A stretch of DNA of 64,000 nucleotides from Thermotogaceae bacterium (GTDB taxonomy: Bacteria; Thermotogota; Thermotogae; MWEM01). The stretch lies in the NCBI GenBank assembly GCA_030445775.1, contig JASUTC010000001.1, positions 96,469 through 160,468 of the forward strand, read 5' to 3'. The position numbers and the translations under genes are program-made. Positions 1-64,000 of the stretch are shown piece by piece (the stretch's first letter is position 1; each line of letters starts with the position of its first letter). The notes beneath the pieces were generated by a model. The model searched no databases. It was not told the DNA's origin and saw only the letters and a list, made by a program, of their open reading frames with translations.

Positions 1-351
1 GGCGTTGAGTCAATCCTGCCTGTAAACATAGATTTTGCCGGTGGACATGTGAGCCTTGATGGACTTTTTGAACAAATGGATTCAGGTTTATACATTACAA
101 ATGTACAAGGAATGCACTCAGGAGCGAATCCTGTATCGGGTGAATTTTCTCTTGGTGCTGAAGGCTACAAAATTGAAGATGGGAAAAAGGCATATCCTAT
201 TGAACAAATCACATTATCAGGTAATCTTCTTAAAATGCTTCAAAATGTCAAATTAATCGGATCAGACAAACAGATGGCAATGGTTATGTCCCATGGGATG
301 TATACGCCTTCAATTTTAATCAGTGAATTGGATATAGCGGGAAACGATTAA
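1..351 (+). CDS. TldD/PmbA-family metalloprotease, C-terminal fragment (5' end outside window)
   Basis: Frame 1 is open from base 1 to TAA 349-351. The C-terminal block GMHSGANPVSGEFSLGAEGYKIEDGK...LSGN is typical of the PmbA/TldD C-terminus. Confidence 0.75.
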   Translation, partial: GVESILPVNIDFAGGHVSLDGLFEQMDSGLYITNVQGMHSGANPVSGEFSLGAEGYKIEDGKKAYPIEQITLSGNLLKMLQNVKLIGSDKQMAMVMSHGMYTPSILISELDIAGND

Positions 352-352
352 G

Positions 353-955
353 ATGTCTTCTTCAATCCACATCAGTGTGGGTTTAACCGGTTTAATGGGA
401 TCGGGTAAAAGTGAAGTAGCCAATTATTTAAAAAGGACCGGTTTTCCGGTCCTTTTTATGGATCCAATCGGACATGATTGTCTTCAAGACAATGAGGTTG
501 TCCAAACACTTGTTAACTCATTCGGTGTAAAGATTTTGGATGAAGACAACAAAATCAACCGAAAAAAATTATCCGCAATCGTTTTTAACGACCAAAAAAA
601 GCTTAAAAGATTAAACACCATTTTACATCCAATGATGAATAAAAAGGCAAAAGATTGGATAAAAAGGCAATTTCAACAAGGACAAAAAATTGTTTTTATT
701 GAAGCAGCAATTTTATTTGAGATGCAAATGAACAAATTTCTTGATTATATAGTCTTAATAAAAGCTGCAGAAAAAGATATGATCCATCGTATCATGAAAC
801 GGGATCATAAATCAGAAGTTGAAATTCAACAAATTCTTCAAACGCAGAAAACGAATGAAGATCGGGTTGATTACGTCATAATCAATGATAGTTCTTTAGA
901 AGAGCTATACAAAAATTGTGATCATTTAATCAACAGATTAAAGCTTAAGCTATAA
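353..955 (+). CDS. coaE: dephospho-CoA kinase
   Basis: 200 aa with an N-terminal P-loop GLTGLMGSGKSEV. Length and layout are typical of CoaE. ATG lies 1 nt after the upstream stop. Confidence 0.85.
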   Translation: MSSSIHISVGLTGLMGSGKSEVANYLKRTGFPVLFMDPIGHDCLQDNEVVQTLVNSFGVKILDEDNKINRKKLSAIVFNDQKKLKRLNTILHPMMNKKAKDWIKRQFQQGQKIVFIEAAILFEMQMNKFLDYIVLIKAAEKDMIHRIMKRDHKSEVEIQQILQTQKTNEDRVDYVIINDSSLEELYKNCDHLINRLKLKL

Positions 956-956
956 T

Positions 957-985
957 TTGCAAAAAAATGTTATTTGTGTTAGAAT
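957..985 (+). promoter_or_regulatory. sigma70-type promoter for ssrA
   Basis: -35 TTGCAA (957-962), 17-nt spacer, extended -10 TGtTAGAAT (977-985). It lies about 33 nt upstream of the mature tmRNA 5' end. Confidence 0.6.
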
Positions 986-1017
986 GTTCTTCTGTAAAAG
1001 GATTTAAAACCCCTATA

Positions 1018-1372
1018 GGGGGCGATCAGGGTTCGACGGAAGTTGACGGATCTTAGGAAGCGTGCCGAGTTTTCATCAGACTCGTTAAACGGGTGAACAA
1101 TCAAATTAATTGACGAAACAGAATTTGCTTTAGCGGCCTAAAAAAGGCTGCCGTTCTTCAGACTGTTTAGCTCGAGACGGGCTGAATGAACGACGGTAAT
1201 TCGAGCTTACTCCCATTCATTTCCGTGATGTATTGGAGGAAAATTAAGCGGATAGGATGAACAGGGTTTGCTTTTGTACCCGGTGAATCCGAATTTTAAA
1301 CAAAAGCTACGCACGTAGAGGCCTTTTATGCGCTGCTTTCGGACGGGGGTTCAATTCCCCCCGCCTCCACCA
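1018..1372 (+). ncRNA. ssrA: tmRNA (transfer-messenger RNA)
   Basis: 5' GGGGGCG pairs with 3' CGCCUCC-A-CCA, including the G3:U alanine identity pair. T-arm is GGGGGTTCAATTCCCCC. The internal tag frame ends ...GAC GAA ACA GAA TTT GCT TTA GCG GCC TAA (DETEFALAA*, stop at 1139-1141). Confidence 0.95.
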
Positions 1373-2787
1373 TTATCTTTTTTCCAGTTGTCTAAAGTTT
1401 TAAAGAAAGGCTTTAAATCTATTTCCTTTGGTTTGAAATCCATCAATTTTGATTTGATTTCCTTCAAATAATCTTCTGCAGTTTTTTTCCATGTGTATTT
1501 TTCCAATACCCTCAACACTGAAAGTTCTGAAAATTTCTTATAAGTCTTGTCAGACATTAGAGATTTTTTTAATGTAGCGATAATAGAATCCACATCCTCG
1601 GGATCAAAGAGGAAACCATATTTGAATCCATTTTCTCTTAATATTTCACTTGGCCCCCCATTTCGTGTTGCTGCTACCGGCAAACCACATGACATGGCTT
1701 CAATAACCGTTAATCCAAAGGGTTCATACACAGCAGGATTACAAAATATCGAATGGTTAACTTTTGCGGATCTGTAAAGTGCCGCTAAATCAGACTGATT
1801 TTCAGCATTGTAGAAAGAAATATGATTCTTGAGTTTAAACTCTTTGATATAAGCAAGCCACTCTTTGACAATCTTTCTTTCACTGTCTTTTAATCCATCA
1901 ATGCCTTTATAGACATCTTGAATTCCCCTGACAACTATGAGTAAATGTGCCTTTTCTCTTAGTTCCTTGTCCTTTGCAAATGATTTGATCACACCTATGT
2001 GGTTCTTTTTTGCATCAATTCTACTGGAGAGAATGATTAAAGGTTTTTCATAATCTTTGATAGAATCAAAGGCTGTTTGGTCATCTTCAGATTTAAACTC
2101 GTTAAAGATTTTCCTGTTTACACCGGGGGGAACAATTTTGAAATGAGCGTCATCTTTAACATCTATCCAATTCTCGTATTTTTGATGGCCGTATTGCTCA
2201 AATCTTTCCATTTCAGTACTGACAAAATTAACACACGAATACTTCATGGATATCCTTTCAGCAGCTAAGCGTTTGCTGAAATGAAAGATACGCTCAAAAT
2301 CGTTGATATTTTCTCGGTTGATACCCAATTTATCCATTTTTAAAGCTCCCAAAGAATGAGCGGTGAAAGAATAGGGAATTTTTTCCTTTTCTGAGATCAG
2401 GGCACAAGCTATACCTCCATCACCATAATGTCCCGTTAAAAAATCGGGAAAATTTCCTTCTTTTTTGTAAAATTTTATGATATTATCAGACCATTCATCC
2501 AAATAAGGCCATAAGTCTTCTTTCCTTAGGAAATGATCAGGTCCACAGGGAATTCGAAGGATACGTAAATTATCAATGCCTTCATATACATCTTGTTCAC
2601 CTTCAAACTCCGGCCATTTGGAATCAATTATCTTTCTGGTCAAAATATCTGTTTTAATCCCCATTTCCGCCATTGCTGATGCTAATTCTTTGACGTAAAC
2701 CAACTGTCCTCCAAAATCTGGATGTTCGGTCCAGTAACTATTTTCTGAGTCAAAATTACCTTGTGGATTTAAAAAAGCAATTCTCAT
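1351..2787 (-). CDS. sucrose-phosphate synthase-like GT4 glycosyltransferase (no SPP domain)
   Basis: 478 aa. The N-terminus AFLNPQGNFD...YWTEHPDFGGQLVYVKE and the C-terminal EPFGLTVIEAMSCGLP block match bacterial SPS of the Halothermothrix type. The last 22 nt overlap the ssrA 3' end. Confidence 0.8.
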   Translation of the reverse strand: MRIAFLNPQGNFDSENSYWTEHPDFGGQLVYVKELASAMAEMGIKTDILTRKIIDSKWPEFEGEQDVYEGIDNLRILRIPCGPDHFLRKEDLWPYLDEWSDNIIKFYKKEGNFPDFLTGHYGDGGIACALISEKEKIPYSFTAHSLGALKMDKLGINRENINDFERIFHFSKRLAAERISMKYSCVNFVSTEMERFEQYGHQKYENWIDVKDDAHFKIVPPGVNRKIFNEFKSEDDQTAFDSIKDYEKPLIILSSRIDAKKNHIGVIKSFAKDKELREKAHLLIVVRGIQDVYKGIDGLKDSERKIVKEWLAYIKEFKLKNHISFYNAENQSDLAALYRSAKVNHSIFCNPAVYEPFGLTVIEAMSCGLPVAATRNGGPSEILRENGFKYGFLFDPEDVDSIIATLKKSLMSDKTYKKFSELSVLRVLEKYTWKKTAEDYLKEIKSKLMDFKPKEIDLKPFFKTLDNWKKDNGGGGGN

Positions 2788-2825
2788 TTTTTCACTCCCT
2801 TTTGGGCTTATAATCGTTTCTTGTA

Positions 2826-3749
2826 TTACATTAAAAATTCAGACTTGATGACTTCCATAGAAGGCAAAGGAAGATCGGAACCGATCGTTCTCAGCCTAAA
2901 AGCTGCAACAGCACTTCCCCATTTTGCAGCGGTAAAGATATCCTGATGATTTAAAAGCCCACAATAAACACCTGACCAAAAACCGTCTCCCGCCCCTGTG
3001 GTATCAACAACAACTTGACTAACCGTCTTTTGATGCTGAATCCTTTTTCCATCTGAAACGAGCGCTCCGTCTTTGCCCATGGTCAGAATGACATTTTGTA
3101 CTCCCAATTGATGAAATGCTTCGATATATTCCTCATTATGCATTCTTCCAAAAATGTGAAAAGCATCATCATCAGAGGGCTTACAAAGATAGGTATTTTT
3201 TAACACTTCCTTTATTGTTTGCATGGGATCTTCATCTTTTTCCCATAATATCCTCCTAAAATTTGGATCAAAACATAATTTCGTATTAGTACCCTCAATA
3301 TCATCCATAATACTGAACACCGTTTTACGAGATGGATGATGTGAAATACTCCAGGCACTGATATGGAAAAAATGCGTTTTCTTTAACAAGCGAGCCATAT
3401 CCGTAGGCTTCTCTATACAGTAATCAGCTGATCTAAATGGCAGGAATTTGGGATTCCCTTTGGATTTTGCAACAAAAACCATTGATGTATTCTTTTCCCT
3501 ATCCACTTGTACATAGGTTGTATCAATTCCCCTTTCTTTAAATGTTTCTCTTAGATAGTCCCCAAAAGGGTCATCTCCAATTCTGGTTATTAATATTGCT
3601 TCTTCACCCAAATTCAGCAGATTTGCCGTAATGTTCGCTGGAGAACCTCCTGCATGCCTTATAAAGCTCTGGACCTGGGATAGACTTTCCGAATAGTCAT
3701 CTGAAAGAAAATCAATAAGTGCTTCTCCAAGTAATAATACCCTTTTCAT
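2826..3749 (-). CDS. PfkB-family sugar kinase (fructokinase-like)
   Basis: 307 aa with N-terminal GEALID...GGSPANI and C-terminal DTTGAGDGF PfkB signatures. It is adjacent to SPS, as in known SPS-fructokinase pairs. Confidence 0.8.
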   Translation of the reverse strand: MKRVLLLGEALIDFLSDDYSESLSQVQSFIRHAGGSPANITANLLNLGEEAILITRIGDDPFGDYLRETFKERGIDTTYVQVDREKNTSMVFVAKSKGNPKFLPFRSADYCIEKPTDMARLLKKTHFFHISAWSISHHPSRKTVFSIMDDIEGTNTKLCFDPNFRRILWEKDEDPMQTIKEVLKNTYLCKPSDDDAFHIFGRMHNEEYIEAFHQLGVQNVILTMGKDGALVSDGKRIQHQKTVSQVVVDTTGAGDGFWSGVYCGLLNHQDIFTAAKWGSAVAAFRLRTIGSDLPLPSMEVIKSEFLM

Positions 3750-3766
3750 TATGATCCCTCCATTTT

Positions 3767-4924
3767 TTAAATCTCAAGACTAAAAAAAGCTTTTACCTCG
3801 TTTGCAATATACTGAGCTATGCCTTTTTCAAAAGGATAAGGCAGGATTTTGTTCACGGTTAATTGATCTTCAGGTAAAAACGCTGCCAAAGCTTGGGCTG
3901 CTTTCATCTTTACCTCATCGGTGATTTGCTTTCTGACTTCAACAGCCGCTTTCATGATTCCAGGAAAGGCTAATACGTTATTTACCTGATTGGGAAAATC
4001 GGATCTTCCCGTCCCAACAATTTTAGCGCCAGCTTTTAAAGCCTTTTGCGGGGATATTTCAGGGACAGGATTTGCCATCGCAAACACAATTGCATCTCGG
4101 TTCATACTGCTGATCATCTTCTCATCAACGATATCCGGTGCTGATACCCCAATAAATATATCTGAATTAACAATGATTTTCCTTAGATCACCTTTTTCAT
4201 TAAGAGGGTTCGTTATCTTTGCCATTAAAATCTGTTCTTCATTTAAATTATTTGTCCCTTCGTAAAGTGCACCGTTGATATCACATAAAACAACCTTTTC
4301 AAAGCCATAACCAACCAACAACTTCGCTATGGCAATCCCGGCTGCACCTGCACCATTAATGACTACTTTACATTCTTTGACAGGTTTATCGACAAGTTTT
4401 AGAGCATTGATAATTGCTGCAAGTACGACTACTGCTGTCCCATGTTGATCATCATGAAACACAGGAATGTCGAGGACTTCCTTCAACCTTTTTTCAATAT
4501 AAAAACATCTTGGAGCTGAAATATCTTCCAAATTAATACCACCAAAAACAGGAGAAATATTGATCACCGTCTGAATAATCTCATCACTGTCTTGTGTATC
4601 CAAACAAATGGGAAATGCGTTAAGATCGGCAAATTCCTTGAAAAGAACCGCTTTCCCCTCCATGACGGGTAAAGCGGCTTGAGGACCAATGTTCCCCAAA
4701 CCCAATACAGCTGAACCATCACTGACTATGGCAATTGTATTGCCTTTTATTGTATAATCGTATAGATTGTCAGGATTCTTTACAATTTCTTTGCAGGGAG
4801 CAGCGACTCCGGGGGTGTAAGCTAAACTAAGATCTTCCTTGTTTTGAACGGTTGATTTCACATGGGTGGAGATTTTTCCTTGCCACTTTTTGTGGTGTTC
4901 AAGAGATTTTTTGTAAATATCCAA
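3767..4924 (-). CDS. NAD(P)-dependent malic enzyme (short form)
   Basis: 385 aa with LSLAYTPGVA, SDGSAVLGLGNIG, FGGINLEDI and GAGAAG (Rossmann) motifs. Confidence 0.9.
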   Translation of the reverse strand: MDIYKKSLEHHKKWQGKISTHVKSTVQNKEDLSLAYTPGVAAPCKEIVKNPDNLYDYTIKGNTIAIVSDGSAVLGLGNIGPQAALPVMEGKAVLFKEFADLNAFPICLDTQDSDEIIQTVINISPVFGGINLEDISAPRCFYIEKRLKEVLDIPVFHDDQHGTAVVVLAAIINALKLVDKPVKECKVVINGAGAAGIAIAKLLVGYGFEKVVLCDINGALYEGTNNLNEEQILMAKITNPLNEKGDLRKIIVNSDIFIGVSAPDIVDEKMISSMNRDAIVFAMANPVPEISPQKALKAGAKIVGTGRSDFPNQVNNVLAFPGIMKAAVEVRKQITDEVKMKAAQALAAFLPEDQLTVNKILPYPFEKGIAQYIANEVKAFFSLEI

Positions 4925-5002
4925 ATTCTTCCTCCCCGATAGTTTTTTTTATTATATATTAAATTTCTCAAAATGCAAGGAATCAAAAGGAGGTTTTTTA
5001 CA

Positions 5003-7510
5003 ATGAAAAGATTTGTTTTGATTATTATAGTCCTTTTACCCTGTATTTGTTCCTTCTCTCAACAGTATTATCACTTTCCAACAGAGCATTTTGATGTATA
5101 CTATCAAAAGGCTTCCAGAGAATCAGCCATTCAGTTGATACAAGAGGGAAAAACCATATTTGAAACTTTAACCGATTTTTATGGAATCCAACCCAAAAAG
5201 AGGTTAAAGGTTTATTTGCTCGATACCGTTGATTTTTCCAATGCCTATGCCGACATCTTTTCTAATGTCATCATTATTTACATCAACCGAAGCGGTTCTG
5301 ATTATTACAACAACACCTATAAATGGTGGGTACCTTTTGTCTTTTCCCATGAATTAACCCATATTTTAGTAGCCAACAAATCGGACTGGACTAAAGATCT
5401 AATGGGAATTTTCGGCCATCCCGTTTTCATTCTTTATGATACTGCTTTCACACCTTCTCATTTTCATGAAGGAGTATCTATCTATTCAGAATCCCTAATT
5501 TTCGAAGAAGGAAGACTCAATGATCATCGGTATCTCTCATATCTGAAAGCCGAAATTCAGGATAATGGCTTCAGAGGGTTAACTTTAGCCGGCGGGATGA
5601 CATCTCCTGAGTTTACTCCAACAGGGTTTAATTATTTATACGGTTCCTATTTTATTCAATACATAGAAGAACATTATGGTTCTCAAGCAGTTTCAAAAAT
5701 CGTTAATCAATACGGTAATGAATACCGATTCAACTTTATTCGTATCGTGGAAGAGATCACTCAAAAGCCTTATCCCGAATTGATTGCAAATTGGAAATCT
5801 TGGCTATATGAGATAACTGCCAAACAATCCTCTTCTGATCATCATCAAATTGAAAACATCACTAACTCAGGCTATTATTCAGGAATCAGCGGTGTTTCAG
5901 ACCAATATCTTTATTATTTTTCACAAAAGAAAGGGACTCAGACAACTTTATATCGAACTGATGAAACGCAGACATCATCAATGCTTTTACCCATACCGAC
6001 AGATTTTGCTGTCTCCCCATCCGATCAAATTGCTCTTATTTACGCAAATTCTAACGGCTATGAACAATATGACCTTAACCTATATACTGGAAGGTTTATG
6101 GGGTCATTTAAACGGTTAGAAGGGATAAAAAGACCCGTATCAGTTGAATGGTTGGATGATGAGACATTAGTTTATTGCTTTTTGGAAAATGGGGGCACTG
6201 GTCTGGCTACTTACAATTTGTTAGAGAAGAAAACTACCTATCTTTTGTCGCCAAGTCCGGATTTTTACATCAACGATATCAGTTGCTATCAAGGTCGGCT
6301 CATTTTATCCATTACTTATAACGGAACGGCAGATGTTTATGAGCTGCATATCGAAGAAAACAAACTTCGGGTTTTATTCCAAACACAATCCGATGAAATA
6401 GATGTTTTTCTATGTCCAAAAGGAATCTTATTTGCCAGCAATCAGGAAGGCGAATTTGATATCTATCTTTATGATGAATCAGATTCTTCTCAGAAAAAAT
6501 TAACCAATTCACAGAATGGAGCTTTTACTCCAATCTATTTCAACGATACGGTTTATTTTAGGGCTTATTCTGGAATGGGATTTGATTTTATTCGACTGAT
6601 CCAAGGGGTTGATAAGCCCGTTGTTTTTGAAGGCCAAGCATATGATTATCCCGAAATAGATATAAAAGAAGATCCTGTAATCCAAAATGTTCTTGAAAAG
6701 TGGCATTATCAACACACACTGTTACCTATCCCCCGGTTCGGAATCCCCGCACTTTTCATTCTAAATGATCAACTTACCGGTATTGCCGGTTTCGCCGGAT
6801 GGGATGACTTAAAAGAATGGATTTGGTATGGATATCTTGGTGGAATAGGAGAATTGTTTGCATGGGATTATTCTCTCATACACAGAGGATTTCCCGATTT
6901 TCAGTTGACTTGGAATGGAAACACCGATTACGAGGAATTACGGGCTGCTTTTCATTTTCCTTTTACCTTAAGAGAAGATGAAAGGGCTGCTTACATTGAA
7001 CCAGCAATCAATTTGGGAGTCAATCATACACGAGACGATTTGCCATGGAATGTGATAACAGACTTTTATTTTCATCAGGCATTTAATCCCATTGTCTATC
7101 CGGATAATCCTGTTTCTGTACCTCAATTCTTTCAAGCTATTCAATTAGGGACCTCGGGTTTTTTCTCCCAAACAGGTATTGGATTGGCACTTCCTTATTC
7201 TATGACAGGAATGATTAGTCAGAGAACGGCTTATTCAAACACCTCATTACAGGCAGAAACATGGTATCCTATGAATTTTATACCATCTGTGGGTACAACT
7301 GAAGGGAAATTCAGATTATCATCTCCAATTCTTCATCTCGGTATGAATACTGATTTTACGAAAAAAATGCCCTATGCCGGGATTATAGGTGTTTGGATTG
7401 ATGTTGGACTTCAATATTGGCTGGATTTCAGGTTAACAATTGATTTATACATTGGAGAAGAAATACAACCAAAAATTGGGATACAGAATACTCTTTTGGG
7501 AATGATCTAA
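5003..7510 (+). CDS. secreted multidomain protein: Peptidase_MA-like (HExxH) domain, PD40/TolB-like repeats and an aromatic-rich C-terminal domain
   Basis: SD AAAGGAGG (4986-4993) precedes ATG 5003. Signal-like MKRFVLIIIVLLPCICSF. Zinc motif HELTH followed by HFHEGVSIY. Repeats of the form EGEFDIYLYD resemble TolB/PD40 repeats. Confidence 0.6.
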   Translation: MKRFVLIIIVLLPCICSFSQQYYHFPTEHFDVYYQKASRESAIQLIQEGKTIFETLTDFYGIQPKKRLKVYLLDTVDFSNAYADIFSNVIIIYINRSGSDYYNNTYKWWVPFVFSHELTHILVANKSDWTKDLMGIFGHPVFILYDTAFTPSHFHEGVSIYSESLIFEEGRLNDHRYLSYLKAEIQDNGFRGLTLAGGMTSPEFTPTGFNYLYGSYFIQYIEEHYGSQAVSKIVNQYGNEYRFNFIRIVEEITQKPYPELIANWKSWLYEITAKQSSSDHHQIENITNSGYYSGISGVSDQYLYYFSQKKGTQTTLYRTDETQTSSMLLPIPTDFAVSPSDQIALIYANSNGYEQYDLNLYTGRFMGSFKRLEGIKRPVSVEWLDDETLVYCFLENGGTGLATYNLLEKKTTYLLSPSPDFYINDISCYQGRLILSITYNGTADVYELHIEENKLRVLFQTQSDEIDVFLCPKGILFASNQEGEFDIYLYDESDSSQKKLTNSQNGAFTPIYFNDTVYFRAYSGMGFDFIRLIQGVDKPVVFEGQAYDYPEIDIKEDPVIQNVLEKWHYQHTLLPIPRFGIPALFILNDQLTGIAGFAGWDDLKEWIWYGYLGGIGELFAWDYSLIHRGFPDFQLTWNGNTDYEELRAAFHFPFTLREDERAAYIEPAINLGVNHTRDDLPWNVITDFYFHQAFNPIVYPDNPVSVPQFFQAIQLGTSGFFSQTGIGLALPYSMTGMISQRTAYSNTSLQAETWYPMNFIPSVGTTEGKFRLSSPILHLGMNTDFTKKMPYAGIIGVWIDVGLQYWLDFRLTIDLYIGEEIQPKIGIQNTLLGMI

Positions 7511-7564
7511 AAATACAACCGGTTAATCAATTCTGAGTATACTCTCATGATAAGGAGCAAAAAT

Positions 7565-8341
7565 ATGATAAAAATTACAAACCTAACATTTTCATACGAT
7601 GCGAAGGCAAAGCCTGTTTTAAATGACCTGTCTCTCCAAATCAAACAAGGAGAATTTTTTGGAATAATCGGTCCTAACGGAGCAGGAAAAACAACACTCT
7701 TTAAACTTTTATTAGCTTTTTTATCACCATCAAAAGGGTTCATAGAACTACTCGGAAAACCATTAAACAAAATGAAAAGGAAAGAAATAGCAAAAAAGAT
7801 TTCAGCAGTTATGCAAGAATTCTACCCAGCTTATGATTTTACGGTTGAGGAAATTGTTCATTTGGGAAGAACACCTTATCTTAATATGTTTTCGGATGAA
7901 TCAAAAGAAGACTGTATGATGGTAAAAAAAGCGATAAAAGAAACCGAACTGGAGGGTTTTGAAGAAAAATTCTTTAATCATCTGAGTGGCGGTGAAAAGC
8001 AGCGTGTCTTAATTGCCAAATGTTTTGCCCAAAACACACCGATTATTTTGCTGGATGAATTTGTTGCGCATCTTGATGTTGGACATGTACAACAACTAAT
8101 TAAACGTGTCTATAAAAAAAACAGAGATGATGGCATTACAGTAGTGGGCATCTTTCATGACATCAACATCGCCTCGCTTTACTGTGATCGAATAGCCGTT
8201 TTAAATGATTCTAAACTTGAAACGATTGGCCCACCATCGGAAGTTATTAATAATAAGTTGTTGAAACTCGTCTATCATGCGGATTCATACATCATTGAAC
8301 ATCAAGATGATCACAAACCACAGATTCTTTTAAGGAAATAG
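7565..8341 (+). CDS. ABC transporter ATP-binding protein (FepC/FecE/BtuD-like), no adjacent permease
   Basis: Walker A GPNGAGKTT, signature LSGGEKQRV, Walker B ILLDEF, H-loop IFHDIN. SD AAGGAG lies 7 nt before ATG 7565. Confidence 0.85.
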   Translation: MIKITNLTFSYDAKAKPVLNDLSLQIKQGEFFGIIGPNGAGKTTLFKLLLAFLSPSKGFIELLGKPLNKMKRKEIAKKISAVMQEFYPAYDFTVEEIVHLGRTPYLNMFSDESKEDCMMVKKAIKETELEGFEEKFFNHLSGGEKQRVLIAKCFAQNTPIILLDEFVAHLDVGHVQQLIKRVYKKNRDDGITVVGIFHDINIASLYCDRIAVLNDSKLETIGPPSEVINNKLLKLVYHADSYIIEHQDDHKPQILLRK

Positions 8342-8345
8342 TAGT

Positions 8346-8630
8346 ATGTTTGTTCTGACCAAACTGATTTTAACGATACGAGTAGATCAAGTTTTTTCAC
8401 TCAAACAAAAAAGGTCCATTATCAAAAAAATGAAAACACATGTACTAAATACTTATAACGCCTGCATCGCAGAAAGTCATCAGCAAGATTCCCTTAGATA
8501 TTTGGGAATTACCATTGGAATTTTATCAAACAAGAAAAACGGATTGCAATCACTTTTAGAAAAACTCATGGAAGAGATTGAAATTATCAGTGAAGGTATT
8601 ATCGAAAAAAAGGAAATTGACAATATTTAA
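8346..8630 (+). CDS. DUF503 (YlxP-like) protein
   Basis: 94 aa. The pattern L.I...SLKQKRS..KK.K......N..IAE...QD matches DUF503 as I remember it. Confidence 0.6.
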   Translation: MFVLTKLILTIRVDQVFSLKQKRSIIKKMKTHVLNTYNACIAESHQQDSLRYLGITIGILSNKKNGLQSLLEKLMEEIEIISEGIIEKKEIDNI

Positions 8631-8665
8631 ACGAGCGAAAGGATTCGCCCGTTTATTTGTTGTTT
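8629..8665 (+). terminator. rho-independent terminator after the DUF503 gene
   Basis: Hairpin AAACGAGCGAA-AGGA-TTCGCCCGTTT (one mismatch) is followed by the T-rich ATTTGTTGTTTTTATTT. Confidence 0.65.
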
Positions 8666-9103
8666 TTATTTCTGATTTTTTATACAATTCGCACATTTAC
8701 CGTAAAATTTTATGTTATGGTCTTCCGGTTCAAAACCCGTTTCCTGTTTTACCATTGCTTCAATCTTTTCAACCAGACGATCCGGTATTGTCATTGTTTC
8801 ACCACAATCGGTACAAATAAGATGATGCTTCCCATGTTTGTTACTATCGGCTAATTCGAATCGAACGATTCCTTCATCAATCTCGATTTTTCTTAATAAG
8901 CCGAGATCACTAAGCAACTCAACCGTTCTGTATACCGTTGCCTTACTAATTCTTGATCGTTTATCAAGTAATTTCCTGTAAACTTCTTCTACACTAAGAT
9001 GATCTTCAGGAGATTCAGCAAAAATTCTCATAATAAGCTCTCTTTGAGCTGTGATTCTGAAATTTCTATCTTTTAATTCTTTTCTCAAAATATCATTAAC
9101 CAT
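8666..9103 (-). CDS. Fur-family metalloregulator (Fur/PerR/Zur type)
   Basis: Winged-helix block ATVYRTVELLSDLGL, His cluster HGKHH, and two CxxC pairs (CTDC, CANC). SD GGAGGTG supports the internal ATG at 9103 over 9124. Confidence 0.85.
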   Translation of the reverse strand: MVNDILRKELKDRNFRITAQRELIMRIFAESPEDHLSVEEVYRKLLDKRSRISKATVYRTVELLSDLGLLRKIEIDEGIVRFELADSNKHGKHHLICTDCGETMTIPDRLVEKIEAMVKQETGFEPEDHNIKFYGKCANCIKNQK

Positions 9104-9197
9104 CTTTTTCTCAGCACCTCCCATATGCTATGTCTTAATCATTTATAATTTTATCAGTTTTACGTTTAAAATATAATACGAATAGATTATATTTTTG

Positions 9198-9446
9198 TTA
9201 ATTTTTACTGTTATATCTTGAAATAATAATCGTTCCAACCACATTCAAGACCAATAAAACAAGGATAATATCCAAAATGTACGGTAAATCATTTATCATT
9301 GCATAAATCATAAACAAGGTTAGAGCTTTCATACCAATAGAATTTATTTGCACAAGTATATTCCAATTATTTCTTTTTCTAAGTGCACTTAATAGCTGAA
9401 ATCCAAGGAGAACGATTATTGAAAAGAACAAGATAAAATCACTCAA
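9198..9446 (-). CDS. small hydrophobic membrane protein, function unknown
   Basis: 82 aa with 2-3 hydrophobic segments. ATGA overlap with the queD stop suggests translational coupling. Confidence 0.45.
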   Translation of the reverse strand: MSDFILFFSIIVLLGFQLLSALRKRNNWNILVQINSIGMKALTLFMIYAMINDLPYILDIILVLLVLNVVGTIIISRYNSKN

Positions 9447-9805
9447 GTTTCATCGCCTCTGTATGTAACAAAGCTTGTTTCAGTTTCAAACACCCTTATT
9501 TCATAAAGGTGGTACCGATGATTATTCAAATACAAATCCAATCGCTTCCAAATCCATATGGCAATTGATTCGGTGGTTGGTTGCTTGATATGATCGTTTA
9601 GGTAAGAATGATCGAGAATATCCAAAACCTGTTCTTTTACAATGTTCTTTAACACTACAAAATCTATGACCATTTGCTCCTCATCAAGTTTTCCTTCAAC
9701 GATTACATCTAAGCGATAAGTATGTCCATGCAATCTTTCGCATTTGCCATGGTATTTTATCAAATTATGGGCTGCATCAAATTTAAAGGTTTTAGTAACT
9801 AGCAT
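9443..9805 (-). CDS. queD: 6-carboxy-5,6,7,8-tetrahydropterin synthase
   Basis: 120 aa. F.FDAAH.L....GKCERLHGHTY is the PTPS/QueD zinc and catalytic motif. Confidence 0.88.
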   Translation of the reverse strand: MLVTKTFKFDAAHNLIKYHGKCERLHGHTYRLDVIVEGKLDEEQMVIDFVVLKNIVKEQVLDILDHSYLNDHIKQPTTESIAIWIWKRLDLYLNNHRYHLYEIRVFETETSFVTYRGDET

Positions 9806-9808
9806 CTA

Positions 9809-12247
9809 TTAACCCTCTCTCAACTCTAATCCTTCCTCTTCAATAACTTGTATTACAGCTTTAAAGTTACGGTTGAGTTCGGTTTCGGTTAACGTATGAT
9901 TGGTTGATCTGAACAATACAGAGAGGGTGATACTATTATAGCCCTTTGGTATGTTTTTCCCACTGTAAACATCGATGATGGTTACATTCTCAACAAATTC
10001 GATATGCTTAATCTTTTTAATAATATGACCTATTTCAGTTCCTTTACTTACTAAAACTGAAAAATCCTTTCTGCTGGCGGGGAAATTTGTTCCCAAAATG
10101 GACCTCCATTTTCTCTGTGACAGCTTTTGGAGTTGATGTATCCTTTCCAGATCAAGTTCACAAAAAAAGGTAATGTCAGTAACAGAAAACGCTTCTATTA
10201 TTTCCTCCCTGATCAGCCCAAAAACACCTATTTGCTTACCATTTAACAAAATTCTGGCGGATTGTGCCGGATACATGATCTTTGTATAAATGCTATCATT
10301 TTTTAGCCTTTCAAATACAATTTTTTCATTATCTATTTCCAGATGCCACAAAATCTCTTCTATTGAACCCTTGAAATTAAAAAAATCCACGTGTTGTTTA
10401 CTCTGATAATCTTCGGGATCAATTACTCCTGTAGCAGCCATTAAAAGACTTTCAAGCTCTTGAAAATCTCCATTTTCATTAAGCAGAAAAGATGACCCCG
10501 TTTCAAAGAGTTTTAAATCGTACTGTTGATGTGAATGATTATATCCCAGTGTTTTTAACATGGTAATCAACAATGAAGGCCGTAAAATTGACATGTCTTT
10601 TGACAATGATTTCACAATTTCAATCTTGTTTTCATTCCAGGGGAAATTCTTGTCATTTGATATCTTCATAATATCATCCGGATCGATAAGTGATATGGGA
10701 ATAATTTCGTTGTAACCGGCAGACATGACCAACTCCCTAATTTTGTATCTAAATGTTTGAAAACTATCTCTAGATTTTGAATAACCCTTTAAATAGGGAA
10801 TTCTTGAAGGAATCTTATCATAACCAACGACTCTTCCGATCTCTTCAATCAAATCCACTTCTCTTTCAATATCCGGTCTGAACGTTGGTACGATCACTTC
10901 CCAATTATTATCATTTGATTTTTTTTGGAGGTCAAAATCTAAGTGAATCAAAGAGTCTTCGATTTGTGTTGTTGAATAATTGATTCCCAACAATTTTTCA
11001 ACTTTTTCTTTTCTTAAAAAGAGTTGCTTGGATTTGATGGGATTAGGATACACATCCAATATTTCTTCAGCAGGAGTTCCAGATGCCAGTTGTGATATCA
11101 AATGGGCTAATCTTTTTAAAACATATTCGGCATCATTTGGATCTACCCCCCTTTCAAAGCGGAACGATGAATCACTCATGATGTTTAACCTTCGAGAGAT
11201 TTTTCTTATTTTTACTGGATTAAAATAGGCAACTTCCAAAAATACAGTTTGTGTTTCTTCGGTTACTCCGGTACCTTCCCCGCCCATTATTCCGGCTAAT
11301 GCAAGGGGATTTTCCCCATCGGTAATTAATAATTCATCACCGGAAAATTCCGGAGTTTCCTCATTTAACAATTGCAAGGTTTCTTTTTCTTTTGCCAATC
11401 TCACAACGATTGATTTATTTTCAAGCTTATCGTAATCAAAGGCATGTACCGGATGCCCCGTTTCCATTAAAATATAATTGGTTATATCTACTACGTTGTT
11501 AATTGGTCTGATACCAATTGACATCAAATCTCGCTTTAACCAGAGGGGTGAAGGTTGAACCTTTACATCCTCAACAATCAATCCAGAATAACGATTGCAA
11601 AATTCGGGGTTTTCAATTTTAATAGACATAAAATCAGATGTTGTTTTCTTACTGGTTTGAAAAGTAACCGGTTGGTCTTTTATAGTTCTGTGACCGTTTA
11701 AAAGCGCCTTTATTTCTCTTGCAACTCCCAAATATGACAATTCGTCGGGTCTGTTAGCGGTTATTTCCAGATCATAGACACTATCATCAAGATCGAATAA
11801 TTGGACAACATCTAACCCGTTTTCAACCTTATCGGAAAATCGATAAACCTCTTGGGATTTCTGTTCCAGTTTCAGTTCCTCAAGAGAACACATCATTCCC
11901 TCAGAGGGTTCGCCACGTAATTTGGCCTTTTTGATCTTAAATCCGTCTTTCAACGTAGCTCCGATTTTGGCCAAGGGAACAATATCTCCCTCTTTTAAAG
12001 AAGTATCACCGGTTACAATCTGATATTGATGATCCTTTGTATCCACCTTGCAGATGATAAGCTTATCGGCATTGGGATGGTTTGTTATCCGTGTGATTGT
12101 CCCCGTATAAACACCGGATATTTCTTGCCAAGGTTTATCAATACTTTCCACAGATGTTCCGCTTAGGCTTAGCAAGCTATCTAATTTCTCATCCTCTATA
12201 TCCAGGATATCGATATATTTATTCAACCAATTTTTGGAAATAAGCAT
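9809..12247 (-). CDS. pheT: phenylalanine--tRNA ligase beta subunit
   Basis: 812 aa with an N-terminal tRNA-binding domain (HPNADKL) and B3/4, B5 and FDX-ACB order. It directly follows pheS. Confidence 0.95.
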   Translation of the reverse strand: MLISKNWLNKYIDILDIEDEKLDSLLSLSGTSVESIDKPWQEISGVYTGTITRITNHPNADKLIICKVDTKDHQYQIVTGDTSLKEGDIVPLAKIGATLKDGFKIKKAKLRGEPSEGMMCSLEELKLEQKSQEVYRFSDKVENGLDVVQLFDLDDSVYDLEITANRPDELSYLGVAREIKALLNGHRTIKDQPVTFQTSKKTTSDFMSIKIENPEFCNRYSGLIVEDVKVQPSPLWLKRDLMSIGIRPINNVVDITNYILMETGHPVHAFDYDKLENKSIVVRLAKEKETLQLLNEETPEFSGDELLITDGENPLALAGIMGGEGTGVTEETQTVFLEVAYFNPVKIRKISRRLNIMSDSSFRFERGVDPNDAEYVLKRLAHLISQLASGTPAEEILDVYPNPIKSKQLFLRKEKVEKLLGINYSTTQIEDSLIHLDFDLQKKSNDNNWEVIVPTFRPDIEREVDLIEEIGRVVGYDKIPSRIPYLKGYSKSRDSFQTFRYKIRELVMSAGYNEIIPISLIDPDDIMKISNDKNFPWNENKIEIVKSLSKDMSILRPSLLITMLKTLGYNHSHQQYDLKLFETGSSFLLNENGDFQELESLLMAATGVIDPEDYQSKQHVDFFNFKGSIEEILWHLEIDNEKIVFERLKNDSIYTKIMYPAQSARILLNGKQIGVFGLIREEIIEAFSVTDITFFCELDLERIHQLQKLSQRKWRSILGTNFPASRKDFSVLVSKGTEIGHIIKKIKHIEFVENVTIIDVYSGKNIPKGYNSITLSVLFRSTNHTLTETELNRNFKAVIQVIEEEGLELREG

Positions 12248-12258
12248 TCTTTACCTCC

Positions 12259-13281
12259 CTAAAGTTCCTGTCTCAAGAATCTGATATCGCCTCTGACAAG
12301 ATCTCTGATATCAGTTAGGCCGTATTTCAGCATGGTTAAACGCTCTATTCCGGCTCCAAAAGCAAATCCACTCCAGACTTCCGGATCATAACCAACTGCC
12401 TTAAAGACATTGGGATCAACCATTCCCGCTCCAAGAACTTCAAGCCATTGTATCTTCCCGTATTTATCTTTCCAACTGATGTCCACTTCAAAACTGGGTT
12501 CAGTAAAAGGGAAAAACGAAGGTCTAAGTCTAATGGTAATATCTTTTGAAAAAAGCTCTCTCATGAAATGTTCCAATGTGCCCTTTAAATGACCCACATT
12601 TACATCCTTATCTACAAACAATCCCTCTGTTTGATGAAACATGGGCAGATGTGTGGCATCATAATCGCTTCTGTAAACTTTTCCCGGTGCAACGATCGCA
12701 ATGGGGGGGGCTTCTTTTTCCATGGTTCGAATTTGAACCGGAGAAGTATGTGTACGGAGTAAATATTCGTTTTCTTTTAAATAAAAGCTGTCATGTTCAT
12801 CCCTTGCAGGATGCCAGTCAGGTGTGTTTAAGGCTTCAAAATTGTAAAACACATTCTCAATTTCAGGACCTTCTTTAACAGCATAGCCTAAGGATATAAA
12901 GATCTCTTCTATTTCCTTCTGGGTTTTCTTTAGTAGATGCTCATAACCGGTTCTTCTTCTCGCACCGGGCCTGGTAATATCAACATAAAGCTCTTCTTCC
13001 CGCTTTTCTTTTTCTTCAGAAACCAATGCCTTTTTTTTCACACTAAGTTGTTCAGTAATCATATCTTTACAAGCATTTGTTTCCTGTCCTACTTGCGGTC
13101 GTAGTTGAGGATCCAATTTACCAAGTTGTTTAAGAAATCGAGTTGTCAAAATACCCTTCTTTCCCAAGTATTTGACCCTTAACTCTTCAAGCTCTTTTTG
13201 ACTGTCTACACCTTTGATTTCACCGACTGCTTGTTGCTTCACCTTTTCCAGTTCTTCGAATATCTTGTTTTTTTTCTCCAT
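12259..13281 (-). CDS. pheS: phenylalanine--tRNA ligase alpha subunit
   Basis: 340 aa with class II motifs (FRPSFFPFTEPS, GAGMVDP, GFAFGAGIERL). Confidence 0.95.
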   Translation of the reverse strand: MEKKNKIFEELEKVKQQAVGEIKGVDSQKELEELRVKYLGKKGILTTRFLKQLGKLDPQLRPQVGQETNACKDMITEQLSVKKKALVSEEKEKREEELYVDITRPGARRRTGYEHLLKKTQKEIEEIFISLGYAVKEGPEIENVFYNFEALNTPDWHPARDEHDSFYLKENEYLLRTHTSPVQIRTMEKEAPPIAIVAPGKVYRSDYDATHLPMFHQTEGLFVDKDVNVGHLKGTLEHFMRELFSKDITIRLRPSFFPFTEPSFEVDISWKDKYGKIQWLEVLGAGMVDPNVFKAVGYDPEVWSGFAFGAGIERLTMLKYGLTDIRDLVRGDIRFLRQEL

Positions 13282-13302
13282 ACATGCCTCCCGAGTCGTT
13301 CT

Positions 13303-14829
13303 TTATGCGTAATGTCTTCTATCAAATTCGTATAATGAAATGCCTTTCTCTTTCACATATTCCAAAATTGCTTTTTGGCTCATTTCGTTTTTCAGCTTGA
13401 TGATACAAGTAATTTGCCATTCTTCATAAGCTTTTTTGATTACATCAATTCCTGCGTCAGAATCAAGTCCTAAAACGCCTCCTTTGATTTGCCGTGTTAA
13501 CATCTTAAACCTATATACCGCTACCTCTATTGCTTCTTCAGAATTCAACATACCACTGGAAACGGAGACCATTCTTCCACCTTTTAACCTAACAACGGAA
13601 TTGGTTTCGAGGACACGAATCATTTGCATTGCAAGAAGCAGATCATCTCTTAATTGAGTATCGGCTGATGCAGAATATCTCACCTCAATATTCCCAAAAG
13701 CTTCTACACTGTCTTTTTGTTGAAGCAATACCTCATTTTCCAAAAACGTTCTATGGGTATTATCATATTCAAAACTTTGACATTTAGCTAATATGTTTAT
13801 ATCAGATGATTTTAAGAGTTCTTCAGCTTCTGGGGAAAAATCAGTGGCAACAACCGTCTTGATATTATTTCTGAGGATAAATTCGGCTGTTGATAAATGA
13901 ATACTCTCTTTGCTAATCAATGCTGAATTACTGTTAGAACGTTTTTGTAAATCCTTTTCAATCATTTGTAAATACACTTCATCGTTTTCTTTTTGAGAAA
14001 AGAAAACGGGGGTAAGGTTGATGAGTATTGTAAATCCCCCGGATGACAAATTTTTCATAAAACTGATACCGTTAAAAATTTGTCGATACACTCTTAAAGT
14101 GAGATGATTCTTGGTTATAAACTCAACATGATCGTACAAAGAATCTTCTCCTGCAATTTTCATCAAAAAGGCATCTTGATGCGGGTTATCGCCGTACTTA
14201 AAATCTTCAAGCCTTTCTAAGGTCAGATGTTGGTATTTCTCCTCAGCAAATAAAAAGGATAAGGCTTCATGGATGCTTTCTTCATATTTCATGGTACTGT
14301 AAAACGCCTTTAAAGCATATTTTCTTCTGGATTGAAGGGGTACATCACCACAAAAATCAAAACTTTTAATCACCTTTTCATAATCAGCGGGATCCACAAC
14401 GGGAAGTACATCCCTGTAATTCTTAGCTGCTGAACGAATAATATTAATACCGCCTATATCAATCTTGTCAATCAATTCAAACTCGTCAAAGGTTTCCTTT
14501 GAAAACTCCTTGAAAGGACAAAGATTAACAACGATCATGTCTATATTGGGAATGTTCGCTTTAATCATCTGATCCAGATGTTCTGTTTTTGAACGGTCAG
14601 CAAGAATGCCACCGGCAATTCTTGGGCTAATGGTCTTAATTCTACCGTTAAACATTTCAACAATTCCGGTGTAATCTTCTACAGATTGAACCTTTATCCC
14701 ATATTTCTTTAAATATTTATAAGTTCCCCCCGTTGATATGATATCTACCCCGTTATTGTTTAAATAAGAAGCCAGATGTTCAATTCCCGTTTTATCATAG
14801 ACTGATATCAAGGCACGTTCAATATTCAT
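13303..14829 (-). CDS. purH: PurH-like protein: conserved IMP-cyclohydrolase (MGS-like) domain, strongly divergent AICAR-transformylase-like domain
   Basis: The N-terminus ALISVYDKTGI...STGGTYKYL...GRIKTISPRI...VVNLCPF...DIGGINIIRSAAKN is canonical. The C-terminal half keeps only YGDNPHQ and a ...RRHYA end. Confidence 0.65.
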   Translation of the reverse strand: MNIERALISVYDKTGIEHLASYLNNNGVDIISTGGTYKYLKKYGIKVQSVEDYTGIVEMFNGRIKTISPRIAGGILADRSKTEHLDQMIKANIPNIDMIVVNLCPFKEFSKETFDEFELIDKIDIGGINIIRSAAKNYRDVLPVVDPADYEKVIKSFDFCGDVPLQSRRKYALKAFYSTMKYEESIHEALSFLFAEEKYQHLTLERLEDFKYGDNPHQDAFLMKIAGEDSLYDHVEFITKNHLTLRVYRQIFNGISFMKNLSSGGFTILINLTPVFFSQKENDEVYLQMIEKDLQKRSNSNSALISKESIHLSTAEFILRNNIKTVVATDFSPEAEELLKSSDINILAKCQSFEYDNTHRTFLENEVLLQQKDSVEAFGNIEVRYSASADTQLRDDLLLAMQMIRVLETNSVVRLKGGRMVSVSSGMLNSEEAIEVAVYRFKMLTRQIKGGVLGLDSDAGIDVIKKAYEEWQITCIIKLKNEMSQKAILEYVKEKGISLYEFDRRHYA

Positions 14830-14833
14830 TGCA

Positions 14834-16060
14834 TCACCAGCTTGATAAATATTTCTTCTGTTCCTCGGTCAGTTCATCGATGGCGATCCCCATTGTTTTT
14901 AATTTTATCACTGCTAATTCCCTGTCTATACTTTCAGGTACAGTCATCAAGTGATTTTCGAGTTTACCCTTGTTTTCCCATAGATATTTCAAACTCATCA
15001 ACTGTACACCAAAAGAGGTATCCATAATTTCTATCGGATGACCATCAGCTGCCGCCAAATTAACGAGTCTTCCTTCGGCAATTACATAGATGCTTTTTCC
15101 GTTTGGGAGCTTGTAGCCAATAACATTAGGTCTTGCTTCCCATTGCTCTACACTAAATTCACGAAGCTGCTTCATGGAAATTTCAACATCAAAATGTCCT
15201 GCGTTTGCCAATATGGCGCCTTCTTTCATCAAGGGGAAATGATCTTTAGTGATGACGTTGATATCACCGGTCAGAGTTGTAAAAATGTCTCCAAGAGGAG
15301 CGGCATTAGTCATACTCATGACTTCGAATCCATCCATGACCGCTTCGATTGATTTTATGGGATCAACTTCTGTAACAATTACCTTTGCACCCAGACCCTT
15401 GGCCCTTAAGGCAACTCCTCTACCGCACCAGCCATAACCTGCTACAACGACTGTTTTACCAGCAATTGATACGTTTGTACTTCGAATAATGCCATCCCAT
15501 GTGGATTGGCCAGTCCCGTAGCGATTATCAAAGAGATATTTCATCATAGCGTCATTTGCAGCGATTGCCGGGACTTTCAGCTTACCCGCTGCATCAAGCG
15601 CTCTAAGCCTGTGAACGCCTGTGGTTGTTTCTTCAGAAATTCCCTTGAGATTTTTCAGGTAATTGGTATATTCTGTATGTACAATAGTTGCCAAATCTCC
15701 GCCGTCATCTAAAATCAGATCCGGTTCCAATTCCAAGACTTTATATAAATTTTTCCTGAAGGCTTCATCATCATGTGTATGTTTGGCGTATACTGTCACG
15801 CCGTAATGTTCTCTTAAGGCATCCGCTATATCATCTTGAGTGGATAATGGGTTTGAACCGGTTACCCAAACCTCAGCACCAAGGTCACCAATTAGTCTTC
15901 CCAGATTAGCCGTTTTGGCTTCCAGATGACAACAAACAACCACTTTTGAACCCTTAAAAGGTTTTTCATCAATGTATCTCCCTTTAATTGCACGAAGGAC
16001 ATCCATGTATTGCCATGCCCATTCCATTTTCTTGACACCCAGTTCAACACTTTTATTCAT
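14834..16060 (-). CDS. ahcY: adenosylhomocysteinase
   Basis: HLEAKTANL, SNPLSTQDD, EETTTGV and GYGWCGRG (NAD) motifs. SD GGAGAGG supports ATG at 16060, which avoids overlap with the upstream gene. Confidence 0.93.
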   Translation of the reverse strand: MNKSVELGVKKMEWAWQYMDVLRAIKGRYIDEKPFKGSKVVVCCHLEAKTANLGRLIGDLGAEVWVTGSNPLSTQDDIADALREHYGVTVYAKHTHDDEAFRKNLYKVLELEPDLILDDGGDLATIVHTEYTNYLKNLKGISEETTTGVHRLRALDAAGKLKVPAIAANDAMMKYLFDNRYGTGQSTWDGIIRSTNVSIAGKTVVVAGYGWCGRGVALRAKGLGAKVIVTEVDPIKSIEAVMDGFEVMSMTNAAPLGDIFTTLTGDINVITKDHFPLMKEGAILANAGHFDVEISMKQLREFSVEQWEARPNVIGYKLPNGKSIYVIAEGRLVNLAAADGHPIEIMDTSFGVQLMSLKYLWENKGKLENHLMTVPESIDRELAVIKLKTMGIAIDELTEEQKKYLSSW

Positions 16061-16073
16061 TTCATCACCTCTC

Positions 16074-16541
16074 CTATTTTCTACTCGCTTTGAAAGAACC
16101 AGTTTTGGCAAAGGTACCGCTACTGGAAGCAACACCTTGCATATTATTTGAATCCTTTAATGTGGCATCAAAGGATATTACTCCATTGTGGAATGATTTC
16201 CCTTGAAATTTGATCTCCCTTTCGTTTAAAACGGTTATGGGGTATTTTTCATCAGAAAAAGTCCCATGCCACAAGACTACATAAGAACCGTTTTCCAGAT
16301 GAATATCCATATCAAAACTCTCATCAAAGATACCAATCGTAAAAGAAATCGTCCAGGAACCGGCAATATCATACATTAATTGTGGTTGAGGTAAGGGACC
16401 TGGTTGTGGTTGATTGAGCCATTCCCAAGTACCGTTGTTGTTGAGTACCACCCTTCTGCCATCGTCAGTTGTTGCCATTATTGCAGAAAAAATGACTGAA
16501 GCCATTACTACTAAAACCAAGAAAATGATTCTTTTTTTCAT
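16074..16541 (-). CDS. small secreted protein, function unknown
   Basis: SD GGAGGGTG precedes ATG 16541. Signal or anchor MKKRIIFLVLVVMASVIFSAI, then a PQPGPLPQPQ linker and a beta-rich domain. Confidence 0.5.
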   Translation of the reverse strand: MKKRIIFLVLVVMASVIFSAIMATTDDGRRVVLNNNGTWEWLNQPQPGPLPQPQLMYDIAGSWTISFTIGIFDESFDMDIHLENGSYVVLWHGTFSDEKYPITVLNEREIKFQGKSFHNGVISFDATLKDSNNMQGVASSSGTFAKTGSFKASRK

Positions 16542-16615
16542 ACTGACACCCTCCAAAAATAGTTGATGGATAATTCTAACATATGTTCTGTTCTGTTAAA
16601 GTTACTAATAGTTTT

Positions 16616-18646
16616 CTAATCATATACATCAACGATATTTGCGTAACTAATCTCCTGTATTTGTTCATCGATTAACTTTTCAAGCTTCTGATCATTTTCT
16701 TTCAGTACCTCTAAAAAGTTCTTATAAATCTTTTTTTCCGTTTCTTTTAAATCCGCTTCCAGTGTTGTCTTGGCTTTTTTTATCAGTCTTTTTCTTGAAG
16801 CATAAAGAATCTTTAAAACCCATTTAGGGATACGGATTTTTTTCATTTTTTCCGCTACGGGTTTTTTTAACCCCATGGCTGAAGCAACTGCTAAGACAAC
16901 ACCACCAATAAATCCGCTTAACCACCCCAAAGGTCCCGAAGCGAGTAAAGCAATACCTCCTCCCCCAACAATTGCCCCTGATATTAAACCAACGATTACC
17001 GATGAAATCGCCGTTATCATGTTAAAGAACAGATCATTTAACGGATTTATTTCACCACCAGATTGAGTTAACTGATCGTTGGCAAGGTTATTTTGATTTA
17101 AAAGTTCGTATTTAACCAAAGAACGGTTGAACCATCGGCTTAGTTCCTCTTTTGTTGATTTCTCTATTTGATAGTTGATCTCTTTAAGAAAACCATCATT
17201 CAAACTTTTTAATTCGGGTTGTCTTGCCAAAAAATTGTGTTTCAATCGATTTTCCAGTTCAACGATAGTTCCTCCCTCGTTCAGAAAATTCGTGATGGCA
17301 TTTTCAATTTCCAAGGAAAATATTGAAAAAACAGTTTGGGTATATTGACTTAACGCGTCTTTAAATAGTTTTTGATAGGATTCTTTTAATCTTTCTTCCA
17401 GTTCATCTTCATGTGCACGTAATTCAGTTCTGACTCTTTTTTCATATAACTTTGCAGAATAAGATAATCCCAATCCTCTGCTAATTGTAGATTCCGGATC
17501 GGATGAAGCCAATATTCTGGTATAGGGGAATTTTCGCTCTATCATATCCACAAAAAATTTCCACCGACTGCTTCCACCCGTAAGAATAATCAAAGAAATA
17601 GAATCAGGTCTTATGCCAAACTCTTTTTGGCCTCTCAGCACTTCAGATGTGATGATATTCGGTAAATCAATAAATTCCTCAACTTCTAATCTTTTAGAAT
17701 AATCAGACCCTTTTAAGTCGTGTTTCAGTTCATCACTCATTTTGTAAGTGCTCATCTGTTCGTACAGGTAATCAAAATTTGGGATGGACAATGTACCGTA
17801 GGAGTGCTGACCGAATACGATGTTTTCATTCATTTGCGTATGCTCGGAAGTTGCATGGAGAACAGAGTATTTTTCTTTCAAATTTTTAAACAAAACGGTA
17901 CGCAGATAACCACTCAACCCTTCCTTTTCAACCAGCGATTTTACCCCTTTATTCTGTTGAAGAAATAAATTGTAGAACAAATCATCAAACAACACACCAC
18001 CAATCACAGGTGATCCCCATACTTTTTGGATTTTAAAGTTTTTTATATAGGCAAGATCGAGAGTTCCCCCTCCGAAATCAATCACCAAGACACCGCCTCG
18101 TCCATCTTCCTTGGTGATATCCTTTCGGACAATATGATAATAAAGAGCACCCAAGGGTTCCTCAATCAAAACGGGGGTTTTACCTATTAACTTAGAAAGT
18201 ATTGCGATCATCTTTTCAGAATGCGTTTCATGCGTCTTAGAAGGCACACCACACACCATTTCAGTGTTGTTGATAAAATTCTTAATATCAAAAATTTTCT
18301 GCTTATCGAGATTAGTCAATAAAGCATTCAAAAACAATTCTGTCTCTGTCTCAGCCCGTTTATTGAAAGATAACCGTTGTTTAAATCCCGTCCCCAACGT
18401 GTATTGTCTTCTCTGAGAACGACTCATGGAATGCCATTCTTCAAGAGCCGGTTGCCCGAAACCCAATACCTCAAAATTTCTTTCATCATATAAAATCACG
18501 GAGGGCACAGAGGCGTTGGACTCTATTTTGACATCATCGACAATGGGAACAGCTTCAGCCGCAGTGGAAATACTCATATGTGTATTTGAGGTTCCAAAAT
18601 CAAGCCCAAATATATGCCTTATGTTTTGCTCCAAATCATTTTTCAT
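16616..18646 (-). CDS. non-canonical Hsp70-type ATPase (NBD only) with coiled coil and a C-terminal glycine-zipper TM hairpin
   Basis: GLDFGTSNT, VLVIDFGGGTLDLA and IILTGGSSRWKFF occur in DnaK order, with no DnaK substrate-binding domain. aa 536-593 form two Gly-rich hydrophobic helices. ATGA overlap with the upstream gene. Confidence 0.7.
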   Translation of the reverse strand: MKNDLEQNIRHIFGLDFGTSNTHMSISTAAEAVPIVDDVKIESNASVPSVILYDERNFEVLGFGQPALEEWHSMSRSQRRQYTLGTGFKQRLSFNKRAETETELFLNALLTNLDKQKIFDIKNFINNTEMVCGVPSKTHETHSEKMIAILSKLIGKTPVLIEEPLGALYYHIVRKDITKEDGRGGVLVIDFGGGTLDLAYIKNFKIQKVWGSPVIGGVLFDDLFYNLFLQQNKGVKSLVEKEGLSGYLRTVLFKNLKEKYSVLHATSEHTQMNENIVFGQHSYGTLSIPNFDYLYEQMSTYKMSDELKHDLKGSDYSKRLEVEEFIDLPNIITSEVLRGQKEFGIRPDSISLIILTGGSSRWKFFVDMIERKFPYTRILASSDPESTISRGLGLSYSAKLYEKRVRTELRAHEDELEERLKESYQKLFKDALSQYTQTVFSIFSLEIENAITNFLNEGGTIVELENRLKHNFLARQPELKSLNDGFLKEINYQIEKSTKEELSRWFNRSLVKYELLNQNNLANDQLTQSGGEINPLNDLFFNMITAISSVIVGLISGAIVGGGGIALLASGPLGWLSGFIGGVVLAVASAMGLKKPVAEKMKKIRIPKWVLKILYASRKRLIKKAKTTLEADLKETEKKIYKNFLEVLKENDQKLEKLIDEQIQEISYANIVDVYD

Positions 18647-19740
18647 TTTTTTACCTTTTTAACCTTCCCTTTAAAAACACATCTTCCTTCGTCATCAACC
18701 CACGCATCGTAAACTTGCTCAACCCAATCTCCTTCATTAATAATGCCAAAACTGTCAAAATATTCAATATCGGAATGGGAATATTGAAAGGTATGTTCTT
18801 TTTCTTTCTCGCGAATGCCCATTGCATGCAAACTATTCAAGAAACTTGAAATTGATGATAAAGCCGCTTCTTTATCTTCGTGATTTTCTGCAAACTTCAT
18901 TTGTTGAATGGAAGGCGTCAATTTTTTACTCTGTTGAAGTGATATCCATGGAGTTTTATCATCCACTTGCTCTGTACCTTCTGTTGCAATCTTCTCGGGT
19001 AAAAACGCTATCATTTGTTGACTAAAAGCATGTATTTCGTACAATAATATAGCCAACTGCCCTTCCAATACCTGTTTTGTTTCTTCAGCATCTATCACTT
19101 TCCTTGGTTTAAAAAGGTGAAGAGTCCAAAAAGTCAAAACCGTAAGGATAGCCAACCAAATCCACTGTATAAATGAAATCTTCGGTTTAAGTATAAGCTT
19201 ATTTTTAAGTCCGGTAAAAACCGCTCCTATTGTAATAACAGCCAAACCCGCAACGGAAGCCCACTTAATCATTTTTGTGATGAAAGGATGACGAATAGCC
19301 TTTGAAAATAAATAAACAAAAAGAGCTGCTCCAAAAGGCATGCCTATTATCGGGGCGTATAAAGCGTCTTTAAAAAATGTTCCCAAACCATAATAAAAGA
19401 TGATTCCAAAAAGAACCGCTCCAATAAATGCTGGAATTAAAAGTCTTTCATAGGCGGTAAATTCAACTTTCATTTTTAAAATATAAAATGGGGGTAACCC
19501 TTGGATTTTTCTATTGATTTGTGTAGTCAACGCGTACCTTACACGTTCTTTAGTCTCTTCATCAGAATCTTTCATCTCGCTATCAATTATTTCGGGAATA
19601 AGTTTGTTATTGATCACTTTTTGTGTCTTTACCGATACAACAGAAGATAGATCATTCAAATGTTTGTAATCAATATCTGACAGAATGGAATCTTGACATT
19701 TTTTTATAAGTTGATGATCGACTTTGTCTTCAACCAACAT
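18643..19740 (-). CDS. 4-TM membrane protein with a cytoplasmic C-terminal domain, possibly GrpE-like (weak, by eye)
   Basis: SD AGAGGTG lies 6 nt before ATG 19740. Four hydrophobic helices sit in the middle. The last ~57 aa (GIREKEKEHTFQYSHSD...EGDWVEQVYDAW..GRCVFKGKVKKV) have the same length and spacing as the GrpE C-terminal beta domain. Confidence 0.5.
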   Translation of the reverse strand: MLVEDKVDHQLIKKCQDSILSDIDYKHLNDLSSVVSVKTQKVINNKLIPEIIDSEMKDSDEETKERVRYALTTQINRKIQGLPPFYILKMKVEFTAYERLLIPAFIGAVLFGIIFYYGLGTFFKDALYAPIIGMPFGAALFVYLFSKAIRHPFITKMIKWASVAGLAVITIGAVFTGLKNKLILKPKISFIQWIWLAILTVLTFWTLHLFKPRKVIDAEETKQVLEGQLAILLYEIHAFSQQMIAFLPEKIATEGTEQVDDKTPWISLQQSKKLTPSIQQMKFAENHEDKEAALSSISSFLNSLHAMGIREKEKEHTFQYSHSDIEYFDSFGIINEGDWVEQVYDAWVDDEGRCVFKGKVKKVKK

Positions 19741-21439
19741 GAATAACACCTCTTTGGGGTTTAAGCCAATAAAAACCATAGGGTGTGAGTCTTAAGGTTT
19801 CACCAAGGTCATGTCCTGTGAGTAAATCCCTATAATGACCTTTCCCATCTATTTGAGAAAGATTAACAACTTGTGATTCCTCTGAAAGATTCACGATAAC
19901 CAATACTGCTTCATCTTCATAACTTCTCTTAATAATAAACAACCTGTGGTTTTCAATTATACACTTTTGTTCACCTTTGTAGGAAAGGGATTTTTGAGAA
20001 GTTCTAACTTCTAACATCTTTTTAAGATTGTAAAAAATTTTATGACGTTTGGACATTTCGTCCGATAATGAATGGGATAGAGTTTTAATATCGATTTTTT
20101 CTCTGTTAATCGCCCGATTATGACCGTGTTGTTGAATACCTTCTTCCCAATTTTGTGAACCTAAAAGGCTGTGAATGTATATTCCCGGTATTCCCTTGAG
20201 AGAAATGGCTATGGCATAAGCCCCTAAAAACTTTTTGATATTGTAGTTCTCAGAATGAGAATCATCGGACAATGCGTCAAAATAATTTATATTCATTTCA
20301 TAGGGGATCTCTGTTCCATCGCTATTTTGTTTATACGATATTCTTCCGTGATTTTTAAGGCATTTTTGGACTAAGCTGTCAACTTCATCACGGTCAATTA
20401 AACCCTTCAAAGGCATCAACCCGATTCCATCATGAGAAGCTAAAAAATTAAAATAAGTCGCTTCTAATCCCGGGTCTTCAAGATTTGTTATCCAATGATT
20501 TAATACATCGGAAGATTGTTGCAAATAAGCGTGCAGTATTAACGGTGGCAGAGAAAAGTTATAAACCATATGTGCTTCATTTGTTCCTTCTCCAAAATAG
20601 CTGATGTTTTCAGAGTGTGGTACATTCGTTTCAGTAATCAATAATGCATTTTTATTTAAAGCATCCACAATGGACCGAAATAATCTAACAATTTCATGGG
20701 TTTGAGTCAGGTGGATACAGGATGTCCCCAATTCTTTCCAGAGATAACCAATGGCATCCAACCTGATTAAACTGGCTCCTTTTTCGATATAGAAAAGAAG
20801 TATATCGATAATCTTTAACAGAAGTTTTGGGTTTTTGTAATTTAAATCAATCTGATCAGAAGAAAATGTCGTCCATACCCTTTTTTTGCCGTTCTTGGTT
20901 TCAAAACTTGTTAATAAAGGAGTTGCCCTTGGTCTGGTAACTTGAGAAATGCCTTCTTCACTTTCTAATTCTATAAAAAAATCTTCGTAATCCGTTTTTG
21001 AATTTAAAAATCCTTGAAACCAATCGCTTTTTTGTGAGATGTGATTAATGACCGCATCAAACATCAAATGATAATATTTGGAAAGTTCTTCAACATCTTC
21101 CCAATTACCGTATTGCGGATCGATCTTTTTATAATCGATAACGGAAAAACCATCATCGGATGAATAGGGAAAAAAAGGCAAGATGTGAATGGTATTAAAT
21201 GCAGAACCGCAGTATTTTATGAGAAAATCCGTTAAAACACTCAGAGGAGAGGCTTCACCCCTGAGTGTATCGGCATAAGTAATCAATATTCCATTGATAT
21301 CTTCTAATTTTGTTTTATGACATTGTTTATGTTTTCCATTAAAGCAATCAATTTTTCTTTGAAGGGCATCAAATAAGTCATCAACATCGTTAGGATATAC
21401 TTTTTTAAGACTTTTATAGATGGCTTCATCCTTATTCAT
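19730..21439 (-). CDS. GH13_18 glycoside phosphorylase (sucrose-phosphorylase family; specificity unresolved)
   Basis: RLDAIGYLWKE (nucleophile Asp), ITETNVPH (acid/base Glu), FLASHDGIG and FSLPPLILHA. The start is trimmed to an ATG preceded by GGTGA. Confidence 0.85.
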   Translation of the reverse strand: MNKDEAIYKSLKKVYPNDVDDLFDALQRKIDCFNGKHKQCHKTKLEDINGILITYADTLRGEASPLSVLTDFLIKYCGSAFNTIHILPFFPYSSDDGFSVIDYKKIDPQYGNWEDVEELSKYYHLMFDAVINHISQKSDWFQGFLNSKTDYEDFFIELESEEGISQVTRPRATPLLTSFETKNGKKRVWTTFSSDQIDLNYKNPKLLLKIIDILLFYIEKGASLIRLDAIGYLWKELGTSCIHLTQTHEIVRLFRSIVDALNKNALLITETNVPHSENISYFGEGTNEAHMVYNFSLPPLILHAYLQQSSDVLNHWITNLEDPGLEATYFNFLASHDGIGLMPLKGLIDRDEVDSLVQKCLKNHGRISYKQNSDGTEIPYEMNINYFDALSDDSHSENYNIKKFLGAYAIAISLKGIPGIYIHSLLGSQNWEEGIQQHGHNRAINREKIDIKTLSHSLSDEMSKRHKIFYNLKKMLEVRTSQKSLSYKGEQKCIIENHRLFIIKRSYEDEAVLVIVNLSEESQVVNLSQIDGKGHYRDLLTGHDLGETLRLTPYGFYWLKPQRGVIHVG

Positions 21440-21488
21440 TTTCATCACCAACGAGATTATAACAGAAATCTCTCGGTGTGAACAGATA

Positions 21489-22796
21489 TTAATAATGCAA
21501 ATGGATCCAATCACTCAATGATACAATTACCTCTTCATCAACAAACCCTGGTTTGTTGTATTCATCGGTCCAATGAAAAACCCCTTCCTCAGTTTTTATA
21601 AATAAATGATTAAGAGTTGGGAACGAAATGAATGTAAAGTTATCATTTTGACCATATTTTTCTTTGAAGGGCAAGTAATCACCTTCCATTGTTACCTGAA
21701 AATCTTCCTCACCTTGTAAGATTAATACCGGTTCATCATAGTTTTCCAAATCTTCCAGAGGACTATATTCATCCAACTCATAATAGTATTTAGCTGTTAT
21801 CCCCGATTGAATTGGATAATCCTCAGGAAGCTCATGGTTTAGAATCAAACTGAAGAATGATTCAACCTGCTCCATTTGTTTATCTGAAATTCCTAAATAG
21901 TCCTTTGCATAACGATTCTGATCGAGACTAATCTCAGCTAATCTTCTTATGCCCGGTGCCAGCAAGATTATTCCGTTTACCCCCTCTGAAGTGGTAGCAA
22001 TTTTTGGCACTACTGTTCCTCCAAGGCTGTGTCCTGCCAAGATGATATTGTCTACCTTTTCAAGGTTTGAAGCATATGCGATGGCTGAGAAAATATCTTC
22101 AACATACTCAAAATCAACCATATTTTCAATTTCATTCACTATACCACTCATTTTTTGACCATGCTGTGCGGTTCTTTTATTGTATCTTAAAACCGCTATA
22201 CCCGAGGATGCTAAACCTTCCGCAATATCTTTATAAGGAGTGTTTGGGCCTACGGTACCATCCATATCTGTTGGTCCTGATCCTCCAACAATAATCACAA
22301 TGGGATAACTCTCTTTGTTCACAGGTAACGTCAATACACCATCCAATTCCCAACCGTCATTTCCAAATTGTACGGGTTGTTCATCAAAAGCGCTTTTATC
22401 AACATAAGACAGCTTTTTTCTGGGATCAGGAGCGGGGGCTGCATAAAACCCTGCGATCTGTAAATCTTGATCCACGGTTACAGTGAATTTAAGATATCCT
22501 TTGGTTGTCTTCATGAGTCTGATGTATATTTTGTATTGGTCTTGTTCCATAATATCGGTGTTATAAGTTGTTTCAGGTTTTCCATACTGATTAACAATCA
22601 TATTGGCAGATTGTTCCATTGCCTGAACACCGAAAGCAGTTGTTAACTGCTCATTTTGAAGTTCCACTGCTCTTTGATAATTTCCGTTTAAAAAGGCGTT
22701 GAGATATTCTTCAAAAACAATTGAATGCACATCATTCGCAAAACTAAAAGTGGTGGCTATACAAAAAACCAAACCGATGATCAACTTAATTTTCAT
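21489..22796 (-). CDS. secreted alpha/beta-hydrolase (serine hydrolase) with an N-terminal accessory domain
   Basis: Signal MKIKLIIGLVFCIATTFSFA. Nucleophile elbow GHSLGG. About 435 aa. Confidence 0.7.
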   Translation of the reverse strand: MKIKLIIGLVFCIATTFSFANDVHSIVFEEYLNAFLNGNYQRAVELQNEQLTTAFGVQAMEQSANMIVNQYGKPETTYNTDIMEQDQYKIYIRLMKTTKGYLKFTVTVDQDLQIAGFYAAPAPDPRKKLSYVDKSAFDEQPVQFGNDGWELDGVLTLPVNKESYPIVIIVGGSGPTDMDGTVGPNTPYKDIAEGLASSGIAVLRYNKRTAQHGQKMSGIVNEIENMVDFEYVEDIFSAIAYASNLEKVDNIILAGHSLGGTVVPKIATTSEGVNGIILLAPGIRRLAEISLDQNRYAKDYLGISDKQMEQVESFFSLILNHELPEDYPIQSGITAKYYYELDEYSPLEDLENYDEPVLILQGEEDFQVTMEGDYLPFKEKYGQNDNFTFISFPTLNHLFIKTEEGVFHWTDEYNKPGFVDEEVIVSLSDWIHLHY

Positions 22797-22940
22797 CCTA
22801 TCACCCTCCTATTGTTTAGCGTATTATAACAGATAGTACAGAAATAGTCAAACAAAAGTTTTTCAAACCGTGACAAAAATGGGGAAATCACATTCAAATA
22901 TGATAAAATGTATCTTGAGTATTGTTGAAGGAGTCGTGAT

Positions 22941-24125
22941 TTGAAAACACTTAACAGGTATGTTTGGAAGAACGCAATATCCCCATTTTTTTTGGGTTTT
23001 TTTGGATTTATTATATTCGTCAGTGTAAATCTGCTTTACTTTCTTTCATTAAATATTATTGATTATGGTATTCCACCATGGAGATTATTTCAACTCCTGT
23101 ATTTCTTCTTACCTGAACTAAGTGCTGAAGCAATTCCTGTGGGAGTTTTATTATCAATTTTTTGGATACTTTCTCAAATGTCCACGAAGAATGAGCTGAT
23201 GGCATTACAGGTTAACGGTGTATCCTTTAAATCCGTGGTGATTCCCTTTTTGATATTTGGTCTTTTGTTGAGTTTTTTCACTTTTTTCTTGAATGATTAT
23301 CTTATTCCAGAATTTAACACCCAAAAAGAAAAAGAACTCTCGGATTTTATGTCAGAAAATATCGGTTATTCAACCATATCCAACAAATTCCTTCCCATTA
23401 CCGGTAACAAGTATTTTTACGTTAAACAACCCATTGACAATGAAACGCTTGATGATGTCATTGTATACGAAATCGAACAGTCAGCGCTTAAAACAATATT
23501 TGCAGATGAACTTCGAAAAGAAGTTAATACTGACAGCTGGATAATGGTGGATGGACAAGTCGTTAATTTGGATGATGAAAGGGGATTAACATTAAATGTT
23601 GATTTTGATGTAACAGAGTTCGAGGAGCTGTCTGAGGAATTAAGTGACTCTCTAAAAGATGCCATGAGTATCTTCTCCGAAGTCAATATATACGGTCAGC
23701 AAGATAACAATGAGCAAAGACTCTATAAGTATTCAACTTCTTCACTACTGTTCAACATGCTGAGCGAGTCTGATGAAAAAGAGAGAGCGTTTTTAGAACT
23801 AAATTCCCGTTTTGCTAAATCTTTGAGTCCCTTCATCATCGCTTTACTTGGGACTTCTATTTGTCTCGTCTCGAATATTAAAAGTAAATCCTGGAGTATT
23901 GTGATCAGTTTTCTTTTAATCGGCACTTTTAAATCCGGAGAGATCTTTATGCAAAGTGTGGCATTACACAATGTTGCTTCCCATTCAAACACACGGTATC
24001 AGTTAAATCCGTCTTTGGCAGTGTGGGCACCCGATTTGATTTTCTTATTTTTAGGGCTTTTGTTGTTCATCCTGTTGGATTCCAAAATCATGTACTATAT
24101 TAAAGAAAGATTTGTTAGAAAATGA
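22941..24125 (+). CDS. LptF/LptG-family (YjgP/YjgQ) permease
   Basis: TTG start with SD GAAGGAG. N-terminal RY..K........GF, three TM helices, a large periplasmic insert, then three TM helices, as in YjgP/YjgQ. Confidence 0.75.
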   Translation: MKTLNRYVWKNAISPFFLGFFGFIIFVSVNLLYFLSLNIIDYGIPPWRLFQLLYFFLPELSAEAIPVGVLLSIFWILSQMSTKNELMALQVNGVSFKSVVIPFLIFGLLLSFFTFFLNDYLIPEFNTQKEKELSDFMSENIGYSTISNKFLPITGNKYFYVKQPIDNETLDDVIVYEIEQSALKTIFADELRKEVNTDSWIMVDGQVVNLDDERGLTLNVDFDVTEFEELSEELSDSLKDAMSIFSEVNIYGQQDNNEQRLYKYSTSSLLFNMLSESDEKERAFLELNSRFAKSLSPFIIALLGTSICLVSNIKSKSWSIVISFLLIGTFKSGEIFMQSVALHNVASHSNTRYQLNPSLAVWAPDLIFLFLGLLLFILLDSKIMYYIKERFVRK

Positions 24126-24143
24126 GAACGGAGGAAGAATCAG

Positions 24144-25274
24144 TTGAGTATCTTAAAAAGATACATCTTTAAATCTTCAATATTTCCTTTTATCCTCGGT
24201 TTTGGAGGTTTTTTACTTTATGCAAATGTCTTTATTTTAATAGAAGTGTCTTCTGAAATTATTCGGAATGATCTCTCGTTTTGGAAGATGTTTCCATTCA
24301 TTTTTTATCAAATACCAAGATATATCCCACAAGCCATACCGGTTGGCGTGTTGTTGTCCATCTTTTGGTTGCTGTCAAAATTAGAATCTAACAACGAAAT
24401 TATTGCTTTGCAGGTCCACGGTGTTAAGTTAAAGAGAATCGTTACACCCTTTTTGATCTTAGGTATTCTTCTCTCCATATTCACTTTCTTTCTTAAAGAA
24501 TACGTTGTTCCGCAAATTTACAGAAACAGACAAGCAGAAATATACCTTTCTTCCGGGATCGATAAATTCCAACTCCTTCAAGATAATCGGTATCTGTTTA
24601 TGAAAAGGGTATATGCCAATAGAAAAGAATTGAGTGGTGTATTTATATACGATATAGATTCAGAATCAAACAGTATGAATATCTTTTACGCGGATGAAAT
24701 AACATTTGATAATAAAAATGCTCATTGGGATCTATCCAACATGAAAGTATACAGTACTTTAGAAGATTCAAGAATGGTACAACAGCCAATTACTGAAAAG
24801 CAAAAGCAAATGATAATGAATGACATCGATTATTATTTCCTTTTAACCAAGAAAAATATGTATAACATGACTTCTCAAGAATTACTCTACATCATCCAAG
24901 AGAATAAAAGAAGAGGTGTCAGCAATCGAGAAAGTTTTACATTTGAAGTGGAATTGCATTCACGTTATGCACAGTCCTTGGGTCCCCTTGTGATTGCCAT
25001 ATTGGGTGTCCCTCTTTCTCTGGCACTAAATATCAAAAGCAAGGCTTGGAGTGTTATCTTCACCTTTTTACTCATTGCCCTCTATCAAGGATCAACACAG
25101 TGGATGGCTGCCATGGGACGTGCCGATCGCTGGAGCCCGTGGCATATCAACCCCATTTTGGCTACATGGGGGCCAGACCTCTTGTTTGTGATCATCGGTA
25201 CTTTTTTCTATTTGTTACTTGATACGCAAGTATTATACGTTTTTAAAGAATGGATCTCAAAGTATTCGGGATAA
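24144..25274 (+). CDS. LptF/LptG-family (YjgP/YjgQ) permease, second paralog
   Basis: TTG start with SD GGAGGA. MSILKRYIFKS... and the same topology as the upstream paralog. Confidence 0.75.
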   Translation: MSILKRYIFKSSIFPFILGFGGFLLYANVFILIEVSSEIIRNDLSFWKMFPFIFYQIPRYIPQAIPVGVLLSIFWLLSKLESNNEIIALQVHGVKLKRIVTPFLILGILLSIFTFFLKEYVVPQIYRNRQAEIYLSSGIDKFQLLQDNRYLFMKRVYANRKELSGVFIYDIDSESNSMNIFYADEITFDNKNAHWDLSNMKVYSTLEDSRMVQQPITEKQKQMIMNDIDYYFLLTKKNMYNMTSQELLYIIQENKRRGVSNRESFTFEVELHSRYAQSLGPLVIAILGVPLSLALNIKSKAWSVIFTFLLIALYQGSTQWMAAMGRADRWSPWHINPILATWGPDLLFVIIGTFFYLLLDTQVLYVFKEWISKYSG

Positions 25275-25310
25275 ATCCCTTTGCAGAACTGCTTTTTGAC
25301 TTTGTTTAAT

Positions 25311-27311
25311 TTAACGATTCAACAAGTTGAAAAATTCTTGCTCATTGATGATTTTCACATTCAACTGCTTTGCCTTGTCCAATTTTGATCCCGGATTTTT
25401 ACCACAAAGCAAATAATCGGTCTTCCTGGATACGGCACTTGTTGTTTTTCCACCCTGCGATTCAATTTTCTTTTTGATCTCTGATCGGGTTAATGATTGC
25501 AGTTCTCCTGTGATCACAAACTTCAAACCCTTAAGGTTTGTTCCTGTTAGTTCTTCTTTTTCTTCTGAACGTCCAACATCTGCCTCTTTGAGTTTTTTGA
25601 TGATTGTTTTGATTCGCTCATTTGAAAAAAAACGGACGATTCCTCTGGCCATTTCCTCTCCAATTCCCTCTATAACTGTCAAATCATCCATATTTGCATT
25701 GACAATTTTATCTAAAGACCTAAACGCATTTGCAATTTCTTTTGCCGTTTTTTTCCCCACGTTTGGGATCCCCAAACCGGCTAAAAGATGATGTAATTCT
25801 TTTTGTTTACTTTTCTCAATTTCTCCCATTAAATTTTTCGCTGATTTCTGACCCATTCTTTCCAAAGAAATCAATTGTTCTTCACTGATATAATAAATAT
25901 CAGCGATATCTTCAACCATTTCCCTCTCAACCAGTTGATCTATGAGTTTTTCCCCTAAACCTTCAATATTCATAGCCTCTCTGGAAGAAAAAGTTTGTAA
26001 AGCCCGTTTCACTTTCGCCGGACAAACGGGGTTCAAACACCTGATAGCAACTTCATCACTCTTGGCCTTTCCAACTTCACCACCGCATACGGGACATTCT
26101 TCCGGAGGCTCAATCGCTTTTTCAGAACCTGTTCGTTTCTCTTTAATCACACGAACGACCTGTGGAATAATCTCCCCCGCCTTTTCTATGATTACCTTAT
26201 CCTTAATCTTGATATCCTTCTCCCTAATATTGTCAATGTTGTGAAGATTGGCATTTTTTACAGTGGTTCCAGCAAGAATGACAGGTGTGAGATGTGCTAC
26301 GGGTGTAATCACCCCGGTTCTTCCTACGCTCCAAGTAAGAGATTCAAGGGTTGTTTCTTTTTGCTCAGCGGGAAATTTGAAAGCAATAGCCCATCTTGGG
26401 CTATGAGCTGTACTGCCCAATTCTTTCTGTAGATCAAGTTCATCTACTTTCACTACCAATCCATCTATGTCGAAATTTAACTCATGGCGTTTTTCAGTCC
26501 AAGTAAGCCAATAGTCAATCACATCATCAATCGACTCCAGACTTTTATAATGGTTTTCTATTGTAAAGCCCAAAGCTTGAAGTCGTTCAAGCATCTGAGT
26601 CTGTGATTTTATGCCATATTTTTCGGGTTCAACAACAGAATAGGTAAATGAACCGATCCCCCGTTTCCTCACCTCTATCGTATTCAGTTGCCGAAAAGTT
26701 CCCGCCGTTGCATTTCTTGGATTGGCAAAAATCTCCAAGCCATTTTCTTCTCTAACTTTATTCACATGGGCAAAAACATCCTCCGGCATATACACTTCTC
26801 CCCGAACCTCGATATCGATCTCTTGGCTTAACTCCTTTGGTAAGCCTTTAGTCTGTCTTAAATGCTCGGTAATGTCTTCTCCAATGACACCATTTCCCCT
26901 TGAGATACCTCTATCAAGTTTTCCATTGAGGTATCTGGCGGCAAAAGACACCCCGTCAATTTTAAGTTCAACGCAGTAATGAAACGGCTGATCAATATTT
27001 TTTTTAATCCTCTCTGAAAATGCATAGATATCCTCTTCATTATACGTATTGTCAAGAGATAACATGGGTTGTGAGTGTTCTACTCGTTTAAACTCTCTTA
27101 AGACTTTTGCGCCTACTTTTTGAGTCGGAGAGTCCTTTGAAAGAAATTGCGGGTATTCTTGTTCCAGCTTTTCCAATTCTTTATAAAGCTGATCGTATTC
27201 TTGATCACTAATCTTTGGAGAAGCCAAGACATAATAATTATAATCGTGTTTTTCAATTACTTTTCTTAGATAATCTATCCGTTCCTTGACCTTTTTTTCC
27301 CCTTGTGTCAT
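25311..27311 (-). CDS. ligA: NAD-dependent DNA ligase
   Basis: 666 aa with the KIDG adenylation motif (ELKIDGVS), a Zn finger CPVCGG...C..C, HhH repeats and a C-terminal BRCT domain. Confidence 0.95.
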   Translation of the reverse strand: MTQGEKKVKERIDYLRKVIEKHDYNYYVLASPKISDQEYDQLYKELEKLEQEYPQFLSKDSPTQKVGAKVLREFKRVEHSQPMLSLDNTYNEEDIYAFSERIKKNIDQPFHYCVELKIDGVSFAARYLNGKLDRGISRGNGVIGEDITEHLRQTKGLPKELSQEIDIEVRGEVYMPEDVFAHVNKVREENGLEIFANPRNATAGTFRQLNTIEVRKRGIGSFTYSVVEPEKYGIKSQTQMLERLQALGFTIENHYKSLESIDDVIDYWLTWTEKRHELNFDIDGLVVKVDELDLQKELGSTAHSPRWAIAFKFPAEQKETTLESLTWSVGRTGVITPVAHLTPVILAGTTVKNANLHNIDNIREKDIKIKDKVIIEKAGEIIPQVVRVIKEKRTGSEKAIEPPEECPVCGGEVGKAKSDEVAIRCLNPVCPAKVKRALQTFSSREAMNIEGLGEKLIDQLVEREMVEDIADIYYISEEQLISLERMGQKSAKNLMGEIEKSKQKELHHLLAGLGIPNVGKKTAKEIANAFRSLDKIVNANMDDLTVIEGIGEEMARGIVRFFSNERIKTIIKKLKEADVGRSEEKEELTGTNLKGLKFVITGELQSLTRSEIKKKIESQGGKTTSAVSRKTDYLLCGKNPGSKLDKAKQLNVKIINEQEFFNLLNR

Positions 27312-27955
27312 AATTGCCCTTTCATTTGCATGATAGTTTTTGCGGGATCATTGGATTTGAAGATTGCGCTACCGGCAACAATAATATCTGCTCCCGCCTC
27401 GATAACCTTTTTCGCGTTATCAACATTTATTCCACCGTCAACAGCTATAGACATTGAAGGATTGATCCTATTCTTCAATTTAAAGAGCTCATGAATACGT
27501 CGGATGGAATTATCGATAAATTTTTGTCCTCCAAACCCCGGATTAACACTCATTACCAATACTCCGTCCAAATATTCCACCGTATCATTGAGTAAGTGAA
27601 TAGGTGTGTGTGGGTTCAAGGATACATAAGCTTTCAAGCCTAAGGATTGGATGTGATTAATCGTACGGTTTAAGTGATTACAGACTTCATAATGTACCGT
27701 TAAAAGATTAGCTCCGGCTTTTGCAAAATCATCAATATAATTATCCGGATTGGTTATCATCAAATGGACATCAAGGGGTATGGTAAATTTAGAATGGATG
27801 GCTTTCACAATTGGAAGACCAATACTAATATTGGGTACAAAATGACCATCCATCACATCGATATGCAACATGTCCGCATTTTCTAAAACCGTATTAATGC
27901 TTCTTTCAAGGTTAAGAAAATCAGCAGATAGTATGGATGGTGCAATTCTAATCAT
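27308..27955 (-). CDS. rpe: ribulose-phosphate 3-epimerase
   Basis: PSILSADF, HIDVMDGHFVPN and MSVNPGFGGQ motifs. 4-nt overlap with ligA. Confidence 0.93.
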   Translation of the reverse strand: MIRIAPSILSADFLNLERSINTVLENADMLHIDVMDGHFVPNISIGLPIVKAIHSKFTIPLDVHLMITNPDNYIDDFAKAGANLLTVHYEVCNHLNRTINHIQSLGLKAYVSLNPHTPIHLLNDTVEYLDGVLVMSVNPGFGGQKFIDNSIRRIHELFKLKNRINPSMSIAVDGGINVDNAKKVIEAGADIIVAGSAIFKSNDPAKTIMQMKGQL

Positions 27956-27967
27956 AATTCCTCCAAG

Positions 27968-28009
27968 TAAAAAATAATGAGGGGGCGTGCTTTGTCATTC
28001 ACGACCCCC
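27968..28009 (-). terminator. rho-independent terminator/attenuator after the ACP-like gene
   Basis: On the minus strand, GGGGGTCGTG-AATGACAAAG-CACGCCCCC (one bulge) is followed by TCATTATTTTTT. Confidence 0.6.
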
Positions 28010-28031
28010 GTACTGTATGCTAATTTACTGT

Positions 28032-28328
28032 TTAATTAAGTTCATCATCCTCGTCATCATCAATGATATCTTCCTCGTCTGCCGAACCACCCATTTCTTC
28101 AAAGATAAAGTTAACGGCATCTTCAACACAGGTAATTTTATCTGTATTATCTTCGTCTATTCTTATCCCAAATTCATCCTCAATTGCCATTATAAAATCA
28201 ACCAAATCTAATGAATCAGCACCAAAATCATCAACAAACGTGGATTCCAACTTCACATCATCACTTTCAAGATTAAATTTCTCCATTAGCATCTTTTTCA
28301 AATGCTTAAAAATCTCGCTCTTTGTCAT
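28032..28328 (-). CDS. acyl carrier protein-like protein with a polyacidic C-terminal tail
   Basis: DSLD phosphopantetheine-site motif (FGADSLDLVDFIMAIEDEFG). Extra tail GGSADEEDIIDDDEDDELN. SD GGGGTGA precedes ATG 28328. Confidence 0.7.
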   Translation of the reverse strand: MTKSEIFKHLKKMLMEKFNLESDDVKLESTFVDDFGADSLDLVDFIMAIEDEFGIRIDEDNTDKITCVEDAVNFIFEEMGGSADEEDIIDDDEDDELN

Positions 28329-28394
28329 GTATATCACCCCGATTTGTTTTTAATTCCTGGAATTATAACACAAGCTTGCTTATTTGTAAAAAAA

Positions 28395-28751
28395 CTACAT
28401 ACCACCTTTTGGTATGACACATATGAATTCAAACTCTTCGTTTTTGGATGCGTTGAGGAATTGATGCTCAAGGTTTTCAGGAACGAAAACCGCATGACCC
28501 TCGGATATATTGATAAGATCTTCGCCAAGTAGGACCTGCCCTTCTCCGCGAAGTACAAATACTTCATGCTCCCAAGGATGACTGTGTTTCGGTGAGTGTC
28601 CCCCTCCCGCAACGGTAAAGACTCTAAGGATAAAGTTTTGTGCTCCCTCATTTTCTCCAATAACAACCCTTTTATGAACGCCTTTAATCTCTTGGGTATT
28701 GATAATTTCAGGATCAATATCTCTCCATTTGATAACTTTTCCCTCTTTCAT
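28395..28751 (-). CDS. cupin-domain protein
   Basis: 118 aa with the two cupin motifs G.HSPKHSHPWEHEVFVLRGEG ... GHAVFVPEN. Confidence 0.75.
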   Translation of the reverse strand: MKEGKVIKWRDIDPEIINTQEIKGVHKRVVIGENEGAQNFILRVFTVAGGGHSPKHSHPWEHEVFVLRGEGQVLLGEDLINISEGHAVFVPENLEHQFLNASKNEEFEFICVIPKGGM

Positions 28752-28790
28752 CTCTCGTTCCTCCTTTAATTTCTTCTTGTTGAACCACCT

Positions 28791-29435
28791 TTATCTCTTT
28801 TTTTGCGGCTCAATAACCACAAATCTGTAAGGTTCCAAGCCCTTTGAATAACTCCTTACTCCATTCATTTTTTTGATGGTTTCATGAACAATTCTTCTTT
28901 CAAAGGAAAACATGGGATCTAATTCAATTCTCTTTCCTTGAATTTTTGCCTTTTTGGCATTTTGAAAAGCGATCTTCTCAATGATCTCTTTCCTCCTATT
29001 TTTATAATCACCAACTTCTAACAACACAACTGCCTTAACATCTGTAATCCTATTAACGTAAATATTGGCAATATGCTGTAAAGCACTGATTGTTTTTCCA
29101 TGTTTTCCAATAATTCTCCCCATTTCTTCTCCGAAAAGGTTAATATAGATTTTTCCATTTCTAATCTTATACTTGATTTTGAGATCTTGACTGATTCCAT
29201 TCGAAAAACTCAAAATACCTGCAAGATAATCACATACTTTTCGGGCAAAATAATCAGTTTTCATGGTTAATTTCAAAAGAGCATCTCTGGAGCCGATTTT
29301 CAAAAATCCTTTTGAGCCAGGGTCTAATACTTCGTACTCATATTCGTTATGATTCAGACCCCATTTTTTTTCTGCTTCTTCCAAAGCTATCTCAATTGTT
29401 CTGCCTGTTATCTCAAGTTCTTTCATCAACGACAC
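28791..29435 (-). CDS. jag: Jag/KhpB RNA-binding protein (Jag_N, KH, R3H)
   Basis: It sits directly downstream of yidC. KH-like block IGKHGKTISALQHI and a C-terminal R3H-like ERRIVHETI. Confidence 0.85.
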   Translation of the reverse strand: MSLMKELEITGRTIEIALEEAEKKWGLNHNEYEYEVLDPGSKGFLKIGSRDALLKLTMKTDYFARKVCDYLAGILSFSNGISQDLKIKYKIRNGKIYINLFGEEMGRIIGKHGKTISALQHIANIYVNRITDVKAVVLLEVGDYKNRRKEIIEKIAFQNAKKAKIQGKRIELDPMFSFERRIVHETIKKMNGVRSYSKGLEPYRFVVIEPQKKR

Positions 29436-29447
29436 CTCATTGTTTTT

Positions 29448-30857
29448 TCAAGATTGTTTTTTCAAGCTGGAAAAAAATTCTTTCGCGGATAAACCACGGA
29501 TATCGTTTTTCTTGTACGCATAATAGGTCACAACAAATTGATATAGCGTTGATGTTACCCAATAAAGTTGTAAACCGGTAGGCAGCATAATGAACAAGAA
29601 TGGGAACAAGGCGCCCATCAATACTCCTTGCAAGGCCATCTTGGAATCGGATGTGGTAATTAAACTGTTAAAGAATCCAATAACAGCTGAAATTAAAACA
29701 AGCGGTATGTTCTGAAGGAATCCTCCTACAGAAAGATCTTGCCAAATGAGAAAACCTGGACTGTAAATAAAAAGCTCTGATTCATAGCGAATAACCGCAA
29801 AAAGTAAAAAGAAAAAAGGCATCTGAATAAGCATGGGTAAACAACCACCGGCAAGACTGACCTTTTTCTCTTTGTAGAATTTCATCAAAGCTTCTTGTTT
29901 TTTCTGTTTGTCCTCAATTTTCATGATCTTTTTGTATTCTGGGTCTTCTTCCAGTTTTTTTCTATCAATCATTGACTTTGTTTGCATATGAAATAAAGGG
30001 TACATTAGAGTTCTAATAATCAACGTAAATAAAATAATAGCCCAACCGTAATTACCGGTCACATTCCTAAGCCAATCGATTAACCCCACAAAGAGATAAA
30101 AAATTGGATCGTACCAACTGGAAGCTCCCGGATAACTGTTGACAACTCTTGAAATCCAGACATTGTCTTCAGGAAAGGCTCTGTTTATAAAAGTCATCTT
30201 TTTTGCCGGTCCAATATAACCGGATACATGAAGTCCGTGATAGGTTACTTCTACTGTATTAGCCTCTTTAGATCCATTTATTTTAAAATGTGAAGTCCCT
30301 TGACCGTCTAATTTCCAGATTGCCAGAGATTTTGTTTTTTCATAATAACTGGTCATTATCCGCCCATCATCTTTAACATTATCCTCTGCTACGTATCCGA
30401 CTCTTGGAAATGTCAATTCAAGATTCGCTGGTATTTCACCCGTTATTTCCAGATTGATTTCATATAAAGGTCCAAAAGGGATAATGACATTCTTCTGAAA
30501 GCTTCCGTAATTAAAAGAAACAATTACATCCTGTGCGAATGCTTGAGTTGTATTTAGGAATTCAGTAACCTCTTTTCCATTTACCGTTATCTCTGAAGGA
30601 TATATAGGACTTGCATCCAATGTGGTGTAAAAACCGTCATTATCATTTCTATATATGAGTTTTTGATCTTCCATTGTTAATGTTACTTCACTTAACACAC
30701 CTTGCTGGGCATTTAAAACATAATGGGCAATTCTTGTTTTAATACTAAGCATGCCGTCCAAATAGGTTACATTAATCTCGTTATTAGCAAATATAACAGA
30801 AACAAATATAGACGTAAACAGGATTAGAATTAAAAACAGGATCTTATTTAATTTCAT
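29448..30857 (-). CDS. yidC: membrane protein insertase YidC (long form with a periplasmic domain)
   Basis: 469 aa. The C-terminal 60-kDa-IMP core contains GWAIILFT.IIR....P and GCLPMLIQMPFFF. Context is rnpA-yidD-yidC-jag. Confidence 0.92.
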   Translation of the reverse strand: MKLNKILFLILILFTSIFVSVIFANNEINVTYLDGMLSIKTRIAHYVLNAQQGVLSEVTLTMEDQKLIYRNDNDGFYTTLDASPIYPSEITVNGKEVTEFLNTTQAFAQDVIVSFNYGSFQKNVIIPFGPLYEINLEITGEIPANLELTFPRVGYVAEDNVKDDGRIMTSYYEKTKSLAIWKLDGQGTSHFKINGSKEANTVEVTYHGLHVSGYIGPAKKMTFINRAFPEDNVWISRVVNSYPGASSWYDPIFYLFVGLIDWLRNVTGNYGWAIILFTLIIRTLMYPLFHMQTKSMIDRKKLEEDPEYKKIMKIEDKQKKQEALMKFYKEKKVSLAGGCLPMLIQMPFFFLLFAVIRYESELFIYSPGFLIWQDLSVGGFLQNIPLVLISAVIGFFNSLITTSDSKMALQGVLMGALFPFLFIMLPTGLQLYWVTSTLYQFVVTYYAYKKNDIRGLSAKEFFSSLKKQS

Positions 30858-31114
30858 CGATTTTTTCCTCCTCTTTTGATTCGAATGTTTGTTGGGACTG
30901 GATCGTAACCACCTTTGCCAAAGGGATTACATCTGATGATTCTCCAAATACTTAAAACCGTTCCCAAAAAAAAACCATGCCTTTCATAGGCTTTCAAGGC
31001 ATAGGTTGAACATGTGGGATAAAATCTACAGGTTGGAGTACGCTTCATAGGAGATAACCATTTTTTATAAAACTTTATGATGTATATCATCAATTTACTT
31101 GGTAATTTAAACAA
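30854..31114 (-). CDS. yidD: membrane protein insertion efficiency factor YidD
   Basis: 86 aa with CRFYPTCSTYA...HG...G......RI.RCNPF..GGYDPVP. Confidence 0.92.
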   Translation of the reverse strand: MFKLPSKLMIYIIKFYKKWLSPMKRTPTCRFYPTCSTYALKAYERHGFFLGTVLSIWRIIRCNPFGKGGYDPVPTNIRIKRGGKNR

Positions 31115-31454
31115 GTCCTTTGAACAACTCCTCTAATTCAACGGCAATTTCTCTGTAGTGTAACCCATCAAACCTTTTTGATAATCTCTTTCTCGGTAAA
31201 ACAAAGACATCGATTCCTGAGGGGAACTTCATTTTATTTAATCTGAAATATTCACGGCAATACCTTTTCAATCTATTCCTTTTGACCGCATTGCCAAATT
31301 TTTTTTTGACACTAATTCCAAATCTTCTTTTATCAGTGCCGTTTTTCTTAATAAAAGCGATAAAATCAGCTGTCTGAATGATTTTACCCGTTTGAACGAT
31401 GTCTTTGATCTGCGCATTTAACCGTAATCTTTCCGCTTTAGAAAAAGAATACAC
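31107..31454 (-). CDS. rnpA: ribonuclease P protein component
   Basis: 115 aa. RFGISVKKK.GNAVKRNRLKR is the RNR motif. It follows rpmH. Confidence 0.9.
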   Translation of the reverse strand: MYSFSKAERLRLNAQIKDIVQTGKIIQTADFIAFIKKNGTDKRRFGISVKKKFGNAVKRNRLKRYCREYFRLNKMKFPSGIDVFVLPRKRLSKRFDGLHYREIAVELEELFKGLV

Positions 31455-31456
31455 AC

Positions 31457-31591
31457 TCAGAGTGCGAGCCGCTTCCTTCCTTTTCTTCTTCTATTCGCCA
31501 AGATTCTTCTACCGCTGCTGGTTTTTTTTCTCGCCAAAAAACCGTGTGTGTTCCTTCTTTTCCTACGTGACGGCTGATAAGTCCTTTTCAT
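31457..31591 (-). CDS. rpmH: 50S ribosomal protein L34
   Basis: Not in the ORF track (44 aa). My translation is [53 protein letters not shown] lies upstream. Confidence 0.95.
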
Positions 31592-31631
31592 AACCTGCCA
31601 CCTCCTTATATGTTTTCATAAAATTCGCTAA

Positions 31632-31661
31632 ATTATATCCATTTGACCCGTCAAATGTCAA
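31632..31661 (-). promoter_or_regulatory. consensus sigma70-type promoter of the rpmH-rnpA-yidD-yidC-jag operon
   Basis: On the minus strand: TTGACA (31661-31656), 18 nt, TATAAT (31637-31632). The spacer holds the perfect dyad ATTTGAC-CC-GTCAAAT (31641-31656). Confidence 0.6.
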
Positions 31662-31816
31662 GTCGGATTTTATTTTTTTACCTCTTCGAGAAAAAAAGCA
31701 GAATCTTTAACAAAATACCATGTATTTTTTTTGCCAAAAGATGCTATGATTATTCTGCTGAATTAAGGGGTCCTATTTTTATATAGCTTTGAGACTACTA
31801 CAATTCTTTCTCAAGG

Positions 31817-33223
31817 GTGGTACATATAAAGACGAATGTGACTGACAGAGAGAAAGAGTTCTTCCAATTATTGCAAAAGAATATTCATCCTAATCATTGG
31901 GATATGTGGTTCGGTTCACTCAGTATTTCCAGTATAAAAGATGAAGAGCATCTTATAACTTTTGCTGTGGAAAATCTCTTTCTTAAAGAAAGACTTAAAA
32001 ATAAATACGGAAAAACTATCGAAAATACGGTTCGTGATTATTTCGGTAAAGATTACGGGTATCGCTTGGAGTATTCAACTCTGGATTCAAATAATCCCAC
32101 TAGTACTGACAAGAAAAAAAGCTCTGGAGAGCGATTAATTAAAAGAAAACCCGTGGCTTTATCAAACTTAAATAGGAATTACACCTTTGAACGCTTTATT
32201 CCGGGTGGTGGCAATCTTTTTGCGTATAATAGTGCCGTTGAAGTATCTCGAAATCCCGGACAATTTAATCCAATGTTCATCTACGGTGAAGTGGGATTGG
32301 GTAAAACTCACCTTTTACAAGCTATTGCACATGAAATAATGAAAAAACACCCCCAACTAAGGGTGTTGTATATCACATCTGAGGAATTTATGAACAATCT
32401 CATCTACTGCATTAAAACCAACACCACTGAGAAGTTTAGGGAAAGGTTTAGACAAAATATCGATGTTTTACTCATCGATGATATTCAATTCCTCATCGGA
32501 AAAAAAGGTATACAAAACGAATTGTTTCATACCTTCAATTCACTTTATGATTCAGGGAAACAAATCGCGTTTTGTGGCGATAGGAACCCAAACGATCTGG
32601 GAACCTTTCATAATCGGCTGATTTCGAGATTCCAGATGGGTCTCGTTGTTGAAATGCTCGCCCCCGATGTTAGCACCCGAAAGCGGATTATTGAAAATTT
32701 TATTGAAAATGAAGGGTTGTCTTTACCCGTTAATGTCATAGAATATATCGCAGAGAATTCTTCAAACAACATACGTGAAATTATTGGGTTTCTCATTAAG
32801 ATCATCATGGCTAATAAATTACAAAATAAACCCATTGACTTGATGACTGTAAAACTTATTCTAAATGAAATCATGCCCAACAATGAAGAAAAGGTAAACA
32901 AAACACCTTCACCAAAGGAAAAACTTTTTCAATCCGTAGAAAAAGTCTTTGATATTGATCAAAAAACCTTGGTTTCAAAAACCAGGAAAAAACCAGTTAG
33001 TGAAATTAGGATGATCGCCATGTACTTAGCTGTCCATACAATGAAAGAACCAGTTACCGGTGTAGCAGATTGGTTTGAAAAAACCCATTCTTCTGTCAAT
33101 TATTCTATCAATAAAATCGATTCGCTCATCAAGAATGATAATCAAAGAATTATACGACAATTAGATCGCCTTAAAGATCAATACAATACTTCAACAGCTG
33201 ATCATGTCGCGATTAATGCATAA
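31817..33223 (+). CDS. dnaA: chromosomal replication initiator DnaA
   Basis: GTG start. AAA+ motifs GEVGLGKTHLL and LLIDDIQFL, plus a C-terminal DNA-binding domain (MYLA...T..S...IA..F....HSSV.YS). The exact start is uncertain. Confidence 0.93.
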   Translation: MVHIKTNVTDREKEFFQLLQKNIHPNHWDMWFGSLSISSIKDEEHLITFAVENLFLKERLKNKYGKTIENTVRDYFGKDYGYRLEYSTLDSNNPTSTDKKKSSGERLIKRKPVALSNLNRNYTFERFIPGGGNLFAYNSAVEVSRNPGQFNPMFIYGEVGLGKTHLLQAIAHEIMKKHPQLRVLYITSEEFMNNLIYCIKTNTTEKFRERFRQNIDVLLIDDIQFLIGKKGIQNELFHTFNSLYDSGKQIAFCGDRNPNDLGTFHNRLISRFQMGLVVEMLAPDVSTRKRIIENFIENEGLSLPVNVIEYIAENSSNNIREIIGFLIKIIMANKLQNKPIDLMTVKLILNEIMPNNEEKVNKTPSPKEKLFQSVEKVFDIDQKTLVSKTRKKPVSEIRMIAMYLAVHTMKEPVTGVADWFEKTHSSVNYSINKIDSLIKNDNQRIIRQLDRLKDQYNTSTADHVAINA

Positions 33224-34996
33224 TTAATAAGCCGCGCATACAACCATCTCTTCATCAGTAAGAATGGCGAGATGGTTTTTCTTTTTGATAACCTTAATCA
33301 AGGTTCCTGATAATGTAACAAGGGGTTTCTCATCTTGATAGAGCATGTTTCCCGATTGCTTGAATTCAGTATCCAACTTTTCAGCTTCCTTTTTTCTCAA
33401 ATCTGTAGATTTACTTTTAAAATAATAATCAATATAACTCTCATAATTTTGAAGATTTATTCTTATTTTTTCTTCTGTTTGTTCCAAAAAATTAATCCCG
33501 GTGATACCCGGAATTCTCATGTCAAAATATTCTCGGTATCCAAGTTCTGTATTAATTAAAATAACCCTTGAATAGGCGTCTAAAACGCCAATATATTTTT
33601 CGGTTGTAATAATTTTGTAGGCTATGTAATTAACAGATCTACTCCATTGTGGTTCCCATGTGTTCATATCAAGAGAAATCACTTTTTTATCCGATGTAAA
33701 CAGCCATAGATTGTGATGAATCTTCACAGCGTTGATGATCATGCTTGTTCCATTGTAATGCGTTTTTTTTGACCAATTTTTTATGCTGTTTCCTGTCACA
33801 AAGGTATTCCCGTCGAACCAAACCACTTTCGAATCAATGGCTGAAATGAGTTCATTTTCTATGTCAATAAGGAGAGACTCATAAGAATCTGCAAGGATTA
33901 CCCGCTTTTCTTCGAAGAAAATATCCTTGTAAACACGAGATAAATCCATTCGATATACAATCGTTCCGGGTTTTTCTACTAAAACAATGTCCATCATTAA
34001 CTGCTGGGCAGATGATAGTTGGAACATTTTCTCGTATCGCTTGTATTCGTTATTGTCAACTATTAATTTGTATTCACCCGGTATAAGTTCAAGCTTTTCA
34101 TTCTGAGACCGTAGCGATTCAACGATTTCTTCATCTTTCAACAAAAGGATTTGTGCTGGAACATTCAAGTTAATTGTCAATTCAGCTTTTTTTATGTTAT
34201 CAAGTGAGATAACCATATCATTTTTTAGATAAATGTATTGAGAACGATTTGCAAATTCGATCTCATGAACACCTTCATCTAAATACACTCGCACAGGAGC
34301 GGTAAATTTTTCACCATCAATAAAAATAGTCTGTGGATCACTAGTTTCTACAGTTAATAAAAATTGTTTTTGAGTTAAATCGAGAAATAAAATGGGGTAA
34401 AAGGGAACATCAAATTCCATGTTTCGATTATCCACGGTTATTTTTAATTGATCATCAAATATCTTGATAACAGAGTACTCTGGTCCTTTATAAAGTTTTT
34501 CACCGTTGACAGTAAAAAAACGTTCAGTGTGTATGAGTACTAATTTAGGTAGGCTCTTTGAATAATTGCCGAAAGCATTTTGAAAAAAATCCTCTAATTG
34601 AGGTACGTTATTTTCTGAAACAGTCAAAAGGGAATCCATATTGTTAATTTCCCTTGAATCATAAACAATTTCAATATAAATAAATCGATCTTGAAGGCGT
34701 TCAGTTTTTACATAAAGTCTTTTACCTTCACCGAGAACAAAACCAAGATTTTGCAAGACCGTTTCAATTCCTTCTAAAAGGGTTTCTTCCCCTTCATATT
34801 CTAAAGTGATCCTTGGCTGATCCTTCCACCATTCCTCAATTGAAAATTGATTACTATAAGCCATAATCTCAAATTTACCCAAGGATAACTCTTCATTTAA
34901 GTTACAATCTTTCAATCTGTAGGATTCTATAAGTTCTGAACTAAGACCAACCATTGTAAGAATGAGTAGTGTTAAAATGAAAAGTTTGTTTTTCAT
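33224..34996 (-). CDS. secreted protein with PEGA-like beta-sandwich repeats and a possible beta-propeller; function unknown
   Basis: Signal MKNKLFILTLLILTMVGLS. Repeats such as VRVYLDEGVHEIEF and LIPGEYKLIV resemble PEGA domains. Its start shares 1 nt with the upstream stop. Confidence 0.45.
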   Translation of the reverse strand: MKNKLFILTLLILTMVGLSSELIESYRLKDCNLNEELSLGKFEIMAYSNQFSIEEWWKDQPRITLEYEGEETLLEGIETVLQNLGFVLGEGKRLYVKTERLQDRFIYIEIVYDSREINNMDSLLTVSENNVPQLEDFFQNAFGNYSKSLPKLVLIHTERFFTVNGEKLYKGPEYSVIKIFDDQLKITVDNRNMEFDVPFYPILFLDLTQKQFLLTVETSDPQTIFIDGEKFTAPVRVYLDEGVHEIEFANRSQYIYLKNDMVISLDNIKKAELTINLNVPAQILLLKDEEIVESLRSQNEKLELIPGEYKLIVDNNEYKRYEKMFQLSSAQQLMMDIVLVEKPGTIVYRMDLSRVYKDIFFEEKRVILADSYESLLIDIENELISAIDSKVVWFDGNTFVTGNSIKNWSKKTHYNGTSMIINAVKIHHNLWLFTSDKKVISLDMNTWEPQWSRSVNYIAYKIITTEKYIGVLDAYSRVILINTELGYREYFDMRIPGITGINFLEQTEEKIRINLQNYESYIDYYFKSKSTDLRKKEAEKLDTEFKQSGNMLYQDEKPLVTLSGTLIKVIKKKNHLAILTDEEMVVCAAY

Positions 34997-35715
34997 CAGA
35001 TAACCCCTCTATGTCGAACAAAATGATATAAAATAGTCCAAGTTCCGGAAAAAACCTTAAAACCAATAAGAAAGTTAAAAAGAAGGGCGTTTCCTCCAGA
35101 AAAAAAAGTGCCTGGAGTGGTTTGAGGTAAAAAATTTGAGAAACCGGCATTTGAAAGTAACAACCCAACGATCCCGGAAATCGGGATAAAAAACATAATG
35201 GATTGTTCTATTTCGTGTATGTGCAAACTATTCAGATTCTCTTCTATTCGATTTAAATCCTTCGAACCGCTTAGAACCAATAAGCCTGTCCCAGCAACAA
35301 CACCCCCGACAAACCCTCCACCTGGTCCAATATGACCAGAAAAAACGATGTATATAGAAAATATCACGGATAGGGTAAAGATAAAACTGCCGGCAATTTC
35401 CATTCTTAAATCCACTTCCTCAGAGTGAATGGATATCAACTTAGACGGTTTTGTTTTTTTACTGTCAGGAAGCTTTTCCAATACCATATTAACACCAAAA
35501 GCAGCAACAAAAAAAACAATCACTTCAAAAATTGTGTCATAGAATCGATAATCAAGATAGATTGCGCTGATAAGATTCATTGATGTATTAGACTCAATGG
35601 GGTTTTCCAAATAAGGATTATCATATTTTTCCAAATCGTTGTTCGAAATATATAAAAACACTACAACACCAAATAGCAATAGCAGAACGAGTACCAAGAG
35701 GGACACGAATTTCAT
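34996..35715 (-). CDS. MnhB/MrpB-like (MbhF-like) membrane protein, orphan
   Basis: AIYLDYRFYDTIFE and GHIGPGGGFVGG are hallmark MnhB-domain motifs. About 5 TM helices. No MrpA/D antiporter-like genes lie nearby. Confidence 0.7.
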   Translation of the reverse strand: MKFVSLLVLVLLLLFGVVVFLYISNNDLEKYDNPYLENPIESNTSMNLISAIYLDYRFYDTIFEVIVFFVAAFGVNMVLEKLPDSKKTKPSKLISIHSEEVDLRMEIAGSFIFTLSVIFSIYIVFSGHIGPGGGFVGGVVAGTGLLVLSGSKDLNRIEENLNSLHIHEIEQSIMFFIPISGIVGLLLSNAGFSNFLPQTTPGTFFSGGNALLFNFLIGFKVFSGTWTILYHFVRHRGVI

Positions 35716-36407
35716 CCGATATATCGCCTCACCATCTCTTGAAAATCCCCTGAATTTTTAAGTTCTTTCAGATATTGCCTAAGATCTTCCGCTAATTCCG
35801 GCCTGTGATGCTCAATTAAAAATTGATATTGGGCCTTTCTGATAAACTCAAATTCCTCTGCCGGGGTTTCACCTTCCAATATTTCCTTCTTCATTCTTAC
35901 CAAATCTATTTCTCTTGACCTGGTATCTCGAAAGACCTTTGTTTCCAATATCTCTACCTTTAGCCATTTTCTTTCGTCAATTTTCATTTTTTCAGTACTG
36001 AAAATTCCCCCTATGATGATATCCGTTTGCTTCCTGTTAATCACTTGAGAATCTAATACCGAATATTCAGCCTCCAGGTTTTGTTCGATTAAAAAAGATT
36101 TCAGCAGCTCATACTCAAAGCCTGAAAGCTCTTCTTTCTTTCCAAAAATCATGTAAGGAGCCGGAACATACTTCACACGAACCATTCCTGTTTTTTTTAT
36201 GGCAATTAAAAAAACAAATGTCGTAAATCCTGCCCCCAACGCAAGTGATGCAAAAGAAACATCCGGAGCACCCATAAATAGATATGCTCCGGATGTGATG
36301 GTTCCAAAAAGTCCAAAATATAAAATGGATGTTTTCAGATTTTTTTCAATTAATAACGCGATAGACAGTAATAAAGCAAAAAACCAAAATATAGCTGAAA
36401 ACATCAT
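35712..36407 (-). CDS. DUF4040 (MbhD / MrpA C-terminal-like) membrane domain fused to a partial type-2 periplasmic-binding-protein-like domain
   Basis: The N-terminal 3 TM helices carry GAPDVSFASLALGAG (DUF4040-like). Then VRVKYVPAPYMIFG...LSGFEYELLKSF......TDIIIGGIFSTEKM resembles the SBP_bac_3 N-lobe. Confidence 0.55.
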   Translation of the reverse strand: MMFSAIFWFFALLLSIALLIEKNLKTSILYFGLFGTITSGAYLFMGAPDVSFASLALGAGFTTFVFLIAIKKTGMVRVKYVPAPYMIFGKKEELSGFEYELLKSFLIEQNLEAEYSVLDSQVINRKQTDIIIGGIFSTEKMKIDERKWLKVEILETKVFRDTRSREIDLVRMKKEILEGETPAEEFEFIRKAQYQFLIEHHRPELAEDLRQYLKELKNSGDFQEMVRRYIG

Positions 36408-36414
36408 CTCTCCT

Positions 36415-37986
36415 TTATTTAATCACAAATACTCCTTGAGAATCTCCTTCGTTGCTGACGCCTATTTCAGAATAAATTGCTGAAGGATAGGCCATTCCCA
36501 TAAGTTTTGTCAGAATATCTGAAATGTCTACAAACAACATCCCGTAATACTTATCAACGGTTTTAAACTCACCGCTCATATTTGTAAACATCTGATTTGC
36601 AGTAATTGGTGTTGCTTGTTTCACTTTAGTTTGAATATTTTCAGGTTTTAACGTTGTAATCATCATTTTATCCTGACTTAATACCAAATATGGATCAAAT
36701 TCACCCATTTCAATTTCTTCCATATAAGGATCCGTTTCAGCCATGTCTTCCATTTCACCTGAGAGTTTCATATATTTCATCCCATTTGAACTCTGTAATT
36801 GTTCACCGGAAGACAGAATTTGCTGTTCTATATATGCTATATCAGAAGTTCCCATATCGGCATACATATCAACAGCCATTTCACCCGCTTCTGTCATAGA
36901 TACATCTAAGCTCAACCGCATATCTCCTGTCCAACTTTTCATTAATTTCATGATCATATCCATGGCTTCAGCTGGTATTTCTTCATCACTCATTTTTACA
37001 GCTTGCGTCATAATATTTCTTATTACTGGGTCTAACATTGTCCAAAGCTGATCCATATTTCTTAATACCATTGCTCCTCTGACAAAGCCCGGAATGTTCA
37101 ATTTTTCAATCAAATCTGATTGTCTGTTTCCCATGTTGATTACCATGTTTTTAAACGCTTGATCTTTATAATTGTATTGGGTGAAGGACTCAAAAACCAG
37201 TCCATTATTTACATAGCCCTTAGTCCAACCGTATTCCATTTCAGCCTTTTCGCTCAAATCAAATCCCAGTTCCATACCATAGGCTTTTTGCATGGCTTCC
37301 ATCATCTTTTGATTATCCATTTTACCGTTGTAGAAAATCATCCAATTATCCTCTTGGGACAAATTAGAGAAAATGGAGTTTGATATGATGTTGTTTGCTT
37401 TTGCCTTCATGGCAACATTCATAGATTCCTGATCCATTGTAATTAACAAATGCCCATTATCCTGAGCCAATACAACGGGTCCATTAGCGCCAAATTGTAA
37501 TTCCATCTGAAGGAGTTTCCCCATGGTTTCAATGATATCCTGAGGATTTGCAGTTGGTTTTAGGATCAAGGCAAAATTCATATCTTCAATGGCTTCCATT
37601 ACAGGTCCAAGAGATGCCATTGGATCCATGGCCATCATTTGTTCAGGATCAGCCATTTCATTCATTTGGGCAAGTACATCGTAATTGATCTCCCCTCTTG
37701 CAAAAAATCCAATATCTCCCTGTAACAGTGCCCAAACGTTTTCCGGTTTAAATTCAGGATCAGTGTATTTCATGCTCTCAACTTGTTGTGACAACATCCC
37801 CTCCAATCCCATGTCTCTTAGTAAAAATCCGAAAATTGTTTGCTCCTTTAACTTGGCATAATTCTCTGGATTATTGACCGATGTGAACGCAAAAACTGAA
37901 TCTGCTGGAATATAATCGGTAACTTCAGCAAATTGAACTGTTATAAAAGCTAATAACAATAAAAAACAAAAAAAGACCTTTTTCAT
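36415..37986 (-). CDS. secreted methionine-rich, acidic protein; function unknown
   Basis: SD GGAGGTG. Signal MKKVFFCFLLLLAFITVQFA. I count 53 Met in 523 aa, clustered in MxM, MxxM and MM motifs such as MDMIMKLMK and EQMMAMDPM. Confidence 0.6.
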   Translation of the reverse strand: MKKVFFCFLLLLAFITVQFAEVTDYIPADSVFAFTSVNNPENYAKLKEQTIFGFLLRDMGLEGMLSQQVESMKYTDPEFKPENVWALLQGDIGFFARGEINYDVLAQMNEMADPEQMMAMDPMASLGPVMEAIEDMNFALILKPTANPQDIIETMGKLLQMELQFGANGPVVLAQDNGHLLITMDQESMNVAMKAKANNIISNSIFSNLSQEDNWMIFYNGKMDNQKMMEAMQKAYGMELGFDLSEKAEMEYGWTKGYVNNGLVFESFTQYNYKDQAFKNMVINMGNRQSDLIEKLNIPGFVRGAMVLRNMDQLWTMLDPVIRNIMTQAVKMSDEEIPAEAMDMIMKLMKSWTGDMRLSLDVSMTEAGEMAVDMYADMGTSDIAYIEQQILSSGEQLQSSNGMKYMKLSGEMEDMAETDPYMEEIEMGEFDPYLVLSQDKMMITTLKPENIQTKVKQATPITANQMFTNMSGEFKTVDKYYGMLFVDISDILTKLMGMAYPSAIYSEIGVSNEGDSQGVFVIK

Positions 37987-38001
37987 GTTGCACCTCCAAT
38001 T

Positions 38002-38958
38002 TTAGTTTACCCTCTTTGTTAATGAAATAAATATATCCTCTAATGTTGGTTCGTTGATTCTGATGTTTTCGATGGTTGAAAAAGTTTCCAACAAAAGTTG
38101 TTGTAATTCTTTCACTTTATCGTTTCCGTTGATAGTAATGACGTAATTTTTTTTATCTTCATGTTGTACATCTTGAATCCAGTTTATTGTTTTCAGTTTG
38201 TTATAATTGTCTTTGTTTTCAATCAAACCGGATACAAAAACTTTTATTTCATCCTTTTTTTTCAATTCGGCAGATTTCAGATTTAAGATACTGTCAATGG
38301 TAATTAACTGTCCTTTATCGATGATGGCCACTCGCTTACAAATTTCCTCCACAGACCACATCACATGTGTAGTCAAGAGTACCGTTGTACCATTTTCATT
38401 GATCTCCAGGATGAAATCCCTGACGACCTGGCGGGATTTCGGATCCAAACCATTTGTGGGTTCATCCAAAACAAGGAGTTTCGGATCATGTAAAATCCCT
38501 CTGCATATATTGATTTTTTGGGCCATCCCAGATGAAAAATTCTTAATTTTTTCATGACGCCATTCCCACATATCAAATTTCTTAAGAAGCATCTCGATCC
38601 TCTGGTTTGCCCTTTTTTTCTCTATATTATACAAACTGGCTGCATGCATCAAATTTTCTTTGGCGCTTAAATGCTGATACAAAATGACAGAAGCGGGAAC
38701 ATAACCAATGATTTCTCTGATTTCTTTTCTTTTTTTTGTGATATCATTTCCAAAAAGCTTGACTGAGCCTTTATCAGGTTTAAGAATCGTTGTTAAAATT
38801 CTTACTAGAGTTGTTTTCCCCGCTCCGTTGGGACCTAACAACCCAAAAATTTCTCCTTGATTAAAATTGAAGGAAACTTCTTTTAATGCCTGAATACTTC
38901 CAAAACTTTTGCTGATATTGTTAATTTCAACAGCTATAGTGTTACTCAATACGATCAC
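38002..38958 (-). CDS. ABC transporter ATP-binding protein (ABC-2/DrrA/CcmA-like, with a C-terminal extension)
   Basis: Walker A GPNGAGKTT, signature FSSGMAQK, Walker B LVLDEPTNGLD, H-loop TTHVM. The start is ambiguous (GTG 38958 or TTG 38949 after AGGTGA). Confidence 0.85.
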   Translation of the reverse strand: MIVLSNTIAVEINNISKSFGSIQALKEVSFNFNQGEIFGLLGPNGAGKTTLVRILTTILKPDKGSVKLFGNDITKKRKEIREIIGYVPASVILYQHLSAKENLMHAASLYNIEKKRANQRIEMLLKKFDMWEWRHEKIKNFSSGMAQKINICRGILHDPKLLVLDEPTNGLDPKSRQVVRDFILEINENGTTVLLTTHVMWSVEEICKRVAIIDKGQLITIDSILNLKSAELKKKDEIKVFVSGLIENKDNYNKLKTINWIQDVQHEDKKNYVITINGNDKVKELQQLLLETFSTIENIRINEPTLEDIFISLTKRVN

Positions 38959-38965
38959 CTGTTTT

Positions 38966-39364
38966 TTATCTTTTTTTGTTTTTTAGATCTCCCAACGCAC
39001 CGGGACCTGCAATTTCAATACGCTGTCCCTCTTTCTTGATCTTTTCTTCAGCTTCCTCCATTATCTTTTTATATTGTTCATATTCTGCTTTGATGGCTGA
39101 CATATCTCCATCGAACCAATTCATAATACTTTCAGTTAATCCCTCGACGGTGTTGAAGTCTACATTATCTGCTGAGCCCAGATATTTCATAATATTCAAT
39201 TGCTTCCTTACTGCAGCTCTTATATCCTCTTTTTTTATCACATCTTGATCTGTTAAGGCACTTCCTATGATATTAATTCTAAAACGAAGGTCTTCAACAG
39301 ATGCACTTAACCCTTCTAATCTTGATATGAGCATGTTCATCAATTCTTCCAATGACATATCCAT
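38966..39364 (-). CDS. 132-aa predicted coiled-coil protein, function unknown
   Basis: SD GGAGGG upstream. Heptad-like charged sequence with no recognisable motif. Confidence 0.4.
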   Translation of the reverse strand: MDMSLEELMNMLISRLEGLSASVEDLRFRINIIGSALTDQDVIKKEDIRAAVRKQLNIMKYLGSADNVDFNTVEGLTESIMNWFDGDMSAIKAEYEQYKKIMEEAEEKIKKEGQRIEIAGPGALGDLKNKKR

Positions 39365-39405
39365 TTATATACATCCCTCCAAAAATTCTTTTATATTGAA
39401 CTTTA

Positions 39406-40023
39406 TTAACAACAAGTAATGAAATCCCCACCGGAACCTTCACAACAACAGTCAAGACACCAAAGGGTACTACAAACCTGACAACATGTCTCTGTATCTG
39501 TTCTGGCATGGCCGGCTCTTCTGGAAAAGAAATAACCGTTAACCGTTTGCCTGTAAGCCGCTTGATATTCTGAGTTTTCAGGATCAAGCCTTAAGGCCTT
39601 TTCAAAGTTAATCCTGCCCTGATTGTAATTCCCGGATGAAATCTCTATCACGCCCATCAGATAAAACCACTCAGCATCTCTCACACTTATATCTTCCAAG
39701 ATATTTCTGGCTTCAGAAAATCTTCCAGCTTGAATCAGTCTTCTAATATATGTATAATCATAGCCCGAAGAACTACTTGTAGATCTTGAGTTGTTTTTTT
39801 GATAACTATCTTCTTGATAGCCTTGCCGTGAAACACCGTTGTTGATAACATAATCATACGCTTCGTTTATTTCCTTCATTTTTTGCTCTGCCAATTCTTT
39901 CATGTGTTTTTCTTTATAATAATCCGGATGGTATTTTTTAACCAACCGATTATAAGCTTCTTTTATTTCCTTTTTTGTTGCACCGGGTTTGATATTTAAG
40001 ACTTTATAGGGATCTTTATTCAT
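39406..40023 (-). CDS. J-domain protein with a TPR-like middle and a C-terminal cysteine string
   Basis: J domain DPYKVLNI...[16 protein letters not shown] (HPD motif). C-terminus [26 protein letters not shown] has 9 Cys in 26 aa. SD AAGGAG lies 6 nt before ATG 40023. Confidence 0.75.
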
Positions 40024-40912
40024 GAAGAACTCCTTTTTTTTGACAATTAGACTTCTGACCAAGAACTCTGTAAACCATTGCCGGTAATGACTTTGATATT
40101 ATACCATCAATTTCAGAACGATATACACCCAAACAATCGTTAAAAAGAGAATAGATATACTCGAGGTGATCAAGCAAAAGATATAGACGCCATTTTTCTT
40201 TATCTTTTATTTTTTTTACCACCTCTTCGGTTTTACCAACGGAAAGAATAACTTCTTTATTTTCAAAGATTAGGGGATTATAATGCCACTTTTTTAAATC
40301 CCTTTCGAGATCTTCAAAGGCGTCTAATGTATATATTAATTTACCCAAAAAAAAGGTAAATTGTTCAGTTTCATCAGGTAATTTGATGTACAATTGCCTT
40401 GAAGCATAACGGGTTGTTTTTTTTAGTATTGTCCCAAAACAATTTGATAATTCATCTATTTCGGGCTTCTTAAGTTCTTCCATTCTCTCCAATTGATAAA
40501 AAAGATTATCCAAATCATCGTACTTGAACAATGTTTCACGGTTCCATTTCATCGGGATTTTATTGAGACCTTGGTACAATAATTTCTTAAACCATCTTTC
40601 ATCCCTTATGTTATCCTCAATCTTTTTTTTCACAAAGTAAACGCTGACATCTGCTGCTGTTTGGTCTATCTCATTAGGTCTTTTGACCCTTCTTTTGTTC
40701 ACCGGATGCATGATACAAGTTTCATATTTGTAAACAAAATTTTTACCGCTCAAGGCATGCCATAAAAGGGTTAATAAACTGATGTCATATGATAAAAAAA
40801 GTCTTGAAAATTGTCCATACCTCTTTCCGAGAGTCTTACATAAACCGCAATATTGAGCTTTAAACAGATAATTCTCACAATCATTTCTAACGGGTCTGAT
40901 ATATCCAAACAT
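40016..40912 (-). CDS. DUF5685-like protein, function unknown
   Basis: The N-terminus MFGYIRP....C..Y.....YCGLCK.LG..YG..SRL.LSYD matches my memory of the DUF5685 N-terminus (unverified). It overlaps both neighbouring genes. Confidence 0.5.
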
Positions 40913-41235
40913 CAACCTCTCTCCACATATTTCTTGATACCATTCAGGATATCTACATTCGAAGTGCTAACTGCACTCAGTTCTTTTTTACCAAGCCTTT
41001 TTGCCAATTCTATTTTTGTTGTTCTTTGAAATTGTATGAGCAAAGTACCGGTCGTTGCGGTCTTGTTAAACCACATCTTTTTAGTGTTGTCAGAACAGTC
41101 TGAAGCTAAAAACAAAATTTTAAAATGATTTGAATTCAGATATCTTTCCAAACTTTCTTTTCCATATATCAGTGCTCCCATTTTACTTGCAAATGAAAGT
41201 AATCCTATGATCTTTTCTTCAATTTTGTCATTCAC
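40912..41235 (-). CDS. L7Ae/L30e-fold (YlxQ-like) RNA-binding protein
   Basis: 107 aa with a GTG start. LLSFASKMGALIYGKESL....N..K.LFLASD is typical of YlxQ/L7Ae-like proteins. Confidence 0.6.
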   Translation of the reverse strand: MNDKIEEKIIGLLSFASKMGALIYGKESLERYLNSNHFKILFLASDCSDNTKKMWFNKTATTGTLLIQFQRTTKIELAKRLGKKELSAVSTSNVDILNGIKKYVERG

Positions 41236-42344
41236 TAATACTGCGATGATAACACCTCCAATCGTTTTTTATTATTCAAAGATGACCACAGCAAGATTCC
41301 AATCAATATTGCATTGGAAGCGGTTGAACTTCCACCATAAGTAAAAAATGGAAGGGGCAATCCGGTCACAGGAAGTAGACCGATTACCATGCCAACATTA
41401 ATTGTAAATTGTATGAAAAAGGTTGAAAAAACACCCAAAGATAACCACTTCTTCATTCCGCTTCTCTTACGAATGATCGAAATATTTATTGCAAATAGTA
41501 TGAACCAAAGACTGTAAAAAAACAGCATTCCAAAAAAACCTTCTTCTTCAGCAAAAACAGCTAAGACAAAATCTGTGTGGTCAGCCGGTATATATCCATA
41601 TAGGTTTCCTAAACCTCTTTGATAACCTTTTCCAAACAATCCGCCAGAAGCAACCATCGTGACAGATTGTTGAGTGTGATAATAAGTATCAGGATTTTTT
41701 GAAGGATCCAAAAATGCAGTGATTCTTTCTTTTTGATAGGGTTTCAACCCAAAGGTGTAAACCAACAGAATAAGTATTAGAAACAAAATAAAAAATCCAA
41801 GTAAGCGTCTTTTATTCTTTTCAGCAATCACATAGTACATTATAAAAGTAAAGACAAAAACCATACCGGTCCCAAAATCAGGTTCAAGCACGATTAAAAG
41901 AACTACCGGTAAGGTTAATATGAGATTAATCAGTGAGCTCTTTGAAGAATCAACACCGTGAGAATAAAGATAAGAATAAAGGACTATCATAAAAGGTTTC
42001 ACGAACTCAGATGGTTGAAACCCACCAATAGGAGTCGAAAACCATCTTCTTGAACCACCCCATCGCTCACCAAAAATCAAAAGTAAAACCAAAAGACTAA
42101 TAATCAGAATATATCCGGGAATGAGTATTTTTCCAAGGTGGATTCTTTCAAATATAACAGGCGTTATGATGATCAACGCAATAGCTATTGTTATCCAGTT
42201 TATTTGTAAAATAGGTAATCTTGTATACCTGGAGTTGATAACTGCACTTTCAAGATTTATATACCCCAAAAAACTCAAAATGCAAAAAACGATGAAGATT
42301 AAAAATGTTTTATAGTTTAACTTTCTTGTTTTCAATATAAACAC
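41235..42344 (-). CDS. SEDS-family peptidoglycan polymerase (FtsW/RodA/SpoVE)
   Basis: 369 aa, about 10 TM helices. Motifs FQPSEF.K, PDFGT, IPADHTDF.LAVF.EE.GF, LP.TG.PLPF.TYGGSS. Confidence 0.88.
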   Translation of the reverse strand: MFILKTRKLNYKTFLIFIVFCILSFLGYINLESAVINSRYTRLPILQINWITIAIALIIITPVIFERIHLGKILIPGYILIISLLVLLLIFGERWGGSRRWFSTPIGGFQPSEFVKPFMIVLYSYLYSHGVDSSKSSLINLILTLPVVLLIVLEPDFGTGMVFVFTFIMYYVIAEKNKRRLLGFFILFLILILLVYTFGLKPYQKERITAFLDPSKNPDTYYHTQQSVTMVASGGLFGKGYQRGLGNLYGYIPADHTDFVLAVFAEEEGFFGMLFFYSLWFILFAINISIIRKRSGMKKWLSLGVFSTFFIQFTINVGMVIGLLPVTGLPLPFFTYGGSSTASNAILIGILLWSSLNNKKRLEVLSSQY

Positions 42345-42350
42345 ACCTAT

Positions 42351-42380
42351 AAAAAAAGACGGCCATCAGACCGCCTCTTA
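42351..42380 (-). terminator. rho-independent terminator after rplQ
   Basis: On the minus strand, AAGA(GG)CGGTC-TGAT-GGCCGTCTT is followed by a T run (TTTTTTT). Confidence 0.55.
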
Positions 42381-42395
42381 ATTGTAGCTTAAATC

Positions 42396-42752
42396 TTATT
42401 CATCCAAGATTTGAAGTAATGCGACCTCACTCGCATCTCCTCTTCTTTGACCCATTTTCAATATCCTCGTGTATCCACCCGGTCTATCCTTGAATTTCGA
42501 AGAGATTTCGTCAACAACTTTGTTGGTCAGTTTTCTGTCTCCCAGATAAGAATATATGTATCTTCTGGAATGTACTGTCCCACTTTTCCCCTTAGTAATA
42601 ACCTTTTCGACAAATGGTTTGACTGCCTTTGCCTTGGGTAAAGTCGTTACGATACTGCCATGCTCAAAAAGAGACCTCATCAAATTTTTGATTAAAGCCT
42701 TTCTGTGATCACTGGGCCTTGATAACTTTTTTAATTTTTTCCTGTGTTTCAT
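42396..42752 (-). CDS. rplQ: 50S ribosomal protein L17
   Basis: MKHRKKLKKLSRPSDHRKALIKNL... is a canonical L17 N-terminus. Last gene of the alpha operon. Confidence 0.96.
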   Translation of the reverse strand: MKHRKKLKKLSRPSDHRKALIKNLMRSLFEHGSIVTTLPKAKAVKPFVEKVITKGKSGTVHSRRYIYSYLGDRKLTNKVVDEISSKFKDRPGGYTRILKMGQRRGDASEVALLQILDE

Positions 42753-42810
42753 ATTGCCTCCTCCTTCTTGTTCGGGCAGCTATTGCCCTTGAGCAGTAAA
42801 ATGGAGTATT

Positions 42811-43926
42811 CTAAATATCCAAAGATATATCGAATTTTTCCTTTAGTTTTTCATTTACTTCTGCTAAAGATTTTTTACCAAAATTTCGTATTTTTAAAAG
42901 TTCCTGTATAGGCCTATTGAGAAGGTCTCCAATGGTATTTACCTTATCCCTTTTTAAACAGTTCAAAGATCTAACGGACAATTCAAGATTTTCGATTGGC
43001 AAAGAACTAATATCTTCATCACCGGATTGTGTTTCTTCTTCTTCTTCCTCAAGACCACTTTCCTCAACTTCTACTTCTTCTACTTGTTCATTTTCAACTT
43101 CTGACTCAGTTTCACTTTCTTTTTCAGAAACCTCTGCTTCATTGACGATCTGTTCCTCATCTTCTTCACTTTCAATCTTATCAGGCTTGTCAGGACTTTC
43201 AAAAATCATATCAAAGGTTGTCAGTTCAGGAAGATTTTCTTGGATTTTTTCAAAGTGCCCAATCAAGATATTCGACGAAGCTCTTAGAGCTTCTTTTGGC
43301 GTAATATTCTTTTTTGTCCAGATTTCAAGAATTAATTTGTCATAGTCTGTTTTTTTACCTACACGAACATCTTCATCTCTGAAGTTAACCCGCATAACAG
43401 GACTAAATATACCGTCTATGGGTATCATTTGTATATCATCAATCTCTTCGAATTCAACGATTGGTACATAGCCTTTTCCCATTTCAGCATACAAGAACAT
43501 TTCAAAATCAGCATCTTCGTTCAAAGTAGCAATTTTGTGTTCAGGATTTGTTACTGTGATTCCTGCAGGACATTTTATATCAGCAGCGGTTACAATTCCG
43601 GGTCCTGTTTTATCAATTTTTAACTCGACCATCTCATCAAGCTTAATCTCTTTTCGAAGTTGAATTTGTTTGACATTCATTATTATTTCCAGAATATCCT
43701 CTTTAACACCCTTTATGGTATCGTACTCATGGAATTTATCTGGAATCTTTATTCTGGTTATAGCCAAAGACATGATGGAAGATAACAAAACGCGCCTTAA
43801 AGAATTACCTATGGTTATAGAAAACCCCTTTTCCAAAGGTGATAGGGAAAATCTACCGTATAAATAATCCCCTTCTTCTCTTTCTTCCTCAATGATTAAT
43901 TTCTTAGGCATAACATATTTAATCAT
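42811..43926 (-). CDS. rpoA: DNA-directed RNA polymerase alpha subunit with an unusually long acidic inter-domain linker
   Basis: NTD: F.ITIGNSLRRVLLSS. CTD: LELSVRSLNCLKR...IGDL. A 65-aa linker lies between them (aa 244-308). Confidence 0.95.
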   Translation of the reverse strand: MIKYVMPKKLIIEEEREEGDYLYGRFSLSPLEKGFSITIGNSLRRVLLSSIMSLAITRIKIPDKFHEYDTIKGVKEDILEIIMNVKQIQLRKEIKLDEMVELKIDKTGPGIVTAADIKCPAGITVTNPEHKIATLNEDADFEMFLYAEMGKGYVPIVEFEEIDDIQMIPIDGIFSPVMRVNFRDEDVRVGKKTDYDKLILEIWTKKNITPKEALRASSNILIGHFEKIQENLPELTTFDMIFESPDKPDKIESEEDEEQIVNEAEVSEKESETESEVENEQVEEVEVEESGLEEEEEETQSGDEDISSLPIENLELSVRSLNCLKRDKVNTIGDLLNRPIQELLKIRNFGKKSLAEVNEKLKEKFDISLDI

Positions 43927-44003
43927 ACTTTTCGATCCCTCCCGGTAGAGTTTATAATTTTAAACTCATTGCAGACATTATGCTTTGTCTACATCAACTC
44001 GAA

Positions 44004-44025
44004 AGAAGGTCATTGAGGACCTTCT
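44004..44025 (-). other. perfect 8-bp stem-loop in the rpsD-rpoA spacer
   Basis: AGAAGGTC-ATTGAG-GACCTTCT. On the minus strand only a short U stretch follows, so it is a weak terminator or an RNA processing/stability element. Confidence 0.35.
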
Positions 44026-44035
44026 TCTTTGGATT

Positions 44036-44665
44036 TTACTTGGAGTACAATTCTACGATAGATTGTACGTCCACTGGCAGGCCTGCTTCTTCCATTTCCG
44101 GATACCTGAGACAAGTTGCCTGATAGGCATCGAAATTAACATCCAGCCAGGGTGCAGTGCCTTTATCTTTGGCACTTGCTATAGCTTCACTGATAACCGA
44201 GAGAGATCTGCTTTTTTCTTTTACTTCAACTACATCATCCGGTTTAACTCTCATGGAAGGAATGCTTGCTTTTTTCCCGTTTATCTTAAAATGACCATGT
44301 GTAACAAGTTGTCGAGCAACATTCCTTGATGGTGCAAAACCCATTCTGTAAACGGTGTTGTCCAATCGTGATTCAACGATCTTGACAAGGTTATCACCGG
44401 TTACCCCTTCCTTTTTACGTGCTTCTTCAAAGTAGTTTCTGAATTGTTTCTCTAAAACACCATATATTCTTTTCATTGTTTGTTTTGTCCTAAGCTGCAT
44501 ACCATATTGTGTCAATTTGTTTCTCGAAGTTGGTCCATGTTGACCGGGCACATATGGTCTTCTATCAAAAGCACATTTATTGCTAAAACAGCGGTCTCCT
44601 TTAAGGTAAAGTTTTTTACCTTCTCTTCTACATAATTTACAAAGAGGACCTCTATATCTTGCCAT
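44036..44665 (-). CDS. rpsD: 30S ribosomal protein S4
   Basis: [23 protein letters not shown].... SD AAGGAGGT lies 7 nt before ATG 44665, so the track ORF is N-extended. Confidence 0.96.
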
Positions 44666-44684
44666 TAATTCTACCTCCTTAAGT

Positions 44685-45077
44685 TTACATTCCTCGTCTT
44701 TTTTTCGGTCGACAACCATTGTGTGGATTAGAAGTGGTATCTTTGATGTTGTTGACTTCTAACCCTGAAGCTTGAAACGTTCGAATAGCGGCTTCTTTCC
44801 CGGGTCCAGGACCATTTACTTCTATATCCAACTTTTTTAAACCCATTTTTAACAAGTCTTTTCCCAATTGATCCGCAGCAATTTGAGCGGCATAAGGAGT
44901 ACTTTTTTTGGAACCGGTGTAACCCACAGTTCCCCCACTTGCCCATGATATGGTGTTACTATTCATATCACTGATGGTTATAATCGTATTATTGTATGTC
45001 GATCTGATTTTGGCTATCGCACGATCAGATTGTAGTTTCCTCTTCTTCTTTTTTTCCTTTTTTTTCTTTATCGCCAT
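44685..45077 (-). CDS. rpsK: 30S ribosomal protein S11
   Basis: ...[18 protein letters not shown]...[16 protein letters not shown]. Confidence 0.96.
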
Positions 45078-45094
45078 TTACAGCCCTCCATTCA

Positions 45095-45463
45095 TCATTT
45101 TCTCTTGCGGCCTATTCCGGGTTTTCTACCTTTTCTGGTTCTGGCATTGGTCTTTGACCTTTGTCCCCTGACTGGAAGGCCCAATCTGTGTCTTCTTCCT
45201 CTATAGCTACCAATTTCAACAAGTCTTTTAATATTTTTTTGAACTTCCTGTTTCAATTCACCCTCGATCTTATAATTATCATTGATAAACTGAGTTACTT
45301 TTCTTATCTCGTCTTCAGCAAGATCTTTAACCCTTTTGTCCGGGTCAATTTCGGTGTTTTTAAGAATTTCATCCGCTCTTGTTGGTCCTATACCATAGAT
45401 ATACCTCAAAGCGACAAAAACCTTTTTCTGATTGGGTAATTCTACCCCAAGTACACGTGCCAT
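45095..45463 (-). CDS. rpsM: 30S ribosomal protein S13
   Basis: MARVLGVELPNQKKVFVALRYIYGIG.... Confidence 0.96.
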   Translation of the reverse strand: MARVLGVELPNQKKVFVALRYIYGIGPTRADEILKNTEIDPDKRVKDLAEDEIRKVTQFINDNYKIEGELKQEVQKNIKRLVEIGSYRGRRHRLGLPVRGQRSKTNARTRKGRKPGIGRKRK

Positions 45464-45486
45464 CTATCTTTTTACCTCCCTTTCTG

Positions 45487-45603
45487 TCAGCCCTGTTTTT
45501 GGTTGTGTTTTGGATTTCTACTGCATATAATTCTTACAATACCTTTTCTTCTAATAACCTTACAAAATTCACATCTTGGCTTAACAGATGCTCTTACTTT
45601 CAT
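45487..45603 (-). CDS. rpmJ: 50S ribosomal protein L36
   Basis: Not in the ORF track (38 aa). My translation is [38 protein letters not shown] (Zn-type C..C...C....H). Confidence 0.95.
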
Positions 45604-45637
45604 GGCAGACACTCTCCTTTCATATCTCTTCTATTCT

Positions 45638-45865
45638 TTATGCCTTTTTCCTGTAAACGATACGTCCTTTTGTTAAATCGTATATAGACAACTCAACCAC
45701 AACGCTATCACCTGGAACTAAACGTATAAAGTTTTTTCTCATTTTTCCGGATATATGTGCAATCACCTCGTGTCCATTTTCAAGTTCTACTTTGAAAACC
45801 GCATTAGGTAAGGCCTCTAACACTTTACCGTCAATTTTTATGACATCACTGTTATTTTTTGGCAT
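45638..45865 (-). CDS. infA: translation initiation factor IF-1
   Basis: 75 aa S1-like fold: [26 protein letters not shown]...IR..PGD.V.VE. Confidence 0.95.
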
Positions 45866-45954
45866 TTACTCCCCCCCGCCTACTTTACATGCTTTCTGAT
45901 TATTGACCCAAGTTTAATTGGAGTCTTTTCAGCCATTATCGGGGCTAACATAAA

Positions 45955-46620
45955 CTAATCCTGCCTCAACTCTTCCAAGGTATTAAACACAATCTCATCG
46001 ACCTTGTCAACAGTTCCGGAAGCATCTATTGTAATAATCTGGTTACGGTCTCTATACAATCTAATCAACGGCGACGTTTTATCAATGTAAATTTGGTACC
46101 TTTTTCTGACGGTTTCAGCTTTGTCGTCTTCCCTTTGAATTAGGGGTGTGCCGTCATCATCACATTGAGTATCTTTTTTTGGTTTTAAAGAGATTAAATT
46201 GTACACTCTGGAACACTTTGGGCAAACCCGTCTGTTGCTTATTCTTTTTACTACTTCATCCTCAGATACATCAAGGAAGATAACCGCTGTTAAAGACAAT
46301 TCAAGCTCTTTTAATATTTTATCCAGATCTTCTGCTTGATTTACGTTCCTTGGAAATCCATCCAGAATAAAACCGTTCGTACAGTCATTTTTTGATAATC
46401 GATCTTTAACTAAGTTAAAAAGTAATTCATCAGACACAAGTTGACCTGATTCCATTACCGATTGCACCTTTTTACCTAACTCAGATCCTGCAGATACTGC
46501 ATCTCTCAACATATCTCCAGTAGATATATGCGGAACGCCATAGCGTTCCACAACATCTTTTGCCACTGTGCCTTTCCCTGCACCCGGGGGGCCGAGAAAA
46601 ATTAAATTTAATTTTTTCAA
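45955..46620 (-). CDS. adk: adenylate kinase (Zn-lid type)
   Basis: P-loop GPPGAGKGT. Lid CPKC...x16...CDDD. Confidence 0.95.
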   Translation of the reverse strand: MKKLNLIFLGPPGAGKGTVAKDVVERYGVPHISTGDMLRDAVSAGSELGKKVQSVMESGQLVSDELLFNLVKDRLSKNDCTNGFILDGFPRNVNQAEDLDKILKELELSLTAVIFLDVSEDEVVKRISNRRVCPKCSRVYNLISLKPKKDTQCDDDGTPLIQREDDKAETVRKRYQIYIDKTSPLIRLYRDRNQIITIDASGTVDKVDEIVFNTLEELRQD

Positions 46621-46625
46621 TTAAA

Positions 46626-47915
46626 TCATCTTCTTCCCTTCAAACGACCTTTTTTCATAAATCCATCATAATTTCTCATAATCATATGTTGTTCCATTTG
46701 CTGTATGACATCAAGTGAAACTCCAACTGCAATTAGCGCAGAGGTTCCACCGATCCATATATTAATTCCCAATATTCCCGATAAAAGATACGGAATAACG
46801 GCAATAATAACCAAAAACATTGCTCCCATAAATGTCATCTTGTTCAGTATCCTCGTAAGATATCTTTCTGTTGGCGCACCGGGTCTGATACCGGGAATAA
46901 ATCCACCGTATCTCTTAATATTATCTGAGACATCATGTACATCAAAAGTGATGATACTGTAGAAATACGAGAAGAAGAATATCAGTACTGCGTAAATTGG
47001 AACGTACAGATAACCACCCGTACCAAGCCATCTTTCCAAAGCGGGACTGTTTGACATAGATGCAATAGCTGCCGGTATGATCATGATCGCTTGCCCAAAT
47101 ATTATTGGAATAACACCACTTTGGTTAACTTTCATAGGAATATAGGTAGTCTGTCCCCCATATACCTTTCTTCCGGTTACTCTTTTGGCGTATTGTACTC
47201 TAACTCTTCTTTCACCTTGTTGAACATAAATGATTCCGATGATCATGGCTAACATTACAGCCAACATGATGAGCCATTCCATAATACCGAGTTGTCCCAC
47301 AATGGCTTGTCCAACATAACTGGGGAATCTTGCAACAATTCCTGCAAAGATTAGGACGGAGATACCGTTTCCTATACCTTTTTCTGTGATCCTCTCACCA
47401 AGCCAAATGGCAAACATTGTACCGGCAACAATCGTAATCGTTGAAACGAAAACAAAGAAAAATGGTGCGATACCTTCAACAATAAGGGCAGGATTTCTTG
47501 AAATACTGAAACTGAGAATGAATCCCTGTAAAACGGCGAGCGCTACAGTTAAATATCTGGTAATCTTCGCAAGTTTTTTCTTTCCTTCTTCCCCTTCTTT
47601 TGACAGTTCTTTCAAACTGGGAACAACGCTCATTAAAAGTTGAAGGATAATTGATGCGTTAATATAAGGTGTTACACTCATCATCATGATAGAAAACTGT
47701 TGAAGAGCTCCCCCAGCAAATACATCGTAAAAACTAAATAACCCACCGGCAGCACCGGATTGAAAGCTTTGGAATACGTTTGACCATTCTGATAAATTGA
47801 TACCGGGAATGGGGATATAAACACCCAACCTATAAACAATAAGCATCAAAAGTGTAAATATGATTCTTTCTCTTAATTCGGGAATACGAAAAGCATTCTT
47901 AAATGCTGTCCACAA
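46626..47915 (-). CDS. secY: preprotein translocase subunit SecY
   Basis: 429 aa, 10 TM helices. Canonical position between rplO and adk. Confidence 0.96.
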   Translation of the reverse strand: MWTAFKNAFRIPELRERIIFTLLMLIVYRLGVYIPIPGINLSEWSNVFQSFQSGAAGGLFSFYDVFAGGALQQFSIMMMSVTPYINASIILQLLMSVVPSLKELSKEGEEGKKKLAKITRYLTVALAVLQGFILSFSISRNPALIVEGIAPFFFVFVSTITIVAGTMFAIWLGERITEKGIGNGISVLIFAGIVARFPSYVGQAIVGQLGIMEWLIMLAVMLAMIIGIIYVQQGERRVRVQYAKRVTGRKVYGGQTTYIPMKVNQSGVIPIIFGQAIMIIPAAIASMSNSPALERWLGTGGYLYVPIYAVLIFFFSYFYSIITFDVHDVSDNIKRYGGFIPGIRPGAPTERYLTRILNKMTFMGAMFLVIIAVIPYLLSGILGINIWIGGTSALIAVGVSLDVIQQMEQHMIMRNYDGFMKKGRLKGRR

Positions 47916-47916
47916 T

Positions 47917-48366
47917 TCAAATCACCTCAATTTGGCCGCCAGCTGCTTCTATTTTCTCCTTTGCACTTTTACTGAAGGCATTGACTTTTACAGTCAGCTT
48001 CTTACTGATTGTTCCTTCTCCAAGTATCTTAACACCATCCAACGTTTTTTTGATGATACCTCTTTCAAGTAGTCCTGATACTGTGACTTCATCTTCGTTG
48101 TTGAATCTTTCTTCGAGTACATCAAGATTAAGAACAGTATATACCTTCTTATTAATGTTTTTAAAACCCTTTTTTGGAATTCTTACATAAAGGGGCGTTT
48201 GGCCACCTTCAAAACCCGGTTTACTTTTGGCACCTGATCTTGATTTTTGTCCTTTATGTCCTTTTCCAGCTGTTTTGCCTTTACCGGATCCAGGTCCTCT
48301 TCCAACTCTTACTCTTTTTTTCTTTGAACCATCTGTAGGTCTTAAATCTTCTAATTTAAGGGGCAT
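47917..48366 (-). CDS. rplO: 50S ribosomal protein L15
   Basis: L.DL.P..GS.K...RVGRG.GSG.GKT.G.G.KGQ. Confidence 0.96.
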
Positions 48367-48397
48367 CTAAAAACCTCCTCCCATTCTTTATTGTTAA

Positions 48398-48577
48398 CTA
48401 TACTTCTTCCACTTTAACAAGATGTTTGATCTTGTTTATCATTCCTCTGATTTGAGGTAAATCTTCCTTCTCAACAACTGATCTGATTTTTCTCAGACCC
48501 AGTGCCATTGCCGTAGCTCTTTGGTCGCTTTTATAACCGATCGGACTTTTAATCAGTTGTATTCTCAGCTTAGACAT
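48398..48577 (-). CDS. rpmD: 50S ribosomal protein L30
   Basis: [14 protein letters not shown]....[21 protein letters not shown] supports ATG 48577. Confidence 0.93.
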
Positions 48578-49103
48578 TCTTCTCACCTCTGTCTACACCA
48601 TTAAAGACCTCACTTACTTTTATATCACGTTTTGCTGCGATATCAGCAGGAGATTCAAGTTCTTTGAGACCTTTGAAAGTGGCCCTTACAACATTCAATG
48701 GCGTTCTGGAACCAAGATTCTTTGTCAAGATATTATGAACTCCGGCAAGTTCTACTACCGCTCGAACAGAATCCGATGCAACAACACCGGCCCCCGGAGC
48801 TGCTGGTTTCATCAAAATCTCCGCTGAAGTCCATCTGGACTGAATCTCATGAGGTATTGTTCCTTTAATTATTGGAACAGTTATTGTGTTTTTCTTGGCA
48901 TCTGCTATGGCTTTCCTAATAGCATCCGGCACTTCAAGTGCACTACCGATTCCAATACCTACTGTACCATTTCTATCACCAACAACGGCAACACATCTAA
49001 AATGAAGGTTCTTACCTCCACCAACAACTTTTGTTGTTCGTGTTATATCAACAACTCTTTCTTCAAGTTCAACTTGATCATTTTTCGTTCGATTCTGAGG
49101 CAA
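48570..49103 (-). CDS. rpsE: 30S ribosomal protein S5
   Basis: ...[40 protein letters not shown]. Confidence 0.96.
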
Positions 49104-49115
49104 AACAATCCCTCC

Positions 49116-49484
49116 TTAAAACTTTAGGCCGGCATTTCTTGCACCATCGGCAAGTGCCTTGACTCTTCCGTGATACTTGAATCCGCCTCTATCAAATACA
49201 ACTTCGTCAATACCTGCCTCTTTAGCCTTATTGGCGATATCTTCTCCGACCTTTTCAGCTGCTGTTTTATCCCATGTTTTATCTAACGTGCCTTTCAATT
49301 CATCATTAAGCGTAGATGAGGCACACAATGTATGATGTGTTGTATCATCTATGATTTGAGCGTACATGTGTTTTTCGCTTCTGAATACTGCCATTCTTGG
49401 TTTTTCAGGGGTTCCTGAAACCTTTTTACGTACTCTCAGATGTCTTTTTCTTCTGGCATATTTTCTGTCATTTCTGTTTATCAT
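49116..49484 (-). CDS. rplR: 50S ribosomal protein L18
   Basis: ...[28 protein letters not shown]. Confidence 0.96.
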
Positions 49485-49498
49485 TTTCTCACCCCCGA

Positions 49499-50071
49499 TT
49501 ATACCTTTTTACCGACTTTTGTTCTGACAACCTCATCAACATACCTGATACCTTTACCACCATAAACCAGAGGTATTCTCCAGCCTCTAATATTAGCTGC
49601 TGTTTGTCCCACAACTTCTTTATCTATACCGTTGACGACAATCTGGTTAGGTTTTGGTACTTCAAAGGTGACGTTTTCAGGTGGTTCCACGTTAACCTCA
49701 TGAGCATATCCCAAATTCATATTAAGCGTTTTACCTTTCATAGCAGCTCTATATCCTACGCCAACTATAGTCAATTCTTTTTTAAAACCTTCAGTAACGC
49801 CTGTGATCATGTTCTTAATATGCGAACAAAATGTTCCGGTCATTGCTCTGAACATTTTCGCTTCGCTTGTTCTTTTCATTAACTCAAGATTTGGTTTTAC
49901 TGTAATCTCATTATTCTCAATCTCAATAATAACCTTGTCATTGAGCATTCTTTTCAATTCACCTTTGGGACCTTTAACAAAAATTGCATTATCCTTTATG
50001 GACACTTCAACCTTTGCGGGAATTGGTATGGGTTTCTTTGCGAGTCTTGATATAAACTTTTTTTCAGCCAT
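49499..50071 (-). CDS. rplF: 50S ribosomal protein L6
   Basis: SR..KKPI.IP..V.V......V.VKGPKGEL. Position in the spc operon. Confidence 0.95.
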
Positions 50072-50100
50072 TATTTACACCTCCCATAAGCAATTTGGAA

Positions 50101-50505
50101 TTACCAGACATAAGCGATGATCTCGCCACCTGAAGACATTCTTCTGGCAGTCTTGTCTGTCATAACACCTTTGGAGGTGGTTAAAATAGCTATTCCAAGA
50201 CCACCTTTAACAGAAGGAATATTGTCCTTTGAACAATAAACCCTTCTTCCTGCTTTTGAAACTCTCACAATTCCTCTAATAACTTGCTTTCTTTCTCTAC
50301 GGGTTCCTTTGTATTTAAGCATTACTCTTAAAATTCCCTGTTTACCGTCTTCTATGTATCTGTAATCCTTAATATAACCCTCTTCTTTAAGTACATCACA
50401 TATGCTCTTCTTCAAATTGGAAGCAGGAATATCAACACTTTCGTCAAAGACGGAGTTTGCATTTCTAATTCTTGTGAGCATATCAGCTATAGTATCGCTC
50501 CACAC
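50101..50505 (-). CDS. rpsH: 30S ribosomal protein S8
   Basis: [12 protein letters not shown]...........S.L...I..VLKEEGYI. Confidence 0.96.
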
Positions 50506-50525
50506 CTGTAACTACCTCCTTTCAA

Positions 50526-50711
50526 TTACCAGCTGGCCTTTCTAACACCAGGAAGTTTTCCCTCTAAGGCCATCTTTCTCAGACATACCCTGCAAATTCC
50601 AAATTCTCTGTAAACAGAATGAGGTCTACCACATACCTTACATCTGCTGTATTCTCGAGTTTTATATTTTTGAGGTTTCTTCCACTTTTCTACCATTGCT
50701 TTTCTTGCCAT
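50526..50711 (-). CDS. rpsZ: 30S ribosomal protein S14, type Z (zinc-binding)
   Basis: 61 aa with CKVCGRP...C.VC.R....G.LPG..KASW. Confidence 0.95.
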
Positions 50712-50725
50712 TCTTTCCCTCCTAA

Positions 50726-51313
50726 TTATCCTCTTTTAAAGGGCATTCCCATCAATTCAAGCAGCTTTCTCGCTTCTTCATTCGTATTAGCGGTTGTTGC
50801 AATAATGATATCCATTCCTTGAATACGTTTCACGTTTTCAGGTCTGATCTCAGGAAAAATAACTTGTTCCGAAAGGCCAAATGCATAATTTCCTCTTCCA
50901 TCAAATGAATTTGGATTCAGACCACGGAAGTCTCTGACCTTAGGCAATACGATGTTGATCAACTTATAAATAAAGTTTTCCATATTACCATTACGTAACG
51001 TTACTTTAAGTCCTACCGGCATTCCCTTTCTAAGTTTAAAATTAGCAATCGCCTTTTTGGAATAAGTAATAACGGGTTTCTGACCGGCTATATCCCTGAG
51101 TTCTTCTTGATGTATTCTGAATAAATCTTTATTCCTGGAGCCTTCTCCAATTCCCATATTCACAACTATTTTTGAAAGCATTGGAACTTCCATTTTGTTC
51201 TTGTATGAAAATTCTTTCATCATTGCAGGAACTATTTCCTTCCTGTATATTTCATTTAAAACGCTGTTAATTCGTGCCGGTTTCTCCTGTTTAACTTTCT
51301 CTTTTTTTGCCAT
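50726..51313 (-). CDS. rplE: 50S ribosomal protein L5
   Basis: ...[19 protein letters not shown]...N... with a short Lys-rich N-terminal extension. Confidence 0.95.
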
Positions 51314-51374
51314 TTTTCTCCCAGCTAATGATTATCCTAACAGGGATAATTCGCTGAGCACACCTCCTTGAAGA

Positions 51375-51725
51375 TTAATCTTTATCAATTAATTCACCGC
51401 ATTTTTTGCAATAACGCTTCTTATCTCCATCATCAAGGATCTTCCATCCAATTCTGGTCCGTTTATCACACCTGGGACAAACGACCATCACCTTGCTAGA
51501 ATTTAAAGGTAGATCTGTGTCGATGATTCCACCGTTCTTTTCTTGCTGTGTCGGTCTTTGATGGCGCTTAACGATGTTAATATTGTCAACGATTACCTTT
51601 GAAACAGATGGTATCACTCTTAATACTTTACCACGTTTTCCCCTATCGCGTCCGGAGATAACTTCAACTAGATCATCTTTTTTTATGATGTATTTGAATT
51701 TATTTGTTTTTTTTGGTTTTTTCAC
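51375..51725 (-). CDS. rplX: 50S ribosomal protein L24 (with a C-terminal CxxC...CxxC zinc ribbon)
   Basis: KOW motif KKDDLVEVISGRDRGKRGKVLRV. C-terminus CPRC...x21...CKKCG. Confidence 0.93.
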   Translation of the reverse strand: MKKPKKTNKFKYIIKKDDLVEVISGRDRGKRGKVLRVIPSVSKVIVDNINIVKRHQRPTQQEKNGGIIDTDLPLNSSKVMVVCPRCDKRTRIGWKILDDGDKKRYCKKCGELIDKD

Positions 51726-51738
51726 AAGAGCACCTCCT

Positions 51739-52107
51739 TTACAATACCTCTGGTGCCAAGGATACGATCTTCATATATCCCTTTTCCCTAAGCTCTCTGG
51801 CAACGGGTCCAAAAATTCTCGTTCCCTTGGGTACATTTTGATTGTCAATTAATACCGCCGCGTTGTCATCAAATCTAACATATGTTCCGTCTGGTCTTCT
51901 GACCTCTTTGTGAGTTCTGACAACGACTGCTTTGACCACTTCACCTTGTTTGACATTTGAATGCGGTATTGCCTCTTTGACAGATGCGACCACAATATCG
52001 CCAATGGTGCCATAATTTCTCTTTGATCCCCCAAGGATATTAATGACAAGAAGTTTTTTTGCTCCAGAGTTATCGGCTACATTCATGAGGGTTTCTCTAA
52101 ATATCAT
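51739..52107 (-). CDS. rplN: 50S ribosomal protein L14
   Basis: [26 protein letters not shown]. Confidence 0.96.
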
Positions 52108-52400
52108 TGTTCTTCGCCTCCCTCAGTTTCTAAAACCTTGATTTCTTCTTCATCGAGTATATCTCGTTTAACTATTTCAAGAACTTCCCATCTTTTATGT
52201 TTGCTCATTGGCTTGGATTCTATAATTCTCACGACATCAGCGATTTTACATTTATTTTCTTCGTCATGAGCCATGAATTTCTTTGTCTTTTTAACCCTTT
52301 TTCCAGTAACGGCGTGTTTAATCTGTCTCTTAACTTCAACAACAACCGTTTTTTCCATTTTATCACTTACAACTTCGCCGGTTAAAATTCTTCTGGGCAT
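52104..52400 (-). CDS. rpsQ: 30S ribosomal protein S17 (acidic C-terminal extension)
   Basis: R.L.G.VVSDKM.KTVVV.V.R...H....K......K..AHDE.N. Confidence 0.95.
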
Positions 52401-52413
52401 CTTCTACCCTCCC

Positions 52414-52614
52414 TTATCTTTTGATACCTAATTCTCGTTCTGTGAGTATGGTCATAAACCTTGCAATATCTCGTTTACACGTTTTAATAAGATTTGTATT
52501 ATCAAGTTGTTTTAACGCCAATTGAAAACGAAGGTTCATCAACTCTTTCTTTTTTTCTTCTAACTTTTCGTTCAGCTCTTCATCTGTATATTGTCTCAGT
52601 TCACTAGCCTTCAT
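52414..52614 (-). CDS. rpmC: 50S ribosomal protein L29
   Basis: MKASELRQ.TDEEL.EKLEE.KKEL.NLRFQ. Confidence 0.95.
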   Translation of the reverse strand: MKASELRQYTDEELNEKLEEKKKELMNLRFQLALKQLDNTNLIKTCKRDIARFMTILTERELGIKR

Positions 52615-52616
52615 TT

Positions 52617-53039
52617 TTATTCACCTCCAACGGCATGCCTCTGGACTATCTTTGTTTTGATAGGTAGCTTATCCGAGGCCTTTTTTAAAGCCTTTTTTGC
52701 CAATTCCTCAGAAACACCACCTATTTCAAATATTATTTTCCCCGGTTTAACAACACTGACCCACATCTCAACGTTTCCTTTACCCTTACCCATTCTTGAA
52801 TCCTGGGCTTGTTTTGTAACCGGTTTGTCGGGAAATATTCTCATCCAAAGTTTACCGTTTCTCTTTAATGTTCTTACCATTGTTACCCTGCACGCTTCGA
52901 TCTGCCTTGCGGTAACCCATTCAGCCTCGAGCGCTTTTAAACCGTACTCACCAAAATGTACACTTGTGCCTCCCTTGGCCTTTCCGGTCATTGAACCACG
53001 TTGTTGTTTTCTGTATTTAACCCTCTTGGGCATCAACAT
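52617..53039 (-). CDS. rplP: 50S ribosomal protein L16
   Basis: [15 protein letters not shown]...G.AKGG..V.FGEYGL.A. Confidence 0.97.
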
Positions 53040-53069
53040 CTCAAATTACCTCCTCTCTAACTGTGAAGT

Positions 53070-53729
53070 TTATTTGTCAGAGGTGTATACCCATACCTTT
53101 ACACCTATTACTCCACTTTTCGTATTAGCAACTGTATAACCATAATCGATCTTGGCTTTCAATGTTTGTAGCGGAATACGTCCTTCACGATACCATTCAA
53201 CTCTTGCTATTTCAGCTCCACCCAAACGTCCTGCAACCATTACTTTGATTCCTCTTGCACCACTTTTCATGGCGTTTCTCATAACTCTTTTCATCGCTCG
53301 TTTATGAGATGTTCGTTTTTCAAGCATTGCCGCTACATTTTCTGCTACGAGAAGGGCATCTGTCTCGGGTGTCTTGATTTCTTTTATATTTACAAAGCAT
53401 TGCTTTCCGGTTAGCTTTTCCAATTGTTCTCTTAAAGCTTGAACTTCTGAACCTTTTTTCCCAATTACGATACCGGGTTTTGCTGTATATATGGAAATTT
53501 TGACCTTACTCGCACTGGGTCTTTCAATATACACTTCATCAACAGCGGCATCAGAATCTATAATTTGACCTCTCTTCGTCTTAATCCTATATCGTTTGTT
53601 TCGAATCAATTTTCTTATCTTTTCATCTTCTATGAGATAATCAGAATAGTTCTTTCCACCGAACCAATTTGCTTGCCAATCTTCCGAAACTCCAAGTCTA
53701 AACCCTCTGGGATGTACCTTTTGACCCAC
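53070..53729 (-). CDS. rpsC: 30S ribosomal protein S3
   Basis: [17 protein letters not shown]...WF... plus a KH domain. Confidence 0.97.
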
Positions 53730-53737
53730 GGTTCAAA

Positions 53738-54172
53738 TCACCTCGTTTCTCTTTCGTCGTTTTCAACTGTTTTTGACATATCTCCCACAACAACTGTTAT
53801 ATGAGACATCCTCTTTAATTGTATATCAGCTCTGCCACGACCTCTTGGCCATACTCTTTTTAATCTTGGTCCTTCATTGACATATGTTTCTTTGACAAAA
53901 AGATTATCTGCATCTAATTCATAATTGTGCACAGCATTTGCTACTGCTGAATTTAAAACCTTTTTAACCAAAGCTGCCCCTTTTTTGGGTGAAAATTCCA
54001 AGATATCCAACGCACGCTCAATTTTCTCTCCACGAATAGCATTGATAACAGATCGCACTTTTTTCGGGGAGATTCTCAGATATTTCGCAGTCGCTTTGGC
54101 CTCGGTCACGGGTGTTTTAGCCGCTTGTTCTTTTCTCTCTCTGTGATAAACAGATCTTTTTTGATGTGCCAT
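53738..54172 (-). CDS. rplV: 50S ribosomal protein L22 (N-terminal extension)
   Basis: [17 protein letters not shown]...IRG......L.IL.F.PKK. Confidence 0.95.
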
Positions 54173-54178
54173 ATTCTA

Positions 54179-54484
54179 CTACGCCCCTTCCCTACTGCCG
54201 ACCTGGCCGACTTTCGCCTTTTTGTCAGCATGTCCGCCAAATCTCCTTGTGAATGAAAATTCACCGAGTTTATGGCCGACCATGTTTTCGCTAATATACA
54301 CTGGTATATGTTTTAAGCCATTATATACTGCTATCGTATGTCCTACCATTTCAGGTATTATTGTTGATGATCTACTCCAAGTTTTAAGAACTTCCTTTTT
54401 TCCGGCTTGATTTAACATTCTAACTTTCTTTAAAAGCTTTTGATGTACAAATGGCCCTTTTTTAGAAGATCTACTCAAAGGCAC
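54179..54484 (-). CDS. rpsS: 30S ribosomal protein S19
   Basis: [10 protein letters not shown]...L.KV......G......[20 protein letters not shown]. Confidence 0.96.
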
Positions 54485-54496
54485 TACCTCCTTCCA

Positions 54497-55336
54497 TTAT
54501 CTCCTCTTTTTGGATTTTCTTCTTCTTACGATGAATTTATCGGATGCTTTCTTTCCACGTCTGGTTTTATAACCTTTTGCAAGGGTCCCCCATGGACTTT
54601 GTGGGTGTTTTCCACCTTTTGATCTTCCTTCTCCACCACCCATTGGATGATCGACGGGGTTCATAACCATACCTCTTACCGTGGGTTTAATACCAAGCCA
54701 TCGTTTTTTCCCTGCTTTTCCGTAAACTTCGTTGTTATGATTTTCATTTCCAACAACACCAACTGTTGCTTTACAGGTTTCAAGAATTCTTCTAAGTTCA
54801 CCGGAAGGCATTTTAAGAAGTGCATAGCCGCTTTCTCTTGCCATAATTTGTGCGGATATTCCGGCTGATCTTGCAATCTGAGCACCTTTACCGGGTGTAT
54901 ACTCAATAGCGTGAACCATTGTACCAACAGGAATCTCTCTTAAAATCTTACAATTTCCGGCTCTAATTTCAGCAGTTGGTCCACTCATAACTTCATCGCC
55001 GACATTCATTTTCTTCGGTGCCAGTATGTATCTTTTCTCTCCATCTTTGTAATAGAGTAAAGCAATTCTTGCTGATCTGTTAGGATCGTACTCAATGGAC
55101 ATGACCTTAGCAGGAATGCCATCTTTGTTTCTTTTGAAATCAATAACTCGATACATTCTTTTATGTCCGCCACCGTGATGCCTGACAGTAATTCTTCCCC
55201 TGTTATTTCTTCCGCCTTTTTTTCTTAACGGCTCTAATAAAGACTTTTCTGGTTCTTTTTTGGTAATTTCAGAATAATCCTGTCCTATGGCATATCTTCT
55301 CGTCGGGGTTGTTGGTTTATATCGTTTAAGTCCCAT
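54497..55336 (-). CDS. rplB: 50S ribosomal protein L2
   Basis: [12 protein letters not shown]... and GGGEG. Confidence 0.97.
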
Positions 55337-55358
55337 TTTCAGCTCCCCTTTCTATATA

Positions 55359-55658
55359 TTAATAGATGTTATCCAAATCAGGAATGGTATAGCCTTCCTG
55401 TAATTTAATCATAGCTTTTTTCCAACTACGTGTTTTCCCAGTAAACTGTCCCTGTCTTTTGGGTTTTGGTTTACAATTCAAAACATTGATCTTTGACACC
55501 TTTACTTCATAAATATCCTCTATTGCCTTTTTTATCATTTGTTTGTTTGAATTTCTGTGAACTTCAAAAGTGTATGTATGATTTTCCATATTCGCAGTCG
55601 TTCTTTCTGTAACGATTGGGCGTATGAGAATATCTCTCGTATGGAGTTTAATTGGCAT
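55359..55658 (-). CDS. rplW: 50S ribosomal protein L23
   Basis: Position between rplD and rplB. ...ILIRPIVTE.......N.YTF.V...ANK..IK.A. Confidence 0.95.
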   Translation of the reverse strand: MPIKLHTRDILIRPIVTERTTANMENHTYTFEVHRNSNKQMIKKAIEDIYEVKVSKINVLNCKPKPKRQGQFTGKTRSWKKAMIKLQEGYTIPDLDNIY

Positions 55659-56328
55659 TACCCAACACCTCCTCGATTTTTTTAATCGTTTCTTTGGTTA
55701 TAATAACCTTTTGACAGTTGATGATGTCATAAACATTGAGCCCGTCTATATTGGTTTTTTGGCTTGTATTTCCCGGATTATCGGCAATGATCACCTTTGA
55801 TTGCTTAATATTTTTTCCGGACATCTTTGTGTTTTCATACTCTGAATTTTTGAAAGGTAATACAAGCAACGTTTTATTGTCATTTACCGATAAAGCCTCT
55901 AAAACCTTTTTATACGATTTTGTTTTTACCTCTTTCATCTTAAACTCTTCGATGACTATGAGATTACCCTCTCTAAAGCGTGTACTCAAGGCTGATTTCA
56001 ACGCTAATCTTTTCATTTTTTTTGGAAGTTTTACCTTCCATTCTCTTGGCTTGGGTCCAAAAGCGACTCCACCATGTCTTTGATGAGGCCCCTTAAGACT
56101 CCCTTGTCTTGCTCTACCTGTGTGCTTCTGTGGAAAGGGCTTTTTACCGGTACCTTTTACTTCCGCTCTGGTTTTAGTAGAAGCCGTTCCCTGTCTTCTG
56201 TTGGTGAGTTGCATATTGACATACCTGAACATCACATCTTGGTTTGGTTCGATATCAAATATATCGTTTCTCAATTCAACTTCACCAGTACTCTGTCCAT
56301 TTAGGTCGAGAACCTTAATTTTTGCCAT
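55648..56328 (-). CDS. rplD: 50S ribosomal protein L4
   Basis: ...R.GTASTKTR.EV.G.GKKP..QK.TGRAR.GS...P. 11-nt overlap with rplW. Confidence 0.96.
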   Translation of the reverse strand: MAKIKVLDLNGQSTGEVELRNDIFDIEPNQDVMFRYVNMQLTNRRQGTASTKTRAEVKGTGKKPFPQKHTGRARQGSLKGPHQRHGGVAFGPKPREWKVKLPKKMKRLALKSALSTRFREGNLIVIEEFKMKEVKTKSYKKVLEALSVNDNKTLLVLPFKNSEYENTKMSGKNIKQSKVIIADNPGNTSQKTNIDGLNVYDIINCQKVIITKETIKKIEEVLGNAN

Positions 56329-56364
56329 TGTTTCCTCCTTTCAACGTGACTGATATGATTATTA

Positions 56365-56991
56365 TCAGTAAGATTTTACTGTATTGCTCAGGTAAACAAC
56401 ACTGTTTTTTGCACCAGGGATAGCACCTTTTACCGCAAGCAAATTGTTTTCTTTGTCAATTCTGACTATTTCGAGATTCTGAATGGTAACTCGTTCGTTT
56501 CCATATTGTCCGGGCATTTTTTTACCAGGAAATACTCTGGCAGGATAAGAATGTTGGCCGGTACTACCCAATCCTCTGTGGAATTTGGAACCATGAGTTT
56601 TTTCTCCACCACTAAAATTCCATCGTTTCATAACACCGGAATAACCTTTACCTTTTGAGGTTCCAACAACATCTATTTTTGTTCCTTCTTTAAAAATATC
56701 TATAGTGATTTCCTGTCCAAGTTCATATTGATCTGGATTTTCACACCTGAATTCTCTTAAAAGCTTCATAGGTGCCACATCAGCCTTTTTAAAGTGACCC
56801 TTCATGGGCTTTGTCACTCTATGCTCTTTTTGCTTTTCAAATCCAAGCTGTATAGCTGTGTAACCGTCAATCTCTTCAGTTTTTTTCTGACAAACTACAC
56901 ATGGACCAGCTCTTACAACCGTTACAGGAACCATTACTCCGTCTTTGAATATTTGAGTCATTCCCACTTTTCTTCCTATTATTCCGCTCAT
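56365..56991 (-). CDS. rplC: 50S ribosomal protein L3
   Basis: M.GIIGRKVGMTQIF...G...PVTVV.AGPC.V.Q.KT. Confidence 0.97.
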   Translation of the reverse strand: MSGIIGRKVGMTQIFKDGVMVPVTVVRAGPCVVCQKKTEEIDGYTAIQLGFEKQKEHRVTKPMKGHFKKADVAPMKLLREFRCENPDQYELGQEITIDIFKEGTKIDVVGTSKGKGYSGVMKRWNFSGGEKTHGSKFHRGLGSTGQHSYPARVFPGKKMPGQYGNERVTIQNLEIVRIDKENNLLAVKGAIPGAKNSVVYLSNTVKSY

Positions 56992-57013
56992 TCTCTACAC
57001 CTCCGTATTTAAA

Positions 57014-57322
57014 TCAGAGCTTAATTTCGACATCTACCCCTGAAGGAAGATCAATCTTCATGAGAGCTTCCACAGTTTTCGGTTTTGGGTCTAAAATGTC
57101 TATGAGCCTTTTATGTACTCTTTTCTCAAAATGTTCTCTTGAATCTTTATGTTTATGTGGTGATTTAAGAACACAGTATACAGTTCTTTCAGTCGGTAAA
57201 GGAATAGGACCTGATACTTGAGCATTAGTTGTTTTGACTATTTCTACAATCTTTCCAGAAGATTGATCAAGCAACTCATGATCATAACCTTTTAATCTAA
57301 TTCGAATCCTCTGTGAGGCCAT
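57014..57322 (-). CDS. rpsJ: 30S ribosomal protein S10
   Basis: [17 protein letters not shown]...IVE......[10 protein letters not shown]. Confidence 0.97.
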
Positions 57323-57351
57323 TAATTATTTCCCTCCAATCCATAAAATTA

Positions 57352-57384
57352 CGCTATAAAAGGGGAGTGGTATAAACACTCCCC
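57352..57384 (-). terminator. rho-independent terminator/attenuator between tuf and rpsJ
   Basis: On the minus strand, GGGGAGTG-TTTATAC-CACTCCCC is followed by TTTTAT. Confidence 0.65.
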
Positions 57385-57436
57385 AGCATTATACACAATA
57401 CCAGTAACGATATGATTAACAGTAAGTTACTGTTGA

Positions 57437-58633
57437 TTATCCGATAATCTCAGCTACAACTCCTGCTCCAACTGTCCTTCCGCCTTCTCTAACGGCGAAT
57501 CTCATACCTTTTTCAAGAGCAACAGGCTTAATCAATTTGACTTCACTAACGATGTTGTCTCCAGGCATAATCATTTCAACACCCTCACCAAGGTCAGCAA
57601 TTTCTCCAGTGATATCCGCTGTTTTGATGTAGAATTGGGGTCGGTAACCTTTTGTAAATGGTGTATGTCTTCCGCCTTCTTCCTTTTTCAAAACGTAGAT
57701 ATTTGCTTTAAAGTGCGTATGTGGAGTGATAGAGCCTACTTTTGCAAGAACTTGTCCTCTTTCAACTTCGTCCTTTTTGATACCTCTAAGTAAGCAACCT
57801 ACGTTGTCTCCTGCTGATCCTTCGTCTAACAATTTTCTGAACATTTCTACACCGGTAACGGTCGTTTTGGCAGTTGGTCTGATTCCAACCAGTTCAACTT
57901 CGTCTCCGGGATGTACTGTTCCTCTTTCAATTCTTCCGGTAACAACGGTTCCTCGACCTGTGATTGTGAAAATGTCTTCGATTGGCATGAGGAAAGGTTT
58001 ATCTGTTTCTCTTACAGGATCCGGGAAATAATCGTCACAAGCATCCATCAATTCGTAAATGGCTTGCATATTTTCACCATCAGGGCTGTCTTCTTCTCCA
58101 GCCTTCAATGCTGAACCTCTGATAACCGGTACATCGTCTCCTGGGAATTCGTATTTACTGAGAAGATCTCTAACTTCCATTTCAACCAAATCTATTAATT
58201 CTTCATCATCCACCATATCGCATTTGTTCAAAAAGACAACGATAGCAGGAACGTTAACCTGTCTTGCAAGCAAAACGTGTTCTCTTGTCTGGGGCATAGG
58301 ACCATCTGTGGCAGCAACAACAAGTATAGCACCATCCATTTGTGCAGCACCGGTAATCATGTTCTTGATGTAGTCCGCATGACCCGGACAGTCAATGTGC
58401 GCATAATGTCTCTTCTCAGTCTGATATTCAACGTGTGCGGTATTAATGGTAATACCTCTTGCTTTTTCCTCAGGTGCCTTATCGATGGTGTCAAACGCAG
58501 AATAATCTGCAAGACCTTTCAAACTAAGAGCCTTAGTGATAGCAGCGGTTAACGTTGTTTTACCATGGTCAATGTGACCAATAGTACCAATGTTCAAATG
58601 CGGTTTGTTTCGTTCAAATTTCTCTTTTGCCAT
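57437..58633 (-). CDS. tuf: elongation factor Tu
   Basis: 398 aa with [18 protein letters not shown] and NKCD. It looks closest to Thermotoga-type EF-Tu by eye. Confidence 0.98.
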
Positions 58634-58683
58634 TTGTAGTTTCCCTCCTCATTATCGTTTAATAACTTACAAATAACTATAAT

Positions 58684-60756
58684 CTATCGCCTATGTAAAA
58701 TCTTTTCAAGTGTCTTTTCGTTTACCGGATCATAATGAGAAAACTGAATAGTATAGGTTGCTCTACCTTGACTCAGTGACCTCAATATTGTAGCATAACC
58801 AAATAATTCTGCCAAAGGTACAAAGGCTTCAACAACCCTGGCGTTGGATCTGCTGTCAAATTTCTCTATCCTGCCACGTCTTGTGTTTAAGTCTCCAATG
58901 ATATCTCCCATATATTCTTCAGGAGTGGTTATCTCCACGGACATAATGGGTTCAAGTAAATAAGAATTACCTTTTTTCAGCGCTTCTTTTAAAGACATTG
59001 AAGCGGCAATCTTGAATGCCATTTCGGAACTGTCAACCTCATGATACGAGCCATCATACAAAGTAGCTTTCAGATCAACAACCGGATAACCAGCTACGAT
59101 ACCGTCCTGCATTGATTCTTCAATACCAATTCTGATGGGATTAATGTATTCTTTGGGAACACTCCCTCCTGTCGTAGCATCTTCAAAGATAAACCCTTTC
59201 CCACTTTCAAGAGGTTCATATTTGACCTTAACGTGTCCATATTGACCTCTACCACCACTTTGCCTGATATATTTACCCTCTGTATCAACGGGATTTTGTA
59301 TAGATTCTCTATAGGAAACATGCGGTTTTCCCACTCGAACATTTGCCCCGAATTCTCTTCGCAAACGATCAATGATGATTTCAAGATGTAATTCACCCAT
59401 ACCGCTTAACAATGTTTGTCCGGTTTCTTCTTCAATCATAACCCTGATGGTTGGGTCTTCTTCCTTAAGTGCTGTCAGACCCTTAGCCAGTTTATTCTGA
59501 TCATCTTTTGTTTCGGGTTCGATGGCAATTTGTATAACCGGTTCCGGAAAAATCATTTCTTCCAATAATATGGGAATATCTGCGTTGGATAAACTGTCAC
59601 CTGTTGAAGTGAATTTCAACCCAATACCGGCAACTATTTCACCGGCTGTCACCTCATCAACATCTTCGCGTTTATCTGAATGCATGTAGATCAATCTGCT
59701 AAGACGCTCCTTTTTCCCTTTGTTAATGTTTTGAACATAACTCCCTTTTTTCAGGCTTCCGGAGTAAACTCGGAAATAAGTTAAACGGCCTACAAATGGA
59801 TCAGATGCAACCTTAAAAGCAAGTGCCGCAAAAGGACCGTTAGGGTCTGCCTTCAGTTCAATTGTCTCGTCAGTGCCTTGAATACTGGCTATAATTGGTG
59901 GTACATCTAACGGTGAAGGTAAAAAATCAACAATAGCATCAATTAAAGGTTGTATAGCCTTGTTTTTAAAAGCAGTACCGCATAATACTGGAACATATTC
60001 GCCGGATACGGTAGCTTTTCTAATGGCACTTTTTAATTTATCAACGGGAACCTCTTCCCCTTCAAGATAACGTTCCATAATGGATTCATCAAAAGAAGAC
60101 ATTTTGGCTACTAGATCCTCATGCATAGCTTCCGCCTTTTCCATCAATTCATCCGGAATATCGTTCATAATGAAAGTAACCCCTTCACTTTCTTCCCACA
60201 GCAAAGTCTTCATTTGGACAAGATCTACTACACCTTTGAATGTTTCTTCAGCTCCAACTGGGAGTTGTATGGGTAACGGATTTGCTCCAAGTTTCTTGAT
60301 CATACTCTTAACCGACATTTCAAAATCAGCACCGAGTTTGTCCATTTTATTCATGAATGCAATTCGTGGAACTTTGTACTTATCAGCTTGTCTCCAAACT
60401 GTTTCTGATTGGGGTTCCACGCCTGCACAAACATCAAATACTGCAATTGCGCTGTCTAATACTCGTAGAGATCTTTCAACTTCAACAGTAAAGTCAACGT
60501 GGCCGGGTGTATCGATTATATTAATCCTGTGATTTTTCCATAAAGCAGTTGTAGCAGCAGATGTAATGGTAATACCACGCTCTTTTTCCTGCTCCATCCA
60601 GTCCATGGTAGCCGTTCCATCATCAACGCTGCCAAGCTTATGTTTACGGCCAGTATAGAAAAGAATCCTTTCCGTTGTTGTTGTTTTACCCGCGTCAATA
60701 TGAGCCATGATTCCAATATTTCTGACTCGTTCGAGAGGAATTTCTTTATAAGACAC
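58684..60756 (-). CDS. fusA: elongation factor G
   Basis: 690 aa with [20 protein letters not shown] and NKMD. Confidence 0.98.
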
Positions 60757-60785
60757 TATTGTTCCTCCATTTTATTATTAATTCT

Positions 60786-61253
60786 TTACCATTTGAAGTG
60801 AGCAAACGCTCTGTTTGCTTCTGCCATTCTATGTGTATCTTCCCGTTTCTTAACTGCTGCACCTGTGTTTTCCAGTGCTGACATAATCTCATCGGACAAT
60901 TTGTATTTCATGGGTCTTCCCCGCTTCGATCTTACAGCAGCCAGAAGCCATCTCAATCCAAGAGATGTTTTCCTTGGTTCTGCTACTTCAACAGGTACTT
61001 GATATGTCGAACCTCCAACTCTTCTTGGTTTAACTTCAACTTCAGGTTTGATATTGTCCATTGCTTGTTTAAACATCTCAAGAGGATCTTTTCCAGTTTT
61101 TTCTCTAACCAATTCAAACGCATCGTAAACGATCTTTTGAGATTTTGATTTTTTCCCGTGATACATCAATTTGTTGATCAATCTTGATACCAGCAAATCA
61201 TTATATACGGGATCCGGTTCGATCTTTCTTTTTTCAGCTCTTCTTCTTCTCAT
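60786..61253 (-). CDS. rpsG: 30S ribosomal protein S7
   Basis: MRRRRAEKR...PDP.Y......L.N..M..GKKS. Confidence 0.97.
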
Positions 61254-61281
61254 TTATTAATTTCCCTCCTGCATAACTGAC

Positions 61282-61653
61282 TTATTTAGGAGCCTTAGTC
61301 CCGTATTTGGAACGTGCTTGCTTTCTATCTTCAACACCTGCAGTGTCAAGTGCTCCTCTAATGATTCTGTAACGTATACCTGCCAGATCTTTGACTCGTC
61401 CACCTCTTACCATTACAACAGAATGTTCCTGTAAATTGTGTCCCTCGCCAGGAATATATGCTGAAACTTCCATTCCATTGGCAAGCCTGACTCTCGCAAT
61501 CTTTCTAAGCGCTGAATTAGGCTTTCGAGGTGTCATAGTTGTTACCCTGACACAAACTCCCCTTTTTTGAGGGTTCTTTTGTAAAGCAGGTGCTTTGGAT
61601 TTTTCTTTAATAATTTTTCTGCTTTTTCTGACTAACTGATTGATTGTCGGCAT
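61282..61653 (-). CDS. rpsL: 30S ribosomal protein S12
   Basis: [11 protein letters not shown]......SK.PAL...PQKRGVC.RV.T.TP.KPNSA.RK. Confidence 0.98.
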
Positions 61654-61699
61654 CTATTAGAAAATACCTCCTTCCTTGATTTTGAAATTAACCAGGCGT

Positions 61700-61729
61700 A
61701 TTTTACTACTAAAGCGAGTACATTGTCAA
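61700..61729 (-). promoter_or_regulatory. candidate promoter of the rpsL (str) operon
   Basis: On the minus strand: TTGACA (61729-61724), 18 nt, TAAAAT (61705-61700). It lies 46 nt upstream of the rpsL ATG. Confidence 0.45.
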
Positions 61730-61743
61730 CAGTACCCGCTTTA
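61711..61743 (-). terminator. hairpin after the NuoF-like gene, overlapping the candidate rpsL promoter
   Basis: On the minus strand, AAAGCGGGTAC-TGTTGACAAT-GTACTCGCTTT (one G:U pair). Only 3 U follow, so terminator strength is uncertain. Confidence 0.35.
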
Positions 61744-61798
61744 TTATCTAAAAATTTACCATTATTTAACATTCAGTATATTATACTCTGATATTCCA

Positions 61799-63430
61799 TT
61801 ATCTTTTGGATCTTTTTTTCTTCTTAGGTTCAACAAAAGTGCAGGCGTTACAAGGCTTCTTTTGAACGTGATCAGAAAACTCGTCTCTAAAGGATTGAAC
61901 AATCGTTCTTAAAGGGATAGCAGCAGATTGGCCCAAGCCGCAGAACGAAGTTTGTTCCATGACATCTGCAATCATAAGCAGCTGTTCAACTTCCTCTTCT
62001 CGACCTTGCCCCTTTGAGATTTTGTCCAGTAACTTAACGGAAACTCTTGTCCCCTCTCTACAAGGCGTACATTTACCGCATGATTCATGGGCAAAGAATT
62101 CCATGACAGTTTTTGCACAATCAACAGCGCAACTGTCCTCATCCATACACAGGATCACTCCTGAACCTAATGAAGCACCTTCCTTTGCAGAATCATAATC
62201 CAATCCGATTTCTAGTTTTTTTGTATTCATGAATGTTCCCGCTGTGCCACCGGTTTGAACGATTTTTAATTTCTTTCCATTGGGTATACCGCCACCGTAT
62301 TTGTATATCAAATCGAAAATAGAAGTTCCCATTGGTACTTCAACCAACCCGCGATTGATGATATTACCCACCAACGTGAAGACCTTTGTTCCTGAAGATC
62401 CTTCGGTCCCCAAGGCTTTAAACGCTTCGGGGCCATTGTTGATAATCCATGGAATATTACTGAATGTTTCAACGTTGTTGACTACTGTCGGTTTTCCATA
62501 TAATCCCTCTACAGGAGGATACGGTGGTTTCAACCTTGGTCGTCCAGGTCTACCTTCTATTGATTCTATCAGAGCTGTTTCTTCTCCACAGATATAGGCT
62601 CCTGCTCCAAGTCTTACTGATAAATCGAAACTGAAACCGCTTCCCATAATATCTTCGCCAAGCAATCCGATTTCATAGGCATCTTTTATGGCCTTTCTGA
62701 TATTATCAATCGAACCGTAATATTCACCTCTGATATAAATATAACCTTTATTGGCGCCAACTGCATAGGCTGCAATTGTCATCGCTTCAACAACGGAATG
62801 AGGATCTCCCTCCATGATCAATCGGTCTTTGAAAGTACCAGGCTCTCCTTCGTCTGCATTACAGATGACATATTTTTCGGGATTATCAGCTTTTGCAGTA
62901 AATTCCCATTTCATACCCGTCGGGAAACCCGCGCCGCCTCGACCTCTAATATTACTTTTCTTAACAACATCTATGACATTTTCAGGCTTCATCTCCTTCA
63001 GGACTTTTGCCAAGGCCATATACCCATCTCGGGCAATATACTCTTCGATGGCACCTGGATCAATCACACCAACATTCTTGAGAACGATCCTTTCTTCACG
63101 ATCAAGCTTGCCCGTTTCCTTTTTTTCGTGTTTGATGACCGATTTATCAATCATCAAATCCTTGACGATTCTGCCTTTAAGAAAATGTTCCGTGACTAAT
63201 TGTTCAGCATCATCTGTAGAATTGATCTCATAAAAGACTTCTTCAGGATATACAGCAACAATGACACCATCCTTATAGACGCCAAGACTTCCAGTTTCAA
63301 GAACTTCAACCATATCGGATAATTGATATTTTTTAACATTTTCTTCAATGTGTTTTTTAAACTGCCTCGCTCCGCGAAGTGCGCTGCTCGAATCGACAGA
63401 AACCAAAACCGTCTGTATCTTCATCCTCAT
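61799..63430 (-). CDS. NuoF/HydB-family NADH-binding FMN/Fe-S flavoprotein subunit
   Basis: GRGGAGFPTG.KW (FMN), CGKCTPCREG and SFCGLGQSA (N3-type 4Fe-4S). The N-terminal Trx-like domain lacks the usual Cys ligands. Confidence 0.88.
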   Translation of the reverse strand: MRMKIQTVLVSVDSSSALRGARQFKKHIEENVKKYQLSDMVEVLETGSLGVYKDGVIVAVYPEEVFYEINSTDDAEQLVTEHFLKGRIVKDLMIDKSVIKHEKKETGKLDREERIVLKNVGVIDPGAIEEYIARDGYMALAKVLKEMKPENVIDVVKKSNIRGRGGAGFPTGMKWEFTAKADNPEKYVICNADEGEPGTFKDRLIMEGDPHSVVEAMTIAAYAVGANKGYIYIRGEYYGSIDNIRKAIKDAYEIGLLGEDIMGSGFSFDLSVRLGAGAYICGEETALIESIEGRPGRPRLKPPYPPVEGLYGKPTVVNNVETFSNIPWIINNGPEAFKALGTEGSSGTKVFTLVGNIINRGLVEVPMGTSIFDLIYKYGGGIPNGKKLKIVQTGGTAGTFMNTKKLEIGLDYDSAKEGASLGSGVILCMDEDSCAVDCAKTVMEFFAHESCGKCTPCREGTRVSVKLLDKISKGQGREEEVEQLLMIADVMEQTSFCGLGQSAAIPLRTIVQSFRDEFSDHVQKKPCNACTFVEPKKKKRSKR

Positions 63431-63930
63431 CCACGCTCCTCTTCACGAATATTGTTAATGATATCTAATACCTTATCGTGGGTTAAATTCCCATAAAATT
63501 CTTCGTTAATCATAATCACGGGAGATACACCACATAAACCCAAACACCCTGTTTCTTCAAGTGTAAATAAACCATCTTTGGAGGTTTGGGAAAAATCGCA
63601 TCCCAATTCTTTCTTCAAAGTTTCAATGATTTCCTTTCCACCGGTTACATGACAGGGTAGACTATTACATACCCTTATAACGTATTTGCCCCTTTTTTCC
63701 ACTGAGAACATGGTATAAAAAGTCAAAACCTCGTAAACTGAAGATTCCGGAACCTTTAATATCTCTGCCACCTTTTCGGCGGCCTCTAAAGGGACAAAGT
63801 TGTGAAAATGATTCTGTATCTCATGAAGGCAGTTGATTAGTACATCACCCTCTGCCAGACTCTCATCCGTTATAACACCGTTCACTATTTGCTCAACAGC
63901 TTCCAGCTCTTTATCTGAAACCACTATCAC
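63427..63930 (-). CDS. NuoE/HydC-family [2Fe-2S] thioredoxin-like ferredoxin subunit
   Basis: RVCNSLPCH....G and CLGLCGVSPV provide four Cys ligands. 4-nt overlap with the NuoF-like gene. GTG start; the exact start is uncertain. Confidence 0.88.
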   Translation of the reverse strand: MIVVSDKELEAVEQIVNGVITDESLAEGDVLINCLHEIQNHFHNFVPLEAAEKVAEILKVPESSVYEVLTFYTMFSVEKRGKYVIRVCNSLPCHVTGGKEIIETLKKELGCDFSQTSKDGLFTLEETGCLGLCGVSPVIMINEEFYGNLTHDKVLDIINNIREEERG

Positions 63931-64000
63931 ACCCCCTGTTAATTATTTCATGGTAAAGATAAAAGGGCTGATTTAAAAGAAAACCAGCCTAAAACTTTTT

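Follow-up and report, generated by a model that had tools for sequence, protein, structure and literature searches.

A candidate ATP-driven, dynamin-like membrane machine formed by an Hsp70-type ATPase and a GrpE-like membrane partner in a Thermotogaceae bacterium

What does an Hsp70-type ATPase without a substrate-binding domain do in the membrane, and is the membrane protein encoded beside it its nucleotide-exchange factor? The question is raised by two overlapping genes, here called A and B, on the minus strand of the window, the whole 64,000-nucleotide stretch of Thermotogaceae DNA that was analysed. The original prediction, made from the letters of this stretch, described the two products as an Hsp70-type ATPase and a membrane partner with a GrpE-like tail. 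The features of the locus are as follows.

16616-18646, minus strand: gene A, 676 aa, predicted fusion of an Hsp70 nucleotide-binding domain (NBD) and a dynamin-like stalk and paddle; open reading frame read.
18643-19740, minus strand: gene B, 365 aa, membrane partner with a predicted GrpE-like cytoplasmic tail; open reading frame read.
18643-18646, minus strand: ATGA overlap of the B stop codon (TGA) and the A start codon (ATG); read directly.
19747-19753, minus strand: Shine-Dalgarno-like AGAGGTG, 6 nt 5′ of the B ATG at 19740; read directly.
17462-18646, minus strand: A aa 1-395, Hsp70-type NBD with all ATPase motifs (Foldseek, Pfam, alignment).
17045-17461, minus strand: A aa 396-534, predicted stalk helices (middle-domain-like) and a low-confidence loop (model, LeoBC match).
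16868-17044, minus strand: A aa 535-593, glycine-rich hydrophobic two-helix hairpin, putative paddle or membrane anchor (hydropathy).
16616-16867, minus strand: A aa 594-676 and stop, basic segment and long return helix, a putative GED-like fourth stalk helix.
19456-19740, minus strand: B aa 1-95, predicted N-terminal three-helix cytoplasmic domain, poorly conserved (model).
19114-19455, minus strand: B aa 96-209, four hydrophobic helices (hydropathy and model).
18952-19113, minus strand: B aa 210-263, predicted membrane-proximal long helix and disordered linker (model).
18643-18951, minus strand: B aa 264-365 and stop, predicted GrpE-like helical bundle and beta domain (HHalign, Foldseek).

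The ATGA overlap was found as it had been claimed. The frame of gene B is open as far as ATG 19779; the originally assigned start at ATG 19740 was retained with its Shine-Dalgarno support, and the corresponding MLVE... is where B homologues begin. The next gene upstream, a GH13 gene, runs to 19730 and hence overlaps the start of B by 11 nt.

The head of A was examined in a structure model (pLDDT 82.6, pTM 0.75), for which all 50 of the best Foldseek matches in the PDB were Hsp70 or DnaK proteins (E 1.9e-16 to 1.4e-13; TM-score normalised to target 0.42-0.69), nearly all of them over the NBD alone. The three motifs noticed at the outset, GLDFGTSNT, VLVIDFGGGTLDLA and IILTGGSSRWKFF, do occur in DnaK order and coincide with columns that are invariant among 41 aligned family sequences (D16 F17 G18 T19, K89, E163 P164, D190-T195, D197, G357 G358), and the phosphate-1 (DxGTT/S), phosphate-2 (DxGGGT) and adenosine (GGxS) motifs are all present together with the catalytic Lys and Glu. 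Pfam HSP70 (PF00012) matched every one of the 41 family members at E<=0.01 (best 1.3e-16), covering only the NBD part of the profile; the window protein itself scored 17.0 bits, under the gathering threshold of 20.6. The beta-sandwich substrate-binding domain, the helical lid and the hydrophobic interdomain linker are absent from A according to Pfam and to the model, which is all-helical after aa 384, and the earlier observation that no substrate-binding domain follows the NBD was thus borne out. By motif conservation and predicted fold, the head of A appears to be an active-looking Hsp70 NBD.

The remainder of A had been described as heptad-like charged sequence, a hydrophobic hairpin (aa 536-593) and a coiled-coil tail. 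The hairpin was recovered, with hydropathy peaks at aa 536-573 and 569-594 separated by an uncharged turn (hairpin about aa 535-594) and a very basic stretch straight after it (8 K/R in 23 residues); its glycines G561, G562, G564, G571, G574 and G578 are nearly invariant in the 41-sequence alignment. The generic coiled coil did not survive. The PADLOC profile LeoBC matched 24 of the 41 family members (best E 8.4e-11), LeoB nine and LeoA three, and the LeoBC matches were always collinear, running from A ~400-670 to LeoBC ~326-567 of 601 and extending to aa 668 in the window protein. This region of LeoBC comprises the middle domain, the membrane-binding domain and the GED as assigned by Michie et al. 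(PMC4159319). Pfam PF21808 (bacterial dynamin-like helical domain) matched the window protein at E 4.6e-4, below its gathering cut-off, and reached E<=0.01 in one of the 41 members, while the sole enzyme-like match of the A tail among PDB sequences was weak (E 0.18, to residues 554-666 of Nostoc BDLP 2j68, the paddle/GED region). The stalk segment aa 396-534 falls inside the part of A that is matched both by LeoBC positions 326-562 and by PF21808. No dynamin or GTPase family matched A in NCBIfam, or in Pfam over the 41 members. The C-terminal half of A is thus predicted to be homologous to the stalk and paddle found in bacterial dynamin-like proteins and not to be a generic coiled coil, an assignment based on the PADLOC profiles and one sub-threshold Pfam match.

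The model gives this half a matching shape. Helices at 384-411, 413-457, 461-474 and 476-508 (mean pLDDT 84-92 in 10-residue blocks over aa 381-510) make three helical passes, followed by the hairpin and a return made of helices 608-650 and 652-664. A is accordingly predicted to share the architecture of dynamin-like proteins: four helices form the stalk, a glycine-rich membrane hairpin caps it, and an Hsp70-type head takes the place of the GTPase. Homologues with this full architecture occur at 47 genome loci. Like LeoA/LeoBC of ETEC, Nostoc BDLP1 (2J68/2J69) and B. subtilis DynA, A would have a helical stalk with a hairpin at the tip, its C-terminal ~270 aa match the LeoBC, LeoB and LeoA profiles, and a glycine-rich hydrophobic paddle is a feature it shares with LeoA (PMC4159319). 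Unlike those proteins, it has no GTPase domain (P-loop, switch 1/2, G4) and carries an Hsp70-type ATPase instead, has no tandem or fused second dynamin-like protein, and is partnered by a GrpE-like membrane protein. To our knowledge dynamins need no exchange factor, and for that reason have no counterpart of B.

In protein B the original division into an N-terminal domain, four hydrophobic helices and a C-terminal domain was reproduced, with extents of ~95 aa, aa 96-209 and ~155 aa. The N-terminal domain, modelled as helices 2-20, 28-55 and 61-81 (block-mean pLDDT mostly 77-92), shows low conservation across the family. The hydrophobic helices are modelled at 96-122, 128-150, 152-179 and 190-209; the first two are universal, TM3-4 are missing from some homologues, and G107, G133 and G137 are nearly invariant, A and B alike having glycine-zipper-like TM segments. 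Beyond the membrane part, residues 249-266 are modelled at pLDDT below 50, and aa 210-263 may possibly be the counterpart of the long helix of GrpE, on the basis of a low-stringency HHalign alignment only. The even numbers of TM segments and their basic flanks place the head of A and the tail of B on the same side of the membrane, predicted to be the cytoplasmic one.

The likeness of the B tail to GrpE had been proposed by eye for its last ~57 aa. HHalign of a 195-sequence profile of the tail against 64 canonical GrpE sequences recovered the same register over a longer stretch (Prob 64.8%, P 6.2e-5, 103 columns), aligning B 264-365 to E. coli GrpE 88-197 and residues G352-R353 of the window protein to G182-R183. 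When membrane-anchored cyanobacterial GrpE-like proteins were included with GrpE the match rose to Prob 82% and P 1e-5, and none of 100 block-shuffled controls equalled either score; a shallower 47-sequence profile of B gave a non-significant P of 0.16. In a Foldseek search of the AlphaFold model of B against the whole PDB, ranks 1 and 2 were Thermus thermophilus GrpE (3a6m, prob 0.92 and 0.91) and ranks 37 and 39 were human GrpEL1, at E values of 0.04-0.1 that are not significant alone and low TM-scores of 0.36-0.39. The model has a helix at 218-246, helices within 275-306 and strands within 309-362, the predicted order of strands and helices being that of GrpE, and conservation across the family is highest in aa 264-365, where G308, G332, G337 and G358 are invariant. 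The Pfam search suggested with the original prediction succeeded for HSP70 across the A family and failed for GrpE: none of 30 B family members matched PF01025 at E<=1, and searches of NCBIfam and with PDB-sequence HMMs also gave no GrpE match. DnaK-contacting residues of GrpE, for example E. coli Arg183, are not conserved in the B family, where the Arg position is variable. Taken with its profile and fold matches, the prediction that the tail of B is a distant relative of GrpE (remote homology) holds.

In sequence, B is best linked to GrpE through the cyanobacterial family just mentioned, which is related to GrpE at Prob 94-96% and to B at P 8e-4 (0/150 shuffles equal). Its members lie upstream of, and on the same strand as, genes for Hsp70-like paralogues of ~520-550 aa, each of which thus has a divergent GrpE-like gene of its own, and in several loci they are anchored in the membrane, like B, by one TM helix. 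Unlike A, these Hsp70-like proteins retain a C-terminal domain rich in beta structure and have no stalk or hairpin, the C-terminal profile of A finding no match in them; unlike B, the proteins paired with them measure only 180-270 aa and carry no more than a single TM helix and/or an HTH domain. All4144 of Anabaena is an HTH+GrpE protein (bioRxiv 10.1101/2025.04.14.648684), which the cyanobacterial partners resemble by domain content alone.

Synteny across Thermotogota and other phyla, proposed as a check, gave a clear result. In 38 of the 40 loci that could be assessed, the gene immediately upstream of A is B, on the same strand and overlapping or abutting it (median distance -5.5 nt in the 38 homologous pairs, 30 of them within 40 nt), and a search with the B family converged on 41 ORFs, each of them the immediate upstream neighbour of an A homologue; two loci, L006 and L026, have A and no B. 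The pair was found in Thermotogota, Planctomycetota, Calditrichia, Synergistota, Chlamydiae, Chromatiaceae, Desulfovibrionaceae and Rhodopila, spanning at least seven bacterial phyla, and the B family forms 246 clusters in 1.84 billion proteins. A-type genes occur once per locus with B as their sole conserved neighbour, and neither a third conserved gene nor a linked J-domain protein was found across the loci. A and B are a dedicated pair, strictly coupled across phyla, as had been claimed for the ATPase and its membrane partner.

Bacterial dynamin-like proteins bend, tether, fuse or repair membranes, and the homology of the A tail to their stalk and paddle moves the functional interpretation in the direction of membrane remodelling. 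The reading we favour, at about even confidence, is that the pair would form an ATP-driven dynamin-like machine for membrane remodelling or repair, in which a GrpE-like exchange factor tethered to the membrane resets the Hsp70 head. We infer nucleotide exchange by B, transfer of force to the stalk and remodelling of the membrane. ATP binding and hydrolysis would close and open the lobes of the head; this motion would pass to the stalk helix emerging from the head at the site of the Hsp70 interdomain linker; the stalk would then re-orient or re-pack the hairpin in the bilayer; and the GrpE-like domain of B would pry the head open, releasing ADP and resetting the cycle. As output, the cytoplasmic membrane may be locally bent, tethered, fused or repaired. 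It is an evenly balanced call whether the two proteins, with B anchored by two to four TM helices, make up a self-contained inner-membrane machine.

An alternative that we consider unlikely is an anti-phage or conflict module, in which the pair would act as an ATP-gated membrane effector akin to LeoABC/DynA, sealing or permeabilising the membrane on infection through glycine-zipper hairpins. The only significant library matches of the A tail are indeed the PADLOC defence models LeoBC, LeoB and LeoA, both proteins have the glycine-zipper-like segments, the spread over distant phyla is patchy with variable flanks, and phage defence by DynA reportedly requires membrane binding (PMC12998192). Dedicated HSP70 and GrpE pairs are also known from the GAP1-N2 GTPase-centred conflict systems, which contain HSP70, GrpE and an HSP70-domain-only protein (Kaur et al., 2020, PMC7159879) and so resemble A-B in placing such a pair, including an Hsp70 without a peptide-binding domain, outside general proteostasis. 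Those systems, however, are multi-gene, belong to Actinobacteria and Firmicutes and are built on GTPases, FNIII-repeat and DnaJ-fused proteins, and the A-B loci have no linked gene for any of these; the word 'dynamin' is absent from the main text of PMC7159879, which thus makes no mention there of a dynamin-like stalk. Against the conflict reading, B matches no PADLOC model, the GTPase components of the Leo system are missing, and no defence genes, integrases or toxin domains adjoin the pair in eight inspected contexts, where its neighbours have housekeeping or miscellaneous functions; in Thermotogota it lies within a conserved housekeeping block (LptFG, GH13, AhcY, PurH, PheST). Matches of A to the PADLOC model PDC-M61B were weak and restricted to NBD motif stretches (E 1e-3 to 7e-3 in 10 members inspected individually; best E 1.8e-5 across the 41). 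The candidate system PDC-M61 was rejected as an identity for the pair, since B family members match no PDC-M61 model.

A client-specific chaperone for insertion or extraction of membrane proteins, with the stalk as a client clamp in place of the substrate-binding domain and B as exchange factor, is improbable. It would follow the logic of an Hsp70 NBD with a GrpE-like partner, and both proteins are membrane-embedded by hydropathy. Among known systems the pair resembles DnaK/GrpE, the genes for which are often adjacent, as those of A and B are: the head of A shows the fold of an Hsp70 NBD and every catalytic motif, and the C-terminus of B aligns to the four-helix-bundle helices and beta domain of GrpE, its best fold match. 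Unlike DnaK/GrpE, however, both are predicted integral membrane proteins, B is extended by an N-terminal domain and by 2-4 TM helices, R183 is not conserved, and the window proteins fall below the Pfam GrpE and HSP70 thresholds. The pair also has no beta-sandwich domain, lid, hydrophobic linker or linked J protein, the stalk is predicted to be homologous to dynamin-like stalks and not to any chaperone client-binding domain, and no conserved client gene is adjacent. Equally improbable is a membrane-anchored actin-like (MreB/ParM-type) filament polymerised by the head of A, with B as an adaptor resembling GrpE by convergence: Pfam MreB_Mbl matched 30 of 41 A members, and ParM_N, Alp7A and Salactin a few, and B has no Pfam GrpE match and no significant one with its shallower profile, but no actin, MreB or ParM was among the 50 best folds, all of them Hsp70, HSP70 was the top Pfam family with the best E-value in 41/41 members, and the deep-profile GrpE match stands far above shuffles with GrpE topping the fold search.

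The original prediction did not recognise the pair as a named system, and we likewise found no description of the combination in the literature searched and no family model covering it in Pfam, NCBIfam or PADLOC; B by itself matches no model in these libraries. Returning to the remodelling machine, we suggest, with confidence a little short of even, that the pair may represent an 'ATP-powered dynamin', a widespread and unnoticed class of bacterial mechanoenzyme in which the GTPase head has been swapped for an Hsp70 NBD. Hsp70 heads release ADP slowly, and on this reading the enzyme would therefore need a GrpE-derived exchange factor of its own, anchored in the same membrane. If this is true, the dynamin stalk and paddle would form a mechanical unit that is portable and can take its drive from an unrelated nucleotide switch, and the Hsp70-GrpE cycle would have been put to work beyond protein folding.

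The two genes lie on the minus strand of the window and encode a membrane-anchored protein with an Hsp70-type head (protein A) and, immediately upstream of it, a membrane partner with a GrpE-like tail (protein B):

Gene B, 18643-19740, minus strand, 365 aa, with its TGA stop within an ATGA shared with the A start
Gene A, 16616-18646, minus strand, 676 aa, with its ATG start within the ATGA shared with the B stop

The features on which the original prediction was founded are confirmed: the ATGA overlap of B and A is read in the sequence, the three Hsp70 motifs are present in order in A and coincide with invariant columns of an alignment of 41 homologues (23-84% identical), and the hydrophobic segments lie where they had been placed, at aa 536-594 for the A hairpin and aa 96-209 for the B helices. 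The sequence AGAGGTG is located 6 nt ahead of the B ATG at 19740, which is the start position common to the B homologues (MLVE...); the reading frame stays open up to an ATG at 19779, a start to which the homologues give no support. A GH13 alpha-amylase-family gene upstream (19730-21514) ends 11 nt inside the B start (19730-19740), and the minus strand carries every gene from 9809 to 22796, so that translation may run in series through GH13, B and A. At L167, a syntenic relative, the GH13 gene and B abut with no overlap. A gene 60 nt downstream of A (16074-16556, minus strand) encodes 160 aa, with an N-terminus resembling a signal peptide and a linker rich in P and Q, and its product falls in no Pfam family; close Thermotogota relatives, unlike other phyla, likewise have a gene of about this size after A (160 aa in L003, 155 aa in L167). 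No canonical grpE was found within the window.

The head of protein A is of the Hsp70 type. Residues D16 F17 G18 T19, K89, E163 P164, D190-T195, D197 and G357 G358 are invariant in the 41 homologues, in all of which Pfam HSP70 is the top family (best E 1.3e-16); protein A of the window itself scores 17.0 bits, just under the gathering score of 20.6. A confident AlphaFold2 model built on the 41-sequence alignment (mean pLDDT 82.6, pTM 0.75) assigns residues 1-395 to the ATPase domain. The best 50 PDB matches to this model are all Hsp70/DnaK, nearly all over the nucleotide-binding domain (NBD) alone (E 1.9e-16 to 1.4e-13; TM-score normalised to target 0.42-0.69), and actin, MreB and ParM do not occur among these 50. 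Beyond residue 384 the model is wholly helical, and neither a beta-sandwich substrate-binding domain nor a hydrophobic interdomain linker was seen in A by Pfam match or in the model.

The C-terminal half of A had been described as a heptad-like stretch, then a hairpin and a tail of coiled coil; judged by sequence similarity, it in fact shares homology with both the stalk and the paddle of dynamin-like proteins from bacteria. Residues 402-668 match positions 326-562 of the 601-position PADLOC model LeoBC (E 6.5e-10), and among the 41 A members LeoBC is matched by 24 (best E 8.4e-11), LeoB by nine and LeoA by three, with the Leo match collinear over the same region in every distant member inspected. 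LeoB supplies the middle domain, membrane-binding domain and GED of a split dynamin-like protein, and the Leo paddle is rich in glycine (Michie et al., PMC4159319). The Pfam bacterial dynamin-like helical domain PF21808 matches protein A of the window below threshold (E 4.6e-4) and one of the 41 members at E<=0.01, while a search of PDB sequences with the A C-terminal profile gave a weak match at rank 5 (E 0.18) to residues 554-666 of the Nostoc BDLP (2j68), corresponding to the paddle and the next helix. The modelled helices (384-411, 413-457 and 461-508, then the hairpin, then a return helix at 608-664) would be ordered as three passes plus one, as in a dynamin stalk. Together, the Hsp70 head fold, the Leo-type C-terminal match and the stalk-like topology lead us to regard A as a dynamin-like stalk and paddle that carries a head of the Hsp70 type. 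The A hairpin (16868-17044) and the transmembrane (TM) segments of B (19114-19455) are glycine-zipper-like with GxxxG repeats, and show weak matches to Gly-zipper_Omp, Gly-zipper_YMGG, Transgly_assoc and a segment of the phage cargo protein gp45; such segments are compatible with tight TM-TM packing or channel-like assemblies.

None of Pfam, NCBIfam and PADLOC has a family that matches protein B. When 1.84 billion representative proteins were scanned exhaustively with HMMER, 246 clusters were recovered at E<=0.001, of which 119 reached E<=1e-10; their lengths are mostly 320-400 aa. The N-terminal domain is weakly conserved across the family, two glycine-containing TM helices are universal, TM3-4 are absent in some members, and the last ~60 residues are the best conserved (G[FY]E...W...Y..FG.I..GD.V....V..G.VV.KG.VRKVR), with invariant glycines at G308, G332, G337 and G358. 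In the B model (pLDDT 74), three helices at the N-terminus are followed by four TM helices, then by a long helix close to the membrane (218-246) and, after a disordered linker, by helices at 275-306 and a small beta domain (309-362). The N-terminal sequence of B in the window contains no HPD motif, none of 30 B proteins matches Pfam DnaJ, and the sole DnaJ gene seen lies 7 kb distant at one locus. Two termite-gut Deltaproteobacteria MAGs carry a longer B homologue (L042:4361-6292, 643 aa; L044:6163-7920, 585 aa), in which further TM helices are predicted at the N-terminus; the added part matches no Pfam domain and may be either a genuine fusion or an ORF called too long. Having no Pfam domain, the longer B forms (L042, L044, L018 and L027) were ruled out as a functional hint.

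Whether the B tail is related to GrpE was judged by profile and fold comparison. The proposed check against Pfam GrpE gave no match, with none of 30 B homologues matching even at E<=1, and the full B profile retrieved designed helical bundles and noise only, and no GrpE, from PDB sequences. In a Foldseek search of the B model against 350,542 PDB chains, the top two ranks went to Thermus thermophilus GrpE (prob 0.92, E 0.038; prob 0.91, E 0.099) and human GrpEL1 came at ranks 37 and 39, the remainder being low-probability helical or membrane noise. By HHalign, a 47-sequence B tail profile was not significantly similar to three GrpE sequences (P 0.21) or to 64 collected from metagenomes (P 0.16; 23 of 150 block-shuffled controls as good).

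The same genome scan recovered cyanobacterial Hsp70-like paralogues that are preceded by proteins of 180-270 aa, several with an N-terminal TM helix. HHalign relates these upstream proteins clearly to GrpE (Prob 94-96%, E 1e-7 to 6e-9); four match Pfam GrpE, in every case below threshold. Some carry an HTH domain and resemble by domain content the HTH+GrpE protein All4144. Each of the following cyanobacterial GrpE-like genes lies upstream of a 514-551 aa Hsp70-like gene, whose product has an NBD and a beta-rich C-terminus but no stalk:

L062:7354-7896
L067:7315-7857
L078:3126-3662
L065:7054-7701
L068:6796-7578
L073:7167-7985
L079:1-759
L075:4237-4800

Compared with this GrpE-like family, the B tail scored 28.5 in HHalign (P 8e-4), a value reached by none of 150 shuffles (12.7 ± 2.2, maximum 19.9). 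A deep B tail profile of 195 sequences, enlarged by the exhaustive scan, aligned with GrpE over 103 columns (Prob 64.8%, P 6.2e-5, score 35.9) and with GrpE plus the cyanobacterial family at Prob 82%, P 1e-5 and score 40.9; shuffles gave 14 ± 2.8 (maxima 22.7 and 25.0), none of 100 reached the observed score, and reversed profiles scored 12-13. Significance for B was obtained only via the cyanobacterial bridge family and via the 195-sequence profile. The register of the GrpE alignment first proposed recurs in every HHalign run viewed residue by residue; the deep alignment lengthens it, pairing B 264-365 with E. coli GrpE 88-197, a span covering bundle helices as well as the beta domain. Arg183, a DnaK-contact residue of GrpE, is not conserved in B. 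We conclude that the B tail is probably a divergent GrpE homologue.

The prediction that the two genes would be conserved as neighbours is borne out. Scanning one genome per species in GTDB identified 47 loci with the full A architecture in Thermotogota, Phycisphaerae and other Planctomycetota, Calditrichia, Synergistota, a Chlamydiae MAG, Chromatiaceae, Desulfovibrionaceae and other Deltaproteobacteria, and Rhodopila. B is present in 38 of the 40 loci having at least 1 kb upstream of A, at a median of -5.5 nt from the projected A start (30/38 within 40 nt), and the 41 ORFs on which an iterated B profile converged all sit immediately upstream of an A homologue, in the same orientation. The exceptions are L026, where the gene upstream of A encodes an unrelated AI-2E transporter, and L006, from a Thermotogaceae paralogue branch of A (L004:806-2833, L006:6838-8865; 36-37% identity, full architecture, no B upstream). 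In place of B, L006 has a divergently transcribed gene (5992-6720, minus strand) for a divergent 242-aa multi-TM protein with no Pfam match. Seven further gene-called contexts show an unannotated protein of 259-370 aa directly upstream of A, and all three that were checked belong to the B family. No third conserved gene came out of all-against-all neighbour clustering of the 47 loci, which recovered A, B and antisense shadow ORFs alone. Full synteny with the window is seen on one Thermotogota contig, which shares the following order:

LptF/G
alpha/beta hydrolase
GH13
B
A
small secreted protein
AhcY
PurH
PheS/T

Cultured carriers include Dethiosulfovibrio salsuginis, Thiocystis violacea, Thiobaca trueperi and Allochromatium palmeri. 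In D. salsuginis, the one genome where this was seen, the A homologue shares 14 nt at its 3′ end with the gene for a 200-aa lytic transglycosylase (L163:9946-10548; SLT domain, E 6.7e-9), and a FlgT_N-like gene lies upstream. Public annotation of the family reads 'Hsp70 family protein' or 'hypothetical protein' only.

The pair combines an intact Hsp70-type ATPase head and a dynamin-like stalk with a glycine-rich membrane hairpin with a membrane partner bearing a GrpE-like cytoplasmic module, and the genes are tightly coupled. Even TM-helix counts and basic flanks (8 K/R directly after the A hairpin; KPRK after B TM4) suggest that the A head and the B tail are both cytoplasmic. In the mechanism we propose, ATP-driven lobe motions of the A head would be passed into the stalk and hairpin, and the GrpE-like domain of B, for which we infer nucleotide exchange, would open the head, leading to ADP release and a reset cycle, and A and B may pack against each other through their glycine-rich TM helices. 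The output, judged by the analogy to bacterial dynamin-like proteins, would be remodelling, tethering or repair of the cytoplasmic membrane, and we hold this ATP-driven, GrpE-reset membrane-remodelling model with middling confidence. The likeness to Leo/DynA, and precedents for dedicated HSP70+GrpE pairs in conflict systems (PMC7159879), would fit a defence or conflict module, an unlikely reading to which the genomic context lends no support: the flanks of the pair are unrelated housekeeping or miscellaneous genes, and no integrases, toxins or known defence genes were seen in those of the inspected contexts. A client-specific membrane chaperone is highly improbable for a pair without a client-binding domain or J protein, and an actin-like filament system, contradicted by the fold search, is equally so.

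The pair is DnaK-GrpE-like at the head and resembles dynamin-like proteins at the membrane, and is strictly a member of neither group: A differs from Hsp70 chaperones in its missing substrate-binding domain and from dynamins in its missing GTPase, and B differs from GrpE in not matching the curated profile. The PADLOC Leo system was rejected as an assignment for the pair, as was membership of PDC-M61, a PADLOC candidate system, on the model matches of A and B. No description of this gene pair, or of any Hsp70-dynamin fusion, was found in a full-text literature search of incomplete coverage. In the pair we see known modules in a new combination, GrpE among them in a membrane-embedded form that is itself new.

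Hsp70 NBDs and GrpE are known almost exclusively from protein folding, as its engine and the exchange factor of that engine, and we know of dynamin-like stalks only with GTPase heads. If borne out, the pair would represent a natural domain swap across two mechanochemical systems, with an Hsp70 head on a dynamin-like stalk and a GrpE-like domain tethered beside it in the membrane, an architecture that would surprise chaperone and dynamin specialists alike, its function being the part that we infer. GrpE-type exchange factors would extend to integral membrane proteins, and the pair could reveal how nucleotide-driven lobe motions become work on a bilayer. It would also provide a first functional handle on a poorly annotated family, whose cultured hosts permit study.

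What the first reader, a model, noticed from the sequence alone, without database searches (positions are those of the whole stretch)
34996..36407. Orphan Mrp/Mbh-derived membrane pair, one fused to a solute-binding-protein-like domain
Seen directly:
- The 239-aa protein carries the MnhB-domain hallmarks AIYLDYRFYDTIFE and GHIGPGGGFVGG.
- The 231-aa protein starts with three TM helices containing GAPDVSFASLALGAG, which is DUF4040 / MbhD / MrpA C-terminal-like.
- The 231-aa protein then continues into a ~155-aa soluble domain. Its first half (VRVKYVPAPYMIFGKKEELSGFEYELLKSFLIEQNLEAEY...RKQTDIIIGGIFSTEKMK) looks like the N-lobe of a type-2 periplasmic binding protein (SBP_bac_3 pattern: pPf.f....G..GfdvdL...ia..lg...e........sgk.D.i..g...T.eR).
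- The two genes overlap by 4 nt.

Established knowledge: these two modules normally occur only as small connecting subunits inside multi-subunit Mrp antiporters or Mbh/Mbx hydrogenases, next to antiporter-like MrpA/D subunits. None is present within at least 20 kb here.

Inference: a stand-alone, possibly ligand-sensing derivative of the Mrp small-subunit module. It may be the membrane component for the adjacent permease-less ABC ATPase.
Basis: partly seen in the sequence, partly recalled or inferred. Interest (0 to 1): 0.6.

Follow-up and report, generated by a model that had tools for sequence, protein, structure and literature searches.

The report
Mrp membrane pair moved into ABC operon
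Two small membrane proteins that normally form part of a sodium/proton antiporter (Mrp) have left that machine in one group of uncultured Thermotogota and now sit, altered, in the middle of a conserved operon built around a transporter ATPase that has no membrane partner of its own; what the new assembly does is unknown.

Summary
The 239-aa ORF is an MbhE+MnhB/MrpB protein, the counterpart of MbsE in the solved Pyrococcus furiosus MBS respiratory complex. The 231-aa ORF is three MbhD helices fused to a class-II binding-protein (PBP) fold. The two genes overlap by ATGA. No other Mrp gene lies in the 64-kb window.

Three points of the interpretation need correcting:
- The MbhD-PBP fusion is not special to the orphan pair. 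It is the normal form in group 3 Mrp operons (mrpEFG-[MbhD-PBP]-[MbhE/B]-mrpC-mrpD) of Thermotogota and at least one Bipolaricaulota MAG. It was seen in 51 of 80 metagenome loci and in 6 further contexts.
- The PBP-like domain is predicted to be cytoplasmic. Its second lobe is reduced and the canonical ligand-clamp residues are missing, so periplasmic ligand sensing is unlikely.
- The pair is the fixed 4th and 5th gene of a six-gene operon: a small helical protein, a DrrA-class ABC ATPase, a 523-aa exported protein, the pair, and a 590-aa PEGA-domain protein. This operon is conserved in 14 uncultured Thermotogota species with differing flanks, and in metatranscriptomes contigs bridge all five gene junctions.

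Cassette copies of MbhD have lost the Glu/Gln and Tyr of TM3 that all or nearly all operon copies keep. A sister lineage has the four-gene core without the pair.

Best reading: a co-opted, remodelled Mrp sub-module serving the ABC system. Whether other Mrp genes exist elsewhere in these genomes could not be tested.

The parts
38966..39364 (-). g1: 132-aa small helical protein with no predicted TM segment, so presumably cytoplasmic; first gene of the cassette
   Evidence: Present at the same position in all inspected cassette loci and in the pair-less loci. No convincing Pfam or PDB match. Weak PADLOC hit to HEC-01B, E 8e-5. A transcript contig bridges the g1/g2 junction.
38002..38958 (-). g2: 318-aa DrrA/ABC-2 (type V) class ABC ATPase with a DrrA C-terminal domain; no ABC-2 permease is encoded in the cassette
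   Evidence: ABC_tran 122 bits and DrrA1-3_C 29 bits. TIGR01188 drrA 292 bits, below its 312-bit cutoff. Closest solved relatives are the ABCA4, ABCA3 and ABCA1 nucleotide-binding domains, T. maritima 4yer, NosF and Rv1218c.
36415..37986 (-). g3: 523-aa Met-rich exported or membrane-anchored protein of a clade-restricted family
   Evidence: N-terminal hydrophobic signal-like segment. The family has 23 clusters, all labelled hypothetical and none with a Pfam domain. AF2 pLDDT 78, pTM 0.75. The only fold lead is Treponema lipoprotein TP0453 (E 8e-3, TM-score normalised to target length 0.36). It has the highest transcript depth in the cassette.
35712..36407 (-). g4: 231-aa MbhD/MbsD-like protein (three TM helices) fused to a PBP-like domain
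   Evidence: The start is probably the second ATG, at 36404.
36189..36407 (-). g4 residues 1-73: the three TM helices homologous to MbhD, MbsD and MrpA TM17-19; the APDV motif is kept, but the TM3 Glu/Gln and Tyr are replaced (S54, F66)
   Evidence: MbhD 51.7 bits. Matches 6u8y_D and 6cfw_D.
35715..36185 (-). g4 residues 75-231: class-II PBP (SBP_bac_3) fold with a strongly reduced lobe 2, predicted cytoplasmic
   Evidence: SBP_bac_3 29.8 bits. Foldseek matches to ArgBP, GlnBP and MltF. Positive-inside counts. The MbsD C-terminal tail contacts the cytoplasmic arm of MBS.
34996..35715 (-). g5: 239-aa MbsE-like protein, made of MbhE (2 TM; residues 1-82, nt 35470-35715) plus MnhB/MrpB/MbhF (4 TM; residues 106-227, nt 35035-35400)
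   Evidence: MnhB 69 bits and weak MbhE. NF009218 108 bits over the full length. 6u8y_E at E 1.4e-12 for the window protein alone and 9e-49 for the family profile. All hallmark residues are kept: R57, D60, E64, G127, H128, P131, G132-134, F135.
33224..34996 (-). g6: 590-aa exported or anchored protein with PEGA/CarboxypepD_reg-like beta-sandwich domains; last gene of the cassette
   Evidence: N-terminal hydrophobic segment. PEGA matched in 7 of 10 members and CarboxypepD_reg in 4 of 10. Overlaps g5 by 1 nt. Present in all cassette loci and in the pair-less loci.

Best explanation
The two ORFs are a true MbsD-like and MbsE-like pair, equivalent to MrpA TM17-21 plus MrpB, with nine TM helices in all. 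The pair originated in a group 3 Mrp operon of the type common in Thermotogota, where MbhD already carries a cytoplasmic PBP-like domain.

In one uncultured Thermotogota clade the pair, with its ATGA overlap intact, now lies between the third and last genes of a separate operon. That operon encodes a small helical protein with no TM segment (g1), a DrrA-class ABC ATPase without a permease (g2), and two large exported proteins (g3, g6).

Shown:
- the homology;
- the ancestral state of the fusion;
- six-gene synteny in 14 species with different flanks;
- transcript contigs that bridge every junction;
- loss of the TM3 Glu/Gln and Tyr in MbhD;
- further shrinkage of PBP lobe 2;
- retention of all MbhE/MrpB hallmark residues.

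Inferred: the pair no longer works as part of a proton-coupled antiporter. It serves instead as the polytopic membrane platform of the ABC-linked envelope complex. In this picture the PBP-like domain and the cytoplasmic loops face the ATPase and g1, and the periplasmic face contacts g3 and g6. The ATPase would then drive a conformational or ion-linked change across the membrane that acts on the exported proteins. The cargo or output is unknown.

The descriptive part is held at about 0.9. The mechanistic part is held at about 0.4.
For: Homology and origin:
- Domain and fold assignments.
- The same fusion and pair, with the same 4-nt overlap, sit inside mrpEFG-[MbhD-PBP]-[MbhE/B]-mrpC-mrpD in Marinitoga aeolica, a Kosmotogales MAG, a Thermotogaceae MAG and others, and in 51 of 80 metagenome loci.
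- The soluble domains of cassette and operon copies align along their length.

Operon membership:
- The order g1-g2-g3-g4-g5-g6 is conserved in all 14 genome-collection species and in contigs with three different flanking contexts.
- Intergenic gaps are 7-15 nt, or the genes overlap.
- Metatranscriptome contigs bridge all five junctions, while the genes just upstream have zero coverage.

Functional divergence:
- At the position equivalent to MbsD E58, operon copies have E (43), Q (15) or N (1); cassette copies have S (16) or M (2).
- In non-redundant sets the switches are A to S51 (37/37 against 12/12), E/Q/N to S54, V to T62 and Y to F66.
- E58 and the TM3 pi-bulge are named as proton-path features in PMC7684303.

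Local context:
- No MrpC, D, E, F or G homologue in 387 kb of window plus related loci.
- No ABC-2 permease in the cassette or the window.
Against: - A sister lineage (two species) has g1-ABC-g3-g6 contiguous with no pair. So the ABC system does not strictly need the pair. Trees cannot say whether the pair was inserted or lost.
- I know of no described ABC ATPase that couples to an Mrp-type membrane domain (from memory; I did not search the literature for it). No docking could be modelled here.
- The MbhE/MrpB part keeps every conserved residue of working antiporters. This fits continued ion-related chemistry as well as a structural role.
- Whether the genomes encode the other Mrp subunits elsewhere was not testable with these tools.
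- Metatranscriptome contigs carry no strand information and can contain some DNA.
Confidence: 0.45

Rival explanations
1. Split Mrp operon. The pair still assembles with MrpE, F, G, C and D encoded elsewhere in the genome and works as part of a group 3 Na+/H+ antiporter. Its position inside the ABC operon is a rearrangement fixed in the clade ancestor, with no functional link.
For: The MbhE/MrpB hallmark residues are all retained. The four-gene ABC core exists without the pair. The rest of the genome could not be searched.
Against: - Strict conservation of position and tight spacing between g3 and g6 across four deep lineages whose flanks differ. The ATGA overlap within the pair is itself ancestral, so it does not bear on this.
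- Loss in all cassette copies of the TM3 Glu/Gln that every operon copy keeps, and of the Tyr that 36 of 37 keep.
- No E-F-G-C-D operon with a hole among 80 MrpD loci, including several from the metagenome that holds a cassette contig. Only the best 80 of 180 hits were seen, so this is modest evidence.
Confidence: 0.18
2. Autonomous small membrane module. The pair acts on its own, or as a homo-oligomer, as an ion leak, ion sensor or membrane-state sensor. It is only co-transcribed with the ABC genes, for example as a regulatory input, without forming a stable complex with the ATPase.
For: Conserved charged motifs DYRxxDTxxE and GHxxPGGGF are kept. The cytoplasmic PBP-like domain could signal. 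The core functions without the pair in a sister lineage.
Against: In solved Mrp, MBH and MBS structures these helices are interior layers that pack against MrpC, F and G, and no stand-alone unit is described (PMC7419157; PMC7684303). The 1-nt overlap with g6 points to tightly coupled expression with g6, which would be expected of complex partners.
Confidence: 0.2
3. One reading: a stand-alone, ligand-sensing derivative in which a periplasmic solute-binding domain captures a ligand for, or signals to, the ABC ATPase.
For: The SBP_bac_3 fold is real. Adjacency to an ABC ATPase is conserved.
Against: - Positive-inside counts place the domain in the cytoplasm: loop 1 has 1.6 K+R and the post-TM3 segment 3.2 K+R, against 0 in the APDV loop. 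The homologous MbsD C-terminus contacts the cytoplasmic arm.
- Lobe 2 is reduced to about 40 residues.
- In the HMM alignment, the positions I identify from my recollection of E. coli GlnBP as its ligand-clamp residues Arg75 and Asp157 correspond to M141 and K173 in the window protein, and they are not conserved in the family.
- The ATPase is of exporter (ABC-2) class, not importer class.
Confidence: 0.04

Closest known systems
[quoted passage not shown]
   Same: The split is the same: a 3-TM MbhD-type protein followed by a 6-TM MbhE+MbhF fusion. The family profile matches 6u8y_E end to end (E 9e-49). The window proteins alone match 6u8y_E (1.4e-12), and the g4 family profile matches 6u8y_D (2.6e-5). 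The APDV, DYRxxDTxxE and GHxxPGGGF motifs are kept.
   Different: No antiporter-like subunit, NuoK-like subunit, MrpE/F/G or redox module is encoded nearby. MbhD carries a 155-aa cytoplasmic PBP-like domain in place of the short Trp-rich tail of MbsD. The residue equivalent to MbsD E58 is Ser.
Group 3 stand-alone Mrp operons (no mrpA, only mrpD), e.g. P. furiosus mrpEFGBB'CD (PMC8415708), and specifically the Thermotogota/Bipolaricaulota form mrpEFG-[MbhD-PBP]-[MbhE/B]-mrpC-mrpD
   Same: This is the direct evolutionary source. It has the same fusion, the same pair and the same 4-nt overlap. Identity to the window proteins is 23-31% overall for the fusion protein and 34-43% for the 239-aa protein.
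   Different: In the window's clade only the two middle genes remain, placed in a foreign operon. Lobe 2 of the PBP domain is shorter still. The TM3 Glu/Gln and Tyr are lost.
Type V (ABC-2 / DrrAB / NatAB / ABCA-like) ABC exporters
   Same: g2 is a typical nucleotide-binding domain of this class with the DrrA C-terminal domain.
   Different: No ABC2_membrane permease is encoded in the cassette or the window. The only polytopic membrane proteins in the operon are the Mrp-derived pair. High-GC relatives of the Mrp operon do have a complete ABC-2 exporter downstream, but its ATPase is only 27% identical to g2, which is class-level similarity.
SBP_bac_3 / class-II periplasmic binding proteins (GlnBP, ArgBP, HisJ; the MltF N-terminal domain)
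   Same: The fold matches, and so does the C-terminal sequence pattern (...LK..G....MVRRYIG against ...lk.dGtydkiyekwfG).
   Different: The domain is cytoplasmic rather than exported, fused behind TM helices, about 70 residues shorter (lobe 2), and lacks the ligand-clamp residues. It resembles the non-transport MltF N-domain, where a PBP fold is reused as a module, more than a solute receptor.

Membership tests
Mrp / CPA3 antiporter, group 3 | MrpA C-terminal (MbhD + MbhE) and MrpB (MnhB) domains | tested here: met
   PF13244 51.7 bits, PF04039 69.4 bits, PF20501 20.9 bits (sub-threshold). Matches to 6u8y_D and 6u8y_E.
Mrp / CPA3 antiporter, group 3 | Co-encoded antiporter-like subunit (MrpD/MrpA, PF00361) and NuoK-like MrpC (PF00420) | tested here: not met
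   None in the 64-kb window, the 15 cassette loci or the 3 pair-less loci (387 kb in all). This is a local test only. The rest of each genome could not be searched.
Mrp / CPA3 antiporter, group 3 | Co-encoded MrpE, MrpF and MrpG | tested here: not met
   No tblastn hit at E 1e-2 in the same 387 kb. All 6 outgroup contexts and 51 metagenome loci do have them next to the pair.
Mrp / CPA3 antiporter, group 3 | Conserved protonatable residues of MbhD TM3 (the MbsD E58 equivalent; the Tyr at the pi-bulge) | tested here: not met
   Cassette copies have S or M, and F. Operon copies have E, Q or N, and Y. The role of E58 is taken from PMC7684303. The role of the Tyr is my recollection of complex I Nqo10 Y59.
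Mrp / CPA3 antiporter, group 3 | Na+/H+ antiport activity | not testable with these tools
   Needs expression in an antiporter-deficient host (E. coli KNabc) or reconstitution.
SBP_bac_3 solute-binding proteins | Two-lobe class-II PBP fold | tested here: inconclusive
   The fold is recognised (Foldseek probability 1.0; Pfam 29.8 bits against a 26.4-bit cutoff). However, lobe 2 is reduced to one short strand and one helix, and the domain has 155 residues against about 225.
SBP_bac_3 solute-binding proteins | Export to the periplasm or cell surface | tested here: not met
   The positive-inside rule places the domain in the cytoplasm. The homologous MbsD C-terminus is cytoplasmic.
SBP_bac_3 solute-binding proteins | Conserved ligand-clamp residues (Arg for the carboxylate, Asp for the amine) | tested here: not met
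   In the HMM alignment to AncQR (PDB 4zv1) and the family alignment, these positions are M141 and K173 in the window protein and vary across the family. Their identity in GlnBP is from memory.
SBP_bac_3 solute-binding proteins | Partner type I importer permease (BPD_transp_1) | tested here: not met
   None in the cassette.
ABC-2 / type V ABC exporter | DrrA-class nucleotide-binding domain | tested here: met
   ABC_tran 122 bits, DrrA1-3_C 29 bits, TIGR01188 292 bits (below its 312-bit cutoff). ABCA nucleotide-binding domains are the closest solved relatives.
ABC-2 / type V ABC exporter | Adjacent ABC2_membrane permease | tested here: not met
   Absent from the cassette in all loci. The only other multi-pass proteins in the window are LptF/G, YidC, FtsW/RodA, one that I take from its position and size to be SecY, and one 4-TM ORF with no family match.
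Known anti-phage defence systems (PADLOC) | Profile match of the components | tested here: not met
   Only generic P-loop hits for g2 and weak hits for g1, g3 and g4. The locus is inherited vertically next to dnaA in many species.

The most novel reading that the evidence does not exclude
The cytoplasmic PBP-like domain on MbhD is a docking or regulatory site for an energy input to the Mrp small-subunit ion module. In the window's clade that input has become an ABC ATPase. The result would be an ATP-driven device built on Mrp small subunits (an ion translocator or a trans-envelope mechanotransducer) rather than on an ABC permease. This would also bear on the open question of what drives group 3 Mrp complexes, which lack the MrpA 'energy-input' module (PMC8415708).
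Probability: 0.1. Interest if true: 0.9.

Novelty: new variant of a known kind. Interest (0 to 1): 0.6.

Why it matters
Mrp small subunits are treated as obligate interior parts of Mrp, MBH, MBS and complex I-type machines. A conserved, transcribed pair living outside any such machine would be a rare case of this ancient module being reused for something else, particularly with its proton-path residues changed and with an ABC ATPase lacking a permease as its neighbour.

Separately, a cytoplasmic binding-protein fold is fused to MbhD as the normal state in group 3 Mrp operons of at least two phyla. I found this described in no paper I could search, and databases sometimes annotate these proteins as amino-acid binding proteins. 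Because cultured Marinitoga species carry the complete-operon form, the role of that domain is directly testable. It may inform how group 3 Mrp complexes, which lack MrpA, are regulated or driven.

Tried and rejected
- Literature searches for DUF4040/MnhB and for Mrp + Thermotogae + MbhD found nothing on the fusion or the orphan pair.
- The 523-aa protein has no Pfam or PDB sequence match. Its fold search gives only a weak TP0453 lead, which I treat as a lead and not as an assignment.
- I tested whether the 590-aa protein is related to the beta-propeller protein that follows MrpD in Marinitoga. It is not detectably related (BLASTP E 0.08; hhalign probability 3.8%).
- PADLOC shows no convincing defence-system match.
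- The promoter and terminator consensus scan was uninformative, with fewer promoter-like sites than shuffles give.
- ABC ATPases sit downstream of Mrp in high-GC loci. I considered them possible orthologues of g2, but identity is only 27% and they come with their own ABC-2 permease. I kept this as a parallel and rejected it as evidence of orthology.
- Three MrpD loci without a pair (L038, L041, L093) were examined as possible 'hole' operons. They are other systems: NuoL/M/N-like triplets, or a lone MrpD-like gene.
- Rooting the cassette trees to decide between insertion and loss of the pair failed, because there is no outgroup.

Full report
**1. Observation**

The two minus-strand ORFs are real: 34996-35715 (239 aa) and 35712-36407 (231 aa). 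They carry the quoted motifs.

Pfam results:
- 239-aa protein: MnhB at 69.4 bits over residues 106-227, and a sub-threshold MbhE match over residues 18-82.
- 231-aa protein: MbhD at 51.7 bits over residues 10-73, and SBP_bac_3 at 29.8 bits (cutoff 26.4) over residues 83-231.

NCBIfam matches the 239-aa protein end to end to 'antiporter subunit B' models of about 200 aa, which are MbhE+MnhB fusions.

The SBP call is marginal by sequence, so I tested it by structure. An AlphaFold2 model built on 19 family members has mean pLDDT 85. Its PDB matches are all class-II amino-acid binding proteins and the MltF N-domain, with probability 1.00. The model shows a full lobe 1. Lobe 2 is cut down to one short strand and one helix, giving about 155 residues against about 225 in a normal binding protein.

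The ATGA overlap between the two genes is confirmed. So is a TGATG overlap with the next gene.

**2. The pair is part of a six-gene operon**

The fusion family is small: 29 clusters at 90% identity among 5.8 billion proteins, running down to 34% identity. In the genome collection it occurs in 14 species, all of them uncultured Thermotogota MAGs.

In every one of these species the gene order is the same:

| Gene | Window coordinates (minus strand) | Product |
|---|---|---|
| g1 | 38966-39364 | ~134-aa helical protein |
| g2 | 38002-38958 | DrrA-class ABC ATPase |
| g3 | 36415-37986 | ~510-530-aa protein |
| g4 | 35712-36407 | MbhD-PBP fusion |
| g5 | 34996-35715 | MbhE/MnhB protein |
| g6 | 33224-34996 | ~590-610-aa protein |

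The flanks differ. The block sits next to dnaA and a ribosomal protein cluster in the window and in L001. It sits next to quite different genes in L002 and in L004. Gaps between the genes are 7-15 nt, or the genes overlap.

What is known of the other four genes:
- g2 belongs to the ABC-2/DrrA/ABCA (type V exporter) class. No ABC-2 permease is present in the cassette.
- g3 belongs to a clade-restricted family with no Pfam or PDB match. It has a usable model (pLDDT 78) whose only fold lead is the Treponema membrane-integrating lipoprotein TP0453, and that match is weak.
- g6 has PEGA/CarboxypepD_reg-like beta-sandwich domains.
- g3 and g6 both begin with a signal-like hydrophobic segment.

Four metatranscriptome runs contain the locus. 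All six genes are covered and contigs bridge all five junctions. g3 is 4-10 times deeper than the other genes. The DnaJ and DUF5685 genes just upstream have zero depth in all four runs. That last point argues against simple DNA carry-over and for a separate transcription unit. Contigs carry no strand information, so this remains supportive evidence and not proof.

**3. Where the pair came from**

The nearest relatives of the 239-aa protein outside the cassette clade are 227-236-aa proteins at 35-43% identity, from Marinitoga and other Thermotogota.

Every such relative I could inspect lies in a complete Mrp operon: MrpE-MrpF-MrpG-[MbhD+SBP_bac_3, 232-262 aa]-[MbhE+MnhB]-MrpC-MrpD, with the same 4-nt overlap inside the pair. 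This covers six independent contexts, including the complete Marinitoga aeolica genome, a Kosmotogales MAG and a Thermotogaceae MAG.

In the nomenclature of PMC8415708 these are group 3 Mrp operons: no mrpA, only mrpD. The split into a 3-TM protein plus an MbhE+MbhF fusion is the MbsD/MbsE arrangement of P. furiosus MBS.

Further evidence on how common the fusion is:
- An exhaustive profile search finds about six cassette-type representatives and roughly fifty further MbhD-PBP fusions of 205-293 aa.
- Named members come from Marinitoga, Tepiditoga, Kosmotogaceae, Thermotogaceae and Candidatus Bipolaricaulota. Some are annotated as 'transporter substrate-binding domain-containing protein' or 'ABC-type amino acid transport substrate-binding protein'.
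- A metagenome scan with Thermotogota MrpD returned 80 loci, of which 51 show the whole E-F-G-MbhD-PBP-MbhE/B-C-D arrangement.

The fusion is therefore ancestral and ordinary within this Mrp type. What is unusual in the window is that the pair is found without the rest.

A canonical Mbh/Mbx cluster from a Bacteroidales MAG (L020) has the unfused 85-aa MbhD followed by a 232-aa MbhE/F. It served as a further comparator.

**4. Is the pair really alone?**

I used MrpC, D, E, F and G from L020 and from four Thermotogota-type operons as tblastn probes. They hit nothing in 387 kb comprising the window, 15 cassette loci and 3 pair-less loci. MbhD, PBP and MbhE/F probes hit all 16 cassette sources.

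I could not search whole genomes. As a partial test of the 'split operon' idea, I looked among the 80 MrpD loci for an operon in which MrpG is followed directly by MrpC. There was none. The three loci that have upstream sequence but no pair are other systems. Several of the 80 loci come from the metagenome that also holds a cassette contig. Only the best 80 of 180 hits were returned, so this is modest evidence.

**5. Signs of changed function**

*Topology.* Across the family, loop 1 has a mean of 1.6 K+R and the segment after TM3 has 3.2 K+R. The APDV loop has no K or R and one acidic residue. That gives N-terminus out and C-terminus in. Independently, the C-terminal tail of MbsD projects into the cytoplasmic peripheral arm of MBS (PMC7684303). 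The PBP-like domain is therefore cytoplasmic, on the same side as the ABC ATPase and g1.

*Ligand site.* In the HMM alignment to the ancestral arginine/glutamine-binding protein AncQR (PDB 4zv1), I identify two positions from my recollection of E. coli GlnBP as the carboxylate-clamp Arg and the amine-binding Asp. They correspond to M141 and K173 in the window protein and vary across the family.

*Proton-path residues.* PMC7684303 names E58 of MbsD and the pi-bulge in TM3 as conserved proton-path features.
- At the position equivalent to E58, 59 operon copies have E (43), Q (15) or N (1), and the two closest outgroups have E. The cassette copies have S (16) or M (2).
- In non-redundant sets (37 operon copies, 12 cassette copies) TM3 also shows A to S51 (37/37 against 12/12), V to T62, and Y to F66 (36/37 Tyr against 10/12 Phe).
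- By contrast the MbhE/MnhB protein shares 25 conserved positions with operon copies, including R57, D60, E64, G127, H128, P131, GGG and F135.

So the MbhD layer has been remodelled, while the MbhE/MrpB part is under the same constraints as in working antiporters.

**6. A complication: a pair-less core**

The most divergent g3 relatives (31-35% identity to the window's g3) lie in loci from two species (69% identical to each other in g3). In these loci g1, the ABC ATPase, g3 and a PEGA protein are contiguous, and only 38-90 nt separate g3 from the PEGA gene. No pair is present.

In trees of g2, g3 and g6 this lineage is one of four deep branches. Without an outgroup, one insertion or one loss of the pair is equally parsimonious.

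Either way, the four-gene core can exist without the pair. The pair is therefore an accessory of the system, or has been replaced in that lineage, and is not its universal membrane domain.

**7. Interpretation**

*Best reading.* The pair is a co-opted and remodelled Mrp sub-module that now serves the ABC-linked envelope system, most simply as its polytopic membrane platform. Support comes from:
- the fixed position of the pair between g3 and g6 across deep divergence;
- tightly coupled expression with g6;
- transcript contigs bridging every junction;
- loss of the proton-path residues;
- further reduction of the PBP domain;
- absence of any conventional permease in the operon.

The physical coupling and the output of the system are inferred, not shown.

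*Rivals.*
- The pair still belongs to an Mrp whose other genes lie elsewhere (0.18).
- The pair is an autonomous ion-related or sensing module that is only co-transcribed (0.2).

**8. Comparison and novelty**

The proteins are members of the MbhD/MbsD and MbsE (MrpA C-terminal and MrpB) families. The locus fails the membership test for an Mrp antiporter on local gene content and on the MbhD TM3 residues. The soluble domain has the SBP_bac_3 fold but fails the tests for location, ligand residues and permease partner.

I rate this a new variant of a known kind. Two things are new relative to the papers I could search:
- a cytoplasmic PBP fold on MbhD as the common state in group 3 Mrp operons;
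- the relocation of that pair into an ABC ATPase operon.

Interest is moderate to high (0.6). It is a real and unusual reuse of an ancient module, and it opens a testable question in cultured Marinitoga. The function is unresolved, and the whole-genome check is still outstanding.

Noticed in passing
window 22941-24125 (+) and 24144-25274 (+): Two adjacent LptF/LptG-family permeases (PF03739, 182 and 217 bits) have no ABC ATPase beside them. They lie about 13 kb from the permease-less ABC ATPase of the cassette. The linkage is not kept in the distant cassette loci L002 and L004.
   Followed up: partly
L030 3154-6550; L031 5217-8562; L032 4422-7767: In the pair-less lineage, an SBP_bac_5 gene and two BPD_transp_1 (OppB/C-like) permease genes lie 60 nt upstream of the four-gene core. 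No OppD/F-type ATPases are present. So here too an ATPase without a permease sits next to permeases without an ATPase.
   Followed up: no
L044 5962-10569; L081 5731-10324; similar layouts in L054, L064-L066, L074, L082, L083, L089, L092, L096: In high-GC (56-68%) metagenome contigs, the complete group 3 Mrp operon with the MbhD-PBP fusion is followed by a HAD hydrolase and a complete ABC-2 exporter (ATPase plus ABC2_membrane_3 permease). These contigs are possibly Bipolaricaulota, since one fusion protein in the same 255-293-aa length class carries that label. The ATPase is only 27% identical to the cassette ATPase.
   Followed up: partly
window 36415-37986 (g3): In four metatranscriptome runs g3 has 4-10 times the contig depth of the other cassette genes (15-38 against 1-6). 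The high-depth contigs run about 20-165 nt into g4.
   Followed up: no
window 36404-36407: The 231-aa ORF begins ATGATG. Most homologues begin MFS... (the more distant ones ML/MI/ME), and the closest cluster is 230 aa. The second ATG is therefore the likely start.
   Followed up: partly
window 39406-40915 (-): A DnaJ-TPR protein with a Cys-rich C-terminal tail (...[26 protein letters not shown]) and a DUF5685 protein lie just upstream of the cassette. They are syntenic with it in about 10 of the 14 species but absent in the deepest lineages. They have zero coverage in the metatranscriptomes that cover the cassette.
   Followed up: partly
window 1-64000; dnaA at 31817-33223 (+): dnaA, rnpA, an 86-aa ORF that looks like yidD, and yidC are all present, but GC skew stays negative across nearly the whole window, with no sign change near dnaA. 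Most genes are on the minus strand, so gene-strand bias may be masking the origin signal.
   Followed up: no
window 16616-18646 (-) and 18643-19779 (-): A 676-aa ORF and an overlapping 378-aa ORF with four predicted TM helices have no Pfam match at E 1e-4.
   Followed up: no
window 38966-39364 (g1): Weak PADLOC match of the small helical protein to HEC-01B (E 8e-5, 20.8 bits). g2 gives only generic P-loop hits, including one to HEC-01A. I judged this insufficient to call a defence system.
   Followed up: partly
L021 12473-14332; L023 10834-12690; L024 12475-14331: In Marinitoga-type loci a ~618-aa WD40/PQQ-like beta-propeller protein follows MrpD on the same strand. It is not detectably related to the cassette's 590-aa protein.
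   Followed up: yes
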